From the NCBI GenBank assembly GCA_945280365.1, contig CALYQD010000004.1, forward strand, positions 8,571 through 72,570: a stretch of DNA of 64,000 bases. The letters run 5' to 3'. The notes beneath the pieces were generated by a model. It saw nothing but the letters and a program-made list of their open reading frames with translations. It was not told the DNA's origin and did no database searches. The stretch is from an uncultured Apibacter sp. Its GTDB lineage: Bacteria > Bacteroidota > Bacteroidia > Flavobacteriales > Weeksellaceae. The translations under genes and the position numbers were made by a program. Below, one piece after another: positions 1 through 64,000 of this stretch; within the stretch, counting starts at the first letter, position 1; the number at the start of each line of letters is the position of its first letter.

Positions 1-1
1 T

Positions 2-493
2 TTAAGATATTTTAATCCGGTAGGTGCTCATCCATCCTCATTAATAGGAGAGTTGCCGAGAGGAATTCCCAGTAATTTGATGCCTTTCGTAACACAAACA
101 GCTATAGGGATTAGAAAAGAATTAACAGTTTACGGTAATAATTATAATACCGCTGATGGTACTTGTATAAGAGACTATATTCATGTTGTTGATTTAGCCA
201 AGGCACATGTGAATGCTTGCGAATATCTTCTTGCAGGAAAAAATATATCATCCTTTGAAACATTCAACATAGGAACAGGAGTCGGAAATTCTGTATTAGA
301 GATAATTCAGACTTTTGAAAAAGTTAATGAAATTAAAGTCCCTTATACTATTGGAGAAAGGAGAAAAGGAGATGTTGAAAGCATCTATGCTAATTGTGAT
401 AAAGCTAATCGGATTTTAAGATGGAAAGCTCAATACACAGTAGAAGAAATGGTTAAAGATGCATGGAATTGGGAGAAAACATATAGAAAATAA
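2..493 (+). CDS. galE: UDP-glucose 4-epimerase, C-terminal portion (5' end lies upstream of the window)
   Basis: Frame 2 is open from base 2 (LRYFNPVGAHPSSLIGELPRGIPSNLMPF...). The YFNP.GAHPS..IGE and IRDYIHV.DLA motifs are typical of GalE. The M at 53 in the ORF track is an internal TTG, not a real start. Confidence 0.85.
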   Translation, partial: LRYFNPVGAHPSSLIGELPRGIPSNLMPFVTQTAIGIRKELTVYGNNYNTADGTCIRDYIHVVDLAKAHVNACEYLLAGKNISSFETFNIGTGVGNSVLEIIQTFEKVNEIKVPYTIGERRKGDVESIYANCDKANRILRWKAQYTVEEMVKDAWNWEKTYRK

Positions 494-512
494 ACTAAAA
501 TATACCTAAGTT

Positions 513-1784
513 ATGGAGTCAAAAAAAATATTCGAATTAATCGAAAAGGAAAAACAAAGACAAACTAAAGGATTAGAACTAATAGCTTCAGAAAATTTTG
601 TAAGTGATGAGGTGATGAAAGCTGCCGGTTCTGTATTAACTAATAAGTATGCGGAGGGATATCCCGGAAGACGTTATTATGGAGGATGTGAAATTATAGA
701 TCAAATAGAAGAAATTGCTATAGAAAGTGCAAAAAAATTATTTGGAGCAGCTTATGTCAATGTACAGCCACATTCAGGGGCACAAGCAAATGCAGCAGTA
801 TTTCTTGCTTGTTTAAAGCCTGGTGATAAAGTAATGGGATTAGATCTCGCACATGGAGGGCATCTTACCCATGGCTCTCCCGTTAATTTTTCAGGATTAA
901 ATTACGATCCGGTTTTTTATAAAGTAAATAAAGAAGATGGAAGGATAAACTATGAAGATATGATGGCTACAGCAAGGAGAGAAAAGCCAAAAATGATTAT
1001 AGTAGGGGCTTCTGCATATTCAAGAGATTTTAATTATAAGAAATTTAGGGAAGTTGCAGATGAGATTGGTGCGATTTTAATGGCTGATATCTCTCATCCG
1101 GCAGGATTAATAGCGAAAGGAATATTAAGTGATCCATTACCCTATTGTCATATAGTCACTACAACTACTCACAAAACTCTTCGAGGTACAAGAGGAGGAA
1201 TGATTATGCTGGGGAAAGATTTCGAAAATCCATTTGGATATAAAACACCAAAAGGAGAAATAAAAATGATGTCACAAGTATTTGATGGAGCAGTATTTCC
1301 TGGTACGCAAGGAGGTCCTTTAGAACACATAATTGCTGCAAAGGCAATTACATTTATCGAGGCGCTTAGTGATGAGTTTCTTGTATATGCTCATCAAGTA
1401 GTGAAAAATGCACAAGTTTTATCAAAATCATTGATTGAAAGGGGTTTTGAAATTATATCAGGAGGTACAGATAATCATTTAATGTTAATTGATTTACATA
1501 ATAAAAATATTACGGGTAAAGTAGCTGAAAAAGTTTTAGAAAAGGCAGCTATAACTTGTAATAAAAATATGATTCCTTATGATGACAGAAGTCCTTTCAT
1601 CACCTCAGGAATTAGATTTGGAACTGCAGCTGTTACCACCAGAGGGCTTAAAGAAAACGATATGATAAAAATTGCTGATTTTGTTAATGAAGTTATTGAT
1701 AATCCTGAAAATGATAAGGTTTTAAATAAGGTAAGAGAAGAAGTGAATTCTCTTATGGATTCAAGACCTTTATTTAATTGGTAA
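513..1784 (+). CDS. glyA: serine hydroxymethyltransferase
   Basis: 423 aa and colinear with SHMT. It has [23 protein letters not shown] and the PLP-lysine motif [14 protein letters not shown]. Confidence 0.97.
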
Positions 1785-2009
1785 TTTAAAAATCGAAATC
1801 TGGTAATTATTAAGACAATTGAAAATATGGAAGCTAAATAAATTATATTACTCGTGAATTTGAATTAATTTCCATATTTATTATAATAGATATTATTTAT
1901 AATTATATTTATTTTTATTTTTATTTTATATTGATATATTGACATGAAAAATGGTTTTTGCAAAAATGTTATTTTTTTTGTATTTTTCGCATTTTAAAAT
2001 ATTAAAAAA

Positions 2010-3779
2010 ATGAAAGTCACTAGGCTATTTGACATTCTATATTATCAATTACGAAATAGACCGATTGATGTCTCAATTGCAACTAAAAAAGATGGTAGTT
2101 GGAAGAAAATTTCCACACAATCGCTAATAGATCAGGTAAACCAGGTAAGTAGAGGTCTTTTAAATTATGGGATAAATCCTCAGGATAGAATAGCTTTAAT
2201 TACTTCAGTAAATAGATCTGAATGGTTAATAATGGATTTTGCAATACAGCAAATTGGAGCAGTAAGTGTTCCTATCTATCCTACGATGAGTGATGATGAT
2301 TTGACGTTCATTTTAAACAACAGTGAGTCCAAATTTTGTCTTGTATCGGATAAGAAAATATATGATAAAGTACATAATATAAAAGATCAATGCCCAAATA
2401 TAACTAGCCTATTTACTTTTGATGAGATAGAAGGCGCATTAAACTGGAATAAAATTAAAAAGAAGGGAGAAGAAATCTCCAACCAGCAAGATGTTGAAAA
2501 TTTAAAAAATTCTATCGAACCCGATAGATGGGTGACATTGATTTATACATCAGGAACTACAGGAAGACCTAAAGGTGTAATGCTGTCACATAAAAATATA
2601 TTAACTAATGTACTAGATTGTCACGTTAGGTTTGTGATGGAGAATGATGAAAAATTTAGAATTTTAAGCATCCTCCCTATCTGCCATATTTTAGAAAGAA
2701 TGGTTGATTATGTTTTTATGTATAAGTCTTATGGGATATACTTTGCAGAGGGTATGGATAAATTAGCATCCAATTTTCAAGAAGTCAAACCAGATGTAAT
2801 ATTGGTAGTTCCTAGAATAGTAGAAAAATTATACGCATCGATTTATAATAAAGGAACTTCAGGAGGATGGTTAAAGAAGCAGATATTTTTATGGGCACTT
2901 AGTGTAGCTAAAAAATTTGAGCCTTTCAAACCAGCGAGCCTTTCCCATAAAATAGCAGATTTTTTAGTATTTAAAAAGTGGAGAGAAGCAGTAGGAAATA
3001 ATTTGCAATTAATTATATGCGGAAGTGCTGCCTTATCTGAGAATTTATGCAGAATTTTTAATGCTGCCGGATTAAAAATTTCCGAGGGATATGGAATGAC
3101 GGAAACCTCTCCGGTTATAACTGTAAACGGAAGAACGAAAGATTTATTCTGTTTAGGCACAGTAGGTCCCTTATTAAATAGCTGTAAAGTGAAAATTGCT
3201 GAGGACGGAGAAATATTAACGAAAGGTTCTAATGTGTTTTTAGGTTATTATAAAGACGAAGAAAAAACAAGAGAGATTTATACTGATGACGGATGGTTGA
3301 AAACCGGAGATATTGGCTACATAAAAGACGGATTTTTAAAAATTACGGATAGAAAAAAAGAAATATTTAAGACTTCAGGAGGAAAATATATCATACCTCA
3401 GATAACCGAAAATAACCTAAAACAATCTAGATTTATAGGAGAGGCAATGGTTGTAGGTGATGGTGAAAAAATGCCATGCGCGCTAATACAACCTGATTTT
3501 GAATTTATTCTTAAATATATTAAGTATAAAAATCTACATATGAATACTACGATTTCTCCTGAAGAAATTGTAAAAAATAAGGTTATTAGAGAGAGAATAA
3601 TGCAGGATGTTGAAAAAGTAAACAAATTATTAGGTAAATGGGAACAAATTAAAAAGATTGAGCTTACTCCAACGGTTTGGTCTGTGGAAAGTGGTGAATT
3701 AACCCCTACATTAAAATTAAAAAGAAAATATATTAAAGAAAAATATATCAATCTATATAATAAGCTATATGACAGATAA
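2010..3779 (+). CDS. AMP-dependent long-chain fatty acid-CoA ligase
   Basis: 589 aa with the AMP-binding signature YTSGTTGRPKGV, plus GYGMTE and TGDIG motifs and a C-terminal LTPTLKLKR. Confidence 0.85.
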   Translation: MKVTRLFDILYYQLRNRPIDVSIATKKDGSWKKISTQSLIDQVNQVSRGLLNYGINPQDRIALITSVNRSEWLIMDFAIQQIGAVSVPIYPTMSDDDLTFILNNSESKFCLVSDKKIYDKVHNIKDQCPNITSLFTFDEIEGALNWNKIKKKGEEISNQQDVENLKNSIEPDRWVTLIYTSGTTGRPKGVMLSHKNILTNVLDCHVRFVMENDEKFRILSILPICHILERMVDYVFMYKSYGIYFAEGMDKLASNFQEVKPDVILVVPRIVEKLYASIYNKGTSGGWLKKQIFLWALSVAKKFEPFKPASLSHKIADFLVFKKWREAVGNNLQLIICGSAALSENLCRIFNAAGLKISEGYGMTETSPVITVNGRTKDLFCLGTVGPLLNSCKVKIAEDGEILTKGSNVFLGYYKDEEKTREIYTDDGWLKTGDIGYIKDGFLKITDRKKEIFKTSGGKYIIPQITENNLKQSRFIGEAMVVGDGEKMPCALIQPDFEFILKYIKYKNLHMNTTISPEEIVKNKVIRERIMQDVEKVNKLLGKWEQIKKIELTPTVWSVESGELTPTLKLKRKYIKEKYINLYNKLYDR

Positions 3780-3849
3780 ATTTATACTCTTATTAAGCTA
3801 TTTTGTCATAATTTTTATTTGGCTTTAGTTTTGCTTTTATGGAATTATT

Positions 3850-4170
3850 ATGAAAAACAATGACAATATAAAAATATTTGCAAATAAAAGTGAAAATCCT
3901 GACGATTTTTATATAAGATTTAAGGAGCAATTAGATACAGAGCATCATTTCCCCGGAAATTATATGTTTAAATTTATTATTCTGACAGAAAGCAAAAAAA
4001 TAGCTCAATTGCATAAAATTTTTGACCATAGTGGAGCTTCTTTTTCTATCAAAGAAAGTAAAAATAGAAAATATACTAGTATTACTGTAAATATATATGC
4101 CGTTGACGCTCACTCAGTTGTAGAATATTATAAAGAAGCTAGTACTCTAGAAGGAATAGTTATGTTGTAA
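3850..4170 (+). CDS. DUF493/YbeD-like small protein
   Basis: 106 aa. The pattern FPGNYMFKFI ... KYTSITVNIYA ... VEYYKE ... IVML parallels E. coli YbeD (FP..Y.FKV ... Y.SVSITI.A ... MVL). Confidence 0.6.
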   Translation: MKNNDNIKIFANKSENPDDFYIRFKEQLDTEHHFPGNYMFKFIILTESKKIAQLHKIFDHSGASFSIKESKNRKYTSITVNIYAVDAHSVVEYYKEASTLEGIVML

Positions 4171-4195
4171 ATTAGTAATGTAAAAATTATAACTC

Positions 4196-4232
4196 AAATC
4201 ATCAGAAAAACTTTTCTGATGATTTTTATTTT
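4196..4232 (+). terminator. rho-independent terminator after the DUF493 gene
   Basis: Perfect 14-bp inverted repeat AAATCATCAGAAAA / TTTTCTGATGATTT followed by a T-run. Confidence 0.7.
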
Positions 4233-4453
4233 TCAAGAAGCTATAACCAATTAAATTTGGTTTTACTCTTAAATTTAATAATCTTTCTATTACTAAAAAT
4301 AGATATTCAATAAATGGTTAATGAATGCTCATATACATAATTAGATAGTGAAATGTATAAAAATTACAAAACTAATTACATTATATTATATAATACATAT
4401 ATTGAAAACTAAAAAATATTTCACAAATAATGTTTACATTTTGAAAATATTTT

Positions 4454-5146
4454 ATGGATAAGAAATTGATCTTGAATAGAATAAAAGAATATAATAATTT
4501 CAAAACAGATAAGGAATTAGCAGATTTTCTCACTATTAGCAAGTCTACATTATCAAATTGGTACAATAGAAATTCTATTGATTATGATTTAGTGTTTTCA
4601 AAATGTGGACTTATTGATAAAAATTGGCTACTTACAGGTAAGGAAGAAACGTTAAAGGAAAACGCTGATAATGCTATAAATATCACTTCTATTAATATTA
4701 GTAGAAAAACTAAAGATGCTATAAAAGATACACAAGATATACCTTTATATGATTTAAGAGCTACAGCAGGATTAGAAGAACTATTTAAAGGAACATCTAA
4801 CGATGCTATATTAGATCGTATAAGAGTACCTGGAGTAGCTTCCTGCGATGGTGCAATTTATATAACGGGAGATTCTATGTATCCACTATTAAAAAGTGGA
4901 GATATGATATTATATAAGGAGGTAGATATTAACAGAATATTCTGGGGAGAAATATACTTATTATCAGTAAAAGTAACAGATTGGGAAGAATACATTACTG
5001 TGAAATTTATCCAAAAATCAGAATTAGGCGACAACTATGTAAAATTAGTGAGTCAAAACCACCACCATCAACCAAAAGATATTTTACTTTCTGATATATC
5101 CGCAATAGCCTTGGTTCGTGCAAGTATTCGATTACATTCTTCTTAA
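4454..5146 (+). CDS. CI/LexA-like repressor (N-terminal HTH, C-terminal S24 peptidase domain)
   Basis: 230 aa. The N-terminus (DKELADFLTISKSTLSNWYNRN) resembles a phage CI-type HTH. The C-terminus has the S24 motif ITGDSMYPLLKSGDMILYKEV and a downstream lysine-containing beta region. Confidence 0.75.
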   Translation: MDKKLILNRIKEYNNFKTDKELADFLTISKSTLSNWYNRNSIDYDLVFSKCGLIDKNWLLTGKEETLKENADNAINITSINISRKTKDAIKDTQDIPLYDLRATAGLEELFKGTSNDAILDRIRVPGVASCDGAIYITGDSMYPLLKSGDMILYKEVDINRIFWGEIYLLSVKVTDWEEYITVKFIQKSELGDNYVKLVSQNHHHQPKDILLSDISAIALVRASIRLHSS

Positions 5147-5508
5147 TTACGCACTAAAAAGAGGCTACTTTTAAATCGATTTTTACACAAACGAATGATA
5201 ATCAATTAATTAGCATAGTATTATATAATAAAATTATTTCGTTACACCTTAATTATAAATGCGTTTTTGATGGTTACAAGATGTTTTTAGTGTATAACAT
5301 ATAAATTACAGAGTTAATAGTTTCATGTTTTTGCGGACCTAACTGCAGACCTTATACAAAAAAACATATTTTTTGTTATCTATCATTTAGGTTTGTAAAT
5401 GTTATCCTTTAAATATTGTTGTTAACCCTCAATGGTAGGTAAGTCCCTTTGTTTATAAGGTTTGCAGGTGTGTTTATAGTATAGTTACCCCCATTGCTCA
5501 AATAGGAG

Positions 5509-5533
5509 ATAAAAAAACGCCAGAAAAGGCGTT
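5509..5533 (-). terminator. rho-independent terminator on the minus strand inside a 620-bp non-coding gap
   Basis: On the minus strand this reads AACGCC-TTTTCT-GGCGTT followed by TTTTTTT. It lies about 240 nt downstream of the ABC ATPase gene. Confidence 0.55.
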
Positions 5534-5770
5534 ATTATGCGGTCTATAGTAATATTCGGGATATTGGGGTAGGCTGGCGGTAATAAAGTCTAAATACCCC
5601 CAATTAAAAGGGGATTCTACAGAGGAAAAATGGAAGATGAATGGTAATTAATGAACATTTCTTTTAATATAAGTCGAATGCCTTAAATCGTTGTAAATCC
5701 TTTCACAAATAGGCTTTTTTGGCTTTTTTTGTTCTATTCTTTCTTATACATTTCTATAATACCCCTATAA

Positions 5771-6457
5771 TTATTCGTTCACTATTGTACCGTCTTTCAT
5801 AAGAAGGCTTCTGTCAGCCATAGATGCAAGATGAGGATTATGGGTAACAATTATAAAGGTTTGATTAAATTCTTTTCTTAATTGATAAAAAAGTTGATGT
5901 AAGTCCTCAGCATTTGAAGAATCAAGATTTCCGGATGGTTCATCCGCTAAAATAATTTTAGGGTTATTCATTAATGCTCTAGCCACAGAAACTCTTTGCT
6001 GTTCTCCCCCTGATAATTCTCTTGGCTTATGTTCTAGCCGATGAGATAATCTAAGATAACTTAATAAATCTTTAGCTTTTTCAACAAGTTTCGATTTCGA
6101 TTTTCCTGCTATCATTCCAGGAAGCATTACATTTTCTAAAGCAGTAAATTCTGGGAATAATTGATGAAATTGAAAAATAAATCCTATATTTTGATTTCTG
6201 AATAAAGAAAGTTCCTTATCTCGTAATTGGGTTATAGGAAGATTATCGATTTCAATAATACTATGGTATCTATCCGGATTAGAAGGTTTATCTAATGTTC
6301 CTATAATTTGTAAAAGAGTTGATTTACCCGCTCCCGATTCTCCTACTATTGTAACAATTTCCCCTTTTTTAATATGTAAAGAAACACCTTTTAAAACCTC
6401 AAGAGTTCCGAAAGATTTATGTATATTTTGAATAAGTACCATATAATATTTTATCAA
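5771..6457 (-). CDS. ABC transporter ATP-binding protein (LolD-like)
   Basis: Walker A GESGAGKST, ABC signature LSGGEQQRVSVARAL, Walker B ILADEPSGNLD. The true start is probably the internal M at 6442 (MVLIQNIHKSFG). Confidence 0.85.
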   Translation of the reverse strand: MIKYYMVLIQNIHKSFGTLEVLKGVSLHIKKGEIVTIVGESGAGKSTLLQIIGTLDKPSNPDRYHSIIEIDNLPITQLRDKELSLFRNQNIGFIFQFHQLFPEFTALENVMLPGMIAGKSKSKLVEKAKDLLSYLRLSHRLEHKPRELSGGEQQRVSVARALMNNPKIILADEPSGNLDSSNAEDLHQLFYQLRKEFNQTFIIVTHNPHLASMADRSLLMKDGTIVNE

Positions 6458-6470
6458 AAATAATAAAAAA

Positions 6471-8132
6471 TTAATGAATAACTATACTCATATCATTAGA
6501 GAGAATTTTACCGGATATTCCGTAAGGTTTCAAAATCATATAAATTTTATAATCTCCCTGAGGAATTTGAGATACATCTATATAAATAGTATTTTCAAAA
6601 GTGCTTTTAGCTGGAAGTATAATAGTATCATCGATAGGAATAATATTTTGTAGCTTAAAAGTTTTATCTTTTATAAATAAAAATGCAATTTCCTGATTCA
6701 TTTCTTTTCCTAAATGAATTTCAGTATCATAAGGATTTTTCCATTTTATATCAAGAGTTTGAGTTAGATCTTCAGAAGATAAATTTGTCGGATAAACTGT
6801 ACAACTAATTTTAGGATAAGAATGGAAGTCTTCAACAGTTTTATAAAATTCATTCTTTCCTTCTTCATCAAAAAGAAAATTAGAAGAGATATTCTCTAAT
6901 CCGAAAAATGTAATTGTTTTCCCTTGAATTTTTTGTTCAGAATTCCATAGATCATATTGAGAGAATCTATGTATATATACTTGTAAACAATAAGAAGGCA
7001 GGTTCGTATAATAATTATATAAAGCTGCCTTTTGATAGCGTTCAAAAACGGCTATACCCTCATTCACTTCCTTAGCTTCTAAAACAAATTGCTTTAATTT
7101 ATACATAGGTGTTTTATGTATAATGGTAGGAAAAAATAAAGAGATTCTTACTATAAATAGTATAATAATGTAAGCAAAAGAGAGCCGAATTATTTGAAAA
7201 TTCTCTTTTTCTTTAAAGGTTAAGTAGGTTAAAGGAATTAAAGAAATAAATATAATTAAATTCCACTGGGGTTGGATTACCCTTGTGAATGAAAAAATAC
7301 TAAAAAAAAGGATGGCTCCCAAACAAGACCATTTTAAAGATTTTGTCCAAGATAATTTTTTGTCCGAAGGTAATAAAACACTCTTTCCATAAAAATATAT
7401 AAGTAAAGGATTTCCTATTAAAAGAATGCCGAGTATCCATTTTATAAAGGGATAATTTATAGATTTTTTCTTGGCCCTTTCAAAAAGATGATATTTGATA
7501 GTAACCCAATCGTGAGTATATTGCCAGTATAAATGAGGTGAAAATAGAAATAGAGATATGAATAGACTAAAATAAAACCATTTACTCCTTAAAAGTGAGG
7601 AAATAAAAGGTAGAAATGTTAAAGTAATAAGTAAAGCACCATGATATTTAGAATACATCATAAGAGCCATAGCTATACCCAAAAATAATGAATTTCTAAG
7701 AGTTTGCTTTTCAGTAAAAGCTTTCCATCTCCATATAAAGATAGAACTGAATAACAATAAAGGCGTATCAGGAGTGGAGATGAATCCTAATGTTTGAAAA
7801 AATCCGACAGACCCAAAAAGACCTAAAAACAAATAATTTTCTTGTAAAGTTTTAGGCTTAAGAATTATCAGCCAAATTATATAAACACTTAAGGAGGATA
7901 GAATAGAGAACATTCTTACCCCCAATGATCCTTGTACAATAAAATAGCCGATCTTGATAAATAAGGCAACCATAGGAGGATGATCGAAATATCCGAAATC
8001 CAGATGTTTAGACCATACCCAGTAATAAGCTTCATCATCAATTAAGGGCAGGGTTATGGATTGAAATATATTTAGTATGAATAATATACTTATAAATAAT
8101 GCTTGGATTTTGTATGTGCTGGTTAATTTCAT
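6471..8132 (-). CDS. polytopic membrane glycosyltransferase, GT39/ArnT-like (PMT_2 type)
   Basis: 553 aa with many TM helices in the first ~330 aa. The N-terminal motif DEAYYWVWSKHLDFGYFDHPPMVA is typical of the ArnT/PMT-like family. Confidence 0.7.
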   Translation of the reverse strand: MKLTSTYKIQALFISILFILNIFQSITLPLIDDEAYYWVWSKHLDFGYFDHPPMVALFIKIGYFIVQGSLGVRMFSILSSLSVYIIWLIILKPKTLQENYLFLGLFGSVGFFQTLGFISTPDTPLLLFSSIFIWRWKAFTEKQTLRNSLFLGIAMALMMYSKYHGALLITLTFLPFISSLLRSKWFYFSLFISLFLFSPHLYWQYTHDWVTIKYHLFERAKKKSINYPFIKWILGILLIGNPLLIYFYGKSVLLPSDKKLSWTKSLKWSCLGAILFFSIFSFTRVIQPQWNLIIFISLIPLTYLTFKEKENFQIIRLSFAYIIILFIVRISLFFPTIIHKTPMYKLKQFVLEAKEVNEGIAVFERYQKAALYNYYTNLPSYCLQVYIHRFSQYDLWNSEQKIQGKTITFFGLENISSNFLFDEEGKNEFYKTVEDFHSYPKISCTVYPTNLSSEDLTQTLDIKWKNPYDTEIHLGKEMNQEIAFLFIKDKTFKLQNIIPIDDTIILPAKSTFENTIYIDVSQIPQGDYKIYMILKPYGISGKILSNDMSIVIH

Positions 8133-8184
8133 TAGAATTATTTATAATGTGTAAAATTATAATTAAATATTAATCCATATATAT

Positions 8185-8217
8185 AAAAAACTTCTGGATC
8201 ACAGTTGTGCCAGAAGT
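8185..8217 (-). terminator. rho-independent terminator downstream of ilvE
   Basis: On the minus strand this reads ACTTCTGG-loop-CCAGAAGT followed by TTTTTT. Confidence 0.75.
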
Positions 8218-8259
8218 CAGTATTATACAGATATATTCTATTAAAAAAATAGAATAATC

Positions 8260-9309
8260 TTATACTTTATATCTCCACCCAAATGGATCCTCTAGTTCGT
8301 TTGTTTGAATTCCTACCAGTTGCTTTTTAAGAAAAACAGCATAGCTATCTTCATCAGACAATTGAGGCAATTCCATAATCGTATCCTTATAACCTAAGTG
8401 AGAATATCTTGATATAACAACTGCCGTACCACATCCGAAAATTTCTTTTAAATTACCGTCTTGATATGCTTTTACTATATTATCTACAGATATTCTTTCT
8501 TCAATTATATTTAGATTATGATGCTTGGCCAGCTTTACCAAACTATCTCTGGTTATACCGCTTAATATTGTTGTCGAAGTAGGAGGAGTATAAATGGTAT
8601 CTCCAATTCTTACCATAACATTCATAGTACCGGATTCTTCAAAATAGCTATGACTTTTACTATCCGTCCAGATAACCTGATCGAAACCGTCTTTATTAGC
8701 TAATGCAGTTGGATAAAATGATGCTCCATAATTACCTGCACATTTGGTAAAACCAACCCCACCATCAACAGCACGAGTATAATAATCTTCAATCTTAATT
8801 TTTAAGGGTTTATCATAATAAATTCCAGCTGGGGAAGTCATTATCGCAAAAGTATATTTCTTAGATATTCTAGCAGAAAACATTTCCTCAGAAGCGTACA
8901 TTACCGGACGAATATATAAAGAAATTCCAGGCTTAGTAGGAATCCATCCACGATCTAGGTCTATTAAAGCATACAATCCGTCTAAAAAAATTTCTTTCGG
9001 AATTTCAGGCATAGCAAGACGAACTGCAGATTTATTAAATCTCTCAAAATTATTTTCTGGGCGGAATAAAAATACCTCATTGTTTTTATCCTTATAAGCT
9101 TTCATCCCTTCAAAAATAGCTTGTCCATAATGAAGCGCCATTAAAGCAGGTGAATAATTCATCGATCCATATGGCATAATAACCGGTTCTCCCCATTTTC
9201 CATTTTCGTATTCACATATCAGCATATGATCGGAAATGTTCGCGCCAAACGGAGAATTATTTGGATCTATTTTATCTAATCGAGAATTTGCTATTTTATT
9301 TATTTTCAT
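8260..9309 (-). CDS. ilvE: branched-chain amino acid aminotransferase
   Basis: 349 aa, class IV aminotransferase pattern (HYGQAIFEGMKAY, FRPE.N..R, GG.G..K..GNY, E.SG.N). Confidence 0.9.
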   Translation of the reverse strand: MKINKIANSRLDKIDPNNSPFGANISDHMLICEYENGKWGEPVIMPYGSMNYSPALMALHYGQAIFEGMKAYKDKNNEVFLFRPENNFERFNKSAVRLAMPEIPKEIFLDGLYALIDLDRGWIPTKPGISLYIRPVMYASEEMFSARISKKYTFAIMTSPAGIYYDKPLKIKIEDYYTRAVDGGVGFTKCAGNYGASFYPTALANKDGFDQVIWTDSKSHSYFEESGTMNVMVRIGDTIYTPPTSTTILSGITRDSLVKLAKHHNLNIIEERISVDNIVKAYQDGNLKEIFGCGTAVVISRYSHLGYKDTIMELPQLSDEDSYAVFLKKQLVGIQTNELEDPFGWRYKV

Positions 9310-9388
9310 TACTTAATTATGATTACTTATCATCTTCAAAATTAATAAATAAATCATTTGATAGAATAAAAAGAGTTGTAATTTTGAG

Positions 9389-10075
9389 ATGGATTATAAT
9401 TTTATGCTGAAAAGAACTATTATAAATACGTTAGAAGGAACCAAAACTATACAGATTCCCGAATGGAATGAAACCTATCATTCTCGTCATGGTATTTTGC
9501 AAGAAGCTCAACATGTTTTTATTTCAAATGGATTAGAAAAGGTAAATGTACCTGTGATTTCAATTCTTGAAATGGGATTTGGAACAGGATTAAATGCTTT
9601 ATTAACCTTATATGAGGCTCTAGAAAAAAGCATGAAAATTAGCTATTACACATTAGAGAAATACCCTCTTATTATGGATGAAATCAATCAATTACAATAC
9701 GGTTCCATACTTAATTCAGAAAAAACTGAAGAATATTATAGATTACTTCATGAAGCTGAATGGGGAGTAAATACCCATCTCTGTGAAAATTTTAGTATAA
9801 TTAAATATCAAACAGATTTTAAAAACTTGAAAGACTTACCGATATCAAATATAAATTTGGTTTATTATGATGCATTTGGAGCAAGAGTACAGCCCGAGTT
9901 ATGGGAAGTAAACATATTTAAAAGCATATATGATACGATGACATCGGGAGGGCTTTTAACCACTTATTCCAGTAAAGGAAGTGCTCGTAGAGCAATGCAG
10001 AGTGTTGGTTTTGAGGTTGAAAAGTTAATAGGTCCCAAGGGTAAAAGAGAAATGGTCAATGCATGGAAAAGATAA
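9389..10075 (+). CDS. mnmD: tRNA (5-methylaminomethyl-2-thiouridine) methyltransferase, MnmD/MnmC-methyltransferase-like
   Basis: 228 aa. Motifs ETYHSRHG, ILEMGFGTGLNALLT and YYDAFGARVQPELW match the stand-alone MnmC C-terminal-like methyltransferase of Bacteroidota. Confidence 0.65.
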   Translation: MDYNFMLKRTIINTLEGTKTIQIPEWNETYHSRHGILQEAQHVFISNGLEKVNVPVISILEMGFGTGLNALLTLYEALEKSMKISYYTLEKYPLIMDEINQLQYGSILNSEKTEEYYRLLHEAEWGVNTHLCENFSIIKYQTDFKNLKDLPISNINLVYYDAFGARVQPELWEVNIFKSIYDTMTSGGLLTTYSSKGSARRAMQSVGFEVEKLIGPKGKREMVNAWKR

Positions 10076-10497
10076 ATAAATTAAATGTACGAGTATATGC
10101 GCTATTAATGAAAGATAATAGCCTTATGTTTTTAAACGAAATGTACGCCGGTAAACAATTACTTAAATTACCGGGAGGTGGATTGGAACTAGGAGAGGGT
10201 ACCATACAAACACTGGAGAGAGAATTTAAAGAAGAATTGAATTTAGACGTTACCGTAAAAGAACATTTTTATACACAGGATTTTTTCCTGGAATCGGAAT
10301 TGACGCCGGAAAGTCAGCTACTTACTATTTATTATAAAGTAGATTGTCAAGATTTTTCAAATTTAAAAATTATAGAAAAATCAATAAAAGAAGTGGTTTG
10401 GATTCCTTTGGAAACTATTGAGTTAGATAAGATTCCACTACCTATTGATAAAATTGTAATTAAAAAGTTACTCCAAAAAAACTCCTTTAGTATTTAG
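10063..10497 (+). CDS. NUDIX hydrolase
   Basis: Nudix box LPGGGLELGEGTIQTLEREFKEELNL. Overlaps mnmD by 13 nt. Confidence 0.85.
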   Translation: MEKINKLNVRVYALLMKDNSLMFLNEMYAGKQLLKLPGGGLELGEGTIQTLEREFKEELNLDVTVKEHFYTQDFFLESELTPESQLLTIYYKVDCQDFSNLKIIEKSIKEVVWIPLETIELDKIPLPIDKIVIKKLLQKNSFSI

Positions 10498-10623
10498 AAT
10501 GATTTTACCGATTATATTAATTTATTCTAAATATAAATTCTTTAAAATCAGTTATTTAGAATAAATCTTTAAATCTTAATTTATAATTTTGTATCAAAGT
10601 TTTTAAATAAAATAATAATTGAT

Positions 10624-10872
10624 ATGGAATTAAAATTAGCTAAATGTTGTGGTAATTGCGAACATTTTTTAAATGGACAATTATGTTCATTAAAAGAAGT
10701 TGCGGTAGCTCAAAATCAGGTTTGTAACTCATATGAATTTAAAGTAATTCATCATAGAGAAGATGATTGTTTGAAATGTTCCAAATTTCAAAAATCAACT
10801 TGTGCTCATCCAAAAGTAGCTAGTGAGGGTATTATGTGTACTGTATGGTATCCGAGAGCTACAGCTTCATAA
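10624..10872 (+). CDS. small cysteine-rich hypothetical protein
   Basis: 82 aa with several CxxC-type pairs (CCGNCEHF, DCLKCSKF). It has its own terminator. I recognise no family. Confidence 0.5.
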   Translation: MELKLAKCCGNCEHFLNGQLCSLKEVAVAQNQVCNSYEFKVIHHREDDCLKCSKFQKSTCAHPKVASEGIMCTVWYPRATAS

Positions 10873-10902
10873 GAAACGATAAAAAATGATTTTTTTAATA
10901 TA

Positions 10903-10935
10903 AAAGAGCTGATTTTTCTAAAATCAGCTCTTTTT
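10903..10935 (+). terminator. rho-independent terminator
   Basis: Perfect 13-bp inverted repeat AAAGAGCTGATTT / AAATCAGCTCTTT followed by a T-run. Confidence 0.8.
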
Positions 10936-11092
10936 AATAAAGACAACTATAACAATTGCAATCAAAATTATTTTTAAAATATTTGGTAAAAGGGATATAA
11001 TATTTATATATGTTAATATTTCCTATCAATGATATAAACTGATGGGAATTTATAGAAAGTAAAAGATTTGAAAATGATTGTTGTATAGGAAT

Positions 11093-11124
11093 AAAAAAGA
11101 GAGCTCAATAAAATTGAGTTCTCT
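11093..11124 (-). terminator. probable terminator downstream of the HMA-like gene
   Basis: On the minus strand this reads AGAGAACTCAAT-TTT-ATTGAGCTCTC followed by TTTTTT. The stem has one bulge. Confidence 0.55.
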
Positions 11125-11205
11125 AAATTGATAAATTAATGTATTAAAGTATGAGAATTTTAGAAATTCTCTAAAAAGAACGCTTAAAATTATTTTCAAT
11201 ATTTT

Positions 11206-11538
11206 TTAGTATTGACAACATAATGGTAATTTCTTGTAGTCGGGATCTTTAGCTTTATATTTTTCATTACTGTACCCTGACTTGGCAATTTTCTTTAAAA
11301 TAGCAGATAAAGACGTTTTCGTATCATCATAAGTAATGGTTGCAATTTTTGTGCCCGGATCCCATATTACAAGAGAAATATTTGGATCAGAGCCGGCACT
11401 TTCGATAGTTTGTTTACACATAGTGCAATTACCGAAAACTTTTACTTTTTCAATCTTTTGATTGACATTTTGCGCTTTTATTTCTGTTAAAGAAATAAGA
11501 ACCAAGCAAAGGACAAATATTTTACTTAAAAGTTTCAT
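11206..11538 (-). CDS. secreted heavy-metal-associated (HMA)-like domain protein
   Basis: 110 aa with a signal peptide. It has a CxxC metal-binding-like motif GNCTMCKQTIE in a ferredoxin-like context and a C-terminal CC pair. Confidence 0.55.
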   Translation of the reverse strand: MKLLSKIFVLCLVLISLTEIKAQNVNQKIEKVKVFGNCTMCKQTIESAGSDPNISLVIWDPGTKIATITYDDTKTSLSAILKKIAKSGYSNEKYKAKDPDYKKLPLCCQY

Positions 11539-11613
11539 ATAAAGGAAAATTATTAGTTAACATCTAAGCTTAAATTATACTTTGACACATAAAAATTAAA
11601 AATATTAATTTTT

Positions 11614-13293
11614 TTACTGTGCTATTTCTAATGACATATTTTTACCATTAAAGCTTAATTGATTAATCTTTTTTAACAATTGGTCTGTATAATTAGCATC
11701 AACTTCAAAAAAAGTAAATTTATCCCGAATATCGATTTCTCCAATATCGGCACGTGCACCTTTCGTATTTTTGTTAATAAGATCAATAACAGTCACTTTA
11801 TTAAGATTATCTCTTTTACCTAAATTAAAGAAAAATCGAGTAAAATTGCCTTGCCTTTTACTTTTTCTATTCCTTTTATTTCCCTCCCTTGAATCATTTC
11901 TATCCTTACGGTCTTTACCTTTTCTGCTGTTCGTAGGTTTTTTCCCTCTTTCGGCAGCTCTTTCATTTTTATCAATAGGGGCAATATCTTTTTCATTTTT
12001 ATAGAATTCCCAAGTTGATTTTAATTCAAGGAACATAACCCTTTTATAAAGTTCTTCCTTGGAAATGTCAGATAAATCGGGAGTGTTAGAAACTTCAAAT
12101 TCTTCAGAATTAAAATCGGATTTTAGAAGTTTGTCAGATAAATAAATTTCTTTCGCTTTCAAGATATCTTCCTTAGTAGGTATCTTCATTTCTTCTACCT
12201 TAATAGATGTCTCTTTTTTAATGCGATTAAACTTAATCATCTCGCTAGGACGAATAATAGCAATTGATTCTCCGTCTTTACCGGCTCTACCGGTTCTTCC
12301 GCTTCTGTGAATGAAAACTTCAGGATCATCAGGTAAAGAATAGTGGATTACATGCGTTAGATCATTTACATCCAATCCTCGAGCAGCTACGTCAGTAGCA
12401 ACCAGTATTCGTAAATTTTTCAAACGAAATTTTTTCATAACCAAATCCCTTTGAGATTGCGATAAATCTCCATGAAGCGCATCGGCGGCATAACCTTGGT
12501 GCATGAGAAAATCAGCAATGTTTTGAGTCTCAACACGTGTTCTACAAAAGATAATCGAATATATGTCAGGATTTGCATCCAGTACTCTACGTAATCCATT
12601 ATTCTTTTGTCTATCGCGTACCATTACAAATTTATGAGTAATATTTTTCTTTACTTCATTAATACCTCCTGCAGATATTTTTTGCGCGCCTTTCATATAA
12701 TTTTTAGCAATTGCCTCTACTTGTTTAGACATGGTTGCTGAAAATAATAAGGTTTGTCTTTCTTTCGGCGTTTCTTTTAATATGGTTTCCAATTCGGCCT
12801 TAAAGCCCATAGATAGCATTTCATCTGCTTCGTCTAAAATTAACCATTGAATTTGGTTTATTTTTAGAACCCCTCTTTTTAGTAAGTCATTAACCCTTCC
12901 CGGAGTACCAATTATAAGTTGAGGATTATTTTTCAAACCTTTAATTTGTTCGGAAATATTAGATCCTCCATAGACAGCCAGTGAACGTATTTGAGATAAA
13001 TATTTAGAATAACTGGCAATATCTTTAGAAATTTGTAAGCATAATTCACGAGTAGGACAAAGTATTAACGCTTGAACATGTTTTTGATAAGGATCAATCA
13101 TTTCTAGAATCGGCAACGAAAATGCAGCCGTTTTTCCTGTACCAGTTTGCGCTAAAGCTATTAAATCTTCTTCCTTCGATAGTAAGTAGGGAATGGTTTG
13201 CTTTTGGATTTCAGTCGGTTGAGTATAACCCAACTCTGTTATGGCCTTTAACAAATCATCTGATAGGCCATACTCTTTGAATAAATTCATCAA
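11614..13293 (-). CDS. DEAD-box ATP-dependent RNA helicase with basic linker and DbpA-like C-terminal RNA-binding domain
   Basis: Motifs AQTGTGKT, PTRELC, DEAD, SAT and HRSGRTGRAG, with an Arg/Lys-rich tail. Confidence 0.95.
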   Translation of the reverse strand: MMNLFKEYGLSDDLLKAITELGYTQPTEIQKQTIPYLLSKEEDLIALAQTGTGKTAAFSLPILEMIDPYQKHVQALILCPTRELCLQISKDIASYSKYLSQIRSLAVYGGSNISEQIKGLKNNPQLIIGTPGRVNDLLKRGVLKINQIQWLILDEADEMLSMGFKAELETILKETPKERQTLLFSATMSKQVEAIAKNYMKGAQKISAGGINEVKKNITHKFVMVRDRQKNNGLRRVLDANPDIYSIIFCRTRVETQNIADFLMHQGYAADALHGDLSQSQRDLVMKKFRLKNLRILVATDVAARGLDVNDLTHVIHYSLPDDPEVFIHRSGRTGRAGKDGESIAIIRPSEMIKFNRIKKETSIKVEEMKIPTKEDILKAKEIYLSDKLLKSDFNSEEFEVSNTPDLSDISKEELYKRVMFLELKSTWEFYKNEKDIAPIDKNERAAERGKKPTNSRKGKDRKDRNDSREGNKRNRKSKRQGNFTRFFFNLGKRDNLNKVTVIDLINKNTKGARADIGEIDIRDKFTFFEVDANYTDQLLKKINQLSFNGKNMSLEIAQ

Positions 13294-13381
13294 TAATTTT
13301 TAAAAATCAATACAAAGATATGATTTGTTTGTTAATTAACAATTGAAGAATTTAGATATTGTTTGTTTATTACAAATGAAT

Positions 13382-14032
13382 TTATCCGTATTTAATGATT
13401 TCTTCTAACTTATCAAGATCTTTTATAATAATATCTTTACCCTTTGTCTTAATTAATTTTTCATTTTCAAACTTGGTTAATGTATGAATAATGCTTTCTC
13501 TGGAATATCCTATTACCTCGGCAATTTCTGCCCGTGACAAATAAATACCCTTATAATTTTTATTACAGAATTTCAAAATAAACATTGCCATAGCCCCCTC
13601 TACATTTTTAAAGCTAAGATTAATGAGCCAATCCATAGTTTCCCGCATTTTGAACTCTAGCTTATTGCTTATTTTAAGATAAAATGAGGTGTTCATTTCA
13701 CAAATTTTTTTGAAGAGATTTTTTGGAAAAACCATTAATTTAGAATCGATGAGGGAGTGAGTGCTATACGGATAATGTTCCATTAAAATGTAATCCTTTC
13801 CTATAATCTCACCTTTACGCGCTATATAAACTATTTTCTTTTTATTTCCTAATTGGTAGGTCAATTTACAATAACCCTCTACTACAAAATATATATTTGC
13901 TGCAAAACTACCCTGTTTGAAGAGGGCCTCTCTTGAATCAAAATCAACAATGCTACAATTTTGAGATAGAAATATTTTTTCTTCCTCAGTTAACATTGTA
14001 TAAAAAGGAATAGTAGTAATCAGCTCATTCAT
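13382..14032 (-). CDS. Crp/Fnr family transcriptional regulator
   Basis: 216 aa with an N-terminal cNMP-binding-like beta-roll and a C-terminal HTH (SRAEIAEVIGYSRESIIHTLTKF). Divergent from dcuA. Confidence 0.8.
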   Translation of the reverse strand: MNELITTIPFYTMLTEEEKIFLSQNCSIVDFDSREALFKQGSFAANIYFVVEGYCKLTYQLGNKKKIVYIARKGEIIGKDYILMEHYPYSTHSLIDSKLMVFPKNLFKKICEMNTSFYLKISNKLEFKMRETMDWLINLSFKNVEGAMAMFILKFCNKNYKGIYLSRAEIAEVIGYSRESIIHTLTKFENEKLIKTKGKDIIIKDLDKLEEIIKYG

Positions 14033-14112
14033 TTTTTAAAAAAAGTAAAATATTTCACTTACAAAAGTAATTATATTGTTTTTAAAATACAAATAACATC
14101 ACTCAAAATAAA

Positions 14113-14144
14113 TTGTGAAATTTTTAATTATCTGTTTACATTTG
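14113..14144 (+). promoter_or_regulatory. candidate Bacteroidota sigma-A promoter for dcuA-aspA
   Basis: TTG at 14113-14115 and TACATTTG (TAnnTTTG -7 consensus) at 14137-14144, with a 21-nt spacer, about 80 nt upstream of the dcuA ATG. Confidence 0.4.
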
Positions 14145-14223
14145 CAATTATTAATCAATTAAAAGTAAGATTTGTTATAAATTTTATATTAATTGTTAAG
14201 TATAAATAAAATTATTTTTTTAG

Positions 14224-15546
14224 ATGAATAACACTTTAATGATTTTGCTCGAATTTATGGTTGTGATGGCAGCCATATTTATCGGGGCAAAAAAAGGAGG
14301 TTTAGGATTAGGTATTTTTGGAGGTTTAGGATTGGCTGTATTGGTTTTCGTTTTTAAGCTGAAGCCGCAAAATCCACCTATTGATGTAATGTTGATGATT
14401 GTTGCAGTAATCACGGCAGCAAGTACACTTCAGGCATCGGGAGGCATTGATTATATGGTTAATATTGCAGAAAAGCTGCTAAGAGCTTATCCCCCTGCCA
14501 TTACAATCGTGGCCCCTCTAGTATCTTACATTTTTACAATTATTGCAGGTACAGGTCATATTGCATATGCGCTACTACCTATAATTTCAGAGGTGGCAAC
14601 AGATGCAAAAGTAAGACCAGAAAGACCTTTAAGTATTTCAGTTATTGCTTCGCAACAAGCAATTACGGCCAGCCCCATATCTGCGGCTACAGCGGCTTTA
14701 TTGAGCGTTATAATGGTTAAAAACCCTGAATTAAGGCTTATGGATATTTTAATGATATCTATTCCAGCTACTTTAGTGGGAGTTATCGTTGCTGCAATCG
14801 TTCAAATGTTTGTAGGAGTGGATTTGGAGAAAGATCCAGAATACCAAAAAAGGATCAAGCAAGGTCTTTTAGAGATTAAGGAGAATAACAAGAAAAAAGA
14901 AGTAGGGTTTGGTGCAAAATTATCCGTAATAATCTTTTTGATCGGAGTAATAGGAATAGTTTTATTCGGTTCCGTAGATGGAATAAAACCAACCTTCAAT
15001 GGTGAACCAATGGCTATGCCTCATATTATTGAAATACTTATGTTGGCTGCTGCCGGATGTATTTTAATCTTTACTAAAACCAATGTAGAAAAAATTGCTA
15101 CCGGTTCAATTTTTTTAGCCGGAATGCAAGCGGTAATTGCCATTTTCGGAATAGCATGGATGGGAGATACTTTTTTTGCAAGTAACTTAGACTTTTTCAA
15201 AGGTTTATTGACTTCAATGGTAATGGAGTATCCGTGGACATTTGCTATTGCTTTATTTTTAATGTCAATTATGCTATTTAGTCAGGCAGCAACCGTAAGA
15301 GCGCTTATGCCTTTAGGAGTTTCCCTTGGAATACCAATCCCTAGTCTAATCGCGATGTTTCCTGCAGTAAATGGATATTTCTTTATACCGAATTATCCAA
15401 CCATAATAGCAGCAATAAATTTTGATCGTACCGGGACTACCCGAATAGGAAAATATGTGATCAATCACTCATTTCAATTACCCGGATTTATTGCAACCAT
15501 TGTAGCAGTAAGTGTAGGATTTGGCTTAGCATATCTCGTATTTTAA
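14224..15546 (+). CDS. dcuA: anaerobic C4-dicarboxylate transporter (DcuA/DcuB family)
   Basis: 440 aa polytopic membrane protein. The N-terminus (FIGAKKGGLGLGIFGGLGLAVLVF) is colinear with E. coli DcuA. It lies directly upstream of aspA, as in enterobacteria. Confidence 0.85.
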   Translation: MNNTLMILLEFMVVMAAIFIGAKKGGLGLGIFGGLGLAVLVFVFKLKPQNPPIDVMLMIVAVITAASTLQASGGIDYMVNIAEKLLRAYPPAITIVAPLVSYIFTIIAGTGHIAYALLPIISEVATDAKVRPERPLSISVIASQQAITASPISAATAALLSVIMVKNPELRLMDILMISIPATLVGVIVAAIVQMFVGVDLEKDPEYQKRIKQGLLEIKENNKKKEVGFGAKLSVIIFLIGVIGIVLFGSVDGIKPTFNGEPMAMPHIIEILMLAAAGCILIFTKTNVEKIATGSIFLAGMQAVIAIFGIAWMGDTFFASNLDFFKGLLTSMVMEYPWTFAIALFLMSIMLFSQAATVRALMPLGVSLGIPIPSLIAMFPAVNGYFFIPNYPTIIAAINFDRTGTTRIGKYVINHSFQLPGFIATIVAVSVGFGLAYLVF

Positions 15547-15584
15547 ATAAAAATCAACCATAAAAACATATAAATTAAATAATC

Positions 15585-16985
15585 ATGTACAGAATCGAAA
15601 ACGATTTGATAGGAGATTTAGAAGTTCCAGAAAATGCATATTATGGGATTCAAACTCAAAGAGCTGTAAACAACTTTCATATCACAGGAATAAAATTATC
15701 TAAATTTCCGGAATTAATTAAAGCGTTAGCTTATGTAAAATGGGCAGCGGCTGAAACAAATTGTGAACTAGGAGTTTTAGATGAAAATATCAAAAATGCA
15801 ATTGTTAAAGCTTGTCAAGAAATCATAACCGGTAAATACGATAATGAATTTCCGAGCGATGTTATCCAAGGAGGAGCAGGTACTTCTACCAATATGAATA
15901 TTAACGAAGTAGTAGCTAATATTGCGTTGGAAATTATGGGACATAAAAAAGGAGAATATCAATTTTGCTCTCCTCATGATCACGTAAACCTTTCACAATC
16001 AACTAACGATGCCTATCCGACTTCCATAAAATTAGCAGCAATTAATTCCAATAAGGTATTGATTGATCATTTAAAACAGCTGATTGAATCTTTCCGTAAA
16101 AAAGGAAAAGAATTTATGCATGTGTTAAAGATGGGAAGAACCCAATTACAAGATGCAGTTCCTATGACTTTAGGTCAAGAATTTGAAGCATTTGCAGAAA
16201 CTTTAAGTGAAGATGTAGAAAGGCTAACTCAAAATTCTAATTTATTTTTAGAAATAAATATGGGGGCTACCGCAATTGGAACCGGTTTAAATTCTATTCC
16301 AGGATATGCGGAACTATGTGCTCAAAAATTGTCAGAAATAACCCAATTACCATTTGTATCAGCAAAAAATTTAGTAGAAGCAACTCCGGATACAGGTTCT
16401 TATGTAATCTATTCCTCAGCATTAAAAAGAGTTGCTATAAAATTATCTAAAATTTGTAACGATTTACGATTGTTATCATCTGGGCCACGATGTGGACTTA
16501 ATGAAATAAATTTGCCGGCTATGCAACCGGGTTCATCCATTATGCCTGGAAAAGTAAATCCGGTAATACCTGAAGCCATGAATCAAACATGTTTTAAAGT
16601 AATAGGAAATGATTTAACTGTTACTATGGCTGCAGAAGCCGGACAGCTTCAATTGAATGTAATGGAACCCGTTATTGCCTACAGTCTTTTAGAATCAGTT
16701 CATATATTGATGAATGCTATGGATTGTTTACGTATCAACTGTATTGACGGTATTACAGCCAATGAGCAACATTGCAAAGATATGGTGCTTAATAGTATTG
16801 GAATAGTTACTGCATTAAACCCATATATCGGATATAAAAACAGTACTAAAATTGCTAAAGAAGCTTTAACAAAAAATTTAAGTGTTTATGATTTAGTACT
16901 CGAGAACAAGCTTTTATCGAAAGAAAAGTTAGATGAAATATTAAACCCCGAAAATATGCTGGGGCCGCATAAGTATAAAGATTAA
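15585..16985 (+). CDS. aspA: aspartate ammonia-lyase
   Basis: 466 aa. N-terminus RIE.D.IG...VPENAYYGIQTQRA..NF is of AspA rather than FumC type. Signature GSSIMPGKVNP. Confidence 0.9.
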   Translation: MYRIENDLIGDLEVPENAYYGIQTQRAVNNFHITGIKLSKFPELIKALAYVKWAAAETNCELGVLDENIKNAIVKACQEIITGKYDNEFPSDVIQGGAGTSTNMNINEVVANIALEIMGHKKGEYQFCSPHDHVNLSQSTNDAYPTSIKLAAINSNKVLIDHLKQLIESFRKKGKEFMHVLKMGRTQLQDAVPMTLGQEFEAFAETLSEDVERLTQNSNLFLEINMGATAIGTGLNSIPGYAELCAQKLSEITQLPFVSAKNLVEATPDTGSYVIYSSALKRVAIKLSKICNDLRLLSSGPRCGLNEINLPAMQPGSSIMPGKVNPVIPEAMNQTCFKVIGNDLTVTMAAEAGQLQLNVMEPVIAYSLLESVHILMNAMDCLRINCIDGITANEQHCKDMVLNSIGIVTALNPYIGYKNSTKIAKEALTKNLSVYDLVLENKLLSKEKLDEILNPENMLGPHKYKD

Positions 16986-16994
16986 TATATTAGA

Positions 16995-17028
16995 AAAAGC
17001 AACTGAGTAATCAGTTGCTTTTTCTTTT
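16995..17028 (+). terminator. rho-independent terminator after aspA
   Basis: Perfect 12-bp stem AAAAGCAACTGA / TCAGTTGCTTTT with a GTAA loop and a T-rich tail. Confidence 0.8.
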
Positions 17029-17259
17029 TAAGATATAAATCTATATAAATGTTGGAATATTAATGATAAGTATAATATAAAAAATATAAAAAACAGGAAG
17101 AATATAATTCAATAAGCAAATAGTTAAAAAATATAAGTCCATTTTGTTGGCATATTAATTGTGTTTTATATGGGGGTAGCTCTTTAAAGAGATAAAAATA
17201 ATATTTTCATTTTTTTATCTTTAATTAACCTAAAAAATATTTATTAAAAAACAAGATAT

Positions 17260-18963
17260 ATGGAATGGATTTTAAAAACTATTCAAAACTCTCCTGAATT
17301 AGCTATCTTTCTCACACTAGCTTTGGGATTTGCAATAGGACAAATAAAAATTAAAGGATTCAGTTTAGGCGCAGTTACAGGAGTCCTATTAATGGGAGTA
17401 TTAATAGGACAATTAGGGATTTCAATATCACCTACCGTAAAATCTGCCTTTTTTCTTATATTTTTATTTACAGTAGGTTATAGCGTGGGACCTCAATTCG
17501 TACACGGTTTAAAAAAAGAGGGATTACCACAAATTGCATTTGCAGCTTTAGTATGTGTAGCTTGTTTATTAGTAGGGTGGGTAGCAGCTATTATAGCAGG
17601 TTTTGACGTAGGTAATGCAGCAGGATTATTAGCTGGAGCAAATACCATATCAGCAGTAATAGGAGTAGCTTCAGATACCATCAATCAATTGAGCATAGAT
17701 TCCTCTCAAAAACAACAATTAATTAATCATATTCCTGTCGCCTATGCAGTAACCTACATCTTCGGAACAGCAGGTACGGCTTGGTTTTTATCCTCCATAG
17801 GGCCTAAACTCTTAGGAAAAGATGTAGTCGGTCAAACTAAAAAGTATGAAGAATCTTTAGGAGGAGCTATTCAAGATGACGATTCAAGCTTAGAGTATGC
17901 TTATGATGGAGCAACTTTTAGAGTTATTGAAGCAAGTAGTAATTATTTTGATCAAAAACGCACGGTAAAAGAGGTAGAAAAATTTCTTGTAAATAAAGAT
18001 TGGCCGGTATATATAGAAAAAATACGAACTTCATCCAATAACGAAATTATTTCTGATCCCACTCCAGATACTTCTATTAATAAGGGAGATAAGATGGTTT
18101 TAAACGGCCCCTTAGAAACTATACTTTCCGATGAAAATTATGTAGGTAAGGAAGTCGCAGATTTAGAGCTGTTAGATTTCAAGGTTGAAAGTTTAAAGGT
18201 GATTGTTGCTAATAAAAAAATTATAGGAAAATGTCTTCATACTCTTAAATACAATAAAAATAGACATGGAGTAATCATACGTAAAATACATAGAGGAAAA
18301 ACAACAATTCCCTTATTGAAAAATGTAACATTACAAAGAGGAGATGTACTAGAAATTGAAGGAAGAAAATCGGACGTAGATAAATTTGCTTCTTATTTGG
18401 GATATCCTGAAAGACCTACTAATGTTTCAGATATTTTATATATAGGATTGGGGATATTCTTAGGGGGCATATTAGGGTCATTAACTATTAGAACCGGTAA
18501 TATCCCTTTAAGTTTAAGTGCCAGTGGGGGAGTATTGATCATGGGAATTATTTTTGGTTGGTTACGATCTTTACGTCCTACTTTCGGATATATACCTTCA
18601 CCATCGATATGGTTGATGAATAATTTAGGGTTAAATATGTTTATTGCAGTAGTAGGAATAAATGCAGGACCCGATTTTATTTCCGGATTAAAAACAGCCG
18701 GAGTCAGTTTATTTATCGCAGGTATATTTGTTAGTATTGTACCGATGCTTGTAGGTATATTATTAGGAAGATATGTATTTAAATTTAATCCAGCCATAAC
18801 TTTAGGAGCTTGCGCGGGTGCAAGAACAACAACAGCCGCACTCGGAGCATTAGAAGATACTTTACAAAGTAAAGTCCCCGCTTTATCTTATACAACTACC
18901 TACGCTGTTGGTAATACACTACTCATTATATGGGGGGTCGTTATTGTTTTGTTAATGAGCTAG
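17260..18963 (+). CDS. aspT: aspartate:alanine antiporter (AAEx family, two central TrkA-C/RCK-C domains)
   Basis: 567 aa with duplicated 5-6 TM halves flanking a soluble region. It sits immediately upstream of aspartate 4-decarboxylase, the classical aspT-aspD pairing. Confidence 0.75.
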   Translation: MEWILKTIQNSPELAIFLTLALGFAIGQIKIKGFSLGAVTGVLLMGVLIGQLGISISPTVKSAFFLIFLFTVGYSVGPQFVHGLKKEGLPQIAFAALVCVACLLVGWVAAIIAGFDVGNAAGLLAGANTISAVIGVASDTINQLSIDSSQKQQLINHIPVAYAVTYIFGTAGTAWFLSSIGPKLLGKDVVGQTKKYEESLGGAIQDDDSSLEYAYDGATFRVIEASSNYFDQKRTVKEVEKFLVNKDWPVYIEKIRTSSNNEIISDPTPDTSINKGDKMVLNGPLETILSDENYVGKEVADLELLDFKVESLKVIVANKKIIGKCLHTLKYNKNRHGVIIRKIHRGKTTIPLLKNVTLQRGDVLEIEGRKSDVDKFASYLGYPERPTNVSDILYIGLGIFLGGILGSLTIRTGNIPLSLSASGGVLIMGIIFGWLRSLRPTFGYIPSPSIWLMNNLGLNMFIAVVGINAGPDFISGLKTAGVSLFIAGIFVSIVPMLVGILLGRYVFKFNPAITLGACAGARTTTAALGALEDTLQSKVPALSYTTTYAVGNTLLIIWGVVIVLLMS

Positions 18964-19003
18964 CCATTGAACTTAAAAATTAGAAAATAAAAATTATAGA
19001 ACA

Positions 19004-20644
19004 ATGGATATATCTAAATTAAAAACTTCTCGCCATAAAGAACAACAATTAGAGCAGTTAAGCCCTTTTGAATTAAAGAATGATTTAATTAAATTAGCTA
19101 CAGACCAACAGACAAAACCTGTAAGAACTATGTTAAATGCGGGACGAGGTAATCCAAATTGGGTAGCCACCGTCCCACGAGAAGCATTTTTTACCCTTGG
19201 GCGTTTTGGTATTGAAGAGTGCAAAAGAACCTTATATAAATCGGAGGGATTAGCAGGGATTCCTGAAAAAAAAGGTATAGGAAAAAGATTTGAAACATTT
19301 TTGGAAAAAAACAAAGATCAACCTGGAATAGAGCATTTACAAAAGACTTATAAATATGGAATTGAAAAACATAAATACGATCGTGATAGTTGGGCGCATG
19401 AATTAGCTGAAGGGATAATTGGAGACCAATATCCGAGTCCGGTAAGAATGTTAAAGCATATAGAACCTATCGTACATGATTATTTAATTCAAGAAATGTG
19501 CGGAAATAATTCGCAAAGAAGCGGAAAATATGATATTTTTGCAGTCGAAGGAGGTACTGCAGCCATGTGCTATATATTTGATTCTTTAATGGAAAATTAT
19601 TTGTTAAGGAAAGGAGATCATATAGCCTTAGGTGTTCCTGTTTTTACTCCTTATTTAGAAATACCAGAATTGAAAAGATATAATTTTAAAGTAACATATG
19701 TCCACGGAACAGGAAAAAATAGTGATGGCACTTCCAACTATCAATATCCGTATGAAGAATTGGATAAATTAGGGGATAAAACTATAAAAGCATTTTTCAT
19801 CGTCAATCCAAGTAATCCGACTTCAGTTGAGATTTGTGATAAAAGTAGGAAATATCTTGTAAAAATCGTTAAAAATCTCAACCCGAATTTAATGATTTTA
19901 ACCGATGATGTATACGGTACATTTGTACCTAAATTCAATTCATTAATGAATGAATTACCACAAAACACTCTTTGTGTATATTCTTTTTCTAAATACTTTG
20001 GGGCAACAGGTTGGCGATTAGGAGCAATTGCTTTATATGAGGATAACATTTATGATAAAATGCTTAAAGCAATCCCCGAAAAAGAAAAAGCTAAAACTGC
20101 AAAACTATATTCCAGTTTAACACTATATCCCGAAAAACTTAAGTTTATAGACCGTTTGGTAGCGGACAGTCGTCAGGTGGCATTAAATCATACAGCTGGT
20201 TTATCTTTGCCGCAACAAATACAGATGATGTTATTTGCTTCCTTCGCTTTACTGGATAAGGAAAATAAATATAAAAAAGTCTGTACAGACTTAGTAAAGC
20301 ATCGATTTAATTTACTTTGGGAAGGAATGAATATTCCTATAAAACCAGATCCGGAAAGAGCTTCTTATTATTGTGAAATAGACATTCACGAATGGGCGTC
20401 TAAAAATTATGATAAAGATTTTGTAACCTTCTTGGAAAAAAATTTTGAACCGGTGGATATACTCTTTAGATTAGCCGAAAAATCATCCATAGTATTATTG
20501 AATGGAAGCGGCTTTGCAGGTCCGGAATGGTCGGTTAGAGTTTCTTTGGCAAATTTAGATGACAAGGATTATAAAATAATAGGAAAAAAGCTTTCTGAAA
20601 CAATGAATGAATACGTAGAGGCATGGAAAAGTACAAAAAAATAA
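19004..20644 (+). CDS. asdA: aspartate 4-decarboxylase (bifunctional aspartate aminotransferase/beta-decarboxylase)
   Basis: 546 aa. N-terminus LSPFELKNDLIKLA. NAGRGNPNW motif. PLP-lysine context YSFSKYFGATGWRLG. Confidence 0.85.
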   Translation: MDISKLKTSRHKEQQLEQLSPFELKNDLIKLATDQQTKPVRTMLNAGRGNPNWVATVPREAFFTLGRFGIEECKRTLYKSEGLAGIPEKKGIGKRFETFLEKNKDQPGIEHLQKTYKYGIEKHKYDRDSWAHELAEGIIGDQYPSPVRMLKHIEPIVHDYLIQEMCGNNSQRSGKYDIFAVEGGTAAMCYIFDSLMENYLLRKGDHIALGVPVFTPYLEIPELKRYNFKVTYVHGTGKNSDGTSNYQYPYEELDKLGDKTIKAFFIVNPSNPTSVEICDKSRKYLVKIVKNLNPNLMILTDDVYGTFVPKFNSLMNELPQNTLCVYSFSKYFGATGWRLGAIALYEDNIYDKMLKAIPEKEKAKTAKLYSSLTLYPEKLKFIDRLVADSRQVALNHTAGLSLPQQIQMMLFASFALLDKENKYKKVCTDLVKHRFNLLWEGMNIPIKPDPERASYYCEIDIHEWASKNYDKDFVTFLEKNFEPVDILFRLAEKSSIVLLNGSGFAGPEWSVRVSLANLDDKDYKIIGKKLSETMNEYVEAWKSTKK

Positions 20645-20674
20645 AATCAAATATTAATTATAAATAATTTAACT

Positions 20675-21736
20675 ATGAAAACAAAAAAATTAAAAAATTT
20701 GTTAAGTTTGTTTGTACTGCTTATATTTATGGCGGCAAACGCACAGTACAAACCTACTATTTACATTTTGGCTACGGGAGGAACTATAGCCGGTCAAGGG
20801 TCATCCTCTGTTACACAGGCATATAAACCCGGTTCTATTACAGTAGATGAACTTTTAAGTGCAGTTCCCTCCATCAAAGACGTTGCTAATATTAAAGCAG
20901 AACAAGTTGCCAATATAGGTAGTCAGGACATGAATGATGACGTATGGCTTAAATTATCGAAAAGAGTTAACGAATTACTTAGCCAAAAAGATGTAGACGG
21001 AATTGTGATTACTCATGGTACCGATACGCAAGAGGAGACAGCTTATTTCCTTAACTTGACGGTAAAAAGTAATAAACCGGTAGTTTTGGTTGGATCCATG
21101 CGTCCTTCAACAGCCATTGGCGCAGATGGTCCTAGAAATATTCACAATGCAGTAGCATGTGCCGCATCCGCAGAATCACTTGGAAAAGGAGTAATGGTAG
21201 TAATGGATGATAAAATTATAGGAGCAGATGATATTACCAAAACTCATACACTTGATGTTGGAACTTTTGAAGATCCTAATTATGGTAATCTTGGAATCAT
21301 GTATAACGGAAAACCTATCTATACAAGAGAATCCGTAAAAAGACATACTATAAATTCAGAATTTGACATTACAAATATAAATAAACTACCAAGAGTGGAA
21401 GTTGTTTTAAGTTATTCTAATGCGAAGTCTTTATTTATAGATGCAGCCGTTAATGCAGGTGCAAAAGGAATAGTTACTGCAGGAGTGGGTAATGGAAATA
21501 TTACAACCGATATGCAAAATGCATTAGTAAATGCGGTAAAAAGAGGAGTAGCGGTTGTTCGTTCCTCTCGTATACCTATGGGACCTACAGCACAATATGA
21601 TGAAGTGGATGATGATAAATATGGGTTTACAGCCTCTTGGTATATAAATCCATATAAAGCTAGAATATTATTAATGTTAGCGTTAACCAAAACAAACAAT
21701 TATAAAGAAATTCAAAGAATGTTTACAGAATATTAA
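20675..21736 (+). CDS. ansB: periplasmic L-asparaginase type II
   Basis: Signal peptide followed by the signature ILATGGTIAG and a second motif GIVITHGTDTQEETAYFL. Confidence 0.9.
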   Translation: MKTKKLKNLLSLFVLLIFMAANAQYKPTIYILATGGTIAGQGSSSVTQAYKPGSITVDELLSAVPSIKDVANIKAEQVANIGSQDMNDDVWLKLSKRVNELLSQKDVDGIVITHGTDTQEETAYFLNLTVKSNKPVVLVGSMRPSTAIGADGPRNIHNAVACAASAESLGKGVMVVMDDKIIGADDITKTHTLDVGTFEDPNYGNLGIMYNGKPIYTRESVKRHTINSEFDITNINKLPRVEVVLSYSNAKSLFIDAAVNAGAKGIVTAGVGNGNITTDMQNALVNAVKRGVAVVRSSRIPMGPTAQYDEVDDDKYGFTASWYINPYKARILLMLALTKTNNYKEIQRMFTEY

Positions 21737-21737
21737 A

Positions 21738-22874
21738 ATGAAATTAAGTATTACGAAAAAAATCCTTTTAGCAGTAAGTTGTTTATTTTGCTTAGCAAAC
21801 TACGGACAACAAACAGATTCAAATTCAGGAGACAACAATACTGTCAATAATGAATCATCTTTTAAATCTATTTTAGATAAGCTTTTGAAAGATGATCAGA
21901 TGTTAAATATCATGCTTGATACGCGTATAGACTATCAAGCTACTTTTAAAGATAGTGAAACAGAAGAAAGTAGCTTTCGAGGAAATACAGTAAAATTATG
22001 GTTTGTTGGGGAAATAGTTCCAGGATTTCGCTACAGAATACGTCATCGAATAAACACACCTCAGAATCCTCTTTATAGAGACAATTATTCTTCAGCTACC
22101 GATCAAGCGTATTTTGAAATTGATGCAGGTAAACGATGGACTTTTAGAATTGGTAAGCAAGCCGTTCAATTTGGTACCTTTGAATTTGACTATAATGCAG
22201 CTGATTTATATTTGTATACCATGGCTTATAATGATTTGGATGCCTATAAAACAGGTGTTAATGTCGCTTATAATGCAGGAGGACAAACATTGAATTTTCA
22301 AGTTGTAAACTCTGATGCACCTCAGTTTTCAACTGAAAAATATAAAAACAAATCTTTAGCAGGAGTATTTTTATGGGAAGGTAGCTTGTTTAACAATGCA
22401 CTTAAAACTCGTTATGGTTATGGAGCATTTCAACATGATGCAAGCAAATACTATAATTGGATAACTATTGGTAACCAAATTAATATTCAAAAATTTACAG
22501 CAGAATTAGACTGGTATATGGGAGATCGTGATATGAATTATGGAGATGTTGTTCAAAATGACTTAGGATTAAGACACGTAAGAGACAACTCTGTATCTGT
22601 TAATTTTAAATATGATTTAGGAAAAGTAAAACCCCTTATCAAAGGAGTGTGGAATAAAAGAAGAGATCAGTTGAATTCTTCTTCATATATAAATGGAGGA
22701 GTACAGGCAGCGGTTGAATATTATCCTTTTACAGATCCAGCATTGAAAGATTTAAGATTCCACGTTATGTATGCCTATAATAGGACAAATTTCAACGGAA
22801 TATATAATGATTTAGATGGAATAAACGGCAATCAAATTATTGCAGGACTTCGTTGGTTCTTGAAAATTAAATAG
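21738..22874 (+). CDS. outer-membrane porin (beta-barrel, porin O/P-like)
   Basis: 378 aa with a signal peptide, alternating beta-strand pattern and a C-terminal aromatic residue context (RWFLKIK). Its start is 1 nt after the ansB stop. Confidence 0.6.
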   Translation: MKLSITKKILLAVSCLFCLANYGQQTDSNSGDNNTVNNESSFKSILDKLLKDDQMLNIMLDTRIDYQATFKDSETEESSFRGNTVKLWFVGEIVPGFRYRIRHRINTPQNPLYRDNYSSATDQAYFEIDAGKRWTFRIGKQAVQFGTFEFDYNAADLYLYTMAYNDLDAYKTGVNVAYNAGGQTLNFQVVNSDAPQFSTEKYKNKSLAGVFLWEGSLFNNALKTRYGYGAFQHDASKYYNWITIGNQINIQKFTAELDWYMGDRDMNYGDVVQNDLGLRHVRDNSVSVNFKYDLGKVKPLIKGVWNKRRDQLNSSSYINGGVQAAVEYYPFTDPALKDLRFHVMYAYNRTNFNGIYNDLDGINGNQIIAGLRWFLKIK

Positions 22875-22906
22875 ATTTTTTATTTATACTTAAATATTTT
22901 GACTTT

Positions 22907-22940
22907 AAAGCCTTATAAATTTTTATTTATAAGGCTTTTT
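22907..22940 (+). terminator. rho-independent terminator after the porin gene
   Basis: Perfect 14-bp stem AAAGCCTTATAAAT / ATTTATAAGGCTTT followed by a T-run. Confidence 0.8.
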
Positions 22941-22997
22941 AAATTTTTCTCTTTTCTAAAGTAAAATAGTTTTTTATTTAGATTTTCCGATAACTTT

Positions 22998-23993
22998 TTA
23001 CATTTTACGTATTATTTTACCGGTTGGCGTCCTCGCAAAACTATTTATATAAATTATTTCTTTAGGCTTTTCATACCTATTTGCATAATTAAAATCAAGG
23101 ATCTGCCTTTCAAGTTCAAGATCTTTTTTTCCAGCTATTATTAACACTACTTTATTCCCTAATAAAGGGTCTTCTAAGGAAGATATGATAAAATCTGAAT
23201 TAATAACTGATTTGAGCTGTTTTTCTACTTGTTCGGGAAATATCTTTATTCCACCTGAGTTAATCACATGATCAATTCTTCCTATCCATTCGAATTCGTT
23301 ATCGGAAATTATGGAAACCAAATCATTTGTAATAATTTCTTCTTTCAAAAATGGAGTAAGAATACATAAGCATCCTCTTTTATCTATGCGCATTTTTGTA
23401 TTCGGCATAAGTTTAAAAAAAGGTTTTGTATTATTGCCCGATACTTTTTTAAGAGCTATATGAGAAATTGTTTCCGTCATGCCAAAAGATTCGTAAATGT
23501 CCGTGGGTCGAGTTTTTAATTTGGATTGTAGTTGTGAAGATAGCTGAGCTCCTCCGATAATTAACTTTTTTATAAAAGAGAGCTTGTCTAATGAATTTTC
23601 GACCTGCATGGGCGTCATGGCAGAAAAAGTAAATTCCATTGTAATATTTTCCAAAGGATGAGAAACAGGTTTAATACAATAAAGATCGAGTTTCCATACA
23701 ATAGCTCTAACCAGCATCATTTTTCCGGCAATATAGGAAGAAGGCATACAAAGAAGTGCACGATCTTTTACCTGTAAATGTAAAAATGTACCCGTCATTT
23801 TAGCACTTTGAATCATAGCTTTTTTTGAAAGCTCTATATTTTTAGGAATTCCGGTAGAACCTGACGTTTTGGTCGTAATTGTTGCGGATGGGGCATACCA
23901 ATCTTTTAAAAAATCAATAATATCTTTCTGCCAACTTTCTTTACTAGGTATTTTGTCTATTTCAATCTGTTTTGAGAAATCCAAATGTATCAT
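22998..23993 (-). CDS. menE: O-succinylbenzoate-CoA ligase-like short AMP-binding enzyme
   Basis: 331 aa with AMP-binding motifs TSGSTGIPK, SFGMTE and the C-terminal PTGKI.R. It lies downstream of menC. Confidence 0.7.
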   Translation of the reverse strand: MIHLDFSKQIEIDKIPSKESWQKDIIDFLKDWYAPSATITTKTSGSTGIPKNIELSKKAMIQSAKMTGTFLHLQVKDRALLCMPSSYIAGKMMLVRAIVWKLDLYCIKPVSHPLENITMEFTFSAMTPMQVENSLDKLSFIKKLIIGGAQLSSQLQSKLKTRPTDIYESFGMTETISHIALKKVSGNNTKPFFKLMPNTKMRIDKRGCLCILTPFLKEEIITNDLVSIISDNEFEWIGRIDHVINSGGIKIFPEQVEKQLKSVINSDFIISSLEDPLLGNKVVLIIAGKKDLELERQILDFNYANRYEKPKEIIYINSFARTPTGKIIRKM

Positions 23994-24232
23994 ACGTAAA
24001 ATTTCTATATAATTATATTGGCTAATTTTTATAAAAAAAGCTTACTAAATGTCTAATTTAGTTTAATAAATTCATCTAATCTAAATTATGAATAAATATT
24101 TATGTCTAATTATTTAATTCATTCCAAGAATAAGTTATAAAACTTACATTTAGTATAAATTTTACTTGTTAATCAACAAGTAATGGAGCGGTAATTAAAA
24201 AAATTGTAATGAATTTACCCACTATACGATAG

Positions 24233-25243
24233 TTAAGGATTATAAAAGAGATATTCACCTATTACCGATAAATTTGTTGGAAAATTATTGGTAAATAAAC
24301 TTCCCGTCCCTAAACCTTGAGGCATATCTTTATTAAATAAAGCAGTCCACTGTGCAATAGCATTTAATCCAATATTAGATTCCAATGCGGAAGTAATCCA
24401 CCAATCAATATTTTTAGCTTTAGCTATATCAATCCATTCTTGAGATCCATTCCAACCTCCTATTAGAGAAGGTTTCAATATGATGTATTGAGGGGAGATA
24501 TGTTCTAATGTTTTTTCTTTCTGATCTTTATAAAATTTTCCAATCAGTTCTTCATCTAAAGCAATAGGGGTAGGGGTATTACTGCATAAATCAGCCATTT
24601 GATCTTCATGTCCGGCTTTAATAGGTTGTTCTATAGAATGAATGTTAAGTTCGGCAAGCTGCTCTAATACCTTTTTTGCTTCTTTATAGCTAAATCCTCC
24701 ATTGGCATCAACTCTTAGCTCTAATTGATCGGCAGAAAATTCAGCACGTAAATTTTGTAGAATTTTATGTTCTTCTTTCCAGTTAACTCCGATTTTCAGC
24801 TTTATGCAACTGTAGTTTTTTTCGAGTTTTTGACGTATTTGTTCGCGCATAAAGTCTAAACTTCCCATCCAAATCAAACCGTTAATTTTAATTCCTTTTT
24901 TACCTTCAGTGAATTCCGAAGGAAAAAATAATCCATTTTTTTTATTTTCAAGTTGAGAAAATACTTGCTCGATTCCAAATTGAATGGAAGGAAACTCTTG
25001 ACAATCATTTAGAAGAAACTCTTTTCCTTCATTGATGTGATCACACACCCATTGAAGTTTACTTTCGTAATTTACCTCAGCATCTGCACTTAATCCTTTA
25101 AAAAAACTGCATTCTCCAACATATTCACCAGATGAATGTTGTACCGTTATGAAGTAAGTAAGTTTTGTATTTAATATGCCACGGGAAGTACCGGCAGGTC
25201 GTTTAAATTGTAATTCGTAAGAATTGAAATTTGCTTTAATCAT
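24233..25243 (-). CDS. menC: o-succinylbenzoate synthase (enolase superfamily)
   Basis: 336 aa with enolase-superfamily metal ligand contexts (LRVDANGGF, IEQP, ALDEEL, ILKPSLIGG). Confidence 0.75.
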   Translation of the reverse strand: MIKANFNSYELQFKRPAGTSRGILNTKLTYFITVQHSSGEYVGECSFFKGLSADAEVNYESKLQWVCDHINEGKEFLLNDCQEFPSIQFGIEQVFSQLENKKNGLFFPSEFTEGKKGIKINGLIWMGSLDFMREQIRQKLEKNYSCIKLKIGVNWKEEHKILQNLRAEFSADQLELRVDANGGFSYKEAKKVLEQLAELNIHSIEQPIKAGHEDQMADLCSNTPTPIALDEELIGKFYKDQKEKTLEHISPQYIILKPSLIGGWNGSQEWIDIAKAKNIDWWITSALESNIGLNAIAQWTALFNKDMPQGLGTGSLFTNNFPTNLSVIGEYLFYNP

Positions 25244-25339
25244 ATAAAAATAATTATGAATACTAAATTATTTATCTTAACTTGAGCTGAATTTAATACT
25301 CAATCAAATAATTTTATTAACGCTAAAATTACAAATAAT

Positions 25340-26470
25340 ATGAAGAAAATTTTATTATTTTGGGCATTCTTGTCATCCACTTGTTTTTTCTATTCTCAGC
25401 TAATAGAAATGCAGGAGATAGAAATAAAATCTATCCCTACAGATTATTATTCCCAAGCGTATGGTACGGGGTATGATTTAAAAACAAGTTTAAAGGAAAT
25501 AATTAAACGAAATCATGCTCCAATCGGTTATAAAGGACTCTGGAATTTGTATAAGTCTAAAGATGCTTTTAGTGATAAATGGTATGAAAAAGATAGTACT
25601 ATTTTAGATATTTATTCAGAAGTTCCAAATGGAATTGATCCATACAATTATCGTGTCGGAGTAGACCAATGTGGAAATTATCGTAAAGAAGGAGACTGTT
25701 ACAACAGAGAACATTTAATTCCCCAATCCATATTTTATAAAAAAGATCCCATGGTGTCTGATGCTTTTCATATTTGGCCTACCGATGGAAAAGTCAATGC
25801 TATGCGGAGCGATTATCCGTTTGGTAAAGTGGGTGCAAGCACTTGGGTATCAAAAAATGGTTCTAAATTAGGAAATAGCGATAATACAGGATATTCTGAA
25901 GGATATAAAGGAATTGTTTTTGAGCCTATCGATGAGTTTAAAGGAGACATAGCTCGCGCTTTTTTTTATTTTGCAACTCGATATGAAGACGAAATTAGTT
26001 CTTGGAGTTTTGATATGTTTAATAGAACAAAAAATCAAGTGTTTACGGAAGCGTTTAAAAATATTTTGCTTACCTGGCATATGATGGATCCTGTCAGCGA
26101 TAGAGAGATAGCAATGAATGAAGCGATATATAGTAAACAAAAAAACCGTAATCCATATATTGATCATCCGGAATGGGTAGAAATGATATGGGGAAAGATC
26201 CTTAAAGGTGAAAATTTTGAATATCAACCCAGAAACTTTTTGGAAATATATCCCACACTTTCTTCAGGAACGGTTTATATAAAATCTCAGGATGGTAAAT
26301 CTTTAGTTAAAAAAGTAATGGTGTTTTCATTAAATGGTGTTTTAATGCAAACTATTGAAAATCATAGTAATAACCTTATAATAACCGTTTATATTCCTAA
26401 ATCCGGTAATTACATCATAAAGGCTGTGGGGCATGACTTTGAAGTTAACAGAAAAGTTATAATAAAATAA
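25340..26470 (+). CDS. secreted endonuclease I family nuclease with T9SS C-terminal sorting domain
   Basis: Signal peptide. Endonuclease_1 motifs YNREHLIPQS and WPTDGKVNAMRSDYPFG. The last ~80 aa (LEIYPTLSSGTVYIK...GNYIIKAV...RKVIIK) look like a type A T9SS CTD. Confidence 0.8.
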   Translation: MKKILLFWAFLSSTCFFYSQLIEMQEIEIKSIPTDYYSQAYGTGYDLKTSLKEIIKRNHAPIGYKGLWNLYKSKDAFSDKWYEKDSTILDIYSEVPNGIDPYNYRVGVDQCGNYRKEGDCYNREHLIPQSIFYKKDPMVSDAFHIWPTDGKVNAMRSDYPFGKVGASTWVSKNGSKLGNSDNTGYSEGYKGIVFEPIDEFKGDIARAFFYFATRYEDEISSWSFDMFNRTKNQVFTEAFKNILLTWHMMDPVSDREIAMNEAIYSKQKNRNPYIDHPEWVEMIWGKILKGENFEYQPRNFLEIYPTLSSGTVYIKSQDGKSLVKKVMVFSLNGVLMQTIENHSNNLIITVYIPKSGNYIIKAVGHDFEVNRKVIIK

Positions 26471-26484
26471 AGATTAAAAGAATG

Positions 26485-26520
26485 TAAAAGAGGGTAAATT
26501 ATAAATTTTACCCTCTTTTG
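26485..26520 (+). terminator. rho-independent terminator
   Basis: AAAAGAGGGTAAA / TTTACCCTCTTTT stem followed by a T-rich tail. Confidence 0.8.
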
Positions 26521-26545
26521 TTTAAACAATATATGATTTTACCAT

Positions 26546-27133
26546 TTACATAAAAAATACCGAAAGACTTCGAGCTCCTTGTGCCCCACGAACCATCACA
26601 GCACCGATGTCGGCTGTTGCTGAAGGTCCGAGCATAAAACAACCGTAATTGCTTTCCTGAAGATTTATTTTAGCATAGGCTTCATACATATCTCTAACAA
26701 TTTCTTGCGGTTTTAATAAGATAATTAAATGCTGGGAAAGAAAACCTAAAGAAGTGACTATCATATCTTTTTCAGTCATCCACACCATACCATTTTCGGA
26801 AACTCCGAACTGCGCACGAATAATACCTACATCTACATTTTCTAATTGATGAGAATCAGTTAGAGGAGATAAGTCTTTGTTTCCTTGAAATTCAACTGCG
26901 GCAGAACAGATAACTTTTGCTTGAGGATGTAATTCTTTAATTTTGTTATTTCCTTCCTCAATTGAATTTATATCGTACCAGGTTCCTGCATTTGCAACTA
27001 AATTATCTTTAAATTCTTGTAATATATCTTGATTGTTTTTAGGAAATAAGGGGATTTTCGGATAAGGAAATTGAGTGTCCTGAGGTTTGTTTTTGCGAAT
27101 AGCGTCTAAAATATGTTCTTTTGTACTAGTCAT
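26546..27133 (-). CDS. lutC: lactate utilization protein C (LUD domain)
   Basis: The start is set at MTSTKEHILDAIRK, giving an ATGACTAG overlap with the lutB stop. The ORF track extends to 27199. Confidence 0.8.
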   Translation of the reverse strand: MTSTKEHILDAIRKNKPQDTQFPYPKIPLFPKNNQDILQEFKDNLVANAGTWYDINSIEEGNNKIKELHPQAKVICSAAVEFQGNKDLSPLTDSHQLENVDVGIIRAQFGVSENGMVWMTEKDMIVTSLGFLSQHLIILLKPQEIVRDMYEAYAKINLQESNYGCFMLGPSATADIGAVMVRGAQGARSLSVFFM

Positions 27134-28517
27134 TTTTTTCTTTTCTGTTTTTAATATACCATTCTCTAAATGTATTTTTTGCCATAGAAAACATTTCACG
27201 TTCTTGAGTCCATGGATTTATATTGCTGTATAATAAAAAATCTGGGACTACAGGTAAAACTTTTTCAGCTGCCGCCTCAGTGGTCCTAAATAAGCGAGGA
27301 TGTCCGAAAACGGTTCCTGCTGCCTTAAGTGCATATTTTCTATTAGAAGGCATATAGCCCTTATCTACAACCATTTTTCTCCATTTATAAATTTGGCCGG
27401 AGATATCTATTTTCACCGGACATACATCGGAACAAGAACCGCAAAGGGTGGAATGATAGGGAAGTTCTTTATATTTTTCAAGGTCGAAAGTAGGACTTAG
27501 AATAATTCCTATAGGCCCGGAATAAGTAGATTCATAAGACAATCCGCCGCTTCTACGGTAAACAGGACAAGTATTCATACATGCACCGCAGCGTATACAT
27601 TTAAGCGAAGTCCAAAAATCTTCCATCCCTAATCGCTCCGATCTTCCATTATCCGTAATAATGATATGTAATTCTCCATTTTTTCTGGGTCCGGAGAAGT
27701 GTGAAGTATATTGCGTTGCCGGAGTACCTAAGGCACTTCGAGATAATAAACGTATAAAAATACCTAAATCTTCAACTTTGGGAATAATTTTTTCTATTCC
27801 TATACTGGCTATGTGTAGAGGCGGAACAGAAGCCCCAATATCGGCGTTTCCTTCATTGGTACAAACAACAAAAGTACCGGTTTCAGCTATTGCAAAATTT
27901 GCACCTGTCATTCCGGCTCCAGCTCGTAAAAATTTGGGCCTTGCATTGTTTCTCATAGCCTCATTGAGTGAGTGAGCATCTGTATCGTTAGGATCCGTTC
28001 CAATGGTTTTTGCAAAGAGTTTGGCTATATCCTCGGTTGTTTTCTCAATAGCAGGCATAACAATATGAGCCGGGGGTTCGTGGGATAATTGTTGGATTCT
28101 TTCTCCTAGATCGGATTCAGTAACTTCAATACCTTTAGATTCTAAAAAGCTGGTCATTCCGCATTCTTCTTGTAGCATTGATTTGCTTTTTATAATTTCC
28201 GTTACTTTTCTTTCTTGTAAAATATTATAAACTATCTCATTATGCTCTTGCGCATCTCGTGCCCAATGTACTATTGCACCTCTTTTGGTAGCATTTTCAG
28301 CAAATTCACTCACGTATTCATCCAAATGAGATAGACTGTGTTCTTTAATTTTCGATGCTAAGACTTTCAACTCTTCCCATTCAGGTATGCTTTGGGCTAT
28401 CCGATCGCGTTTTAATCGAGCATTCCAAAGGTTTTTATCATGCTCTTTCTCATGAATGTTATCTTGATTAATGAAATCTGCCGAGTTTTTTTCAATGTTG
28501 ACAACCTTTTTTTTCAT
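27126..28517 (-). CDS. lutB: lactate utilization protein B (4Fe-4S, LUD domain)
   Basis: 463 aa with two ferredoxin-type clusters, CIRCGACMNTCP and CGSCSDVCP. Confidence 0.85.
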   Translation of the reverse strand: MKKKVVNIEKNSADFINQDNIHEKEHDKNLWNARLKRDRIAQSIPEWEELKVLASKIKEHSLSHLDEYVSEFAENATKRGAIVHWARDAQEHNEIVYNILQERKVTEIIKSKSMLQEECGMTSFLESKGIEVTESDLGERIQQLSHEPPAHIVMPAIEKTTEDIAKLFAKTIGTDPNDTDAHSLNEAMRNNARPKFLRAGAGMTGANFAIAETGTFVVCTNEGNADIGASVPPLHIASIGIEKIIPKVEDLGIFIRLLSRSALGTPATQYTSHFSGPRKNGELHIIITDNGRSERLGMEDFWTSLKCIRCGACMNTCPVYRRSGGLSYESTYSGPIGIILSPTFDLEKYKELPYHSTLCGSCSDVCPVKIDISGQIYKWRKMVVDKGYMPSNRKYALKAAGTVFGHPRLFRTTEAAAEKVLPVVPDFLLYSNINPWTQEREMFSMAKNTFREWYIKNRKEKND

Positions 28518-28526
28518 TTTTTTAGT

Positions 28527-29273
28527 TTAAAATGGACCTCCGTTAAGAACTTGTGCAATATGTAAAAAGGGTAGGTGGGTTACTCCGTTTTTTAAAGCAA
28601 CTCCCTTTTGATGCATTAAACAAGACATATCGGGAGAAACCACATATTCTGCTCCACTGGTAATATAATCAGAAATTTTATCTTTGCCCATTTTCCCACT
28701 TACTACTTCATCTGTAACGCAAAAGGTACCTCCAAAACCACAGCATTCATCGGGACGGCTCATTACCGCTAGTTCCAACCCCTTCACCATTTTTAATAAG
28801 TCTGCAGATTTATTATAAGGTGTTCCCATTATTTCGGAAGGTTTGGCTATGCCTAAGCCTCTTATTGAGCTGCAACTGTTATGTAAAGCTATTTTGTGAT
28901 TGAATGTAACATCCGGTAATTCTTTAATTTGTATAATATCATGTAAAAATTCAACTAATTCATAGGTATTCTTCCTGACATGACAAACGTCTTCATTTTG
29001 TTCTAAATTATCAAAATGCATTCGGACTTGTTTGACACAACTTCCGGCCGGACCTACAATATATTCGTAATCTTTAAAATTACTAATAAAAAGCATTTCT
29101 GCTGCTTCCGCACTTTTATAATCTCCTTCATTAGACATTGGTTGACCGCAACATGTTTGTTCTAAAGGATATTCAACGTCCATTCCTAATTTTTCCAATA
29201 ACTCCAATGTAGCTATTCCAACCTCGGGATAAATAGCATCTATATAGCAAGGAATAAATAAACCGATTTTCAT
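28527..29273 (-). CDS. lutA: lactate utilization protein A ((Fe-S)-binding CCG-domain oxidoreductase)
   Basis: 248 aa with two CCG motifs (QTCCGQP, ECCGFGG). First gene of the lutABC operon. Confidence 0.85.
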   Translation of the reverse strand: MKIGLFIPCYIDAIYPEVGIATLELLEKLGMDVEYPLEQTCCGQPMSNEGDYKSAEAAEMLFISNFKDYEYIVGPAGSCVKQVRMHFDNLEQNEDVCHVRKNTYELVEFLHDIIQIKELPDVTFNHKIALHNSCSSIRGLGIAKPSEIMGTPYNKSADLLKMVKGLELAVMSRPDECCGFGGTFCVTDEVVSGKMGKDKISDYITSGAEYVVSPDMSCLMHQKGVALKNGVTHLPFLHIAQVLNGGPF

Positions 29274-29482
29274 AATAGATTTTCAATTTTATGGATAAAT
29301 TTCTTATTTAAAATCATTCTAAATTAAAATAAATATTCAATTTATATTGTTTTCATAATTACGTTGTAATTAGTAGTCAATGCAAAGATTGTGCTTAATC
29401 AGATATTTTTGTCAAAATTTTTTTCAACTATCTTTGCTTAAAAATTATATTTCTGGTATTTACGAAATTGATTGGATAATAT

Positions 29483-30772
29483 ATGAAGGTAACGGATTCA
29501 TTGAGCGGATTAGCTATAGAAAAAAAATATTTGTTGGCAGTAAGTGGAGGGGTAGATAGTATGGTTTTAATGCATCTATTTTATAATTCTCCTTATCAAT
29601 TTAGTGTTGTTCATTGTAATTTTCAACTTCGTGGAGAAGATTCTTTGTCCGATGAAAAGTTAGTTCGGGAATATTGCTATGCTCGTAGAATTGAATTGTT
29701 CGTTAAATCTTTTGATACTTTAAAATTGAAAAAAAATAGAGAATCTTTAGAAATGGTTGCCCGAAATTTGAGATACGACTATTTTAGGGAACTAGCCAAA
29801 GAACAATTATTTGATTATCTAGTCACTGCACATCATCTCAACGATAATGTAGAAACATTTTTTATTAATTTATTAAGAGGTTCCGGGAGTAAGGGGTTAT
29901 CTGGTATGAAAAAGATTTCTGATTTTGTTTTAAGACCTTTATTATCTTTTCCTCGAAAAGAAATTGTAGCATTTGCACAAGAAAACTCTATTCCCTGGAG
30001 GGAAGATGCATCCAATTACACCTTAGAGTATTTAAGAAATAAAATTCGACATAAAATTATTCCCGAGTTTATGGATATAAGTTCAGAATTTCTAAGGCAG
30101 GTAGATAAGAGCATGAGTATTTTACATGAAACGCAATCTTTTATAGAATTTAAAGTGCAAGAACTGCAAAATGAAGCTAGCATTACCGTAGAAGAAGGAA
30201 TAAAAATTTTTTCTTTAGATAAGCTTAAAAAAGCGGATTTTCTCTTATCTTACCATTTGCTTTCTCAATACGGTTTTACGAATAAAGAGGATTGTATCAA
30301 CATTATAAATTCACATACAGGAAATATTTTTGAATCTAATACATTTAAAGTTTGGATAGATAGGGGAAGAGTATTGCTTGAAGAAAAGAAAAAAAATGTT
30401 TCTATAAAAAATTCGATTACTATAAAATCAATTCCGTTTATGATACAAGAACCTGTTGCTGTTACGTTGTATGAGAAGAATAGCAGGGAAAGTAATGCGA
30501 ATGAGATTGTTGATTTGGATAAAATTGAATTTCCTTTAACCTTAAGAAATTGGCAAAATGGCGATGTGTTTTATCCTATAAATGGGTTGGGAAAAAAGAA
30601 AGTAAGTAAATATTTAAAAGATTCTAAGGTTTCAAATTTCCAAAAAGAGAAAGTAATGGTATTGTGTAATAAATCAGGAGAAATTATTTGGCTGGTCGGA
30701 TTTCGTCTAGATGATCGTTTTAAGGTTTCAGATACCAGTAAAAGATTTCTGCATCTATTCTATAATCTTTAA
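29483..30772 (+). CDS. tilS: tRNA(Ile)-lysidine synthase
   Basis: PP-loop motif AVSGGVDSMVL, then HHLNDN.ETF and RPLL motifs. Confidence 0.9.
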   Translation: MKVTDSLSGLAIEKKYLLAVSGGVDSMVLMHLFYNSPYQFSVVHCNFQLRGEDSLSDEKLVREYCYARRIELFVKSFDTLKLKKNRESLEMVARNLRYDYFRELAKEQLFDYLVTAHHLNDNVETFFINLLRGSGSKGLSGMKKISDFVLRPLLSFPRKEIVAFAQENSIPWREDASNYTLEYLRNKIRHKIIPEFMDISSEFLRQVDKSMSILHETQSFIEFKVQELQNEASITVEEGIKIFSLDKLKKADFLLSYHLLSQYGFTNKEDCINIINSHTGNIFESNTFKVWIDRGRVLLEEKKKNVSIKNSITIKSIPFMIQEPVAVTLYEKNSRESNANEIVDLDKIEFPLTLRNWQNGDVFYPINGLGKKKVSKYLKDSKVSNFQKEKVMVLCNKSGEIIWLVGFRLDDRFKVSDTSKRFLHLFYNL

Positions 30773-30866
30773 AACTTATTTACTTATTAATAGGTATAAA
30801 TTATTCCTTTTTAAATATAGAAGGTATTATGTTTGTATCTGATACTTGAAAATTTAAATAATAAAA

Positions 30867-32183
30867 ATGTATTCTAAGATAAAAAATAAAATTCTATCTA
30901 TAATTCATTATTTAAGATATGATATCTGGAGGATAAACGGAAACGACAGTACTCACATTAAAACAATTTTTATAAATATTACTAAGGCTTTTTTATTGAC
31001 CTTCAGAAATATTAATGGATCACAAATTAATACACGTGCGGCAGCTCTTACCTATAATTCTCTCTTATCTATTGTACCGTTGTTAGCCGTCTTATTTGCC
31101 ATTGCCCGAGGTTTTGGTTTTCAAAACTTAGTTGAAACACAATTATTCCAATATTTTACGGGACAGAAAATAGTTCTTTCAAAGGCTATGCAATTTATAG
31201 ACGGATCTATAGATTACGCCCAAGGAGGTGTATTTTTAGGAATCGGGATTGTAATTCTTTTCTATACTGTGGTCACTCTTCTCTCAAGTATCGAAGATAA
31301 TTTTAATATAATCTGGAGAATTAAAAAAGGTAGAACGTTTTCTCGACAATTTACAGATTATTTAGCTTTAATCCTTATTGCTCCTTTATTTTTGATATGT
31401 AATGCCGGTTTATCTATATTTCTAAATTCAACAGCAAATATTAATATAATAGGTGCGGTCATTAACCCAATACTCAAAATATTGCCTTATATAATTATTA
31501 TCTTACTCTTCACATTTTTATATATTTATATACCTAATACAAAGGTAAAGTTTAGCGCAGCAGTATTAGCAGGTATTGTAAGCGGAAGCTGTTTTCAGAT
31601 TTTTCAAATGTTATATATTTCCGGACAATTCTGGATAGCCAAATATAATGCAATTTATGGAAGTTTTTCAGCATTACCGTTATTGATGTTATGGCTTCAG
31701 CTGAGTTGGTTTATTTGTTTATTTGGAGTGCAATTATCTTTTTCTTATCAAAATGTAAATAAATTTAGTTTTGAAAAAGATATTTCAAATATAAGCAGGC
31801 GTTATAAAGATTTTATATTTTTAATGATTACCACACTTATTATAAAGAGGTTTGAAAGAGGAGATAAGCCATATACAGCAGATGAGTTGTCTGAAACTTT
31901 TAAAATACCTACGCGTTTAACTAATGATTCTTTATACTTTTTATTACAGGTAGGCTTACTTGCTGAAACTCCACTTGAAAACGATTTAGTAATTGCTTAC
32001 ATCCCGGCCATAGATATTAATCACATAACCCTCATTTATTTTTTAAATAAGATAGATCAATATGGTTCTGAAAATTTTAAAATAGATATACAGGGAGATA
32101 TTAAAAATATCTGGAATAAGACTTTAGAAATAAGAACTATGATTTATGAACATGAAAAAAATACTTTACTTAAAGATTTATAG
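30867..32183 (+). CDS. YihY/BrkB family membrane protein with C-terminal soluble extension
   Basis: 438 aa. Motifs AAALTYNSLLSIVPLLAV, YGSFSALPLLMLWLQLSW. Confidence 0.8.
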   Translation: MYSKIKNKILSIIHYLRYDIWRINGNDSTHIKTIFINITKAFLLTFRNINGSQINTRAAALTYNSLLSIVPLLAVLFAIARGFGFQNLVETQLFQYFTGQKIVLSKAMQFIDGSIDYAQGGVFLGIGIVILFYTVVTLLSSIEDNFNIIWRIKKGRTFSRQFTDYLALILIAPLFLICNAGLSIFLNSTANINIIGAVINPILKILPYIIIILLFTFLYIYIPNTKVKFSAAVLAGIVSGSCFQIFQMLYISGQFWIAKYNAIYGSFSALPLLMLWLQLSWFICLFGVQLSFSYQNVNKFSFEKDISNISRRYKDFIFLMITTLIIKRFERGDKPYTADELSETFKIPTRLTNDSLYFLLQVGLLAETPLENDLVIAYIPAIDINHITLIYFLNKIDQYGSENFKIDIQGDIKNIWNKTLEIRTMIYEHEKNTLLKDL

Positions 32184-32253
32184 TTATTCTGATATATAAA
32201 AAAGTAAATTTTCTAAACTATATTCAACAATTGAAAATAATATTATAAAATTT

Positions 32254-33663
32254 TTATTCCTGATAGGCGCCTAAAGCAGGAGCGGAGGTTCTTAGGAATC
32301 CGTTAATATCTAGTGGAACGGATAATGCATAGGTTAAATTTCCTTTTCCTAATGCAGGTGAATCTTCAGTAAGACTAAGCAAACATTCAGAATAACCTGT
32401 TTTATAAAATAAAGGGTCTTTATTTAAAATTGTGTGTATAAAATTATTATCCGTATCGACATGAATAGAATTGCTATTATTCTTAATAAGATTCGTATCA
32501 AAAGAATAAAAGAAAGGAGCGTTGGGATTATTATCTATATAAAGACTATTGTAATTATTTACCCATAAAATACAGTTCTTAAAAGAAGCATTGAGTTGTT
32601 TATATTGGAGTTTTCCGGATTTCTGATGGGAGTTGGATAAGTAAACCGCATATCCTGCCCCGGCATTTAAATTCCAATAATTTGCAAAAGTACAATGGGT
32701 AAAATCATAATTTCCACCATATAGGGCTATCAAATCGGAAGTACCACAATTATTTAAGGCAAGATTTTTTCCTTCAACATTTCCTCCTATAGAATATATT
32801 CCTCCATATAGAAAATTATAAATCTTTGAATTTGAAATTATTAATTGAGCGTTGTCCTCTAAATAAAAAGCGTTATTTCCACCTTTGATTACGGCATGAT
32901 TAACTTTTGCCAAAGAATTACGAGCTAATCGAATTTGATCCCAATTACCAGGAAGAGAATCATATCTGGATTCATGACGATCTCCACGTATAATTACCTC
33001 TTTATGTAAAGAGCCGTTTAAAGTAAGTACACTTCCGGAATCAATGAGTATAGATGCATTTTTATGAAGATATATTTTCGTTCCTTCGGAAACAGATAAG
33101 TTGGCATTATTTGTTAATTTTAAAGTGCCATATATTACTTTGGATTTTGAACTGTTCCAAAATAAATCATGAGATATTTCTTTAGTTCCTGATTTTGAAA
33201 AATAAAATTCTGCGTCTTCTATTAAAGAGAGTAATTTAACTTTTTGAGTATTTCCCATAGTATTGAAGATTAAATCCTCATCAGCCAAAGCTTCTGATGT
33301 GCTTATACCTTTGGGTGCTATTTCAATAAAAATATATAAACTGTCTTTAGAGCGTAAAGGAATGTTTTGAAAATTATTTGCATTCGAAGAATTACCCTCA
33401 AATCCGTCTACATTAATTTTAAATTGTGAAGATGAACCTTTTTCCAGATAAATTCCGGGAATCACCACATCATCATTTTGCTGATTATATACCTTGAGTA
33501 CATAGGTTTCTGATCTTACAGTTGAGAATACGGTATCTAACATTACCGTGTCTTTGGAAAATCGAAGTGGCTTTGAGGCCGGATCATAATTATAATCATC
33601 TCTACATGAAAAAATTATAAGAACTAATAAAGATATAAATAGAAGGAACGATAATTTTTTCAT
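32254..33663 (-). CDS. lipoprotein with predicted right-handed beta-helix region
   Basis: Lipobox LIIFSC. The central region has repeated short beta-strand turns with N/G-rich ladders. I recognise no specific family. Confidence 0.45.
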   Translation of the reverse strand: MKKLSFLLFISLLVLIIFSCRDDYNYDPASKPLRFSKDTVMLDTVFSTVRSETYVLKVYNQQNDDVVIPGIYLEKGSSSQFKINVDGFEGNSSNANNFQNIPLRSKDSLYIFIEIAPKGISTSEALADEDLIFNTMGNTQKVKLLSLIEDAEFYFSKSGTKEISHDLFWNSSKSKVIYGTLKLTNNANLSVSEGTKIYLHKNASILIDSGSVLTLNGSLHKEVIIRGDRHESRYDSLPGNWDQIRLARNSLAKVNHAVIKGGNNAFYLEDNAQLIISNSKIYNFLYGGIYSIGGNVEGKNLALNNCGTSDLIALYGGNYDFTHCTFANYWNLNAGAGYAVYLSNSHQKSGKLQYKQLNASFKNCILWVNNYNSLYIDNNPNAPFFYSFDTNLIKNNSNSIHVDTDNNFIHTILNKDPLFYKTGYSECLLSLTEDSPALGKGNLTYALSVPLDINGFLRTSAPALGAYQE

Positions 33664-33706
33664 ATCAATTTATTTTTGTTAAGATATAAAGGAAATAATT
33701 CAATCT

Positions 33707-34309
33707 TTAAAATTTATATCCGACACTGAGGACCAAAGAATTTTGTCTTTTTTCCAATTTAAATTCTTCACCTGTATGTTTTTTTATAAACTTGGTTTCA
33801 CTTTCATTAAATCCGAATTCATAACGGACATCAAAGGTAAGTTTGGCTAAATCGAATCCTCCACCTACCTGACCGGCAAGAGAAAAGTCATCTGTTTTAG
33901 TTTTTTTTATTCCTCTTAAAGAAATATCTTCATTTAAAGAAGTTGAAAATACAGGTCCTGCATACAATCTGATAACTTGCAGGAAATTAGATCCAAATAA
34001 TAAAGGGATATCCAGTCTGTTGGAATGGGCGGTAAATTCTGTAGAATAGTTATAATCAAAATTTGTTTTCATGGATGAAAAATAAATTTCAGGTTGAATA
34101 AACCATCTTTCCATTTTTATACGGCTAAATAGTCCCGCATGCCACCCAATGTTATCAGTAGCTTTACTTTCTTTAATATTAGTTATAGTTCGTTTTAAAT
34201 TGCCTTTATACCCAAAAGCCATACCTGCTTTCGCCCCAAATTCAACTTGTTGCGCAAACGAAACTATTGAAAAAAACAGTAAGAATAGTACTAAAAAATA
34301 CCTTTTCAT
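33707..34309 (-). CDS. small outer-membrane beta-barrel protein (OmpW/porin-type)
   Basis: Likely start MKRYFLVLFLLFF..SFAQQ (the ORF track extends to 34339). Alternating amphipathic strands and a C-terminal F. Confidence 0.6.
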   Translation of the reverse strand: MKRYFLVLFLLFFSIVSFAQQVEFGAKAGMAFGYKGNLKRTITNIKESKATDNIGWHAGLFSRIKMERWFIQPEIYFSSMKTNFDYNYSTEFTAHSNRLDIPLLFGSNFLQVIRLYAGPVFSTSLNEDISLRGIKKTKTDDFSLAGQVGGGFDLAKLTFDVRYEFGFNESETKFIKKHTGEEFKLEKRQNSLVLSVGYKF

Positions 34310-34393
34310 ATGAAATGTTTTTTGCCTAATTTTTTTCAAAGATAATTATTATTTGTTACATTTGAAGAAGATTAAACCTAATAAGATAAGAAC

Positions 34394-35086
34394 ATGGAAA
34401 TAATATATTACGGACATGCGTGTTTTGGATTTAAAACATCATCATCAACAGTCTTGATCGATCCATTTATATCGGAAAATGAATTAGCAAAAGATATAAA
34501 TATAGACGAAATTAAGGCGGATTATATTTTTTTGACCCATGCTCATTATGATCATATTTTGGATGTAGAGAGAATTGCTAAGAACAATAATTCTTCCATT
34601 TTGGCTAATCCTGAAATTACTGCACATTTTAAAAAATTAGGATTGAATGTGATTCCTATGAATATTGGAGGAGTTATGAAATTTAGTTTTGGTAAAGTTA
34701 AAATGGTGGCTGCGGTGCATAGCTCATCCTTTCCTGACGGAACTTATGGGGGATTAGCTTGCGGATACTTAATGAAAATGGATGGAAAAGTAATCTATGT
34801 TGCAGGAGATACTGCTCTTACCACAGATATGAAGCTGCTTCCATTTATTTACGGATATATCAACGTAGCAATCTTGCCAATTGGTAACTTCTATACGATG
34901 GGTGGATATGATGCTGTAATTGCAGCGAAATTTGTTAAAACTAAAAATGCTATAGCTTCCCATTATGATACTTTTCCTGCTATAAAAGTTAATAAAGATA
35001 AAACCAAACATTTGTTTTTAGCAGAGGAAAAACGTTTAACTTTTTTATCTATTGGGGAATCTATAGATATTAGTAAATTTGAATAG
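34394..35086 (+). CDS. metal-dependent hydrolase, MBL fold (UPF0173 type)
   Basis: 230 aa with THAHYDH, the MBL HxHxDH variant, and an overall YtkL/UPF0173-like layout. Confidence 0.75.
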   Translation: MEIIYYGHACFGFKTSSSTVLIDPFISENELAKDINIDEIKADYIFLTHAHYDHILDVERIAKNNNSSILANPEITAHFKKLGLNVIPMNIGGVMKFSFGKVKMVAAVHSSSFPDGTYGGLACGYLMKMDGKVIYVAGDTALTTDMKLLPFIYGYINVAILPIGNFYTMGGYDAVIAAKFVKTKNAIASHYDTFPAIKVNKDKTKHLFLAEEKRLTFLSIGESIDISKFE

Positions 35087-35160
35087 TTTTTTAATCTTAA
35101 TTAAAATTTTAATTATATAGAAAAAATTTTATTCGATAGAATTTAATTTTAAAAAAAATT

Positions 35161-37200
35161 ATGAATAATAATTTATTGGAAAAATTTAATACACCTTTTG
35201 AAAGTATTCCTTTCGAAGAAATTAAGCAAGAACAATTTAAACCAGCAATAGAAAAGGCAATTGACGATGCAAAGAAAGAGATAAATGAAATAATTGAAAA
35301 CACGGATCCTCCTAATTTTGTTAACACTATAGTAGCTTTAGAAAATGTTGGAAAAAAACTTAATATAGTTTCCTCTACTTTTTTTAATTTAAATTCTGCG
35401 GAGACTAATGATTATTTGCAAAGCTTAGCGGAAGAAATTTCCCCCCTATTGACTGAATTTGCAAATGATATTGTGTTAAATGAAAAATTATTTGAAAAAA
35501 TAAAGATTGTTTATGATACTACATTAAAATCCAAGTTAAGCCAAGAAGAAGTACGGTTGTTGGATAAAACCTATAAGGATTTTTCTAAAAACGGAGCATT
35601 ACTTTCAACGGAAGATAAGGATACTCTTAGAAAAATATCTAATGAATTGGCAGTACTTTCCGTAAAATTTGGGCAAAATGTTTTGAAAGAAACTAACGAT
35701 TATTTTCTCCATATTACCGATAGTAACGATATGGAAGGAGTTCCGGAATCTATTAAGGAGATGGCGCGTAATGAGGCTGAAAGTAGAGGTTTGGAAGGCT
35801 GGGTATTTACATTACATTATCCAAGTTATGTACCTTTCCTTACGTATGCAAAAAACAGGGAATTACGTAAAGATATCTATACGGCATATATGCAGAGAGC
35901 CTGTAAGAATAACGAGTATAATAATGAAGAAATAATTCATAAGATAGTTAAATTACGAGGAGAGAAAGCCCAATTGTTAGGTTTTAAGACTTATGCAGAT
36001 TTAATTTTACAAGAAAGAATGGCTGCTGCACCTAAGATCGTATATGATTTCTTATATGATTTACTGAATAAAGCAAAGCCTTTCGCAGTAAAAGAAATCC
36101 AACAATTAAAAGAGTTGGCTGTACGAGAGGGGATTTCAGAGATTATGCCATACGATCATGCTTATTATGCGGAAAAATTAAGACAAGAAAAATTTTCGTT
36201 TTCTGAAGAAGAGCTCAAGCCGTATTTTCCATTAGATCAAGTGGTAAATGCCGCATTTGATGCTGCAAATAATTTATACGGATTAACATTCCATGAAAGA
36301 AATGACATTCAGAAATATCATCCGGAAGTTAAAGTTTATGAAGTAATAAATGATAAGGGAAAGCATCAGGCATTATTATATGCCGACTTTTTTCCACGTG
36401 CAGGTAAAAGAGCAGGCGCTTGGATGACTTCTTTTAAAGGACAGTTTAAAACATTAAGTGATAACGTTAGACCTCATATATCTATTGTTTGTAATTTTTC
36501 CCGTCCCAATGGAGAGATACCGTCTTTATTAACATTCACGGAAGTAACAACACTTTTTCATGAATTTGGACATGCTTTGCACGGCATTTTAGCAAACACC
36601 ACATTTGAATCATTGTCAGGAACTAATGTTTATTGGGATTTCGTTGAGCTACCATCTCAATTCATGGAAAATTATGTATTTGAAAAGGAATTTTTAAAAA
36701 CTTTTGCGCTTCATTATAAAACAGGAAAATTGCTAAAAGAGGAAAAAATTGATAAAATAGTAGCATCTGCCAATTTCATGCAAGGGTATCAAACAATCCG
36801 CCAGATAGGCTTAGGTTTATTAGATATGGCTTACCATACAAATGAATTAAAAGCAGAGGAAAGAATTGAAGATTTTGAAGTCAATAAAGTAAAAGAAACG
36901 CAAGTATATCCTCATATTAAAAATACCTGTATAAGCACTTCTTTTTCTCATATATTTCAAGGAGGATATGCCGCAGGATACTACTCATACAAATGGGCTG
37001 AAGTTTTAGATGCTGATGCTTTTGATTTCTTCAAAGAAAGAGGAATCTTTGATAAGGAAACTGCTTTAAAATTTGAAAATTTATTGAGTAAAGGAGGAAC
37101 TGAGGACCCGATGGAATTGTATATTAGCTTCCGCGGAAGAAGACCTGAATCGGATGCTTTACTAAAACGCGCCGGTTTAATTCAGGATGCAAATTCATAA
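35161..37200 (+). CDS. dcp: M3 family metallopeptidase (peptidyl-dipeptidase Dcp / oligopeptidase A-like)
   Basis: 679 aa with zinc motif HEFGHALH and the downstream E. Typical M3A length. Confidence 0.9.
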   Translation: MNNNLLEKFNTPFESIPFEEIKQEQFKPAIEKAIDDAKKEINEIIENTDPPNFVNTIVALENVGKKLNIVSSTFFNLNSAETNDYLQSLAEEISPLLTEFANDIVLNEKLFEKIKIVYDTTLKSKLSQEEVRLLDKTYKDFSKNGALLSTEDKDTLRKISNELAVLSVKFGQNVLKETNDYFLHITDSNDMEGVPESIKEMARNEAESRGLEGWVFTLHYPSYVPFLTYAKNRELRKDIYTAYMQRACKNNEYNNEEIIHKIVKLRGEKAQLLGFKTYADLILQERMAAAPKIVYDFLYDLLNKAKPFAVKEIQQLKELAVREGISEIMPYDHAYYAEKLRQEKFSFSEEELKPYFPLDQVVNAAFDAANNLYGLTFHERNDIQKYHPEVKVYEVINDKGKHQALLYADFFPRAGKRAGAWMTSFKGQFKTLSDNVRPHISIVCNFSRPNGEIPSLLTFTEVTTLFHEFGHALHGILANTTFESLSGTNVYWDFVELPSQFMENYVFEKEFLKTFALHYKTGKLLKEEKIDKIVASANFMQGYQTIRQIGLGLLDMAYHTNELKAEERIEDFEVNKVKETQVYPHIKNTCISTSFSHIFQGGYAAGYYSYKWAEVLDADAFDFFKERGIFDKETALKFENLLSKGGTEDPMELYISFRGRRPESDALLKRAGLIQDANS

Positions 37201-37227
37201 TAAATAGAAACTTATAATAATAATAAT

Positions 37228-37257
37228 AATGGTTTGATCTTTTTCAAGCCATTTTTT
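37228..37257 (+). terminator. rho-independent terminator after dcp
   Basis: AATGGTTTGA / TCAAGCCATT stem (one G-U pair) followed by TTTTTT. Confidence 0.65.
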
Positions 37258-37359
37258 ATAGATAGTAGAATTATATCACTAAAAGTCAATTGTTTTATGA
37301 AAAAATTATTGTTAAGATTTACCTCTATTCTTTAAAAAATTATCTCTCTTTAAATAAAT

Positions 37360-38256
37360 TTATCTTTTTTTTAAAGCATCAAACCATTTGAAATTTTTGT
37401 AGGGTATATAGTGTTTCGTTTTGGCACCTAAACTCTTATTAAAATTAGCTATGCCCTGAATCATGGATCCTTCAAAATCGAATATTAGTTTTTGATTTGA
37501 GTATTTTTGAATTATCAAATCAATGAGATAGGCATAAGAATTTTTAATTTCAATTTCTTTAATTCTTACGGAAAGCAAATTTATAATTCTCCCTTTGGAA
37601 AAAATTAGCCATAAATAGACTGTAGGTATATGTTGTTCTCTATATACCGTATATTGTTTTAAAAGATTTCGATGATTTAATTCCAGTAAAAGTGAATTTA
37701 AAATATCTATTTGTGATTCTGAAAGAAAATTATGCAAATGGGTAAACAGAGTTCCTTTGATAACAGAATCTATATATCCTTCTTCAATTTCTATACTAGG
37801 TGAAAAATCATTTTTTAGAACTCTTTTTTTATTTTTATTATAATTATTTGAAATTGTTAAGTAATTAGATTCGAGATTTAGAATTTGATTATCTCTCTTT
37901 ATACAATCTGTAGGAAAATAAGAAGTATTTTCTTCGTTAAAACAATAGCTTCTAACTCTGTATCTATTCAAAAAGGATAAAAAAAGGCTAAAGTTCTCAG
38001 CAGATATATTTTCTTTATAAAAAATACCTAGTTGTTGACAAAAAGTAGGTTGTACAACAAATTTCATTCCTAATTTCTTATGATAAGCAATAGGCATTAC
38101 TGCTTCAAAATTGTTTAGTACCAATATATCATAACCGTCAGGAGAAACAATGTCCAAATACCATAATTCTGCATAGACTCTGTAATTTAAAGAATTATGC
38201 AAACAATTGGAATAATTCCTTTTATCAATATTTTTATGGTTATATATATGGATCAT
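37360..38256 (-). CDS. hypothetical protein, possibly FemAB/BioF2-like GNAT-fold acyltransferase
   Basis: 298 aa. The only weak cue is the C-terminal FDFEGSMIQGIANFNKSLGAK block, which resembles Acetyltransf_6-type proteins. Confidence 0.35.
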   Translation of the reverse strand: MIHIYNHKNIDKRNYSNCLHNSLNYRVYAELWYLDIVSPDGYDILVLNNFEAVMPIAYHKKLGMKFVVQPTFCQQLGIFYKENISAENFSLFLSFLNRYRVRSYCFNEENTSYFPTDCIKRDNQILNLESNYLTISNNYNKNKKRVLKNDFSPSIEIEEGYIDSVIKGTLFTHLHNFLSESQIDILNSLLLELNHRNLLKQYTVYREQHIPTVYLWLIFSKGRIINLLSVRIKEIEIKNSYAYLIDLIIQKYSNQKLIFDFEGSMIQGIANFNKSLGAKTKHYIPYKNFKWFDALKKR

Positions 38257-39529
38257 TCACTTTAACAATTAACTTTTCATACAATGATTTCCATGAGTTC
38301 CATTCTCCATAATCAGATAAGCTATCGTTATGAAAGATAGAGATGAATGTCCCATTTACTTTTTTTACGGAATTTAGTAAATCCCAAATTTTATTTTCTG
38401 CCTCCTCAATTGTTAAATTCATATAATTTTTTAACGTTACGTCCATCATGCAGAAAGGATAAATTTTTAAGTCTGTGATTTTATTGTTTTTTAAATCAAA
38501 CCAGTAGAAAGGGGTACATGTTCCGGCACGAAATCCGATATGATCCTGAAAACCCATAGAAAAATCAGCGGTAATATGTAAATTTATGAGATTAGAATAA
38601 GTTTCGGGTAATGTAAGTTTGATGAAATGTTGTCGAGAGAATGAAATTTTTTGTTTCAAAAGTTTTTCCAACGCTATTTTTTCTTTTTTTAAAATTTCAA
38701 AATCTTTATTGGAATAATAGCTGGGGTGGAGACCAATAGTTGTGTATTCCTGCTTATCTAATTGACCAATGAGATTGCGATATGCTTTATTTTTTGGATT
38801 GTGATTGGTATCCCATTTGCTTCCCAAGCCAAAAGACACAAAATAAATGGTAGGAAATTCTAATTGTTCTATATAGGGATAAATATAATAAGGATCGGGT
38901 TTTATTCCTAATAATATTAAGGTTTGAAAGTATCCGTCTTTCCAACGCGAGGTAATAAGTTTTTTTCCAAAGGATTTTAAATTTCTAAACCAAGATTTAT
39001 TCTTATAAAGCCAAGCATGATCAATATCAATGGTATTAATAAATTCAAATTTACGATTCTTACGTACAAGGGTAGGGAAATGATCTTTAAGTTGATTAAA
39101 CAAGTCATAAGCAAATGTATCTATCCATGGATGAATTGGATCTATTTTACCATTGATGGAAGAAGATTGATAAGAAAATCTTTTATGTACATCTTCCCTA
39201 TAAGGTAGATATTCCTCGTATCTTGAAAGTAAGTAAAATGTGGTTGCAAAAGGGTCCTTTAAGATTTTGGTAAGATCTTGCATTTTAATATCGGTCTCGA
39301 ATAGTAAATTGCAAGCCGAAAAATGCATTTCGTCTTTTATACTTAAGTTGGAGTAAGAAAATTTAGGTACGGCTTTACTATGATAATAATCTAGAGAATC
39401 TGTTAGTTGGAATTGAATTCCTAGGATTTGTTCGAAGATAAAGGAATATGTATAACGGATTCTTTCATTAATGTTGGGTACATAGATTAAAATCATATCC
39501 CAAAAATTATAATAAATTTTCATCAGCAA
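38240..39529 (-). CDS. hypothetical protein, possibly polysaccharide deacetylase-like
   Basis: 429 aa. The contexts IDIDHAW, GLHPSYYS and SRQHF resemble NodB-type metal and catalytic motifs. The real start may be the internal M at 39496. Overlaps the downstream gene by 17 nt. Confidence 0.35.
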   Translation of the reverse strand: MLMKIYYNFWDMILIYVPNINERIRYTYSFIFEQILGIQFQLTDSLDYYHSKAVPKFSYSNLSIKDEMHFSACNLLFETDIKMQDLTKILKDPFATTFYLLSRYEEYLPYREDVHKRFSYQSSSINGKIDPIHPWIDTFAYDLFNQLKDHFPTLVRKNRKFEFINTIDIDHAWLYKNKSWFRNLKSFGKKLITSRWKDGYFQTLILLGIKPDPYYIYPYIEQLEFPTIYFVSFGLGSKWDTNHNPKNKAYRNLIGQLDKQEYTTIGLHPSYYSNKDFEILKKEKIALEKLLKQKISFSRQHFIKLTLPETYSNLINLHITADFSMGFQDHIGFRAGTCTPFYWFDLKNNKITDLKIYPFCMMDVTLKNYMNLTIEEAENKIWDLLNSVKKVNGTFISIFHNDSLSDYGEWNSWKSLYEKLIVKVNDPYI

Positions 39530-40184
39530 AACTAAAATAGGAAGTTTGGGTTACAATTAGATGATCCATAAGAGTAATATTCAATAAACTACCTGCTTTT
39601 TTAATTTCCTGAGTGATTTGAATATCAGAATTGCTCGGTTGTATATTTCCCGAAGGATGATTATGAGATATGATTAATGAAACTGCATTGAGTTCTAATG
39701 CATGTTTGAAAATAATTCTATTGTCAACCATTGTTCCTGTAATTCCTCCTTGAGAAATTTTTTCTTTGCTTACTATTTTATTGGATCGACTTAAATATAT
39801 AACCCAAAATTCTTCAATAAGAAGGTCTCCAATTATTGGCTGAAGAATATTAAATGCATCTTTGGCAGAAGAAATATTTTCTTTTTTGAGTGCTTGTTGT
39901 AAAGATTTTCTTCTTCCAATTTCCAAGGAAGTAACTATTTCAATAGCTTTTACTTTACCGACACCGTTGAATTTGCATAAATCTCGTATTGAGAGCTTTG
40001 CCAATTCGTTCCAATTATTATTTACCGAAGATAAGATCCGTTGAGCTAGAATAATGCTGCTTTCTTGTTTAGAGCCGCTCCCCAGAATTATAGCTAAAAG
40101 CTCGGCATCTGATAATGATTGTTTGCCTTTTAACAATAATTTTTCTCTGGGTCTTTCTTCTTCAGCTAATGATTTTATATTCAT
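39507..40184 (-). CDS. radC: RadC-family JAB/MPN domain protein
   Basis: 225 aa with an N-terminal HhH region (ELLAIILGSG) and the JAMM motif HNHPSG. Confidence 0.9.
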   Translation of the reverse strand: MNIKSLAEEERPREKLLLKGKQSLSDAELLAIILGSGSKQESSIILAQRILSSVNNNWNELAKLSIRDLCKFNGVGKVKAIEIVTSLEIGRRKSLQQALKKENISSAKDAFNILQPIIGDLLIEEFWVIYLSRSNKIVSKEKISQGGITGTMVDNRIIFKHALELNAVSLIISHNHPSGNIQPSNSDIQITQEIKKAGSLLNITLMDHLIVTQTSYFSFADENLL

Positions 40185-40199
40185 ATGAACTCATTTTAA

Positions 40200-40709
40200 T
40201 TAGATTCCATCTTGAATATCCTTCTGAAGATATAATATTGCAGTGGATGATGGGGATGAGTCTTCCATAGACTGTTTTATAATTTCCTCTTGAATTTCTT
40301 TAACAGAGGATTCTTCCATGGATTGGATGGTGTTTTTTATTAATAGTTGTGTGGCATTTTTTGCCGATAGAATGATTTTCCAAGTATTAGGATTTATATA
40401 TACTTGTTGAGCTAAATTGTGCTCAAATTCCGTTTGAATGGTTTCAATTAGATTATATTCATAAGATTTACTATCCTCAGTTGGCGCAACGCGTCTGATT
40501 AATGAGGCAGGTTTAATTCTTTCTAAAAATAAAGTCATTCGCTCATAGGCTTGCAATTTATTCGGTAAAATGTTTTCAGAATATTTTAAACGAAGTTCGA
40601 AATTTCTTCTTTCTCTTTCTGATTGAAAAAATCGGGTAAGCATAAACATAAATCCCCCTACGAAAATTACTAAAATAGCAAGGGAAATAATTAAAATTGA
40701 AATGTCCAT
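40200..40709 (-). CDS. membrane-anchored hypothetical protein
   Basis: 169 aa with a single N-terminal TM helix. No recognised domain. Confidence 0.5.
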   Translation of the reverse strand: MDISILIISLAILVIFVGGFMFMLTRFFQSERERRNFELRLKYSENILPNKLQAYERMTLFLERIKPASLIRRVAPTEDSKSYEYNLIETIQTEFEHNLAQQVYINPNTWKIILSAKNATQLLIKNTIQSMEESSVKEIQEEIIKQSMEDSSPSSTAILYLQKDIQDGI

Positions 40710-40899
40710 AAAATTTAAATAAATTAGGCGGAGGCAAAAATACTATTTTATATTAAAAAAAACACCTAATGGAAAAGAATATTAAAAAAGTTTAAATTCT
40801 TTTTTATTGATACTAACATATTTAGATTTTGATAGTAAAAAAAGTTTAAAAAATATTTGGAGCATATAGAAATATCTTCTACATTTGCACTCACAAAAT

Positions 40900-40973
40900 T
40901 CCTCCTTAGCTCAGTCGGTTAGAGCATCTGACTGTTAATCAGAGGGTCGCTGGTTCGAGCCCAGCAGGAGGAG
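40900..40973 (+). tRNA. tRNA-Asn (anticodon GTT)
   Basis: Cloverleaf read by eye: acceptor TCCTCCT/AGGAGGA, D arm GCTC-AGTCGGTTA-GAGC, anticodon arm TCTGA-CTGTTAA-TCAGA, T arm GCTGG-TTCGAGC-CCAGC, discriminator G. CCA is not encoded. Confidence 0.95.
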
Positions 40974-40983
40974 CTAAAATTCA

Positions 40984-41017
40984 AAAGGTTACAAACTTAA
41001 TAAGTTGTAACCTTTTT
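40984..41017 (+). terminator. hairpin terminator after tRNA-Asn
   Basis: AAAGGTTACAAACTTA / TAAGTTGTAACCTTT stem (one bulge) followed by a T-run. Confidence 0.6.
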
Positions 41018-41019
41018 CG

Positions 41020-41041
41020 TTTGTCAAAAATTTGTCAAAAA
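41020..41041. repeat. perfect tandem direct repeat, 2 x 11 bp (TTTGTCAAAAA)
   Basis: Read directly. A degenerate version (TTTGACAAAATTTGCC) follows the decayed tRNA copy at about 50030-50046. Confidence 0.9.
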
Positions 41042-41103
41042 ACATTATATTTATTTTCTATATTTAAAAGAGACTCTGGTTAAATCTTAAACATAATTAA
41101 AAA

Positions 41104-41134
41104 TAAAAAAGATGAGATTAAACTTAAACTCATC
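41104..41134 (-). terminator. probable terminator downstream of the XRE regulator gene
   Basis: On the minus strand this reads GATGAG-loop-CTCATC followed by TTTTTT. Confidence 0.5.
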
Positions 41135-41142
41135 TCTATAAA

Positions 41143-41178
41143 TTTCTTGAAAAATATTTCTTTCTTGAAAAATATTTC
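41143..41178. repeat. perfect tandem direct repeat, 2 x 18 bp (TTTCTTGAAAAATATTTC)
   Basis: Read directly. It abuts the stop codon of the XRE regulator gene. Confidence 0.9.
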
Positions 41179-41580
41179 TTATTTGTTTAACAATTTCTCT
41201 ATCAACTCATTCTTTTCATTTATCATTCTCTCATATAATTCCTGCTTTTCTTTATGTAATTCTTCTTTTTCGCTGTAAAGTTGCAGAATCTTATCAATGG
41301 GATTGAAAGTACATTTATAATGAAATGTATCAATAGTATTTGCAATAAAGTTCAGAGCTCCCTCATCATTAAAGTTCTCTATAGCTTCTACTGGTAACTT
41401 TAGAATTTTAGCTACCTTTTCCAAAGTATCTTTTTCTTCTTTACTTTCTAATTTAGATACAGCTGCCTGAGTAATGTTTAATTCCACTGCCAATGCATCT
41501 TGTTTTACTCCCAGCATTTCTCTCAGTCTTTTTATATTCCTTCCGTGATGTGCTTTTTTTGATGCTGTATCTGTATTCAT
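41179..41580 (-). CDS. XRE-family HTH transcriptional regulator with C-terminal coiled coil
   Basis: 133 aa with HTH_3-like NIKRLREMLGVKQDALAVELNITQAAVSKLE and a heptad-rich tail. Confidence 0.75.
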   Translation of the reverse strand: MNTDTASKKAHHGRNIKRLREMLGVKQDALAVELNITQAAVSKLESKEEKDTLEKVAKILKLPVEAIENFNDEGALNFIANTIDTFHYKCTFNPIDKILQLYSEKEELHKEKQELYERMINEKNELIEKLLNK

Positions 41581-41681
41581 AATTTATTAATTTTTCTATT
41601 CACAAAAATATAAAATAATCCGCTAAAAATAACTTATTCTTTTTCAGTTATCTTATTTTAACCCAAGTTATAAATTATTGT

Positions 41682-41977
41682 ATGTATGTTCGTTTACTTT
41701 ACAAAATAAAAGCATGTGAAGTGAATGAAGAATCAGTATATAAGGTGAAAGACTTTTTAATATATCTAAAAGATATTTCGGAAATAAAGGATTATAAGCA
41801 TTTAGAATATACTTTAAAATCCATGCTAAGTATTTTCAGACTGCAATACTAACGGAAATAGAGCATCCGGAACTGGTAGATCATATTAAATGGGATATTT
41901 ACAATTTACTAAACTCAGCTAAAGGCTTAATTTCTGAATCGGAATTTGAATTTTTAGATAAATTATATACCAAATAG
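41682..41977 (+). pseudogene. small ORF apparently split by a frameshift (56 codons, then about 47 codons in another frame)
   Basis: MYVRLLYK...SIFRLQY* is followed in the +2 frame by FQTAILTEIEHPELVDHIKWDIYNLL...LYTK*. The two frames overlap at about 41845. Confidence 0.3.
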
Positions 41978-42367
41978 TAATCAGTTTATCTTTTTATTTT
42001 AGCTAATAAATATATTCAGTTTTTCGGGAAACTTATAAGGTTAGGATAATAAACAGATAGATTAATTTTAAATTGTTTTTTGATAAGGTAGCTAAGTAAG
42101 AAAGAATTTTTCTCTTTTTTCTTAGTTTTTATTTTTTTTGAACATTAGTTATTTATAGCTTAATCCCCTTATCTGATACATTACTCTAATTTTTTTTATA
42201 GAGATGTAGAACTTTATTATTTTTTATTATTTCATAAGGGAATTTTTTGATTGACCAGTCCTTATCGTTTTTACATTTTATCATAATTAATAAGACAGAG
42301 ATTTTATTACCTTCTTTATTAGAAATTATAGTATCGATTCCTTTTGCTGCAGCATAATATATATTTT

Positions 42368-42595
42368 TTAAATATCATTTTCTAAACTTGATTGTAGTAT
42401 TTTTAACATTTTTGATGAATCATTTTCATCATCATGGACCATTATTAAATCAATTTTTTTTGTTTGATCATTTAAGGCCGATGCATAAGGGGCAAATTCA
42501 CCTATTTCAAATAAATATAATTTTGTTTGAATTTTTATATTATTAATTAAATTGTTTAAATTATCTTCCATTTTTATTTGTTTTGGGTTACACAC
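42368..42595 (-). CDS. hypothetical small protein, possibly the 5' part of a frameshifted gene
   Basis: The track start is GTG, and the ATG at 42571 (MEDNLNNL) is more likely. After its stop in an A6 tract, a different frame stays open for about 65 more codons, down to about 42170. Confidence 0.35.
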   Translation of the reverse strand: MCNPKQIKMEDNLNNLINNIKIQTKLYLFEIGEFAPYASALNDQTKKIDLIMVHDDENDSSKMLKILQSSLENDI

Positions 42596-42600
42596 AATTT

Positions 42601-42760
42601 GGATATTGTTTATAATCCTCCTTTAATACTTTGGTAAAATAGCGCTTTTTAAATCTTTTATTCGCCCCTTATTGGAAATCATCAGATAACCCTTCAAAAT
42701 CGAGATAATTTTTCCAGATTTCTCCAGGAAAGTCTTTTAGAGATAAAAAAGTAGTTTCAT
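42601..42760 (-). pseudogene. truncated, frameshifted 5' fragment of a NUMOD4/HNH endonuclease gene (paralogue of 50083..51390)
   Basis: About 160 bp aligns to 51214-51390 (for example TTGGAAATCATCAGATAAC(C)CTTCAAAATCG.GA.AAT.TTTCCAGATTTCTCC). It has an extra C, an early stop and a small deletion. Its ATG (42758-42760) lies 1 nt after the helicase stop codon. Confidence 0.75.
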
Positions 42761-42761
42761 A

Positions 42762-44885
42762 CTATTTTATCACTAATTTAATTGATTTTAAAAATTTTAT
42801 AGTGCTTTCTAAATCATAATACTTTTGTTTTAACAAACTAATTTGGTATTTTTTAGGTAGTAATATACCCCATTTAGAAAAATCAAGAATGGTTGGGTTT
42901 TTCTCTAATAATTTTGATAAATGGTTGTCTACGTATACTATAGAATTTAGGAGTGTATCTGTAAAATTGTCCCAAACAATATTTGATGTAGAAAATTCAA
43001 AAAAACTATCATTATCAGTCATTATATTTTGTATATCCATAATAGTTAATAATAACTGTATAGTTCTGTTTATCCTGGTTCCTGTAAAAGTATATAATTG
43101 GGCTTTATTTTCTTTTAAAAACAAAGGTCTTTCTTCAGATGGTTTTAGTATATTAAATGGTGAGAATTTTTGTCGAAGTTTATTGATTTCTTCAGAGCTG
43201 GGTTGATCTAAAAATAAATATTCTTCTTCAGAAATAAGGATTTCCAACATTTTTTCTCTTATTCTAGGGTGCACCAAACCTCCACTTCCAAAGAATAAAG
43301 GATTTTTTCCATCTTTAGCAGGACAAACTTCTATTTTATGAGATTTGAAATCAATCAATTTTATTTTCCAAATTTTGGCAGCCAATAAAATATTTTCATC
43401 TTCTCTTATCTGAGGAGAAAAAGGTATTTCTCCTATTGTATTACCTGAGTTTGTGACCTTATAGTGTTCTTCTGTTTTGAATACACTGTAGAAATCACGG
43501 CTATTTACGAATTTTTCCCCTTCAATACCAATAATAATTTCTTTGTCAATCTTTTCTAATATATCATTGCTAATTAAATAATCTATTATTTCATTAATTT
43601 CCTCCTTAGATATATGAATGAATGTAAAATTATTTTCTATTTTCTTTGTCAATTCAATTTCATTAACGCCAGAATATTCCTTGACTATGGATAAGATCTG
43701 GTGAAGCATTATATCAAAAGGTTTTTCTATAAATAAAGGAGGTTCTATAAATTCTTCCTTATATAATAACCAGGATGCTAGTGATTGTAATAAACTCCAT
43801 TTATTAGTTGAATAGAGATATAATTTACTTTTAATTCCTTCTTTTCTTCCGCTTCTTCCGACACGCTGGATCAAAGAAGCTATACTATGTGTAGCATCTA
43901 CCTGAATTACTTTATCCACGTTACCTATGTCAATACCTAATTCAAGAGTGGAGGTGCAAGCAATTGTAAAATTTTCTTTTTTATTATTTTTGGCAAAAAA
44001 TTCTACATATTCTCTGACATCTTTATTAACAGATGAATGATGAGAAAAATAGTTTTTATGTCCACCTACTCGCTCTGCTATTTTTTTTAATTTAACAGCT
44101 ATTTCTTCAACCTTACCTCTATTATTGGGGAAAATTAATACTTTGTTATCCTTTGTTTCTCTATATATGTTTTTTAATAGTTCCAAAGAATATTCTACGG
44201 TCTCTATTTTAAAATATCTGAAAATGACTTGAATTTCATTAGTAGTTTTATCTATGAGAACTTTAGTTTCATTATCATTACCTACAAATTGTTTAGCTTC
44301 TTCATAATCCCCTATAGTTGCAGATAATCCAATTATTCGAAAGGGAACTGTATTTATTTTTTGTAAACGAGATAGAATAGACTTAAGCTGTATTCCTCTG
44401 TCTGTTCCTATAAAAGAATGAATCTCATCTATTACTACAAACTTCAAATTAGAAAAGAGATATTTAATATTATAGGGATTATTTACAAACATAGCTTCTA
44501 AAGATTCAGGAGTAATTAAAACAATTCCCTTAGGGTCCATTAAAAGGTGCTTTTTTTGTGTTCGGTTTGCCTCTCCATGCCACTTAGTTACAGGCACCTC
44601 TAAATAATGACATAGTTCTTCAATACGATAAAACTGATCATTAATCAGAGCTATTAATGGAGAAATATATAAAACCTGAACTCCTGATTTATTAAAATTA
44701 ACAGATGATAATATAGGAAGAAAAGCAGCTTCAGTTTTTCCAGATGCAGTTTTAGAAACAAGAATATAGTTATGGCTCGTTGTTAAAATACGTGTGATTG
44801 CTGCTGCTTGAATAGCCCGCAATTCTTCCCAGCGTTTATCTCTAATATATTTTCTGATAGGCTCAGATAGCAATTGAATAGGCAT
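42762..44885 (-). CDS. sngC: Lhr-like DExH-box SF2 helicase (Shango SngC-like)
   Basis: 707 aa. Motif I TASGKTEAA, Ia PLIALINDQ, II DEIH, III LSAT, VI QRVGRSGR, with a long C-terminal extension. Its ATG shares one base with the upstream TAA. Confidence 0.7.
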   Translation of the reverse strand: MPIQLLSEPIRKYIRDKRWEELRAIQAAAITRILTTSHNYILVSKTASGKTEAAFLPILSSVNFNKSGVQVLYISPLIALINDQFYRIEELCHYLEVPVTKWHGEANRTQKKHLLMDPKGIVLITPESLEAMFVNNPYNIKYLFSNLKFVVIDEIHSFIGTDRGIQLKSILSRLQKINTVPFRIIGLSATIGDYEEAKQFVGNDNETKVLIDKTTNEIQVIFRYFKIETVEYSLELLKNIYRETKDNKVLIFPNNRGKVEEIAVKLKKIAERVGGHKNYFSHHSSVNKDVREYVEFFAKNNKKENFTIACTSTLELGIDIGNVDKVIQVDATHSIASLIQRVGRSGRKEGIKSKLYLYSTNKWSLLQSLASWLLYKEEFIEPPLFIEKPFDIMLHQILSIVKEYSGVNEIELTKKIENNFTFIHISKEEINEIIDYLISNDILEKIDKEIIIGIEGEKFVNSRDFYSVFKTEEHYKVTNSGNTIGEIPFSPQIREDENILLAAKIWKIKLIDFKSHKIEVCPAKDGKNPLFFGSGGLVHPRIREKMLEILISEEEYLFLDQPSSEEINKLRQKFSPFNILKPSEERPLFLKENKAQLYTFTGTRINRTIQLLLTIMDIQNIMTDNDSFFEFSTSNIVWDNFTDTLLNSIVYVDNHLSKLLEKNPTILDFSKWGILLPKKYQISLLKQKYYDLESTIKFLKSIKLVIK

Positions 44886-46198
44886 TATAATTCTTCAATA
44901 TTATCTAATAAGGTTTCCTCATTTGGACGTTCATCTGAAATTTCAATCTCTCCAAATAATTTAGATTTATCCACTTCTGGGTTCTGACGAAGTATATTAA
45001 GGATATTAAGAAAATCTCTAATAACTTCTCTTGGAGTTAAAAATTCAGAAGCTCCAGGTTTATTGAATATTTCTTCCATAAAAGAGTGGATATCATCATT
45101 AGAAATATCTATGAGAGTTTTATAATTAAAATCAAAAATTTCTTTAAGTTTTTTTAATAAAACGAAGATTTCATTATGATCCAAAGGCATTAATCGGATT
45201 ACGGGTTGAGCAAAGTCTCTTATTTCTAAAGTCTCAAACTTATTAGTTTCCAATCTTGATTTTAATGCATGATAGCTGAACAATCCTCTACGCTCATTTT
45301 CCAAAAATTCTTTAGTTCCTGCATAGTTAAAAAATAAATTAGTTACTTTTCCCTGAAAACAATCATTATAAATAGCTAATATTTTTTCATAGTTTTTTTC
45401 TCTCATGACAGCTGTTGAAATTTTGTACAAATTAATAGCTTCATCCAAGTTAATCATAAATCCACTGTATCCCATGCTAACAAATAATTTACAGAAATTT
45501 TTAAGCATATCATAATAATTCTGATCATTAATTATTTCTCGAACCCCTAAATCTTGACGTGCTTCTGTTTTAGTAGTATATTCACCTTTTAACCATTTTA
45601 AAGCATTCCTTCTAAGTTGTTCTTCATCTTGGATGTATCCTTCATAATATTTTATGATCACTGTTCCAAAATCAAAACCTCCTACTTCGGTAATTCCATT
45701 GATGGTTTTCATTATGTTGTTCCGGATTAAATCAATATAATCCTCATTATGTATTTCACTAACTAATATATTATTTTCTTGAGCTGTTTTTATAATGATC
45801 TGCTCAATCCATTTTTCCATTAAAATAGGCAAGGCACCTCCTTCAGGTTTGGTTTGTATGGCTATATTATCCATTATTGACTTGTATAAAGAAACCGCCT
45901 TTCCATCATTAGAATATAAACGATTTTCAGGTGTAAAATCAGCATTAGCTACAACAAATTTTTGTTTTAATGCAACCGTATTTAATAAATGAAGCATAAA
46001 TGATTTTCCAGAACCAAAATCGCCAATCCAAAACTTAACCAAACTATGTCCATTTTTTACATCTTCTAATGCTGAGACAAAAGCTGTTATTTCTTCAGAA
46101 CGTCCTACTGTTATATGTTGTACTCCTATTTTCGGAACTACTCCGCTTACGAGTGAATTAATAATTGCTGTGGCTTCTTTAGGCTTAATATTTATCAT
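44885..46198 (-). CDS. sngB: P-loop ATPase, DUF2791/BrxD-like (Shango SngB-like)
   Basis: 437 aa. Walker A GDFGSGKS, Walker B FMINLDEA. The N-terminal block VPKIGVQHITVGR..E resembles the DUF2791 family. Confidence 0.65.
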   Translation of the reverse strand: MINIKPKEATAIINSLVSGVVPKIGVQHITVGRSEEITAFVSALEDVKNGHSLVKFWIGDFGSGKSFMLHLLNTVALKQKFVVANADFTPENRLYSNDGKAVSLYKSIMDNIAIQTKPEGGALPILMEKWIEQIIIKTAQENNILVSEIHNEDYIDLIRNNIMKTINGITEVGGFDFGTVIIKYYEGYIQDEEQLRRNALKWLKGEYTTKTEARQDLGVREIINDQNYYDMLKNFCKLFVSMGYSGFMINLDEAINLYKISTAVMREKNYEKILAIYNDCFQGKVTNLFFNYAGTKEFLENERRGLFSYHALKSRLETNKFETLEIRDFAQPVIRLMPLDHNEIFVLLKKLKEIFDFNYKTLIDISNDDIHSFMEEIFNKPGASEFLTPREVIRDFLNILNILRQNPEVDKSKLFGEIEISDERPNEETLLDNIEEL

Positions 46199-48231
46199 TT
46201 TATAGTTATTTTTTGGTAGTAATCTTTTAAAATAGTGTAAAATTCATCTTCTTCTTCAATCAATATATCATCCAGAACTTCATAATAAATTTCATTAATA
46301 CTGTCTATCAAATGATTTTTAAAAATATTGTTGTCTTTTGCATAAATATCAAAGTCTTCAAAAGAAACGCACAAACTATTTTTTGCAAAAAAATTTAAAA
46401 CATCTATTTGAATAGAAGATAAATTTTCACCATTTAAATAAATAGACTTATTTGACTCAATTGTTTTTTTGGAAACTATTTTAATTTCATTAGCATTAAT
46501 GTCTTGTGATTTTGTTGATAAACTTTCACTTTCATCTTGTAAATATTCATTTAATAACTCTACAGTTTCTGAATGTTGTTCTTGTACTTCTTTTATGATT
46601 GATTTATTAAGATTAATTTTTTTACGTCTTGCTTTATAAATGGAAGAAACTGAACTTAAAGCCTCATCTAAATTTCTAGTTTTAATTAATTTTTCTACAA
46701 TAATTTCAAAGTCATGAAACTGTTCATTAGTTTTGAAAAGATTTTTTTGTATTGTTTTAGTTAAAGGTTTATTGTTGAAAGTCGAAGATTTTAAATCATA
46801 GTACAAGTAATAAATATATAGTGATAATGCTATTTCTTTATCATACTTAGCTATGAATTTTGATGAATCAAAGAATATATTTTCAATAGAAGGATTATTT
46901 TCATTAAGTTTTCCTAATGAAATAATATCGTTTAAAAACTGCTTTGGATCTCCATTATAATTTTCCGTAATCTTAGAAAATTTTATTTTCCACCGGGTTG
47001 TATTTTGAGTATATAATTTTATATCTGTAGCTTCATCGGGAAGATTGATTATAGATGTTAATTTAAATAAAGTTTGGGTTATGGTAGGAACTATTTTTTC
47101 TTGATATAGATTATTAATTTCAGGCATATGCAGAGAAAAATCAGTATTTAGTTTTCTCTTATGGCCATAAAATTCACGGACAGCATTTTCGCAAAGTTTG
47201 AAAATATTTTGATAAAAATACTTAATTGTATCTTCAAAAGCGTAATTATAATTGTGACTACCTTTTCTGTATTTGTAATACTTTTTTATATAAAGATCTG
47301 CAATTTCTGTAATAAATTGTTCTAAATTTTTTTCTCCTTCAATTTGAGTATCTTGTAAAGTCTCAAATAATGATAAATAAAGTCTGAGTGTTTCAATTAA
47401 ACAAGCTTCTATTTCAGTAAAGGTGTTGGGTGAAAAATATAATTTATTTAATAATTCAACTTCCTTATCATTTAACTTTAGTTTGTTTTTATAGCGGTTT
47501 CCTAAACGCCAGTAATCATACCCATAGTAGTCATAAGGATTGTTTTCAATAATTCTATTTATATTTTCTTCATCGCCTATATTTTCTAATTTTTTAATTA
47601 AAAATGAAATACAGTAAGATTTAGTTCTACTATAATGAAAACCAAGAAGATCCAATTGCTTTTCCAAAACTTGAATGTCCTTGTGTACTTCATATTCATT
47701 TAATAAGTCAAATAACAGAATAAAGGCATAATTCCAATTTCCATATAAATTATTATATTCACCATTGAGGAAATCTGTTTTAAAAGCTTGATAAAATTTT
47801 TTTTGTTCTGGAGTAGCCTCATCTAAATCAGAATAAGAATATATATATTTATGAGGCCAATAGGGAACTCCATATTGATTTATTAATGGTTCATTGTAGG
47901 AAAATAAAACGTGTTTTAAATTATAGTTGTCAGAATTAAAGGTATTTGATTCTGATAAATTAGGACGAAGACTACATGTTTCATTAGAAATATCTTCAAT
48001 AGAATTATTGGATTCGTTCATTATTTTATTTGAAGTGCTATTCTCTTTAATAGTAGAGTTAGAAATAAAATTATTTATAACCTTAATAGACTCCGTATTG
48101 TTATAAGTTGAATCTTTTTCCTGTAGATTTTTTAAGTGATTATTGTAAACATTTTTATTCTTTTGTTTAGATGAATTCTTATTCAAAAAAACAACTAAAA
48201 GTGTTATAAATGTGATAATTAGTAAAATCAT
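46195..48231 (-). CDS. sngA: membrane-anchored TerB-N/TerB-C domain protein (Shango SngA-like)
   Basis: 678 aa. It has an N-terminal TM helix and an Asn/Ser-rich linker. The TerB-N-like motif is VPYWPHKYIYSYSDLDEATPEQKKFYQAF. The TerB-C-like acidic blocks are SETVELLNEYLQDESE and INEIYYEVLDDILIEEEDE. Overlaps sngB by 4 nt (ATGA). Confidence 0.65.
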   Translation of the reverse strand: MILLIITFITLLVVFLNKNSSKQKNKNVYNNHLKNLQEKDSTYNNTESIKVINNFISNSTIKENSTSNKIMNESNNSIEDISNETCSLRPNLSESNTFNSDNYNLKHVLFSYNEPLINQYGVPYWPHKYIYSYSDLDEATPEQKKFYQAFKTDFLNGEYNNLYGNWNYAFILLFDLLNEYEVHKDIQVLEKQLDLLGFHYSRTKSYCISFLIKKLENIGDEENINRIIENNPYDYYGYDYWRLGNRYKNKLKLNDKEVELLNKLYFSPNTFTEIEACLIETLRLYLSLFETLQDTQIEGEKNLEQFITEIADLYIKKYYKYRKGSHNYNYAFEDTIKYFYQNIFKLCENAVREFYGHKRKLNTDFSLHMPEINNLYQEKIVPTITQTLFKLTSIINLPDEATDIKLYTQNTTRWKIKFSKITENYNGDPKQFLNDIISLGKLNENNPSIENIFFDSSKFIAKYDKEIALSLYIYYLYYDLKSSTFNNKPLTKTIQKNLFKTNEQFHDFEIIVEKLIKTRNLDEALSSVSSIYKARRKKINLNKSIIKEVQEQHSETVELLNEYLQDESESLSTKSQDINANEIKIVSKKTIESNKSIYLNGENLSSIQIDVLNFFAKNSLCVSFEDFDIYAKDNNIFKNHLIDSINEIYYEVLDDILIEEEDEFYTILKDYYQKITIK

Positions 48232-48253
48232 GTAGTTATTAGTTCTTATATTT

Positions 48254-48261
48254 CAAAGATA
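48254..48261 (-). promoter_or_regulatory. candidate -7 promoter element for the three-gene operon
   Basis: The minus strand reads TATCTTTG (TAnnTTTG consensus of Bacteroidota), 22 nt upstream of the sngA ATG. No clear -33 TTG. Confidence 0.35.
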
Positions 48262-48436
48262 TAAATTTTTGGTCATTTTTTATCCAGCTATTTTAATGCG
48301 AATAATTTTTTATTATAAAATAACTATATTTTATATAAATTATGATAGTTGTTTGATTTGTGTATATTCTTACTAATTTATTATAATAGGTCTCTATTCA
48401 CAGCTTCTTCAAATAAGATAATTGTACGGGAGTTAA

Positions 48437-48834
48437 CTATTCGGTTAGGCACTCGGAAGAGGTATTCATCCAACCATTTGTATTTAGATCAAAGAACCAT
48501 TTTTCAAACTCATAAATTGTTTTAGATGAAGGCTGAGGTTTTTCATAACTAGGAAGATTAAACCCGAACCTCTCAAAGATCCTTTTGTATTTTATTGCAG
48601 TAAATATGATATACTGGGCCTGGGCATAAATCATTGGAGGAAGATGGCTTTTTTCTTTTTTTAGATTTGTTCTTTATATCCGGTTCTGGGAAAATTTTGC
48701 TTCCGTATTTTTGATTACTTCAATCAAATCCCTTTCGGGTTTTTCTCTTTTCTGATGAATTGGGCTTTGGAACAGGTGAATTTAGGAGTCCATAATTCCA
48801 GCCACTCTTTTTTCATGACTTCTGCTATTTCCAT
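48437..48834 (-). pseudogene. degraded gene of unknown identity (at least one frameshift and one in-frame stop)
   Basis: The minus strand reads MEIAEVMKKEWLELWTPKF...KGI*, then shifts frame to LIEVIKNTEAKFSQNRI*RTNLKKEKSHLPPMIYAQAQ... The last piece is the 65-aa ORF-track entry. Confidence 0.35.
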
Positions 48835-49247
48835 GTTACTATGTTAATAGGAAAATGAGGATTGTAGGTTATTTTCTGAGGATTGAAAAAACAATAAGAT
48901 TTTCTATTAATAGATTTAATATTAATAATTATTCAATTGAAGTTTGATGGTAATCCAATAAATGAATTAAAAAAAGAGAGTTAAAAAATTATTTTAGATA
49001 ATTTAAATTTGGCTGATAATTATCATAATAAATTTATTTCGTATTTGTCAACAGTATGTTAATAAATTAGTTAAATATTAATACTGTGTAATTTAGCAAA
49101 GCTAATACGTAAAAACAAGTGCCACATTATTATATCAAGAATTATTTAATGCTGAAAAGCACTAATATAAGAGATATTTTTGTTTTTATATAAAATAAAA
49201 AACTTAAAATATTTTTTATATTTGAATGTAATTAAATAACTATAAAA

Positions 49248-49721
49248 ATGAAAAAATTATTCTTGTTTGTCATTGTGTTTATTGGATTAACACAATTGTC
49301 ATCATGTTCAGATGATGATAGTGTAAGTAAAAATGTTACACTCCAAGATCTTGGAATAGAATATGGTGCTGAATATGAAGTTCAAGTTTACGTGAAAATA
49401 GATAAAGATAAGTGGGGGTATGTAGATTTTTCTCCAAAAGTTTATATCACATTTATAGACGAAAACTTTGTACGGGAAAAAAATGAAAATGGAGCTTTTA
49501 TGAATCAATATTCATTAATACCTACCAAATTATCTTCCTATCCTAATCCAAATTTAAAAGTAGAAACTAAATTAAATTTTATCAAATACGCTCCAAATGC
49601 GGTTAAAACCTACGTAATTAACCCTAGGGAAAATTGTAAATTAATTAGAGATTCAGGGCGATTGATCCTAAAAAAACCAATAGATAATAATACTAATGAT
49701 TTTTTTAGATTGGTGAGATAA
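49248..49721 (+). CDS. hypothetical lipoprotein
   Basis: 157 aa with signal peptide and lipobox LTQLSSC. No recognised domain. Confidence 0.5.
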   Translation: MKKLFLFVIVFIGLTQLSSCSDDDSVSKNVTLQDLGIEYGAEYEVQVYVKIDKDKWGYVDFSPKVYITFIDENFVREKNENGAFMNQYSLIPTKLSSYPNPNLKVETKLNFIKYAPNAVKTYVINPRENCKLIRDSGRLILKKPIDNNTNDFFRLVR

Positions 49722-49911
49722 TAATTCCACTATGCTTTAAATATAATCATTCATTTTCTATTTAAAACATTTAACGTATAAATTTTTTACGATAGGTTTT
49801 GAAGTTTAAAATTTTTTAGAAATTTTACCTAATAAAGTTCCTTTGTTTTTTATAGAACAAACTTTTAATTGAATAAATATAACTCCTGAATATATGCAAA
49901 ATGACTCAAAA

Positions 49912-49983
49912 TCTTCGGTAGTTATTTCAAGAGCAACTTTTCTGTGAATCAGAAGATCGCCAGTTTAATCCCAGCTGAAGGAG
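49912..49983 (+). pseudogene. degenerate tRNA-Asn-like copy (pseudo-tRNA), with a decayed copy of the downstream terminator to about 50046
   Basis: Colinear with 40900-41036: AGAGCA, CTGTGAATCAGA vs CTGTTAATCAGA, GATCGCCAGTTTAATCCCAGCTGAAGGAGCT vs GGTCGCTGGTTCGAGCCCAGCAGGAGGAGCT, then AAAAGGTTA...TTGTAACCTTTTT. The D, T and acceptor stems no longer pair. Confidence 0.7.
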
Positions 49984-50082
49984 CTGAAAATAAAAAGGTT
50001 ATAGATATAAAAATTTGTAACCTTTTTTATTTGACAAAATTTGCCTATATAAACTATGGTTATTAAAAAAAAATCTAACTTT

Positions 50083-51390
50083 TTATATGATTTTTTCTAC
50101 ATATTTCCATATATACCCCCCACAGGTTTTACTCCTTCCATGTACAGCATCATTTATACTGCTACGAGATACGCCGGTTGATTTACCTGCTTCAATAACA
50201 GAAGGATAAGTAGCTATATGATTTCCAGAGAGGTCATATTGATAAACTACTTTAATTTTCTTTTTAGGGGGAGTTATTTTTGTTAGCTTATTTCCTTCCA
50301 TCCAAATAAAACCTCTTAAATATTGAGGCTTAGAACTGAGTATTTTTCCTAAGGTCATCTCAGGTATTCCTGTACTTTTGGAAGCTTTTGATATGCTGGG
50401 GTAAACCATTATAAGATTCCCTTCTTTATCAAACTGGCTTACTATTTTAGCGCTAATTGAGGGAGGTACGGGATCTACTTTCTGAGGCTCATAACCTTTT
50501 TTCCAAATCAAGCCACCAGCAGTTTGAGATCTTCCTTGTATACACTGGCGAATACAGCCTCTATTTATTTTAGTTTGCTGCTCAGCTTCCCATATATTAT
50601 TGTATCCGGCTAAATAATTACCCTCTTTATCATAACAACTAAGCGGTTGAGAAGATATGCTTGGTGTTACAGCAATAATTTCGGAAATATCATTTTCATA
50701 TCTCCAAATATAATTTCCTGCATATTTTTGCTTTCCAAGAATACATTTTCTAATAGCCGCTTCGTGAATTCCAGTTTGTTTATAAGCTTCCCTTATGCTT
50801 GGATAAGTGAGTAGGTAGTTACCTTGCAGGTCATATTGCTTAACTTTGATTTTAGTCTTACTTTTTTCCTGTAATTTGTTTCTTCTTTCTTTGGGCCAAA
50901 AATTTCTTATACTCGCAAATATTTCAGGTACATTAGTCCTTCCTTGTTTTGCTGTAATCCGGTTTAATTCTGCACTATCCGCCTTATAAAGGTTTTCTAT
51001 CTTATTATTAAAATTATCCCAATCTTTATGAAGGATTAGATCTTGTTTGGTTATTTTGCTGCAAAAAGCTTCATATACCTTTCTGGAAACATAAAATGAA
51101 TAAGTAATTTTTTCAATGGTTATTTTAGTTATTAAGGAATAAAAATATTTTTTGAGTATTTTATTGTAAAGTGGTTTGGGATATTGTTTTCGAATTCGTT
51201 CGGGGCGTTCATAGGATATTGTTTTTAATCCTCCTTTGGTACCTTGGTAAATAGTTCTTTTTAAATTTTTTATGCGTCCCATATTGGAAATCATCAGATA
51301 ACCTTCAAAATCGGGACAATCTTTCCAGATTTCTCCGGGAATATCTTTGAGTGATAAATTTTGATATGGATATAAAGCAGTTTTTTTCAA
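50083..51390 (-). CDS. homing-endonuclease-like protein: NUMOD4 motif + HNH_3-like domain + four tandem NUMOD1/IENR1-type HTH modules
   Basis: 435 aa with a TTG start in the track. NUMOD4-like GEIWKDCPDFEGYLMISNMGRIKNL. HNH-like LILHKDWDNFNNKIENL. It has four ~60-aa repeats of pattern Q(Y/F)D..GN....YPSI.EA.K.TG.....I...(G/H).......G(Y/F)IW. Confidence 0.7.
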   Translation of the reverse strand: MKKTALYPYQNLSLKDIPGEIWKDCPDFEGYLMISNMGRIKNLKRTIYQGTKGGLKTISYERPERIRKQYPKPLYNKILKKYFYSLITKITIEKITYSFYVSRKVYEAFCSKITKQDLILHKDWDNFNNKIENLYKADSAELNRITAKQGRTNVPEIFASIRNFWPKERRNKLQEKSKTKIKVKQYDLQGNYLLTYPSIREAYKQTGIHEAAIRKCILGKQKYAGNYIWRYENDISEIIAVTPSISSQPLSCYDKEGNYLAGYNNIWEAEQQTKINRGCIRQCIQGRSQTAGGLIWKKGYEPQKVDPVPPSISAKIVSQFDKEGNLIMVYPSISKASKSTGIPEMTLGKILSSKPQYLRGFIWMEGNKLTKITPPKKKIKVVYQYDLSGNHIATYPSVIEAGKSTGVSRSSINDAVHGRSKTCGGYIWKYVEKII

Positions 51391-51546
51391 TTTACTTACT
51401 TAATTAATTTAAAAAACAGAGAGACCTCCTATGTCTATAGTAAAAATCATTTACATTTAAAGCAATATAGCAAGGAATAGCTTATATTGTTTCTTTATAA
51501 TAAAGAAATTATTTACAGCAACAAAGATATAAAAAAAAATATTTTG

Positions 51547-51554
51547 TATGTTTG
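51547..51554 (+). promoter_or_regulatory. candidate -7 promoter element upstream of vgrG
   Basis: TATGTTTG matches TAnnTTTG, 59 nt upstream of the vgrG ATG. No clear -33 element. Confidence 0.3.
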
Positions 51555-51612
51555 CTAATCATTATTATTTTTTATTTTTAATGAAACTAATTATTAAAGA
51601 ATATGGGGCCTT

Positions 51613-53502
51613 ATGGAAAAAATAGATAAATCTGAAGTTCCTTTTACCTTTTCTAGTCCAGATGTAGTAAAAGAGAAAATTGCAAACAAATTCAATCGAT
51701 ACGGAAAAACCTCAATCACTTATGTTAGTGTTAAGATTGCCGGAGAGGATTATTTTACTGAAACCAACATTGCTAAATTAGAGATTAAACAAAAAGTAGG
51801 AGATCATCATAGTTTTGAGATTTGGTGTGATCCGGGAGAATTTAATGAAGATAATGCTTATTTATTTGAAAACTCCAGAGCTCATTTAGGTAAGCGGATT
51901 ACTTTCCAATTTCACAGGTTTGGAACTGTACAATCAATTTTTACAGGATTGATCACCCAAGTATCCACTCAAAAGCAAGACGGAGTAAAAAAAGTTATTT
52001 TGCGTGGCAATTCTCCCTCTATACTTATGGAAAACGGATTACATACAAGAAGTTTTGAAAATAAAACTTTGGAAGAGATTATAAAAGAGGTAGCTTATCC
52101 ATATGCAAAGAATTTAATTGACTTTAAAATCAATCCGAATTTTAAAGAAAAAATTCCTTATATCGTTCAATATAATGAGAGTGATTATCAATTCATAAAG
52201 CGATTAGCCTCTCGTTTTGGAGAGTATTATTATTATAACGGAGAACAACTGGTTTTTTCTGCTTGGGGAGGGAAAATAACAGAATTAGCTGAAGAGGAAG
52301 ATATTTTTAATTTCGAATTAAAAATGGAAGTGCACCCTCAGAAATTTTCTTATACAGCGTATGATGCTAAACAATCATCTGATTATAAGGTAGATTCAGA
52401 AAGTCAGAGGCTACAACAATCAGAGAATCCTTTTCAGCAATATGCCATTAATGCATCAGAAGGACTTTTTAATGTTTCTCCCACCGCTCATTTTGATAAA
52501 AGCTTATTGATAAATCAGCAGTTAGATATTGAAAGGGCTGTTCTTGCAGAAAAACGTAAAAGACAAAATTTAGTTTATATAGAGGCAACTACTAATGAAC
52601 CTAGCTTACGCCTAGGCGATATAGGTAAAGTTTCAGCCTGGATACCTAAACATAAAATTTTTAAATCCGGAAAAATTCCGATTGAAAGTTATAAGATAAA
52701 TGAAATTACTCATTGTTTTATTGAGGGAAAAGGATATACTAATACATTTATAGGAGTACCTAAAGATTTAATAACACCTCCGGATTATGACGGAAGCAAT
52801 ACCCCGGTAGCAGATATTCAACATGCAATTGTAACAGACAATAAAGATCCAAAAAAGATGGGACGTGTACGTCTTCAGTTTGTCTGGCAAAAGGCTGAAA
52901 ACAGCCAGACACCTTGGGTACAAGTAATACAACCTCATGCAGGTAGAGATAAAGGAACATATATTAATCCGGAAATAGGAGAAACTGTATTGGTAGCTTT
53001 TCAGGGAGGAAATGCAGAAGCTCCTATTGTATTGGGAACGGCTTATAATGGAGGAGAGATAGCTGCTTATTACACTGAAGGAAATGATATTAAGGTAATA
53101 CAAACAAGAAGTGGTGCCAAAATTATTTTCAATGATGCTGAAGGACAAGGCTCTATTCTAATTGAAGACCCAAGCGGTAACCGTATCTTCTTGGATGGAA
53201 AAGGCAATATTAGGACAGAAGTACCGGAGACTTTCTTTTTAGATGCTAAAAATGTAGTGGTTACGGCTTCCCAGAATATAAGTATGAGTGCAGGGGAAAA
53301 TATTTCTATTATGGCAGCAGAAGACTATAATCTGGCAGCAAGCAATATATATGAAAGTGCCGGAGAAGGTAGAGTATCTAATGCTAATGATTTTATAGAA
53401 ATTTCTAAAAAAAGTACTTATACAAGTAATGAAGATAAAATAAACTTGGAAAGTGCTTTGGAAGTTAAATCCAATAGTGCACAACAAACCAGTTTACATT
53501 AA
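51613..53502 (+). CDS. vgrG: type VI secretion spike protein VgrG (gp27-like + gp5 OB-fold + short beta-helix)
   Basis: 629 aa. It has a phage late-control-D/gp27-like region (QYNESDYQFIKRLASRFGEYYYY) and a gp5 OB-fold block (AIVTDNKDPKKMGRVRLQFVWQ...GETVLVAFQGGNAEAPIVLG). C-terminal repetitive beta-strand segments follow. Confidence 0.9.
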   Translation: MEKIDKSEVPFTFSSPDVVKEKIANKFNRYGKTSITYVSVKIAGEDYFTETNIAKLEIKQKVGDHHSFEIWCDPGEFNEDNAYLFENSRAHLGKRITFQFHRFGTVQSIFTGLITQVSTQKQDGVKKVILRGNSPSILMENGLHTRSFENKTLEEIIKEVAYPYAKNLIDFKINPNFKEKIPYIVQYNESDYQFIKRLASRFGEYYYYNGEQLVFSAWGGKITELAEEEDIFNFELKMEVHPQKFSYTAYDAKQSSDYKVDSESQRLQQSENPFQQYAINASEGLFNVSPTAHFDKSLLINQQLDIERAVLAEKRKRQNLVYIEATTNEPSLRLGDIGKVSAWIPKHKIFKSGKIPIESYKINEITHCFIEGKGYTNTFIGVPKDLITPPDYDGSNTPVADIQHAIVTDNKDPKKMGRVRLQFVWQKAENSQTPWVQVIQPHAGRDKGTYINPEIGETVLVAFQGGNAEAPIVLGTAYNGGEIAAYYTEGNDIKVIQTRSGAKIIFNDAEGQGSILIEDPSGNRIFLDGKGNIRTEVPETFFLDAKNVVVTASQNISMSAGENISIMAAEDYNLAASNIYESAGEGRVSNANDFIEISKKSTYTSNEDKINLESALEVKSNSAQQTSLH

Positions 53503-53513
53503 ACTATAGTAAT

Positions 53514-54776
53514 ATGGGAGTTATAGAAGGCGGAAAAATAATACGAACTATAGGAGGGGAAAGTATAAAAATTGCAAAAAAGTCCATTACTTTAACTGCT
53601 ACAGAGGGTAATCTTACTTTTAATGCAGCTACTAAAGTAGAAATGGTGGGCAAACAAAATGGAGTAAAATATCTAAATGATTATAAACCTCCAGAGGAAA
53701 TACCTACTACTTTAAGAGTTACTAAAGTTATAGGGCCTGATATTATTAAAGGCGGAGGTGTCTATGATTATCAAGCAGTAGAATTTAATAGAAAAAATTT
53801 TTCATTAGTAGAGCTGAACAAGCTTATATGGAATGTAAAATATGATGATTCCGCAGAATTTTTAGGATTTGAAGATGAAAAAAATAAAAATTCATATATT
53901 ATTTCAGATAAGAAGATTGGAGTAAAAAGAATTCATATTTTATCTGAAAATGTAATAGGAAAGAAAAAAATCAAAATATATCCCTTTTTTAATTCTCCTT
54001 CAGAAAATGTTTGTGTTATATCTCATTTGGAACTTCCATCAGGAGTTTTTGTCTGGGCAGAGACCAAGGGTACTGGGCATGTATTTCTAACTGTTCATAA
54101 GGAGAATAACATATATTTATATACTTATGGAAGATATGATGATGCTTATATGATTTCGCTAGGCACCATGGGGGAAGGAGTTTTAATCAGATATACTAAC
54201 AAGTTAGCCATAGAATACATGAAAAAAGAATTATATAGGCTTGATTGCAAAGTATATCAGATTAAAGATGTTAAAGAGGATGATTTGATTGAGATATTTG
54301 ATAAGATATGGAATAGTTCAACAGAAAAACCAGACAATAAATCAACATCAGATTCAGTGAAAGAATATGGTAGGGTTATAGATGATTATGATTTAACTGG
54401 TAATAATTGTACTACTAAAACATGTGATGCCTTGAAGAAAGCAGGAACAAATATTTTTAATTTTGATGTCTATTTATTCAATAAAAAAATGTATTCCTAT
54501 AAAGAATATTTTACTATTCCCAGCTCACTGAATGATTTCCTAAACGAACAAAAGGAAACTAATTCCGATATTGTAGTTTCTACAGAGATCATGAAATCAA
54601 CTTATGAAAATATACAATCTATAGAAACATTAGATAAAACAGGATCTTCGGGTGAAACTTCAGGAAGTTCAGGGGATGCATCAGGAAGTTCAGCAAATTC
54701 TTCCAACAGTGAAACGATCAGCAGCGGATCAAGCCCTGCCTCAAGTGGAGGAATTTATGGTTCATCTTCCAATTAA
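53514..54776 (+). CDS. putative T6SS effector: VgrG-tip-like N-terminal strands, permuted papain-fold (His-before-Cys) hydrolase-like domain, Ser/Gly-rich tail
   Basis: 420 aa, starting 11 nt after vgrG. The N-terminus ESIKIAKKSITLTATEGNLTFNAATKVEMVG continues the VgrG C-terminal repeat style. TGHVFLTVHKENNIYLYTYGRY plus YDLTGNNCTTKTCDALKKAG resemble the PPPDE/LRAT-type H...NC motifs. The tail is SSGETSGSSGDASGSS... Confidence 0.4.
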   Translation: MGVIEGGKIIRTIGGESIKIAKKSITLTATEGNLTFNAATKVEMVGKQNGVKYLNDYKPPEEIPTTLRVTKVIGPDIIKGGGVYDYQAVEFNRKNFSLVELNKLIWNVKYDDSAEFLGFEDEKNKNSYIISDKKIGVKRIHILSENVIGKKKIKIYPFFNSPSENVCVISHLELPSGVFVWAETKGTGHVFLTVHKENNIYLYTYGRYDDAYMISLGTMGEGVLIRYTNKLAIEYMKKELYRLDCKVYQIKDVKEDDLIEIFDKIWNSSTEKPDNKSTSDSVKEYGRVIDDYDLTGNNCTTKTCDALKKAGTNIFNFDVYLFNKKMYSYKEYFTIPSSLNDFLNEQKETNSDIVVSTEIMKSTYENIQSIETLDKTGSSGETSGSSGDASGSSANSSNSETISSGSSPASSGGIYGSSSN

Positions 54777-54788
54777 ACAATTATTAAT

Positions 54789-55025
54789 ATGAAAAAAAAT
54801 AATTTTATGAAAATAATATTAGGACTTTTTTTTGTAATTGTAGTTATAGTAGAAATAGCACTGATTTTAAATGCATTTCTCACAGTAAAATATCAAATAG
54901 AAGAAGCTGAAAACATGACTCAGGTATTAAATAAAATATATAGTATTCTAAATAATGGAGTATATATAATTATTTTTGACTTGATTTATTTATTAGTCCT
55001 TCATATTCTCTATTTTAAAAAGTAA
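54789..55025 (+). CDS. small two-TM membrane protein (immunity candidate)
   Basis: 78 aa with two hydrophobic helices, immediately downstream of the putative effector. Confidence 0.4.
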   Translation: MKKNNFMKIILGLFFVIVVIVEIALILNAFLTVKYQIEEAENMTQVLNKIYSILNNGVYIIIFDLIYLLVLHILYFKK

Positions 55026-55027
55026 CA

Positions 55028-55642
55028 GTGCAAAATAAGAGTTGGGAACATACCCGTATATATAAAACAGAGCATAACTTAGAAGTAAAGGAACGCTCAC
55101 AAACCAAACAAAGCAGAGTTTCTTTTGACATGGGAATCAATTGCAATACTAAGGATGAAAGCATACGTAAAGTATTCACCCGGGAAAATTACCTGATTAA
55201 TTCTAAAATACCTAAAGAACATCATATCCGTTTGTTATATGAATTGGAACAAGCAGTTTACCCATTGGAAATAGAAGTAAATACGTATGAAAATTTTGAA
55301 AGAATCCCGGGCCATGGCCTGTGGTTTTCTACCTGGCAAAAAAAAGCAGATGCAATTTTACAGGAGAAATACAGTCGTGAGTTTGTCGAAAGCCTGAAAA
55401 ACCAGGTACAGGGAAATTTGGAGACCGAAGAAAAACTTAAACAAAAAATACAGGAAAAAGCCTTCTGGAAATTATACTTTTTTGGGATGCAAAATGCTCA
55501 GAATGATAATACCTTACGTTGGAATATCTTAAAAGTTGGTACCCTTTATTTTACAGGACATGTACAGACAAAAATTGAAGAAAATAAATGGGTATCTGTT
55601 TATCGGGAGAATCAGGTAAAACCGGAAGAAAGTTTAGCTCAG
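55028..55642 (+). repeat. dispersed direct repeat, copy 1 (paralogous 5' ~615 bp shared with 56483-57097)
   Basis: Long identical nucleotide runs, for example ATTAATTCTAAAATACCTAAAGAACATCATATCCGTTTGTTATATGAATTGGAACA in both copies. Confidence 0.85.
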
Positions 55643-55948
55643 AAATTAGCGGATCATTTAAATGCCATAGTTTATGCATTTTTAAGACGAAGTAATTATA
55701 CATCTACCTGGCTTGACGGTGGCGACCAATCATACACTAAAAATTACATAACCATTGAAGATGAAGATATAAGCAATCCGCTAAATCCCATGGATTGGTA
55801 TAGAAAGTTAAACAGAAAAGGATGGGACCAAGCTTTGTGGAATACTTCCGGGGCATATATGGCGCCAACAAGCGGCAAAACACCAGGGGGCCTTCTTGAA
55901 GAAGGTATGTTTATTTTTGAAAAGGGCAAAAAAGCAAGAAAAAAATAA
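55028..55948 (+). CDS. unknown-family protein, paralogue A (conserved N-terminal ~205 aa, unique C-terminal ~100 aa)
   Basis: 306 aa. The GTG start is supported by alignment to the paralogue B start (MQNKSWEH.RIYK vs MQIKPWDN.RIYK). The two are colinear up to ...KPEES and then unrelated. Confidence 0.6.
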   Translation: MQNKSWEHTRIYKTEHNLEVKERSQTKQSRVSFDMGINCNTKDESIRKVFTRENYLINSKIPKEHHIRLLYELEQAVYPLEIEVNTYENFERIPGHGLWFSTWQKKADAILQEKYSREFVESLKNQVQGNLETEEKLKQKIQEKAFWKLYFFGMQNAQNDNTLRWNILKVGTLYFTGHVQTKIEENKWVSVYRENQVKPEESLAQKLADHLNAIVYAFLRRSNYTSTWLDGGDQSYTKNYITIEDEDISNPLNPMDWYRKLNRKGWDQALWNTSGAYMAPTSGKTPGGLLEEGMFIFEKGKKARKK

Positions 55949-55954
55949 AATAAT

Positions 55955-56362
55955 ATGAAATACTGTAAATCACTAATTTTTGCTTTTATTATATATGTTT
56001 TAGCAAGTTTTGCGACTTATTTTTCCATGCATGTATATTCAACTGATATTTCATCATCATGTTTTGAATGCTCATATAAGAAAGATATTTTTTTGTCTTC
56101 CATTCATATAAGTGTAATTTTTCTTTTATTGATTCTACTAAAAAATATCTTGAAAAAAAAATGGAGTATTTCAATATTCTTCACGATTATATTTGCAATA
56201 CTTGTTTTCTTTAACAACTATAATATTTTTGTAGATAGGGTTTCATCGTGGAGTAGTTACACCTTTACCGAAGAACTTCTAAGTGTCCTGTCAAATTCTT
56301 ATTTGTACTTGGGGATCAGCACTATATTAGTATTTGTTTTATTAAAGTTATTTAAATTTTAA
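55955..56362 (+). CDS. polytopic small membrane protein (immunity candidate for paralogue A)
   Basis: 135 aa with about 4 predicted TM helices. It starts 6 nt after paralogue A. Confidence 0.45.
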   Translation: MKYCKSLIFAFIIYVLASFATYFSMHVYSTDISSSCFECSYKKDIFLSSIHISVIFLLLILLKNILKKKWSISIFFTIIFAILVFFNNYNIFVDRVSSWSSYTFTEELLSVLSNSYLYLGISTILVFVLLKLFKF

Positions 56363-56482
56363 AATAAAATCCTTTTAACAAGTACACAGCCTATAATCGG
56401 TTTAAGTTTAATAAAATTCATTGATAAAAAAAAATAATCAATGGTTATAATAATTTAGATACAGAAAACTAAGACGGAAATA

Positions 56483-57097
56483 ATGCAAATTAAACCTTGG
56501 GATAATATCCGTATATATAAAGTAGAACATACTTTGAAAGTAAAAGAAGGCCTACAGGTTAAGGAGAGTAGGATAACTTTTGACATGGGAATCAGTTGCA
56601 ATATAAAGAATGGTAGCATACGAAAGTTATTTACCCGAGAGAACTGCCTGATTAATTCTAAAATACCTAAAGAACATCATATCCGTTTGTTATATGAATT
56701 GGAACAGGCTATTTATCCGCTGGAAATAGAGGTAAACCGGTATGGGAATTATGAAAAAATACCAGGTTATGCTTTATGGTTTTCCAACTGGCAAAATAAA
56801 GCAGAAAAAATATTGAAAGAGAACTACCGAGGAGAATTTGCCGAAAGCTTGAAAAACCAGTTACAGGAAAATTTGGAGACCGAAGAAAAACTCAAACAAA
56901 AAATACAGGAAGAAGCCTTCTGGAGATTGTACTTTTTTGGGATGCAAAATGCCCAGAATGATAAGACCTTGCGTTGGAACGTCTTAAAAGCAGGTACTCT
57001 TTATTTTACGGGAGATGTACAGACAAGCATTGAAGAAAATAAACTGATATCTGTTTACGGGGGAAAATCGGAGAAACCGGAAGAAAGTTTCACTGAA
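56483..57097 (+). repeat. dispersed direct repeat, copy 2
   Basis: See copy 1. Confidence 0.85.
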
Positions 57098-57352
57098 AAC
57101 CTTAACATCCTCTTACGAAAGAAAAAAAATTCTAAACATTACCTAATGCCGGGTAATATAGAGTCAAGCTGTATGGTAAAATCCGTTTGGGAGAAAGACA
57201 TCGGAAAACTGCTTTATAAGGCATCAGAAATTGAAGTAAATTCAGAAGATAAAAACTATCTTTATTCAGAAAAAATAGAGATGAAATATCAAGGAATAAG
57301 TATAAGAAAAGAAACTAACCCTAAATCTTTTATTGTTTCAAGAAACAAATAA
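56483..57352 (+). CDS. unknown-family protein, paralogue B (same N-terminal domain, different C-terminus)
   Basis: 289 aa. See paralogue A. The C-terminal ~85 aa are unrelated to A. Confidence 0.6.
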   Translation: MQIKPWDNIRIYKVEHTLKVKEGLQVKESRITFDMGISCNIKNGSIRKLFTRENCLINSKIPKEHHIRLLYELEQAIYPLEIEVNRYGNYEKIPGYALWFSNWQNKAEKILKENYRGEFAESLKNQLQENLETEEKLKQKIQEEAFWRLYFFGMQNAQNDKTLRWNVLKAGTLYFTGDVQTSIEENKLISVYGGKSEKPEESFTENLNILLRKKKNSKHYLMPGNIESSCMVKSVWEKDIGKLLYKASEIEVNSEDKNYLYSEKIEMKYQGISIRKETNPKSFIVSRNK

Positions 57353-57379
57353 AGAAAAGAGAAAGAAAATTAAAAAGAT

Positions 57380-60300
57380 ATGGCAGAAACGACAAAAAAG
57401 CGAGTAGTAGTAGTAGAAGGAGCCCGTTTAAACTGTTCATTGGGATCATTGCCGACGGTATCCCTTAAGGTAAAACACAAAGATGATGATAAATATTACA
57501 TTAATGAAAAAAAGATAGCGACTTGGCTGGAAGATAATAAAGATCATATGGATTTTGGTGTATGTAACAGAAGTAGCTCAAAACCGAAATGTACCCCAAA
57601 TATCAGCTGGAGTGATTATTATGAGAATGCGGAGTTTGGAAAAAAGAAAATTCTTATAGACCAGTCAAAAGGAACATGTAAAATAGGGGGAGGTACCGTG
57701 ATTATAAAAGAACACGGACAAAGCGCCCAACCTTCTTCCCGTATATATAAAAAAAATAAGAAGGATTCCTATGAAATCTATATGCTCAGTCCTAAGGTAG
57801 CAGCCTCTAATGGAAAAAAACTACCTTCAGTAAGTAAAATAGACTTGGTTGTTTCCCCGGCACAACGTATTTCATCCAACCGGGAAGTATCGTTTGAAAT
57901 AGGAGGTAGTATTAAAAGCATCAAGTTAGTAGCCACTGTAGGAGCAAAAGATGATAAAAGCCTGGTAAGCTGGGCGTTTTATAAAGGTGATAATCAAAAA
58001 AACAGGTTCAAGACCTATCTGGAATACGGAAGTGAACTTATTGAGAATCTGGAGGCCCTTCCTGAGGGTAAAACTACTATTTTCGGATATGGCGAAACAC
58101 CCGAGGGAAATTCTACCAAGATAATTATCAACCGGAAACATAATAAGCTTGAGGGCATTTCAATGAAGTTGTTGAACGTAAAGCTGGAATCTGTGGGCAA
58201 GGCTCCTAAGAATACCCAGATAGTTTTTAGTCCTAAATATACCTTTGCGAATTCTCCCAAATTATCCTTGAATCAGGTCGGTTGGCAGCAAAAGACTAAA
58301 TGGAATATCAAAGACGAGAAAGGGAACATTTTGTATACCACTGCTCCCGGTTTTTCCGCCAACCGTAACCAGGGAGTAATATCTACTTCCTACTCAAACA
58401 ATTATTTAACCGCTATATTTAAGAACAACGGTAATTACCAGATAGAGCTAGAGGATTTTTCACGGACATCGTTGGGAATGTTGCCAGATATAAAGACCCT
58501 TTCGCTTCGAATAGTAAACCGTTCGGCCAGAACAATTATAAATAAGGGTTTGCCAAAAATACGTAAAGAAGATTCCATTCATTTGTTGGCCTCCGGGATT
58601 GAATTTGATTATGGAATAAATCAACTCGGCAATCGAGCATTCTGGCATATACAAAAAGACAGTGGAAAAACGATTAGTTTAGGGCTTCGTGCAGAAGTAA
58701 AGATGAACGTTCCCGAGCTTATAGAAGAATTCAGGAAAAAACAGGTAATAATATCGAACCCTTATGGGGAATATAAATTTCGGATTGATGGGGAAGAAAA
58801 GGATGTTATTTCGATAGGCACCAGTTCGGATACAGCGGTAATAGAGGTAGCGAAAAACCGTATGGAAAGTATCAGCGGTCCTGATAAAATACCTGTAGGA
58901 GCAGTGGTTACATATAAAACAAAAGTCTTAATGTCTTTGGTGGGCTCGGAGCATATCCGGTGGATACAGCCTGCTGCCCCTTTTATAAAGTTTAACCTTT
59001 CTTCAGATCATAAACAAGCCACCTTACAGCTTAATAAACCGGGGAAAGCCTATTTTTCTGCCTACCTTGAAGGAGAGGATGCAAGTACCAAAGAGGTGAA
59101 GAAAACCGTAGAGGCAACATATATTTACCTGGAAAAAGCCCTGTGGTGTTATGCAAATGGTAAACGAAGGGCTGAAACCGGATGGGAAGAAGAAAATTAT
59201 ATTCATGTCTCACTAGAAGGCCTCAGCAGTATCCCGGTAAAACTTAAAGTATGGGTAAAGCACCCCGATGAGGGAAAGGTTGGAAGTTTGTCTTACGAAA
59301 ATTGTCTGTTAAAAGAAATAGATTCCTCCCTGAACGGTAACGGAAGCCTTCAAACATCTTTTATAGTAGATAAGGAACTCAAAGAGAAACTACAAAAAAT
59401 ATATCCAGAAGAATCGCCCCAAGCCAAGTTGTTTTTTACGCTGGAATTTACAGCAGGGGGAATACTGGATTTATCAAAAGTGAGGCTGATTGATAAAGGA
59501 AGCTCCGAAGAAATACCCTTTGTGGAAAAACAAGGGAAAAACCTATACTTTGTATTAGATGCAGATGAGGATTTAAAAATCCCTGCAAGGCCACGCATTA
59601 CGGCTATCAACTTTTCAAATGAAGCAGGCGACGATATACAGGTGGGAGTTACCCAATATGGTAAAAAACACACCATTTGGGTAAATACTGTAGGAATGAC
59701 TAAGGAAAAGCTGGTGGTTATAGTTTATAAAAAGTTGTTGAAGGATGACATGATAGAAACGTACAACAATAAAGATAAAGCATTTGCAGTTACCGCGCAG
59801 GTAAAGAAATATGAAGAGCAGGAAGTGGGAACGGATGGTTTGTTGGAACTGGACTTTATCCCTGAGAAAAAAGATGGAGAGGGCGATCCTCAATTGTTTT
59901 ACATTTCCGTATTTAAAAAACAAAAGAATGAAAAGGACGAAACCATACTGGTAGAGGAAGGTTCCCAGCTTAAATCATTAGATAGTTTACCTTTTGACAA
60001 GGAACTGAATGAATATGCCTCACAGGTAGGAATTGCAATGCCTACCTTGGAAGAAGGCCAAAGCCCGACAGCTGAACAGCTAAATGATATTGTATCTAAG
60101 TTTTTTCATTTTTATAATCCGCTGTATGTGTCTGAAACAGGGACTATTGAGGATCAGCAGGTTATTTCTCCGGTTCTAGTCGAAAGAGGTAATAGTAATA
60201 AGAAAGGAGAATGCCCAAGATGCAAAGAAGATTTTACAGTAGATATATTAAAGAAGGTATATAAATCTGCCACGACCAAAGATTTAGAAGAACTGGCAGT

Positions 60301-61693
60301 AGCGTTAAACAAGTATAAAGAAATATTTAAACTAGATACCTGTGCTCGCAAGGCACATTTCTTTGCACAATCGCGTCAGGAAGCAGGATTATCTCTAACA
60401 TCAGGACTAAGAGGAGAAAGTTTTAATTATATAGTATCAGGATTATCCGGAGCAGGATTAAAAGCTTTTGAACAAGTCCCAGGAGGTAAAGATATAGCTA
60501 ATAAGCATGCAAGGAAAAATAGAAGTGATCCGGCAGTATCAGAATCCAGTCAAATAATCTTAGCCAATTGGGCATATGGATACCATTATTCAACAGGAAA
60601 GAATTTTAAAAATCGTGGAGCGAATGATGGTTGGAACTTTAGAGGGCGGGGCTTATTCCAGATAACAGGAAGAAGTACATATGAAAAAGTACAGAAAATA
60701 ATAGAAGCTTATGCAAAAGATTCAGGTATTAATATTTACAAGAAGTATGATAGCCCCGATAAAGCTATTAGCGTAAAAGACGGTTGGATGACCCCCGAAG
60801 AAGCAGCTTTAACCGGGATGATAGACTGGTTTAAAGATGGCATGTACCTAAAAGCAGATGAAACAGGAAAAATATCTGATGATGAAGTGGTGAATTCAAT
60901 TATAAAGATTATCAATGAAAAAACATCATCTTATCCTGAAAGGAGAGTATGGTATAGAGGAGGAAAAGCAGGGGATTTAACAGTTAGCGAATCAAATTCA
61001 ACTAAGTCAATTTTCAGGGTAGCAGAATGCGGGAAAGTAGATGAACCTTTGAAATATGAAAACTCAGATTTAAAGATACAAGAGGGCATAAAATGGTTAT
61101 TAAGCAAATGTATAGACCAAACAGAAGTAAACAAAAAGCCATATAAAGTAACTTATAAAAACGACGATGATAGAATTTCGGAGAAAGGAGAAAATACGAT
61201 GGATTGTTCGGAATTAGTATGCCGTTATTTACAGAAAATAGAATGGAGTAAAAAGGTAATGGGAGGTAATACTCGAATACTCTATGAATTTGCAGAAAAA
61301 TACCCTATCTACTTACAAAAACATGACGATTTAGATTATAAGCCTCAAATAGGAGATATATTTATCTGGAAGAGTTCTTCAGGAATGGGGCATACCGGAG
61401 TGATCATTGACTATGAAGAAATACCCAATAAAGACAATGAAATAGAAGGAGTTGTAACCACTGTGGAAGCAATAAGTTCAAGTGAAATTCCTTATGGGAT
61501 GGAAAAAAAATTGACAATGGGAGGGGTGATTAAATTAAAATGGAAAAAGGATTCATACCATTTATTGGATCATAAAGTAACTGCCCAAAGAAGTCCCTGC
61601 CGATTTTATACACCGTTAATACATTACAGTAAAGCAGATAAAAAGGTAAATTGGAATAAAAATAATTATAGTTTTGAAATAATAAAGAAATGA
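57380..61693 (+). CDS. large polymorphic T6SS effector: PAAR-like DUF4280 N-terminus, ~800-aa uncharacterised middle, GH19/COG3179-like glycoside hydrolase + NlpC/P60 peptidase C-terminus
   Basis: 1437 aa. DUF4280-like VVVVEGARLNCSLGSLPTVSLKV...FGVCN...GTCKIGGGTVIIKEHGQ. GH19-like AHFFAQSRQEAG and FRGRGLFQITGRSTYEKV. NlpC/P60-like MDCSELVCRYL ... GMGHTGVII. Confidence 0.75.
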   Translation: MAETTKKRVVVVEGARLNCSLGSLPTVSLKVKHKDDDKYYINEKKIATWLEDNKDHMDFGVCNRSSSKPKCTPNISWSDYYENAEFGKKKILIDQSKGTCKIGGGTVIIKEHGQSAQPSSRIYKKNKKDSYEIYMLSPKVAASNGKKLPSVSKIDLVVSPAQRISSNREVSFEIGGSIKSIKLVATVGAKDDKSLVSWAFYKGDNQKNRFKTYLEYGSELIENLEALPEGKTTIFGYGETPEGNSTKIIINRKHNKLEGISMKLLNVKLESVGKAPKNTQIVFSPKYTFANSPKLSLNQVGWQQKTKWNIKDEKGNILYTTAPGFSANRNQGVISTSYSNNYLTAIFKNNGNYQIELEDFSRTSLGMLPDIKTLSLRIVNRSARTIINKGLPKIRKEDSIHLLASGIEFDYGINQLGNRAFWHIQKDSGKTISLGLRAEVKMNVPELIEEFRKKQVIISNPYGEYKFRIDGEEKDVISIGTSSDTAVIEVAKNRMESISGPDKIPVGAVVTYKTKVLMSLVGSEHIRWIQPAAPFIKFNLSSDHKQATLQLNKPGKAYFSAYLEGEDASTKEVKKTVEATYIYLEKALWCYANGKRRAETGWEEENYIHVSLEGLSSIPVKLKVWVKHPDEGKVGSLSYENCLLKEIDSSLNGNGSLQTSFIVDKELKEKLQKIYPEESPQAKLFFTLEFTAGGILDLSKVRLIDKGSSEEIPFVEKQGKNLYFVLDADEDLKIPARPRITAINFSNEAGDDIQVGVTQYGKKHTIWVNTVGMTKEKLVVIVYKKLLKDDMIETYNNKDKAFAVTAQVKKYEEQEVGTDGLLELDFIPEKKDGEGDPQLFYISVFKKQKNEKDETILVEEGSQLKSLDSLPFDKELNEYASQVGIAMPTLEEGQSPTAEQLNDIVSKFFHFYNPLYVSETGTIEDQQVISPVLVERGNSNKKGECPRCKEDFTVDILKKVYKSATTKDLEELAVALNKYKEIFKLDTCARKAHFFAQSRQEAGLSLTSGLRGESFNYIVSGLSGAGLKAFEQVPGGKDIANKHARKNRSDPAVSESSQIILANWAYGYHYSTGKNFKNRGANDGWNFRGRGLFQITGRSTYEKVQKIIEAYAKDSGINIYKKYDSPDKAISVKDGWMTPEEAALTGMIDWFKDGMYLKADETGKISDDEVVNSIIKIINEKTSSYPERRVWYRGGKAGDLTVSESNSTKSIFRVAECGKVDEPLKYENSDLKIQEGIKWLLSKCIDQTEVNKKPYKVTYKNDDDRISEKGENTMDCSELVCRYLQKIEWSKKVMGGNTRILYEFAEKYPIYLQKHDDLDYKPQIGDIFIWKSSSGMGHTGVIIDYEEIPNKDNEIEGVVTTVEAISSSEIPYGMEKKLTMGGVIKLKWKKDSYHLLDHKVTAQRSPCRFYTPLIHYSKADKKVNWNKNNYSFEIIKK

Positions 61694-62949
61694 TTATGAA
61701 AAAAAGAATAATATTTTTCAGTTTATTCATATTATTTTTTTCCTGTAGAGGAGAAGAAAATAAGAAAGAAGAAAAAAAAGAAAAGCCTATTATAGAAATT
61801 GCACAAAATACACAAATGGATAACATTGGTTTACAAAATACGCAAAAGGATAGCATTAATTTACAAAAAATAGAAGAACATATAGAACTACAAAAAAGAG
61901 TATTTGTAGAAGACCATATTCCTGACAATGAATATATAGCCACACAAGAGGATTTAGATTTACAACTACTTTTATTAGAAAAATCATTAGAGAATAGCGG
62001 TTATAAATTCCCGGATTATTCCTTATTTAAAGAGAGGATAAAGTATGTATTTGGAATAGATATAGACAAAAGTGAAGAAAATATTGTTACATTATATGCA
62101 GAAGAACCAGTCTATGACAAGGGAAAAGCATATACGGATGAAGAAATAAAACATATACTATTAAAAGAAACGAATCTAACTTTTGATCAATTTAAATATA
62201 GTTTTTCAAGTTATGATTGGAATTTATTTATAGATAAACAAAGGAAAATAATAACTCCTATGGTATTTCTGAATGATTTAATAAAAATTAAGGGGAAAGA
62301 TAAAAAAGAGTATAGTATACAACAAAATTTAAAAGTATTATCCTTAAATAAATATTTAATATATAATGACAAAGCTAGTTTAAATTATTTATTACCTAGA
62401 GAAGCATATTTATCAAGGTCATTATTATTAAATTTTAATTATGATAAGGAAGATAAAATTAATGAAAATGTAATGGATAGTTTATACACTTCCTATAACC
62501 ATAATGAACCTGTAAGAGAATCAGAATTTAGATCATTGATTTTTGTAATGAAAGATGAGCCCGGTCAAGACCGAAGCCGTTTATACCTAAGAGAAGGAAT
62601 ATTAAAAACCATTGAAAATATAACTAATGAAAATGAGGGTAAATATGCTATAACAATAAAACATGCGGTTGCAAGCATAGTAGTAAAAAAAAGAGATGGT
62701 AAAAATATAGGCTGGACAAATGAAGAACTATACAAAATAGTAGCTTATTCTGCTAATTATATAGATCCATTGTATTGGAAGTATCATAAATCAGAAACAG
62801 TAGTATGGGGAAATGGCGATATATTAGGGGTCTATGATTCTTTATTACCAGAAAAAGAATGGGAAGCAATGTTAAAACAATTTAAGGAAAATAATTATTA
62901 TAATTTACCTAATTTAAAAGGCTTAGTAAAAGAAATAATGAATTGGTAG
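61690..62949 (+). CDS. lipoprotein, immunity candidate for the cell-wall hydrolase effector
   Basis: 419 aa with an ATGA overlap with the effector stop. The second M gives MKKRIIFFSLFILFFSC (lipobox). I recognise no family. Confidence 0.5.
   Translation: MIMKKRIIFFSLFILFFSCRGEENKKEEKKEKPIIEIAQNTQMDNIGLQNTQKDSINLQKIEEHIELQKRVFVEDHIPDNEYIATQEDLDLQLLLLEKSLENSGYKFPDYSLFKERIKYVFGIDIDKSEENIVTLYAEEPVYDKGKAYTDEEIKHILLKETNLTFDQFKYSFSSYDWNLFIDKQRKIITPMVFLNDLIKIKGKDKKEYSIQQNLKVLSLNKYLIYNDKASLNYLLPREAYLSRSLLLNFNYDKEDKINENVMDSLYTSYNHNEPVRESEFRSLIFVMKDEPGQDRSRLYLREGILKTIENITNENEGKYAITIKHAVASIVVKKRDGKNIGWTNEELYKIVAYSANYIDPLYWKYHKSETVVWGNGDILGVYDSLLPEKEWEAMLKQFKENNYYNLPNLKGLVKEIMNW
61804..61863 (+). repeat. 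in-frame tandem repeat, 2 x 30 bp, inside the lipoprotein gene
   Basis: CAAAATACACAAATGGATAACATTGGTTTA / CAAAATACGCAAAAGGATAGCATTAATTTA, encoding QNTQMDNIGL / QNTQKDSINL. Confidence 0.8.
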
Positions 62950-62976
62950 AATAAAAATATCATTTCTCCCATATGA

Positions 62977-64000
62977 GAGGAAAGGGGTAATAGTAAGAAG
63001 ACAAGAACATGTTATTGCGATCGTGATTTTACAGAAGAAGAAGTAAGGTCTTTGGTAAAAACAATAAAAGGAAGAGAAGTAATTTGGGAAGGATTAAAAG
63101 AATCATGTCAGGTAGAGGATAAAACCTTTAAAAGCCTAACTTTTGAGTTAAACAAAATGTTTCGCAAATACAATATAAATAAATGTATACAAAAGATAAC
63201 TTTTTTAGCACAGGTAAACGCTGAGACAGGCTTTTTTTCAATTTCACATGAAGAATTGAGCAAATATTTATCCAGTAAATCAAAATATAAAGGAAGAGGA
63301 TTAATTCAATTAACCGGAAATCTAAATAAGGCAAAAACATCCTACGATGACCCCGGCCCTTATAAGGAATATGGAAAATATATAGGGGATGAAAATAAGT
63401 TTATAAACAATCCTAATTTGATCGCAACCGATTTGCATTATACTGTAGATAGTTCCGGATGGGAATGGAGTGTATCTAAAAAAGCTTTGCCCTATACAAA
63501 AGATTACAAAAACGCATCAAAAAATGCGGATGCAAAATGGAAACGAGAAACGTTTCCTAAAGGAGTAGGAAAGACTTTAAATGAAATAGCTCTAGCCTAT
63601 GAAGAAACAGGAGAAGAAAAATATTTTTGGTTTCAATCTAAAATACTAAATGGATACTCACTATCAGATAGAAATTCACCAGATCCTCATGGATGGTCTA
63701 AACGAAAAGAAGGTCTACGAAAGTTAAAACAGTGGTTTAAGTATGATAAGAATATTTGTAATGGAGAAAAGGAGTTGGATTATGTAGAAGAAGATGAGGC
63801 ACCATGGATACCATTTGCTAAAGAAGAACTTAAAAAATATGGAGGAATAAGACAAATTCATAGCCCACTAAAAGAAAAAGTAGTTGAATATTTTAAAGTA
63901 GCAAAAGCTGCTTGGTATGATCATACTGGATTTTGGTGTGGAGCATTTGTAAGATGGTGTTTTGCTCAAACTAAAGATTACAATTATGTTTTTGATTCAT
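62977..64000 (+). CDS. orphan toxin module without an obvious start codon: GH19/COG3179-like hydrolase + CHAP-like domain (3' end beyond the window)
   Basis: The frame is open from the TGA at 62974-62976 to the window end (341 codons), so it is absent from the ORF track. It begins EERGNSKKTRTCYCDRDFTEEE, compared with VERGNSNKKGECPRCKEDFT at aa ~935 of the main effector. It carries FLAQVNAETG, KGRGLIQLTG and FWCGAFVRWC. The first in-frame ATG is at 63157. Confidence 0.65.

Follow-up and report, generated by a model that had tools for sequence, protein, structure and literature searches.

The window, that is, the whole stretch of 64,000 nucleotides that was analysed, belongs to an Apibacter sp. 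(Weeksellaceae), a bee-gut bacterium of the Flavobacteriia, in line with the first-pass annotation of this DNA, which had called the genome Flavobacteriia-like. It harbors three minus-strand ORFs, present with both start/stop overlaps as claimed there:

46195..48231, minus strand: sngA, ORF of 678 aa
44885..46198, minus strand: sngB, ORF of 437 aa
42762..44885, minus strand: sngC, ORF of 707 aa

At the sngA/sngB junction the minus strand reads AAAATGATA (46198-46195), the TGA of sngA overlapping the ATG of sngB (ATGA), and at the sngB/sngC junction it reads TTATAATGCCT, with the A at 44885 common to the TAA of sngB and the ATG of sngC (TAATG). The top PADLOC matches of genes 1, 2 and 3 are SngA (1.6e-37), SngB (1.2e-164) and SngC (4.8e-209), respectively, which bears out the Shango architecture proposed earlier. 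Of 80 related loci, 75 show the order sngA-sngB-sngC with tight spacing and five end at contig edges, so homologues co-occur in other genomes, with the same gene order in 75/75 loci long enough for the test. The three ORFs are long and match their families strongly, and their synteny is conserved in other genomes, which puts the operon far beyond chance. The three genes are an intact copy, the Apibacter sp. member, of the already published Shango anti-phage system, which Millman et al. (2022) and Johnson et al. (2023) reported from E. coli and P. aeruginosa PA14, where it confers 10-100 fold protection (10.1101/2022.05.11.491447; PMC10250203).

SngB falls into the BrxC_BrxD family (Pfam PF10923, formerly DUF2791, 7.2e-145) and is an AAA+ ATPase of the ORC/Cdc6 type, as the suggested DUF2791/BrxD-like context implied. 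SngC is a Lhr/Ski2-like SF2 helicase in which every helicase motif is intact (Pfam DEAD 1.9e-35, Helicase_C 6.5e-17) and which also gives a weak Pfam WH_Lhr match. The closest PDB sequences to SngC are the Lhr entries 5v9x (3.3e-29) and 7lhl (1.7e-28), in agreement with its earlier description as Lhr-like. All motifs quoted for the three genes were found in the translations, MILLIITFITLLVVFLN and VPYWPHKYIYSYSDLDEATPEQKKFYQAF in gene 1 and the following in genes 2 and 3:

46001..46024, minus strand: SngB Walker A GDFGSGKS, residues 59-66
45437..45457, minus strand: SngB Walker B MINLDEA, residues 248-254
SngC residues 46-54, minus strand: motif I, TASGKTEAA
SngC residues 153-156, minus strand: motif II, DEIH
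SngC residues 188-190, minus strand: motif III, SAT
SngC residues 340-347, minus strand: motif VI, QRVGRSGR

Each of these is invariant with respect to canonical SngB and SngC, even though the canonical copies used for comparison, located on Klebsiella IncF and Pseudosulfitobacter plasmids, are distant; SngB and SngC show full-length homology to the Klebsiella proteins with 39% and 31% identity, respectively. The three-gene order with tight or overlapping junctions is also shared with these copies, and all three PADLOC models match the window proteins.

SngA is built from the following parts:

48178..48228, minus strand: transmembrane (TM) helix, residues 2-18 (hydropathy)
47902..48177, minus strand: disordered Asn/Ser-rich linker, residues 19-110 (composition, AF2 model)
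residues ~121-567, minus strand: all-alpha core (AF2 model)
residues 566-595, minus strand: acidic disordered stretch (AF2 model, composition)
46207..46653, minus strand: C-terminal TerB_C domain, residues 527-675 (Pfam TerB_C 6.7e-20)

The AF2 model has a mean pLDDT of 73.9, and Asn plus Ser make up 40% of the linker vs 16% of the remainder of the protein. Computation shows that a single N-terminal helix tethers SngA to the cytoplasmic membrane; as Lys/Asn-rich residues come after the helix, most of the protein is expected to lie in the cytoplasm. The helix and linker noted at first reading were real features, seen in hydropathy and composition, but their interpretation as a lineage-specific variant was wrong, as canonical SngA is laid out in the same way: one or more hydrophobic segments precede the core in 108 of 120 canonical proteins, 111 of 120 close relatives and 97 of 149 diverse representatives. 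Canonical and window SngA both combine a TM helix, a long disordered linker, an acidic stretch and TerB_C, and the canonical model shares the C-terminal H-E-H-H-E-E-H layout.

The two types differ in the remaining Ter domains. Canonical (enterobacterial) SngA scores for TerB_N (Pfam 1.6e-46 and 1.5e-67), TerB (2e-07 and 3.3e-09) and TerB_C, whereas the window protein scores for TerB_C only, and thus of the two Ter domains originally assigned to gene 1 the TerB_C stood and the TerB-N label, which Pfam, hhalign and Foldseek all fail to return, did not. Neither window SngA nor any of 39 members of its clade gave a Pfam TerB_N match at E<=1, and the hhalign comparison with canonical TerB_N yields E values of 0.11-0.25, with 7 of 60 column shuffles scoring equally well; the resemblance is limited to short collinear motifs. 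TerB (PF05099), the domain by which reviews describe Shango (PMC10952713), was not detectable in window SngA or its clade by Pfam, profile-profile comparison or Foldseek fold search. Window SngA and the clade also lack the beta-hairpin region and the alpha/beta insert that canonical SngA has, Foldseek recovers the TerB-like folds 2h5n (probability 0.99) and 2ou3 with the canonical model and none with the window model, and with the PADLOC SngA model the window protein scores 128 bits vs ~350 bits for canonical SngA. Window SngA hence falls into a clade that is widespread and centred on Bacteroidota, that keeps anchor, linker and TerB_C and in which TerB_N and TerB are undetectable. The operon is already covered by the Shango models of standard defence finders, and its SngA comes from this divergent clade. 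It should be noted that validated Shango comes from E. coli and P. aeruginosa, SngA homologues in E. coli being of the canonical TerB_N+TerB+TerB_C type, whereas the TerB_C-only clade is, to our knowledge, represented by sequences alone.

Concerning the mode of action, the BrxD-BrxHI pair of type-2 BREX (Pgl) offers an analogy. BrxD, the homologue of SngB, is likewise an AAA+ ATPase of the ORC/Cdc6 type. BrxHI, the homologue of SngC, is a Ski2/Lhr-like helicase that has a wHTH and an Lhr-like C-terminal domain; the two genes are tightly linked in BREX as in the Shango operon, and BrxD has been proposed as loader or activator of BrxHI (PMC12839542). The C-terminal region of SngC is common to BrxHI, whose PADLOC match spans residues 17-701. 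By analogy, SngA might keep the complex at the inner membrane face, the site of phage DNA entry, and sense an infection cue there, upon which it would license SngB; SngB, acting like a helicase loader, could load or activate SngC on the invading DNA, and ATP-driven translocation by SngC would then disrupt phage replication or transcription. A membrane-linked Ter-family protein is also found in Bunzi (BnzA) and Dionysus (DinB), for which 'membrane surveillance' has been proposed (10.1101/2022.05.11.491447; 10.1101/2025.09.30.679545). These carry a true TerB domain, which operon SngA lacks, and have other partners, e.g. a pore-forming toxin in Dionysus, instead of an ATPase and a helicase; the mode of action of TerB-containing defence proteins was still called unclear in 2025 (10.1101/2025.09.30.679545).

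A different outcome, which bears on the mechanism and leaves the Shango identity unaffected, would be abortive infection, in which, once infection is sensed at the membrane, SngB and SngC would act without discrimination, depleting ATP or unwinding host DNA along with that of the phage, so that the cell stops growing or dies. A marker that tells self from non-self, e.g. a methyltransferase, is not encoded in the operon, and no nuclease or toxin domain is recognisable in SngA, SngB or SngC (Pfam, PADLOC); the modest EOP reduction and strong liquid-culture protection published for Shango fit either mode (PMC10250203). On the other side, the sequences and the model give no pointer to a toxin or pore (Pfam, PADLOC, AF2), published data showing cell death were not found in the literature, and the homologous BrxD-BrxHI pair belongs to a non-abortive system (PMC12839542). 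We regard abortive infection as a possible but clearly less probable outcome.

The operon is located within a ~9 kb low-GC segment (GC 0.25-0.29 vs 0.30-0.33 in the surroundings), bounded by tRNA-Asn on one side and by a degenerate repeat of the 3' half of this tRNA on the other, and with the following features:

40900..40974, plus strand: tRNA-Asn (GTT), integration target and left island border (ARAGORN; Rfam tRNA 70.6 bits)
40932..41032, plus strand: left copy of a 101-nt imperfect direct repeat, attL-like (repeat search, family D1, and alignment)
41179..41580, minus strand: intact XRE-type HTH protein, 133 aa (Pfam HTH_3 2.1e-07; PADLOC HTH_VI 6.4e-09), a putative regulator
42601..42747, minus strand: pseudogene fragment directly downstream of sngC, copy of the 5' end of a NUMOD4 homing-endonuclease-like gene (repeats)
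48410..48888, minus strand: frameshifted remnant of Rep_1, a rolling-circle replication initiator, without about the first 126 codons (tblastn)
49248..49721, plus strand: intact 157-aa ORF with lipoprotein-like N-terminus (…LTQLSSC…), no family match (ORF list, translation)
49942..50042, plus strand: right degenerate repeat copy (77%), attR-like (repeat search, alignment)

The repeat consists of the 3' half of tRNA-Asn and a downstream hairpin; its right copy is no functional tRNA (uncalled by ARAGORN and Rfam) and begins at the very anticodon-loop position where the tRNA fragment beside the integrase of L100 begins, L100 being a locus that carries a 94%-identical operon plus integrase, Rep_1 and tRNA-Asn fragment. 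In blastn, L100 3170-9344 corresponds to window 48888-42750 at 94%, the homology stopping at 42750, and residues 127-176 and 163-286 of its Rep_1 protein match the window in two frames (tblastn, 56% and 66%). The NUMOD4 fragment comprises three direct repeats (D2, D3 and D6) that share 85-89% identity with 51214-51358. In the conspecific contig L092, which is without Shango, the flank is 99.4% identical and the identity stops exactly at window 41034. The first-pass view of the operon as the only intact unit of a decayed island was right about the decay, evidenced by the Rep_1 stump, and wrong about the operon being the sole intact unit, as the HTH gene and the lipoprotein-like ORF are intact.

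This setting, with the operon directly after the Rep_1 gene of the element in L100 and Lhr repair helicases sharing the SF2 motifs of SngC and being its nearest solved structures, could suggest that the operon serves the mobile element (replication, transfer, maintenance) or Lhr-style host DNA repair instead of phage defence. We consider this improbable: the operon is intact and constrained after loss of Rep_1 and integrase, Rep_1 is unlinked in the other 80 loci and an integrase homologue occurs in only 3. Canonical homologues adjoin defence genes, namely Lit-family phage exclusion (L098) and a DUF4297 anti-phage-associated protein (L097), and their phage protection is experimentally shown (PMC10250203). 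Moreover, SngC reaches 235.7 bits with NCBIfam Lhr-type models, against a cutoff of 850, and unlike Lhr its gene lies in a mobile, strain-variable operon beside those of SngA and SngB.

The location in a decayed island also raises the question of whether the operon has ceased to function and persists as a relic, with disabling mutations yet to accumulate, the more so as a stop codon interrupts sngB in one assembly (L093). That stop is one of nine clustered A-or-T changes within 100 nt on a contig of 7.8x coverage, and is therefore probably an assembly artefact. Against L100, dN/dS is 0.29 for sngA, 0.08 for sngB and 0.21 for sngC, values that average both lineages and alone are no proof of selection post-dating island decay. 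Across 10 contigs the 5470 nt of coding sequence show 0 indels, while the flanks show 1-8 gaps, and the few polymorphic sites within the population comprise 16 synonymous and 15 non-synonymous changes and 0 stop codons, well under the neutral ~3 non-synonymous per synonymous (a rough, uncomputed estimate). The dN/dS of 0.08-0.29 and the indel-free coding sequence indicate purifying selection on the operon, largely upholding the earlier argument for ongoing selection, and make a dead relic very unlikely. We thus favor, with a probability of about 0.82, a Shango-type sngA-sngB-sngC operon under purifying selection on the eroded remains of an integrative element that targeted tRNA-Asn and is now devoid of its integrase and of most of Rep_1.

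That SngB and SngC are a stray type-2 BREX BrxD-BrxHI pair beside an unrelated gene 1, as the PADLOC matches to BrxD (1.8e-43) and BrxHI (1.5e-132) and the NCBIfam BrxD match (1.1e-43) might suggest, is effectively refuted, since the Sng models are far ahead (546.6 vs 147.3 bits for SngB, 694.7 vs 441.3 bits for SngC), NCBIfam BrxD gives 149.9 bits, well under its cutoff of 350, no ORF of the size of the BREX core genes PglX (methyltransferase), PglZ, BrxC or PglW adjoins the operon, and gene 1, the membrane-anchored TerB_C partner, is coupled to gene 2 by the start/stop overlap and accompanies it in every testable locus.

A final point concerns transcription of the Shango operon. A pattern search for the Bacteroidota -7 consensus TAnnTTTG found 123 sites in the window vs 105 +/- 9 expected, a single site thus being weak evidence, with no comparable site immediately upstream of sngB or sngC. 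One match lies 22 nt upstream of the sngA ATG and, resting on one 8-nt motif, may be the sole promoter of the whole operon:

48254..48261, minus strand: candidate operon promoter TATCTTTG

The candidate defence locus at 42762-48231 consists of three minus-strand genes whose exact positions agree with those of the first-pass annotation, and whose layout is as follows:

46195..48231, minus strand: gene 1, sngA, ORF of 678 aa
44885..46198, minus strand: gene 2, sngB, ORF of 437 aa
42762..44885, minus strand: gene 3, sngC, ORF of 707 aa
48254-48261: Bacteroidota-type -7 box TATCTTTG, 22 nt before sngA (a single site, weak evidence)

Both junctions are overlaps, as had been described: AAAATGATA, read on the minus strand at 46198-46195, superimposes the TGA of gene 1 on the ATG of gene 2, and in TTATAATGCCT, on the minus strand near 44885, the last A of the gene 2 TAA is also the A of the gene 3 ATG. 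The previously quoted peptide motifs were all found in the translations. A scan for sigma-70 promoters and terminators yielded 48 sites vs 42.7 expected from shuffles, i.e. no better than chance. An AT-rich 105-aa ORF lying antisense within sngC (42889-43206, plus strand) is taken as spurious.

The identification of this operon as a Shango anti-phage system is borne out by PADLOC-DB, where the top match of every protein is the corresponding Sng model (SngA 1.6e-37, SngB 1.2e-164 and SngC 4.8e-209). For SngA this is the sole PADLOC match, model PDLC03958, which aligns residues 121-675 with model positions 101-523 of 528 at 128.3 bits, a weaker score than the ~350 bits obtained for canonical SngA (the TerB_N, TerB and TerB_C type, represented here by Klebsiella and Pseudosulfitobacter plasmid copies). 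All elements of the operational definition of Shango, namely PADLOC/DefenseFinder-style models for SngA, SngB and SngC, co-oriented adjacency and co-occurrence, are found, and by that definition (three gene models plus synteny) the operon is Shango; overall we give this reading a probability of about 0.9. The locus is already recognised by PADLOC-type models and would not surprise a specialist.

Concerning the two motor proteins, SngB is an ORC/Cdc6-type AAA+ ATPase and SngC an Lhr/Ski2-like helicase. The DUF2791-type domain anticipated in gene 2 was obtained as Pfam PF10923 (BrxC_BrxD, former DUF2791) at 7.2e-145, while gene 3, previously described as Lhr-like, matches DEAD (1.9e-35), Helicase_C (6.5e-17) and, below threshold, WH_Lhr, and among solved structures its sequence is closest to the Lhr helicases 5v9x and 7lhl; the same PDB sequence search gave no match for SngA or SngB. 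Catalytic residues were compared with the Klebsiella and Pseudosulfitobacter plasmid Shango proteins, which are just 31-39% identical to those of the window, and those invariant comprise G59..G62-S-G-K65 and D252-E253 (Walker A and B) in SngB, and T46-A-x-G-K-T51, D153-E-x-H156, S188-A-T190 and Q340-R-x-G-R-S-G-R347 (motifs I, II, III and VI) in SngC. Both proteins also match the BrxD and BrxHI models, but far more weakly than the Sng models, NCBIfam BrxD reaching 149.9 bits on SngB against a cutoff of 350. Because these matches are so much weaker, and sub-cutoff for BrxD, SngB and SngC should be considered relatives, not members, of the BrxD-BrxHI pair of type-2 BREX. No neighbouring ORF has a size or family fitting the BREX core genes PglX methyltransferase, PglZ, BrxC or PglW.

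The domain content of SngA is less straightforward. The first-pass annotation had assigned both TerB-N-like and TerB-C-like blocks to gene 1, and of these the second stands: TerB_C (PF15615) covers residues 527-675 with 6.7e-20 and 72.2 bits (cutoff 26.3), and is matched by Pfam in 39/39 members of the clade to which the window protein belongs. For the first, the resemblance by eye is fair but the domain is not demonstrated, Pfam TerB_N (PF13208) and TerB (PF05099) giving nothing at E<=1 in the window SngA or in the 39 clade members. The clade was also compared with canonical SngA by hhalign, whole and region-restricted, with column-shuffle nulls. In the profile comparison TerB_C alone aligns (E 8e-4); the core against canonical TerB yields 29 columns with E 0.033 and score 18.3, equalled by 1/60 column shuffles, and the 'VPYW' module tested for TerB_N scores 15.4 (E 0.11-0.25), equalled by 7/60. 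A canonical TerB_N HMM finds only weak matches in the clade (E 0.04-0.2). These fall precisely where the clade and canonical TerB_N share three short motifs in the same order, S-I-x-D-[IV]-T, YWP and finally NYAFILLFDLL (GYVFIYLYGLE in canonical TerB_N), a resemblance below statistical significance. The beta-hairpin part of TerB_N is missing from the window SngA model. Foldseek of this model against the PDB retrieved no TerB-like fold, only generic TPR/solenoid matches at E>0.1; run as a positive control, canonical SngA (AF2 model) retrieves 2h5n (probability 0.99, TM-score 0.67) and 2ou3. A Pfam 'HD' match in 15/39 members (best E 0.035) comes without supporting evidence and was discarded as noise.

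In contrast, canonical SngA from the fetched plasmid loci shows TerB_N at 1.6e-46 and 1.5e-67, TerB at 2e-07 and 3.3e-09, and TerB_C at ~1e-25. The 120 closest relatives of Klebsiella SngA, among which the E. coli SngA homologues are of canonical type, all carry at least part of TerB_N/TerB/TerB_C, and nearly all the full-length ones carry the three. We conclude that TerB is absent from the window SngA, that what it has of TerB_N is a degenerate remnant at most, and that the protein belongs to a divergent, widespread clade not separately described in the literature searched. A review lists Shango under the heading of the TerB domain PF05099 (PMC10952713); measured by the descriptive definition of a TerB-domain protein plus ATPase plus helicase, the window SngA lacks TerB and has TerB_C.

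The architecture of SngA was taken from an AlphaFold2 model (a predicted structure with mean pLDDT 73.9 and pTM 0.46), and the N-terminal TM helix seen in the sequence at the outset is also predicted there:

Residues 2-18: TM helix
Residues 18-110: disordered linker, 40% Asn+Ser
Residues about 133-567: all-alpha core
Residues 566-595: acidic disordered stretch
Residues 606-675: small C-terminal H-E-H-H-E-E-H domain

The analysis thereby shows SngA as membrane-tethered through its predicted N-terminal helix, and the bulk of the protein should be cytoplasmic because of the Lys/Asn-rich residues that follow it. Anchor and linker had been suggested to be a lineage-specific variant, which does not hold: the canonical SngA model (also a predicted structure, pTM 0.54) likewise has a TM helix at 2-19, a disordered linker of ~70 residues, an acidic disordered stretch and the identical small C-terminal fold, and only the Asn/Ser-rich linker composition is local. 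By a crude hydropathy threshold, at least one hydrophobic segment precedes the core in 108/120 canonical proteins, 111/120 close relatives of the window protein and 97/149 representatives of 50%-identity clusters.

N-termini differ among members of the window-type clade: some have a single helix, some a TM2 domain, and others SH3_3 preceded by a signal-like segment and followed by a TM helix. The ~100-aa VPYW module ('VPYW…NYAFILLFDLL') occurs in one to three copies (three in the SngA relative P0004, two in P0120). P0101, P0116 and P0105 are, with these two, further relatives with modular N-termini, and the arrangement with SH3_3 suggests that in some lineages the protein extends beyond the cytoplasm. 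The clade has TerB_C as its only TerB-type domain, an all-alpha core in which a separate set of polar residues is invariant, the VPYW copies and the variable N-termini; tentatively, and while leaning against it, we raise the possibility that this Bacteroidota-centred clade is a Shango subtype that differs in function and senses by something other than a TerB domain. If so, SngA would have just three parts common to all Shango, the anchor, the disordered linker and TerB_C at the C-terminus; these would form the functional core that links a signal near the membrane to the motor formed by SngB and SngC, TerB being dispensable for Shango defence. In the clade comparison anchor, linker and TerB_C are universal in SngA and TerB_N and TerB are not, which narrows the search for the sensing mechanism.

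The trio is widely conserved. An exhaustive search for relatives of the SngA core returned 612 representative proteins (50%-identity clusters), and scanning a single genome from each species gave 80 loci with window-type SngA, mostly in Bacteroidota, with some in MAGs that bear the labels Ignavibacteria, Chlorobaculum and Acidobacteria and in a few MAGs with unexpected labels; many of the contigs are metagenomic, and the MAG labels Limnohabitans, Nitrosocosmicus and Rickettsiales are probably binning errors. Lack of co-occurrence in other genomes had been named beforehand, together with lack of phage protection, as a ground for rejecting the call; the order sngA-sngB-sngC is kept in 75/80 loci, and the remaining 5 stop at a contig edge. 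In one locus, in the MAG labelled Limnohabitans (L007, 7556-9591), ~2 kb separate sngB and sngC vs 0-20 nt elsewhere, which may be an insertion sequence. Identity to the window proteins across loci L007-L086 is 74-88% for SngB, 36-55% for SngA and 58-67% for SngC, higher SngC values arising in truncated alignments only. The SngB identity across MAGs of several phyla would point either to the ATPase being unusually constrained or to recent horizontal spread. The closest named SngA is that of A. raozihei (64% identity), and a member of the SngC 90%-cluster is labelled Apibacter sp. in NCBI, a genus of the Weeksellaceae, Flavobacteriales, in line with the genome having been called Flavobacteriia-like.

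The operon lies in a stretch with a GC of 0.25-0.29 vs 0.30-0.33 outside, bordered on the left by a tRNA gene that is the only Rfam match and on the right by a degenerate copy of the 3' half of that gene and its downstream hairpin. The main features of this island and its surroundings are:

40900-40974: tRNA-Asn, left border of the low-GC stretch
40932-41032: left repeat copy, 101 nt, tRNA-Asn 3' half plus downstream hairpin
41179-41580, minus strand: XRE-type HTH gene, 133 aa, PADLOC HTH_VI 6.4e-09, RmrA and CapH models weaker
42601-42747, minus strand: NUMOD4-gene fragment directly after sngC, 85-89% identical to the first ~150 nt of the intact copy
48410-48888: Rep_1, a frameshifted 3' stump
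49942-50042: right copy of the same repeat, 77% identical
50083-51390, minus strand: intact NUMOD4 gene, 435 aa, NUMOD4 plus four NUMOD1 repeats, PADLOC 'HEase' 5.4e-30, just outside the island
51613-62949, plus strand: type VI secretion cargo cluster
51613-53502: VgrG (Phage_GPD + Phage_base_V), in the type VI cluster
57380-61693: 1437-aa protein, N-terminal DUF4280 and C-terminal CHAP/Amidase_5, in the type VI cluster

Two comparison contigs are informative in this respect. L092, of the same species (99.4% identity over 10.8 kb of flank), diverges exactly at position 41034; where the window has Shango, it has type VI secretion cargo. Because this conspecific contig is without the operon, Shango is regarded as accessory; the reference-genome scan has masked stretches and no A. 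raozihei, and the absence of the source genome there is not counted as accessory evidence. L100 carries a related operon (94% DNA identity), upstream of which lie a tyrosine integrase, a 408-aa protein and a Rep_1 gene, and it starts with a perfect 30-nt tRNA-Asn fragment that has the same anticodon-loop start as the degenerate copy of the window. The DNA shared by the two spans 42750-48888 only. Direct repeats of a tRNA 3' end, conspecific absence and a related element with integrase and Rep_1 intact are thus all found, as expected of a tRNA-targeting integrative element, and the carrier is such an element in decayed form, since its integrase is gone and its Rep_1 a pseudogene, both being intact in L100. 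The description of the operon as the only intact unit in a decayed island is therefore right as to the Rep_1 stump and the lost integrase, but the XRE-type HTH gene and a lipoprotein-like ORF are intact. In several further assemblies the HTH protein has 135 aa; a regulatory role towards a defence gene is conceivable, but the HTH gene is not adjacent to the Shango promoter. The NUMOD4 fragment inside the island possibly arose by recombination between two NUMOD genes.

This decayed carrier with an intact defence operon makes the locus a natural experiment on selection. Ongoing selection, as argued in the first-pass annotation, is supported by modest numbers: dN/dS against L100 is 0.29 for sngA, 0.08 for sngB and 0.21 for sngC, with dS 0.11-0.14. 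Ten contigs with this decayed-island context were compared: across the 5470 nt of the operon they show no indels and <=14 mismatches, as against 1-8 gap openings and as much as 2.7% divergence in the flanking island DNA. The 31 polymorphic sites comprise 16 synonymous and 15 non-synonymous changes and no stop codons, well below a neutral expectation roughly estimated at ~3 non-synonymous per synonymous. An operon free of indels and under constraint, in an element that lost its integrase and replication gene, supports the idea that the defence operon is under selection by the host. The locus is nearly unchanged in many metagenome assemblies, one of them (L003) being 100% identical across the operon and both compared island flanks.

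Codons 431-707 of sngC (42762-43595) hold 8 non-synonymous and 3 synonymous changes vs 1 and 3 in codons 1-430; the numbers are small, and hint that selection on the C-terminal part of SngC, which putatively binds DNA, is relaxed or diversifying. In one contig (L093, 430-1743) sngB has a stop codon, one of nine clustered changes to A or T in 100 nt at a contig coverage of 7.8x; the apparent pseudogene was set aside as a probable assembly artefact on these grounds, a real inactivated allele being possible.

As to how such an operon might act, phage protection has been reported for E. coli and P. aeruginosa Shango only (PMC10250203; 10.1101/2022.05.11.491447), a 'membrane surveillance' role has been suggested (10.1101/2022.05.11.491447), and the mode of action of TerB-containing defence proteins was still termed unclear in late 2025 (10.1101/2025.09.30.679545). 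Loading or activation of the helicase has been proposed for the BrxD-BrxHI dyad (PMC12839542). By analogy, SngA would keep the machinery at the inner membrane face and respond to an infection cue, SngB would load or activate SngC on incoming DNA as in the homologous dyad, and SngC translocation would interfere with phage replication; we regard this complete chain as rather doubtful. Its main mechanistic rival is abortive infection. Published Shango gives a 10-100-fold EOP reduction and strong liquid-culture protection (PMC10250203), and Pfam, PADLOC and the AF2 model revealed no nuclease or toxin domain in SngA, SngB or SngC.

In L100 (9334-10888), and also in L101, a 141-aa hydrophobic protein begins 2 nt after sngC and overlaps a 379-aa protein with a faint Mrr_cat match; neither has a PADLOC match. 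They were rejected as additional Shango components, being missing from all 80 other loci, and might constitute a small defence pair of their own, lost from the window.

The locus documents Shango together with the mobile element that carried it in the bee-gut symbiont Apibacter. In the type VI cluster several ORFs have no family match. The 1437-aa protein, whose DUF4280 we take to be PAAR-like, is a probable peptidoglycan-hydrolase effector, and GC inside its gene climbs to 0.37-0.40. The type VI cluster of L092 is inverted with respect to tRNA-Asn and carries other cargo, including a weak Tlde1_dom match.

Follow-up and report, generated by a model that had tools for sequence, protein, structure and literature searches.

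A 2015 paper by Unterweger et al. in EMBO J reportedly deals with chimeric adaptors of the Tap-1 (DUF4123) type in Vibrio cholerae, and the structure of the adaptor BtapC (PDB 9jg8, chain A) is said to come from the work of Li et al. in Cell Host Microbe in 2025. The BtapC/Ate3 adaptor family was described in 2025-2026 (PDB 9jg8; PMC13402684), and there is no Pfam model for it yet. [quoted passage not shown] In B. fragilis the interaction between the effector and the PAAR-like protein requires the adaptor, which is called effector-specific (PMC13402684). In Vibrio cholerae, T6SS effector genes are known to be displaced sequentially, with orphan immunity genes being kept (Kirchberger et al. 2017, PMC5361080). 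This process, with which we group the C-terminal displacement in Rhs/CDI loci, is the nearest known one to that described below.

The window, i.e. the whole stretch of DNA analyzed (64,000 nucleotides from an uncultured Apibacter sp.), contains an Apibacter-type T6SS(iii) vgrG satellite cluster. Such a cluster normally has the order VgrG, cargo effector, immunity gene, adaptor, DUF4280 (PAAR-like) effector and immunity gene, and this uninterrupted, non-chimeric order was also found in other loci (L002-L005, L006, L008, L013 and L014). The features of the window are as follows.

51613..53502, + strand: VgrG spike protein, upstream of ORF A (Phage_GPD, Phage_base_V, TIGR01646)
53350..55614, + strand: segment of ~2.3 kb read as imported (blastn against the sister allele L001, sliding identity profile)
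53514..54776, + strand: 420-aa predicted effector, probably the current VgrG-linked cargo (tblastn, domain fusions)
54789..55025, + strand: 78-aa 2-TM protein, putative immunity protein of the 420-aa effector (position, hydrophobic sequence)
55028..55615, + strand: ORF A codons 1-196, covering two-thirds of an A-type adaptor allele from its 5' end (73% aa identity to B)
55192..55251, + strand: 60-nt B-to-A gene-conversion patch (identical to B; allele comparison)
55616..55948, + strand: ORF A codons 197-306, left over from the 3' end of the 447-aa effector that was displaced (identity to P0005)
55619..55635, + strand: 17-nt microhomology AAACCGGAAGAAAGTTT (KPEES) at the right-hand junction (17-mer common to A, B and the gene for P0005)
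55955..56362, + strand: 135-aa 4-TM protein, putative orphan immunity gene of the P0005-type effector (synteny in other loci)
56483..57352, + strand: ORF B, predicted full-length BtapC/Ate3-family adaptor (AF2, Foldseek, profiles, synteny)
57380..61693, + strand: 1437-aa PAAR-like (DUF4280) predicted effector (Pfam, PDB matches)
61690..62949, + strand: 419-aa protein, putatively conferring immunity to the DUF4280 effector (lipoprotein-like N-terminus, position)

The 1437-aa protein has a Pfam DUF4280 domain at aa 11-114 (E 8.6e-14), PDB endolysin matches at aa 991-1102 and Amidase_5 and CHAP matches at aa 1256-1348, and is a predicted effector with lysozyme-like and CHAP/Amidase_5 peptidoglycan-hydrolase regions. 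The start of the 419-aa protein, whose N-terminus reads MIMKKRIIFFSLFILFFSC, overlaps the stop of this effector, and a gene is kept at the same position in L002, L006, L008 and L013. Searched with phmmer against the PDB, neither the 420-aa nor the DUF4280 effector matched the BtaeB or BtpeA chains, and the search thus gave no sign of orthology to the B. fragilis cargo.

ORF A (306 aa, GTG start) and ORF B (289 aa, ATG start) could be aligned without gaps over aa 1-207 by BLASTP (151/207 identities, 73%; E 5e-112), the alignment ending at ...KPEES, beyond which BLASTP revealed no significant similarity. At the DNA level they were 80% identical across 621 nt, the longest identical run being 60 nt (A nt 165-224, window 55192-55251), followed by runs of 24 and 23 nt. 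An earlier reading of the same DNA, made from the sequence only, had described the two ORFs in just this way: colinear and similar up to KPEES, with more than 50 identical nucleotides in a row, and unrelated thereafter. The coordinates likewise bear out its account of the surroundings, with VgrG upstream, a 135-aa ORF with four hydrophobic segments 6 nt after A, and the 1437-aa DUF4280 protein 27 nt after B. It had also recognized no MIX, FIX, DUF4123, DUF1795 or DUF2169 domain, and this was correct, since single-protein queries with A and B gave no Pfam (E <= 0.1), NCBIfam or PDB (phmmer) sequence matches; DUF4123/Tap-1, DUF1795/Eag and DUF2169 were absent from A and B (Pfam) as well as from 42 family members.

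Structure prediction and profile comparison indicate that ORF B is a full-length member of the BtapC/Ate3 family of Bacteroidota T6SS adaptors. AF2 predicted an 11-strand barrel for B (pLDDT 79, pTM 0.72), this being the one confident model of five (pLDDT 51-55 for the others) built from a 5-sequence alignment. When the model was compared with the PDB using Foldseek, the top-ranking match was 9jg8_A (E 6.5e-10, TM 0.76 on target), which is titled ‘Bacteroides T6SS Adapter Protein C’. The same chain was the sole PDB match of the narrow profile A2, made from 5 sequences (E 0.003), and was matched by profile A3, which comprises the family of B and distant relatives, with an E of 3.4e-24 over profile positions 8-159 and a weak second stretch at 220-287. 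The neighborhood of the homologues points in the same direction. The adaptor gene lies immediately upstream of a DUF4280 gene in 8/9 loci, all in vgrG clusters (window, L002, L006, L008, L013, L014, L017 and L018), the exception being P0041 (L007), which no DUF4280 gene follows. A DUF4280 gene is also directly downstream of the distant members P0043 and P0053, and the order effector, immunity gene, adaptor, DUF4280 effector holds in distant relatives too. The full-length homologues come from Apibacter and relatives; a locus search with alignment A2 retrieved two Apibacter genomes only.

B thus resembles BtapC in its barrel fold and profile-level homology, in the adjacent DUF4280 PAAR-like gene within a Bacteroidota T6SS(iii) vgrG cluster, and in that the VgrG of the window is homologous to the B. 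fragilis VgrG of the solved 9jg8 complex (E 3e-53). It differs in length (289 aa vs 254 aa) and in sequence (~12% identity in the structural alignment), in its host (Apibacter, Weeksellaceae of the bee gut, as opposed to gut Bacteroidales), and in that the PAAR-like domain of the Apibacter locus is fused to a 1437-aa predicted cell-wall hydrolase effector. B itself is known from its sequence and predicted structure. An adaptor function is predicted for it from homology and synteny and, by analogy with B. fragilis, B may link the PAAR-like protein to the cargo effector at the tip of VgrG. The sequence-only reading had offered a new cargo-loading domain or a new adaptor family; the adaptor and the T6SS link stand, and the novelty does not, as B matches BtapC by both Foldseek and profile. 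The result extends the BtapC/Ate3 family to Apibacter, which belongs to the Flavobacteriales and lives in the bee gut.

The origin of ORF A became apparent from a sister allele (L001), in which the order is VgrG, P0005 (a 447-aa VgrG-linked effector), the 135-aa immunity gene and B. ORF A is a fusion ORF: its residues 197-306 are residues 338-447 of P0005, with 100% aa identity, and its tail is thus the 3' end of this effector. Two blocks of L001 were matched to the window by blastn (L001 1-1774 to 51911-53693, and L001 2611-4122 to 55615-57128, the latter with 99.5% identity), and the part of L001 between them had no match in the window. A sliding identity profile showed ~99% identity up to ~53350 and 65-70% thereafter, placing the left breakpoint at ~53340-53370, inside vgrG. 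Identity to the P0005 gene starts at 55615, from where the L001 DNA is 99.5% identical onward, and both breakpoints could be placed within about 20-30 nt. As L001 is near-identical to the left of ~53350 and from 55615, and unmatched between, the ~2.3 kb in the middle are taken to be imported, including the last ~50 codons of VgrG (from ~53350). The 17-mer AAACCGGAAGAAAGTTT is shared, in a common reading frame, by A, B (57074-57090) and the P0005 gene of L001; its two occurrences in the window compare with 0 expected by chance. The chimeric order was also found in four further metagenome contigs.

Taken as a whole, the locus is best explained by B being an adaptor and A a chimera, likely a scar, that arose from effector-cassette displacement, and we consider this explanation highly probable. 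Foreign DNA would have displaced the resident 447-aa effector, replacing the 5' three-quarters of its gene and the end of the resident VgrG. The incoming ~2.3 kb would have consisted of a VgrG tail, the 420-aa effector, the 78-aa immunity gene and codons 1-196 of a donor adaptor. The left crossover would have been homologous, inside vgrG at ~53350. The right join appears illegitimate, at the 17-nt in-frame AAACCGGAAGAAAGTTT (KPEES), where the donor adaptor would have met the resident effector gene in its 3' part; L001 directly shows the resident half of the junction, and we infer the donor half. The product would be a new effector, a new immunity gene, a fusion of adaptor residues 1-196 to residues 338-447 of the old effector, the old 4-TM immunity gene and the resident B, with the 3' stub of the old effector and the 4-TM gene orphaned. 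Homologues of the 420-aa effector led to no donor locus that combined this effector with the 78-aa gene and a full-length A-type adaptor, and the one-step scenario is for this reason deduced from its product; the two closest full-length homologues lie on short contigs (4.0 and 2.1 kb), which stop before an adaptor gene is reached.

Such an event is of a known kind, and the locus is a clean example of it. As in the Vibrio cholerae model, most of the old effector gives way to a new effector-immunity module, its 3' end and the old immunity gene survive further downstream, homology is seen at one end and an illegitimate join at the other (the donor side being reconstructed here), and a sister strain, here that of L001, retains the old arrangement. 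By the same model, the retained old immunity gene might protect the recombinant from siblings that fire the old effector. The present case differs in that the incoming DNA would have ended in an adaptor gene and not in an effector gene, so that the scar is an in-frame adaptor-effector fusion resembling a paralogue of B. It also differs in having breakpoints mapped to ~20-30 nt and in its setting, a Bacteroidota T6SS(iii) satellite locus. With a pre-event allele, a conversion patch and an orphan immunity gene, it provides a well-resolved natural case of effector-cassette displacement in a Bacteroidota T6SS.

After its formation, ORF A was altered by a short B-to-A gene conversion, which made the 60-nt identical run. 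The A alleles of L009-L012 differ from that of the window at 11 sites in nt 177-222, and the A of the window equals B at 11/11 of these. Of the two processes proposed earlier for the shared stretches, recent duplication or gene conversion, the latter did therefore occur.

The same evidence bears on other explanations of the A/B pair. A common N-terminus with unrelated C-termini in a vgrG cluster, and a membrane protein gene 6 nt 3' of A, had led the sequence-only reading to regard both ORFs as polymorphic T6SS toxins, trafficked through an N-terminal domain of ~205 aa, and the 4-TM protein as the immunity protein of A. The data already contradict this, and we give it almost no credence. The close family comprises only 7 clusters in 5.8 billion proteins, and all full-length homologues carry the C-terminus of B, so the tail is not variable: the B-type C-terminus was found in 6/7 members (P0002, P0003, P0004, P0006, P0007 and P0041 align end-to-end with B), A being the sole exception. 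In the AF2 model this C-terminus supplies strands 9-11 of a single 11-strand barrel, so the barrel homologous to BtapC, an adaptor, is built from both the N- and the C-terminal part of B, and no immunity gene follows B. Nor does the C-terminus of A look like a complete toxin domain, being a 110-aa 3' fragment of P0005 that was cut from within the alpha/beta domain of the P0005 model (~180-361), of which only the last helix and strand remain, and that lacks the invariant H268 and C312 of the P0005-type effector. The 4-TM protein was rightly suspected to be an immunity protein, its assignment to A being what failed, as elsewhere its gene comes after an intact P0005-type effector. The A/B pair thus reflects a known process and no new toxin family, and a candidate ‘new trafficking domain / new toxin family’ can be struck off the list. 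For annotation, the lesson is that fusion ORFs that join the 5' part of an adaptor gene to the 3' stub of an effector gene can mimic variable-tail paralogues. The fusion could also have arisen within the genome in two steps, by tandem duplication through unequal crossing-over between the KPEES 17-mers and subsequent homologous replacement upstream; this route would place the right crossover of the replacement inside the adaptor-derived part. Ancestral-type L001 carries the 17-mer in both its resident B and its resident effector gene, so an unequal exchange would have been possible, and in frame. However, the B-identical 3' segment that such a history predicts is absent, A and B sharing 21-25 identities per 30 nt across A nt 541-600 and differing up to the junction, and the intermediate (effector, immunity, chimera, immunity, B) was unseen among the loci. 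We judge the two-step duplication less parsimonious, and improbable as an account of this locus.

The remaining question concerns the fate of ORF A itself, which is probably a non-functional scar. The alignment of A with the family stops at residue ~202, beyond which the sequence is unrelated; A keeps predicted strands 1-8 and the helical insert, and lacks helix 201-210 and strands 9-11 (B residues 226-273), leaving the barrel incomplete. The loss of these strands, the absence of the His/Cys core from the effector piece and the GTG start, which is found in 5/5 copies at the codon where 9/9 full-length adaptor genes have ATG, all point to a scar. Instead, A could be a functional chimeric or truncated adaptor, its N-terminal 196 aa, brought in by the cassette as the portion recognizing the 420-aa effector, being kept by selection to load this effector and its tail being tolerated. 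Chimeric adaptors are reportedly known from the work of Unterweger in 2015, and the adaptor of B. fragilis is both required and effector-specific, as mentioned above. The N-terminal part of A is of another lineage than B (76% identity to P0003 of L002, 73% to B), which suggests that it arrived with the cassette. Directly after the new effector-immunity pair, A is also free of frameshifts and stops in 5/5 copies, which carries little weight either way as the strains are ~97.6% identical. Besides the incomplete barrel and the start codon, this possibility has to contend with a tail that demonstrably comes from another gene and is no adaptor tail. Outside the patch, 5/5 allelic differences are nonsynonymous and strike residues including the invariant A145 and F146, the counts between the window and L009 being too small for dN/dS. 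Furthermore, the N-terminal ~175 aa of the new effector are shared with the old one (41-47% identity), so the resident B could plausibly serve the 420-aa effector. A functional A therefore seems rather unlikely to us. Such an A would be the counterpart, in Bacteroidota, of the chimeric Tap-1 adaptors from Vibrio cholerae. In both cases an adaptor gene is the site of recombination in effector-module exchange, giving shared N-termini and differing C-termini; the variable C-terminus of Tap-1 is, however, a genuine effector-binding part of the adaptor, whereas that of A is an effector-gene fragment, and the fold families are unrelated, with no DUF4123 match in A or B. Distinctly unlikely, too, is the broader proposal that A is a working hybrid loading the 420-aa effector, that specificity modules travel with cassettes and that the KPEES 17-mer is a recurrent splice point. 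If A were such a hybrid, the adaptor specificity modules of Bacteroidota T6SS(iii) would move with effector cassettes.

The 135-aa 4-TM gene is putatively an orphan that once provided immunity to the displaced effector of P0005 type. A homologous gene is located directly 3' of an intact effector of this type in L001 (98.5% identity), L002-L005 (66%) and L008 (71%). The AF2 model of P0005 (pLDDT 69) gave generic alpha/beta matches and weak caspase matches in Foldseek, and Pfam provided sub-threshold hints only of Peptidase_C25 and DUF4347 for effectors of this type. The N-terminal ~175 aa of the incoming 420-aa effector recur in the other effectors encoded close to VgrG in these loci (aa 1-172; tblastn against the effectors of L001, L002, L008, L013 and L014 for the identities given above). 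The C-terminal half of the 420-aa effector appears to be a widespread predicted toxin domain, fusions of which to PAAR (PF05488) were found in Enterobacter and Vibrio, and fusions to Rhs in Bacteroidia. The 78-aa protein is 100% conserved together with the 420-aa effector in L009-L012, and a homologue with 48% identity was observed in an immunity array of A. muscae (L014).

Both ORFs that the sequence-only reading had placed between VgrG and a PAAR-like effector were present, as were the neighbours it had named. The features of this region are as follows:

51613..53502, + strand: VgrG gene, C-terminal tail imported (from ~53350)
53514..54776, + strand: gene for a 420-aa effector, imported
54789..55025, + strand: 78-aa two-TM gene, imported
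55028..55948, + strand: ORF A, 306 aa, GTG start; first 196 codons from an imported adaptor gene
56483..57352, + strand: ORF B, 289 aa, ATG start

A 135-aa four-TM ORF begins 6 nt downstream of A, and the gene of a 1437-aa protein begins 27 nt downstream of B. The latter protein has an N-terminal DUF4280 domain as well as CHAP/Amidase_5 and lysozyme-like regions. Protein alignment pairs A and B gaplessly across residues 1-207, with 151/207 identities (E 5e-112), and detected no significant similarity past KPEES, in line with the sequence-only reading. Their DNA is 80% identical across 621 nt, and the claimed identical stretch of more than 50 nt corresponds to a 60-nt run at A nt 165-224, the runners-up being 24 and 23 nt long. 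Individually, neither A nor B had a match in Pfam, NCBIfam or PDB sequences, which agrees with the remark that the N-terminal domain resembled no recognised T6SS domain by eye.

A protein search with A as the query, covering 5.8 billion proteins, returned two distinct groups of matches. The first consisted of 288-303-aa proteins (P0002, P0003, P0004 from Apibacter sp. HY039, P0006 and P0007), joined by P0041 through a profile search. Because all of these relatives align with B end to end, including the C-terminal ~85 aa, B is the canonical form of a small family with a conserved C-terminus. The second group comprised ~35 proteins that are ~445 aa long and come from Chryseobacterium, Flavobacterium and their relatives; these match the last ~110 residues of A only. 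One of them, the effector P0005 (447 aa), covers the last 110 residues at 100% identity, and for this reason the tail of A is the C-terminal end of another protein. The proposal that A and B join a conserved N-terminus to variable tails, as in polymorphic toxins, was consequently rejected: the B-type C-terminus is kept in the relatives, the tail of A matches the end of P0005, and B belongs to an adaptor family.

The P0005 gene was found on L001, a metagenome contig of 4.1 kb on which VgrG is followed by P0005, a 135-aa gene and a B-type gene, in that order. In blastn, L001 1-1774 aligns to window 51911-53693, and L001 2611-4122 to window 55615-57128 with 99.5% identity. The same search gave no L001 equivalent of window 53694-55614 and no window equivalent of L001 1775-2610, which is the middle part of P0005. 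Along the left block, a sliding profile of identity remained at ~99% until about 53350 and then fell sharply to 65-70% in a zone made up of the final ~50 codons of vgrG plus the initial ~60 codons of the effector gene downstream. These match blocks and the abrupt drop indicate that ~2.3 kb of the window (~53350-55614) were imported. The partial adaptor gene is fused in frame to resident effector codons 338-447. At the join lies the 17-mer AAACCGGAAGAAAGTTT, common to A, B and the P0005 gene, which encodes KPEES in the same frame; exactly two copies were observed in the window vs zero expected. Identity between A and the P0005 gene begins at 55615, 4 nt upstream of this 17-mer. Together with the protein matches of its tail, these alignments demonstrate the origin of A as a fusion ORF.

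The chimeric gene order recurs in four further metagenome contigs (L009-L012), whose A differs from that of the window by 16 nucleotides. Eleven of these cluster at nt 177-222, and the A of L009 (…SRIPEDHH…) resembles the A-like adaptor P0003 in its state. As the window's A carries the base of B at 11/11 clustered positions, the 60-nt run is a short patch of B-to-A gene conversion that arose in the lineage of the window. Of the earlier suggestion of recent duplication or gene conversion, conversion stands for this patch only. The overall similarity is that of two diverged alleles of one gene family united by horizontal import, not of recent duplicates, and the pair is the outcome of the mapped recombination event together with the conversion patch.

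B was modelled with AF2 from an alignment of five sequences; the best model reached pLDDT 79 and pTM 0.72 (the other four were poor) and showed eleven beta-strands and a helical insert. Foldseek against the PDB ranked 9jg8 chain A, the structure of BtapC, first (E 6.5e-10, target-normalised TM 0.76), followed by lipid-transfer beta-barrels (MTP, ApoB, lipovitellin) and LmcA. Among 1.84 billion representatives, an exhaustive HMM search retrieved 97 relatives at E <= 1e-3. A profile built from 42 of them matches 9jg8_A ("Bacteroides T6SS Adapter Protein C") at E 3.4e-24; with the narrow 5-sequence profile it was the sole PDB match (E 0.003). The 9jg8 complex also contains a VgrG, to which that of the window is homologous (E 3e-53), and Pfam has no model covering the family. 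We conclude that B is a BtapC/Ate3-family adaptor. In B. fragilis the adaptor is needed for effector-PAAR-like interaction and secretion, and orthologues are encoded beside DUF4280 genes in Bacteroidota (PMC13402684); from homology and synteny we infer the biochemical role of B here. The idea of a new cargo-loading domain or adaptor family thus holds as to the adaptor, by the 9jg8_A matches and DUF4280 synteny, and fails as to novelty, the family being already known (2025-2026). The locus is a neat case of known processes, with B one more member of a known adaptor family.

The intact arrangement, in which VgrG is followed by a ~450-aa effector, a ~135-aa gene, the adaptor, the DUF4280 effector and a ~416-aa gene, is found again in L002-L005, L008, L006 (Apibacter sp. 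HY039), L013 (A. adventoris) and L014 (A. muscae), bearing out the vgrG/DUF4280 linkage that had been proposed as a check. In the two distant members checked (P0043, P0053), the DUF4280 gene directly follows the adaptor, and an effector and a ~130-aa gene precede it. P0041 is the exception, its next gene not being DUF4280. At its locus (L007 275-1141), a short effector N-terminus remnant (aa 33-75, 56%) precedes this 288-aa protein, and housekeeping genes for GPDH, glycerol kinase and MutS come after it; the adaptor locus may be orphaned or have decayed. In two distant loci, L017 (2-481) and L018 (1-309), the effector preceding the adaptor has DUF3289 as its last domain (E 1e-17, 1e-15), and a ~131-133-aa gene comes next; thus the succession of effector, immunity gene, adaptor and DUF4280 effector is kept with another toxin.

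The real polymorphic toxin here is the VgrG-proximal effector. These effectors have their N-terminal ~160-175 aa in common (41-63% identity among the 420-aa protein of the window, P0005 and the corresponding proteins of L002, L008, L013 and L014), and it is the C-terminal toxin domains that vary. The 420-aa protein has a toxin half that is elsewhere fused to PAAR (Enterobacter, Vibrio) or Rhs (Bacteroidia). Since the 135-aa four-TM gene directly follows an intact P0005-type effector in L001, L002-L005 and L008, it is the immunity gene of that effector, orphaned in the window; the sequence-only reading had taken it for a possible immunity gene, with A as the wrong partner. In L008 (321-1648) two overlapping ORFs of 234 and 217 aa make up the effector, a split that may reflect a frameshifted pseudogene or an assembly error, and the immunity-gene homologue is intact. 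The window shows the same pattern as the "sequential displacement" of Vibrio cholerae, which is ascribed to homology-facilitated illegitimate recombination and in which old immunity genes are kept, reportedly as protection from kin carrying the old effector (PMC5361080).

As for the function of A, we infer that it is most likely a relic. It keeps strands 1-8 and the helical insert and lacks helix 201-210 and strands 9-11. Its tail starts inside the alpha/beta domain of the P0005 model (~180-361), past the invariant H268-G-L-P and A311-C-R-T-G-N motifs; all that remains is the last helix and the last strand, with a low-confidence extension. The start codon is GTG in 5/5 copies, the homologous codon being ATG in 9/9 intact adaptor genes examined. 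All five allelic differences outside the patch are nonsynonymous, two of them at invariant family residues (A145, F146), although these counts are small. We count these features as evidence for a relic. Because B. fragilis adaptors are described as effector-specific (PMC13402684), the N-terminal part of A might instead help to load the imported effector, and A is an uninterrupted ORF in every copy, these being close relatives; with strands 9-11 missing, a GTG start and a tail from P0005, we consider such a role unlikely.

Related Apibacter loci show the same displacement dynamics as the window. L014 (A. muscae G8) carries an immunity-gene array at 7459-8090, with homologues of the 78-aa (48%) and 135-aa (50%) genes side by side between effector and adaptor; a further ~1-kb stretch (8985-9991) has no ORF >=100 aa. 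In L013 (A. adventoris wkB301), the main DUF4280 effector and its immunity-like genes are followed downstream by an orphan fragment (17718-18527) with 60% identity to the 1437-aa effector of the window (aa 1177-1434) and then, at 18556-19680, by a gene homologous (41%) to the 419-aa gene of the window. Owing to this fragment and homologue, C-terminal displacement is seen also to affect the PAAR-like effector in Apibacter. The DUF4280 effector is modular: between window 57380-61693 and L002 5655-9857, residues 1-1004 are 66% identical, and similarity in the C-terminal region is weak (33% over aa 1259-1368). The L009 effector is 97% identical to that of the window, and the downstream 419-aa gene 74%. 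Within the DUF4280 effector gene, GC is 0.396 at window 58001-60000 vs ~0.29-0.33 nearby. Just upstream of vgrG, a 435-aa protein (50083-51390, - strand) carries repeated NUMOD1/NUMOD4 modules, which are homing-endonuclease-type DNA-binding modules, and beyond it lies a 678-aa TerB_C-domain protein (46195-48231, - strand); both labels derive from precomputed Pfam annotation on identical L009 genes.

Follow-up and report, generated by a model that had tools for sequence, protein, structure and literature searches.

Directly behind a predicted effector-immunity gene pair, near the end of a 64,000-nucleotide stretch of DNA from an uncultured Apibacter sp. (the whole of which is referred to here as the window), lies a long open frame which lacks a start codon at its 5′ end, and which thereby raises the question of whether it is a small gene in its own right, a gene that has lost its start, or the detached part of something larger. 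As had been stated in a preliminary description of the locus, this frame opens at position 62977 on the + strand and remains open to position 64000, a direct reading giving 341 codons without a stop, and it is missing from the ORF listing because it runs off the window end. The gene caller's product of the same locus in the protein database (P0001, 447 amino acids [aa]) continues to approximately 64395 and includes the complete second domain, so that the frame, far from being interrupted just beyond the window, comprises 472 codons in total. An in-frame TGA (62974 to 62976) immediately precedes it, in the same frame as the TAG (62947 to 62949) which terminates the upstream gene. No in-frame ATG, GTG, or TTG was read between 62977 and the TTG at 63052 to 63054, the latter being the earliest possible in-frame start, located 14 codons past a CxC motif and selected by the gene caller for P0001. 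The earliest in-frame ATG is at 63157 to 63159, as originally noted, and it encodes the Met of a conserved LNxMF motif within a predicted GH19-like domain; this Met is found in most full-length effectors too, and is thus a domain residue rather than a dedicated start. A further ATG at 62973 is out of frame and is followed by a stop after five codons (MRGKG*). Neither a DUF4280 delivery domain nor a signal peptide was identified in the frame by Pfam scan and frame reading.

The frame lies in a satellite type VI secretion system (T6SS) effector cluster headed by a vgrG gene (51613 to 53502, + strand), whose spike protein product matches Pfam families Phage_GPD (E=4e-20) and Phage_base_V (E=5e-23), both above cut-offs. 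Five small genes without family matches separate vgrG from the gene for a full-length polymorphic effector of 1437 aa (57380 to 61693, + strand), termed here the resident effector. It comprises a DUF4280 domain (PF14107; aa 11 to 114; E=8.6e-14, 52.5 bits against a cut-off of 26.3), a long body, a junction at aa ~910 to 940, a GH19-like domain, and an Amidase_5/CHAP-like peptidase at aa ~1256 to 1348 (Pfam Amidase_5, E=8e-5). DUF4280 has been assigned a PAAR-like role (PMC5014421), and the effector is encoded near vgrG. The other Pfam matches to the effector were CHAP and a weak, unrelated calponin-homology family, CH_CAMSAP2_N, below cut-off. Its start overlapping the effector stop (ATGA, 61690 to 61693), an immunity candidate follows at 61690 to 62949 on the + strand, which specifies a predicted lipoprotein of 419 aa (signal ...LFILFFSC) without a Pfam or NCBIfam match. 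For effector, immunity gene, and orphan frame alike, the closest relatives are from Apibacter (Weeksellaceae), so that the host is probably an Apibacter-like flavobacterium living with bees or other insects.

The first indication of the origin of the orphan frame is provided by its 5′ end, which had been proposed to mirror the effector junction at about aa 935, a proposal which is borne out by protein and nucleotide comparisons. The orphan EERGNSKKTRTCYCDRDFT matches the effector VERGNSNKKGECPRCKEDFT (aa 934 to 953), and BLASTP aligned the first 86 residues of the orphan with effector aa 935 to 1004 (E=4e-5 over 86 aa), with a second piece pairing KGRGLIQLTG of the orphan with RGRGLFQITG of the effector. 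At the nucleotide level, a 50-nucleotide (nt) copy of the effector junction at 62962 to 63011 (+ strand), designated repeat D1, is 74% identical to 60164 to 60213, the pair representing the largest direct repeat within 57000 to 64000. The 22-mer GAAAGAGGTAATAGTAATAAGA of the effector recurs at 62980 to 63001 with two mismatches, a match which was obtained in 0 of 100 shuffles. The homology, moreover, extends 5′ of the TGA, where IISPI*EERGNSKKT of the orphan (the asterisk marking the stop) corresponds to VISPVLVERGNS / VISPVLVERGNSNKK of the effector, the TGA occupying the place of an effector Leu codon. As the homology begins 5′ of this TGA, the similarity includes body linker which is no longer translatable at this position, and the remnant at 62962 to 63011 has, as far as its sequence can tell, the look of a displacement scar. 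The 27-nt spacer which separates the frame from the immunity gene (62950 to 62976, + strand) consists of 12 nt of unrelated sequence and then the body-junction remnant (ATTTCTCCC..., IISPI), ending in the TGA.

In the resident effector, the corresponding conserved pre-toxin junction (FYNPLYVSETGTIEDQQVISPVLVERGNSNKK) spans 60107 to 60213 on the + strand, and the same linker stands before different toxin types in two related loci (L003 and L084; see below); this junction is the predicted site of C-terminus exchange. Only its upstream ISP..ERG portion is body derived, while CxC-D-[FL]-T marks the conserved start of the toxin domain, being found also behind very different N-termini in P0024 and P0027, in which DUF4280 is fused directly, and in Chryseobacterium proteins of 737 to 936 aa.

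An error of assembly or a recent one-base mutation was also considered, by which a normal or phase-variable small gene would be hidden by an indel. The ATG at 62973 lies only 4 nt 5′ of the frame opening, a GGGG run (62984 to 62987) stands between it and the rest of the frame, and a -1 indel would join the two, one G fewer giving MRGKGNSKKTRTCYC.... The same ATG and G-run arrangement occurs on an independent metagenome contig (L085), whose corresponding sequence reads KRIMNW*NKNIISPI*EERGNAKKTRTCYCDRDFT, with a spacer identical to that of the window, the same TGA, and no start. That the start-less junction is identical in L085, TGA included, excludes a sequencing error, the explanation which might otherwise have reduced the frame to the 3′ part of a normal gene. 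Both independent assemblies are out of frame despite differences at nearby bases, a run of four G residues is short for slipped-strand phase variation, and another related locus (L083) has an uninterrupted body junction where the window has ATG 62973. The stop of the short ATG-initiated frame also differs between the two assemblies (GGG TAA in the window and TGC TAA in L085), and there is thus no conserved ribosomal frameshift site. We therefore consider a recently lost start to be highly improbable.

Three translational bypasses were also rejected. A programmed +1 frameshift from ATG 62973 would require a shift site which is not conserved (GGG-TAA versus TGC-TAA). Read-through of the TAG and TGA to yield an immunity-toxin fusion, and an alternative genetic code with TGA as a sense codon, were both discarded on the basis that TGA is the real stop of the effector, as evidenced by the ATGA overlap at 61690 to 61693. 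To our knowledge, there is no precedent for a lipoprotein fused to the toxin of its neighbor.

The product of the orphan frame is predicted to combine two cell wall-degrading activities, a GH19-like glycosidase and a papain-like cysteine peptidase. The GH19-like domain (approximately 63010 to 63770) carries an AETG catalytic motif and KGRGLIQLTG, and the CHAP/TIGR02594-like peptidase begins at approximately 63826 (FWCGAF), with most of it lying past the window end. Matches to Pfam GH19 (E=3e-4, 20 to 21 bits against a cut-off of 25.5), Pfam CHAP (E=1e-3, 19.9 bits against 26), and NCBIfam TIGR02594 (E=1e-14, 54.7 bits against 70.55) all fell below their cut-offs, and the Pfam scores, being below the gathering cut-offs, indicate a divergent branch. 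A profile of the orphan family compared with the PDB retrieved the GH19 phage endolysins 9ms7 and 4ok7 (E ~3e-7), followed by GH19 chitinases, and in the family alignment the AETG and E..S motifs are invariant and the Cys of WCGAF and His of SHVAF are conserved. The AlphaFold2 model of the orphan product reached a mean pLDDT of 66.6 with the GH19-like part badly modeled; Foldseek searches of the PDB with this model yielded no match below E=0.05, the top match being a CHAP endolysin (E=0.056), and the match to a GH19 endolysin was weak (E=1.3), the GH19-like part of the model being poor. Owing to the poor structure model, the domain assignment rests on sequence profiles.

The tail of the resident effector follows the same plan, a GH19-like domain being succeeded by the Amidase_5/CHAP-like peptidase. 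The initial reading of the locus held that the two tails have only the junction motif in common; this does not stand, as the resident and orphan tails are, judged from their profiles and alignments, distant homologs with a common two-domain layout rather than unrelated modules. They are referred to below as the R (resident) and O (orphan) types.

The strongest evidence for what the orphan represents comes from related genomes, in which the same tail is found on complete effectors. Apibacter muscae G8 (L003) encodes a 1388-aa effector whose body is 44 to 46% identical to that of the window effector and whose tail is of the O type, sharing 62% identity with the window orphan over 341 aa; its junction (...IISPVLVERGESTKTRTCYCDRDFTEEEV... 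/ ...NPLYVSETGTITDRDIISPVLVERGESTKTRTCYCDRDFTEEEVKSLVKTIKG...) contains the same linker. O-type tails on DUF4280 bodies were also found in L001, L004, L008, L011, and L014, such strain comparisons being among the checks first suggested for this locus. With L084 included, the body of the resident effector is 44 to 54% identical to those of the Apibacter effectors of L003 and L084, while the C-termini differ. It is, therefore, likely that the orphan is a C-terminal toxin cassette displaced from a family of polymorphic T6SS effectors, in which a DUF4280 body is combined with a swappable peptidoglycan-hydrolase tail.

The main competing explanation treats the frame as a regular gene in its own right, with translation beginning at TTG 63052 or ATG 63157, whose product of 412 to 447 aa would be a peptidoglycan hydrolase serving as T6SS cargo or as a housekeeping lytic enzyme. 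Such a gene would be expected to have an intact frame and to keep its catalytic motifs, as the orphan does; no terminator follows the immunity gene, so the orphan is probably transcribed; ATG 63157 has an A-rich context, in organisms (Bacteroidetes) which need no Shine-Dalgarno sequence; and the orphan of a further locus, L086, has an ATG 22 codons in. The homology with the effector junction, however, starts 5′ of any of these starts, and even 5′ of a stop codon, and translation from them would cut off the CxC-DFT segment, the toxin-domain start which is conserved in all full-length relatives. Among homologous orphans, the start chosen by gene callers shifts from genome to genome, and in some cases (P0009 and P0010) it drops the region before the catalytic Glu. 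As no delivery domain, signal peptide, or promoter motif was found, and as the same tail belongs to effectors of ~1400 aa elsewhere, a stand-alone gene is regarded as unlikely, and the displaced cassette is retained as the preferred reading.

The gene order in Apibacter sp. ESL0404 (L084, CP048267) lends further weight to displacement. In this genome, an effector of 1397 aa is followed by imm1, orphan1, imm2, orphan2, and imm3, and then by housekeeping genes. The main effector has an O-type GH19 domain (59% identity), orphan1 is 55% identical to the resident tail of the window, and orphan2 is 62% identical to the window orphan. On these identities, the resident and orphan roles are exchanged, in that the type expressed in one genome is orphaned in the other. 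The 419-aa immunity candidate of the window is 58.5% identical to imm2, which follows the R-type orphan in ESL0404, and its identity with the gene that precedes the L085 orphan is 90%. It was also observed that the adjacency of an R-type immunity gene and an O-type orphan is common to the window and ESL0404, at ~60% protein identity.

Arrays in which an effector-immunity pair is succeeded by orphan-immunity pairs were identified in L084, L086, L019, L008, and L012, with a further array in L009, while L011 and L014 harbor immunity-only arrays of the same family. An imm3-like lipoprotein gene (imm3 being that of L084) directly follows a P0001-type tail at nine loci (L001/L002, L004, L006, L007, L011, L012, L014, L024, and L084); in L008, L019, and L086, either a gap or a different C-terminal end comes before such a gene. 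The cassette of the window is, by analogy, probably kept alongside a downstream immunity gene beyond the window. The preliminary description had likened the arrangement to orphan Rhs/CdiA C-terminal modules, and the data from L003, L084, and L085 support that comparison.

A clearer view of the point of exchange is offered by L083, whose orphan is of the same type as that of the window (87%) but is located behind a different immunity gene. Its scar, FYNPLYVSETGTIEDQQVISPVLVERGNSNK, extends over ~95 nt and is ~95% identical to effector positions 60130 to 60205, with a longest exact run of 38 nt. The changeover to orphan-type sequence occurs at ...AATAAGA|CAAGAACATG, which defines the exchange point. 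The 5′ ends of the orphans vary among loci, lying within the junction or linker, at the CxC motif, 35 to 70 aa into the GH19-like domain, or 109 aa into it; such scatter is what random breakpoints would produce, and it speaks for 3′ crossovers of the illegitimate kind rather than for a start maintained by selection.

Such comparisons bear on whether the orphan could be returned to a body, as it had been suggested that the resident C-terminus might be replaced by recombination at the short conserved junction. RecA-type recombination has a minimum homology requirement. In the window genome, effector and orphan still match over ~50 nt only, where 74% of positions are identical and no exact run exceeds 11 nt, and future junction swapping by homologous recombination is consequently unlikely here. 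To judge by these run lengths, RecA-type recombination of the orphan back onto the body, while unlikely in this genome, would be feasible in an L083-like strain. That orphans may be rejoined to a body and then deployed is suggested, indirectly, by the exchanged roles in the window and ESL0404.

The short and degenerate nature of the junction homology, with its 11-nt longest run, would also suit a pseudogene fragment in decay, without a function now or later, the junction similarity then reflecting common domain ancestry only. The L083 orphan has an in-frame stop in its peptidase domain (on a contig of 2.3x coverage), and only small fragments are present elsewhere (L084, 12558 to 12671, and L009). 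Against decay, the frame of the window orphan is open for 472 codons in DNA of ~30% GC, and the orphan retains 70 of the 73 covered residues which are invariant in six full-length effectors (96%), a proportion within the range of leave-one-out controls performed on full-length effectors; the toxin coding sequence is thus intact. The IISP...ERGNS segment, furthermore, is body linker, not toxin domain, and stands before different toxin types in full-length genes. The probability of a mere decaying fragment is accordingly judged to be very small, and the cassette is best read, on the comparisons available, as an intact relic of C-terminal displacement.

The toxin frame is undecayed, and an expressed gene would look alike. 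Ratios of nonsynonymous to synonymous substitution (dN/dS) of 0.59 (orphan versus L083) and 0.68 (orphan versus L085, overall) were obtained for the orphan, and of 0.55 for the immunity gene versus L085; because there are few changes and the sequences are mosaic, with recombination patches, dN/dS decides nothing.

With regard to expression signals, no terminator-like site was detected on the + strand in 61500 to 64000, no TAnnTTTG (the Bacteroidetes -7 box) in 62600 to 63160, and sigma-70-type promoter matches were not above the shuffled expectation (11 observed versus 14.7 expected). With no terminator, promoter, or start signal found, the orphan is probably transcribed by read-through, without candidate signals of its own. 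We infer that it shares a transcript with the effector-immunity operon and would not be made as a deliverable effector. A different outcome, in which the orphan is a conditionally expressed stand-alone toxin produced via a 1-nt slip at ATG 62973/GGGG or from an internal start, is considered very unlikely. The perfect preservation of the frame, and the placement of ATG 62973 one base out of frame across GGGG in two independent assemblies, are features which fit an orphan that is not silent. Were the orphan expressed, it would exemplify a second class of payload which has no delivery domain, or else a weapon for self-lysis or "bet-hedging", and such frames would be more than relics. In a related and similarly improbable reading, selection, rather than recency, would keep orphan frames open across Apibacter lineages, the adjacency of R-type immunity gene and O-type orphan being common to the window and ESL0404.

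For the displaced cassette, the following history is proposed. An ancestral effector would have carried an O-type tail, and incoming DNA, consisting of the conserved body, an R-type tail, and its immunity gene, may have recombined into this locus through a homologous 5′ crossover in the body and an illegitimate 3′ crossover 12 nt past the incoming immunity gene. The old O-type tail would thereby have been shifted downstream, without a start codon or delivery domain and with ~15 junction codons kept (IISPI*EERGNS), its own immunity gene being shifted along with it. From gene order only, we infer the direction of this putative event, namely, R displacing O. The cassette may persist via its linkage to the downstream cognate immunity lipoprotein beyond the window, which would protect against neighbors firing an O-type toxin, and it may represent a potential donor of toxin sequence. 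If joined to a body, the toxin would presumably be delivered on the VgrG spike, and the peptidoglycan of the target would be cut by the GH19-like glycosidase and the CHAP-like peptidase.

The displacement of orphan rhs-CT/rhsI modules has been the subject of experimental work in Salmonella and E. coli. C-terminal displacement and arrays of orphan rhs-CT/rhsI modules have been described in bee-gut Snodgrassella and Gilliamella (PMC5727410 and PMC8125069), and the displacement process has been outlined for polymorphic toxins in general (PMC3482391). In the arrays of the present family, as in those of rhs-CT/rhsI, 3′ toxin fragments without a start lie on the same strand behind a complete effector and its immunity gene, and they are paired with immunity genes of their own (in the window, a predicted one); a conserved pre-toxin piece is left in them, and the same toxin types occur on full-length genes in other strains. 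In contrast to Rhs proteins, the window effector is without YD/RHS repeats or PxxxxDPxGL (no RHS families being returned by the Pfam scan), its body consists of a DUF4280 domain and ~800 uncharacterized aa, and its junction takes the form ...NPLYVSETG..ISPVLVERG..CxC.DFT. The toxins, too, are predicted to hydrolyze the cell wall from within the periplasm, with lipoproteins as their immunities, rather than to act as nucleases in the cytoplasm.

In loci for contact-dependent inhibition, orphan cdiA-CT/cdiI modules are start-less toxin-immunity cassettes located 3′ of the main gene and connected with it by a short common junction, and they are regarded as a tail-switching reservoir. The window orphan is comparable, being a start-less cassette downstream of the main gene with a short common junction; however, CdiA belongs to a type V secretion system rather than a T6SS, no TPS/FHA or VENN families were matched at Pfam E<=0.01, the junction is VLVERGNS and not VENN, and the junction remnant in the window is shorter and more degenerate than is typical of CdiA orphans.

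Auxiliary T6SS clusters of Vibrio cholerae carry orphan immunity arrays. Such arrays are also a feature of the acquired interbacterial defense (AID) loci of Bacteroidales (cited in PMC13402684 and PMC8125069). They resemble the present family in that serial displacement leaves old immunity genes which protect against neighbors, and they differ in that the toxin part is also kept, and is intact, in the window. In terms of predicted toxin activity, the closest parallels are the Tge glycoside hydrolases and Tae amidases, which are T6SS peptidoglycan-hydrolase effectors, and the GH19 endolysins (9ms7 and 4ok7), with which the present tails have predicted features in common, namely, a GH19-like glycosidase fold, a papain-like Cys peptidase, and a periplasmic lipoprotein immunity; the distinction lies in the fusion of both predicted activities in a single tail, itself attached to a PAAR-like body.

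Literature searches brought up no earlier account of orphan arrays among DUF4280 effectors. The bee-gut survey of T6SS toxins covered Rhs and VgrG only, and it judged the Rhs proteins of Apibacter to be linked to the type IX secretion system (PMC8125069). The locus described here would extend C-terminal displacement from Rhs and CdiA to the large effectors with a DUF4280/PAAR-like domain which serve the Bacteroidota-type T6SS. Its relatives are bee-gut Apibacter and other Flavobacteriia. It also suggests an annotation rule, whereby short "hypothetical" or "CHAP domain" genes with odd starts behind DUF4280 effectors would be read as displaced tails and the next gene as the immunity gene. The way in which resident and orphan types have traded places from genome to genome may, in addition, provide a readable record of strain-level arms races, and the apparent two-part structure of the immunity proteins invites tests of which immunity half pairs with which toxin domain. 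As a minor observation on the region as a whole, the GC content across 51000 to 64000 ranges from 25 to 41%.

In the array of Apibacter sp. ESL0404 (locus L084), in which an effector and two start-less orphan toxin tails are each followed by an immunity gene (imm1 to imm3), the GH19-like domain is 90% identical between the effector and the second orphan, the peptidase is not common to them, and their respective immunity proteins, those encoded by imm1 and imm3, have only the C-terminal half in common (75% over 222 aa; L084 1777-12529). The orphan of L085, an independent metagenome contig, combines the GH19 domain type of the window orphan with a different peptidase, the two being joined at the linker C.GEKEL (1700-2404 region); at the 3′ end this orphan resembles the ESL0404 effector, and the next immunity gene resembles imm1 at its start. 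The immunity proteins look bipartite, with halves that apparently vary in step with the two toxin domains, and this pattern of sharing, coupled with the domain join in L085, suggests that the C-terminal half would neutralize the GH19-like domain and the N-terminal half the peptidase. The same observations point to a second, putative recombination point between the GH19-like and peptidase domains. The immunity gene of the window carries a 30-nt tandem duplication at positions 61803-61862 (83% identity), so that the linker right after the lipoprotein signal contains the repeated peptide QNTQMDNIGL/QNTQKDSINL.

A direct repeat of approximately 150 nt occurs twice in the ESL0404 array, with one copy located after imm1 (7250-7400) and the other after imm3 (12530-12680). 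This repeat comprises AAATAAAATTTAAAATAAAGACAACTTTAAC and the first ~38 codons of a GH19 fragment of the type carried by the resident effector of the window, starting DTCARKAHFFAQ, and may represent the border marks of an inserted orphan block. The second copy constitutes a tiny third orphan remnant adjoining tgt, and the same remnant is likewise found beside tgt in another orphan-bearing locus (L086, 3470-3601). Across positions 57380-64000 of the window, the GC content falls stepwise, from ~39-41% in the effector body to ~34-37% in the resident tail, with values of ~25% for the immunity gene and ~29-33% for the orphan, differences which fit a mosaic origin of these parts.

In the window, positions 62973-62990 read ATG AGA GGA AAG GGG TAA, placing an ATG one base off the orphan frame across a GGGG run; one G fewer in this run would give the reading MRGKGNSKKTRTCYC..., and L085 shares this arrangement. 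A DUF4280 effector with an orphan-type tail (L001, 2931-7189) is split into two ORFs, one of 860 aa and one of 573 aa, that overlap by 46 nt, and an identical split is present in a second assembly of this sequence (L002); the cause is either a frameshift or misassembly of that metagenome-assembled genome. The orphan of a close relative (L083) contains an in-frame stop in the peptidase domain at ~1296-1300 (…DLEHI*DIKD…), where the window residue is E, and this stop may represent decay or error, as the coverage of the contig is only 2.3x.

The neighborhood of the effector array differs among genomes, since a cas9-like gene (HNH_4, RuvC_III; L084 1-1397) lies directly upstream of the ESL0404 effector, whereas the counterpart position in the window is occupied by the vgrG cluster. 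A few kilobases upstream of vgrG, a minus-strand block of three genes (42762-48231), encoding a DEAD/Helicase_C protein (706 aa), a BrxC/BrxD-family ATPase (436 aa; E=7e-145) and a TerB-C-domain protein (677 aa), looks like a phage-defense system. An unannotated ORF of 157 aa is located at 49248-49721, and immediately upstream of vgrG, divergent from it on the minus strand, lies a gene for a 434-aa NUMOD1/NUMOD4 protein (50083-51390), of a type occurring in homing endonucleases. Finally, a contig labeled as a metagenome-assembled genome of the betaproteobacterium Limnohabitans sp. (L008) nevertheless carries a Flavobacteriia-type DUF4280 effector and orphan array, and is most likely mis-binned.
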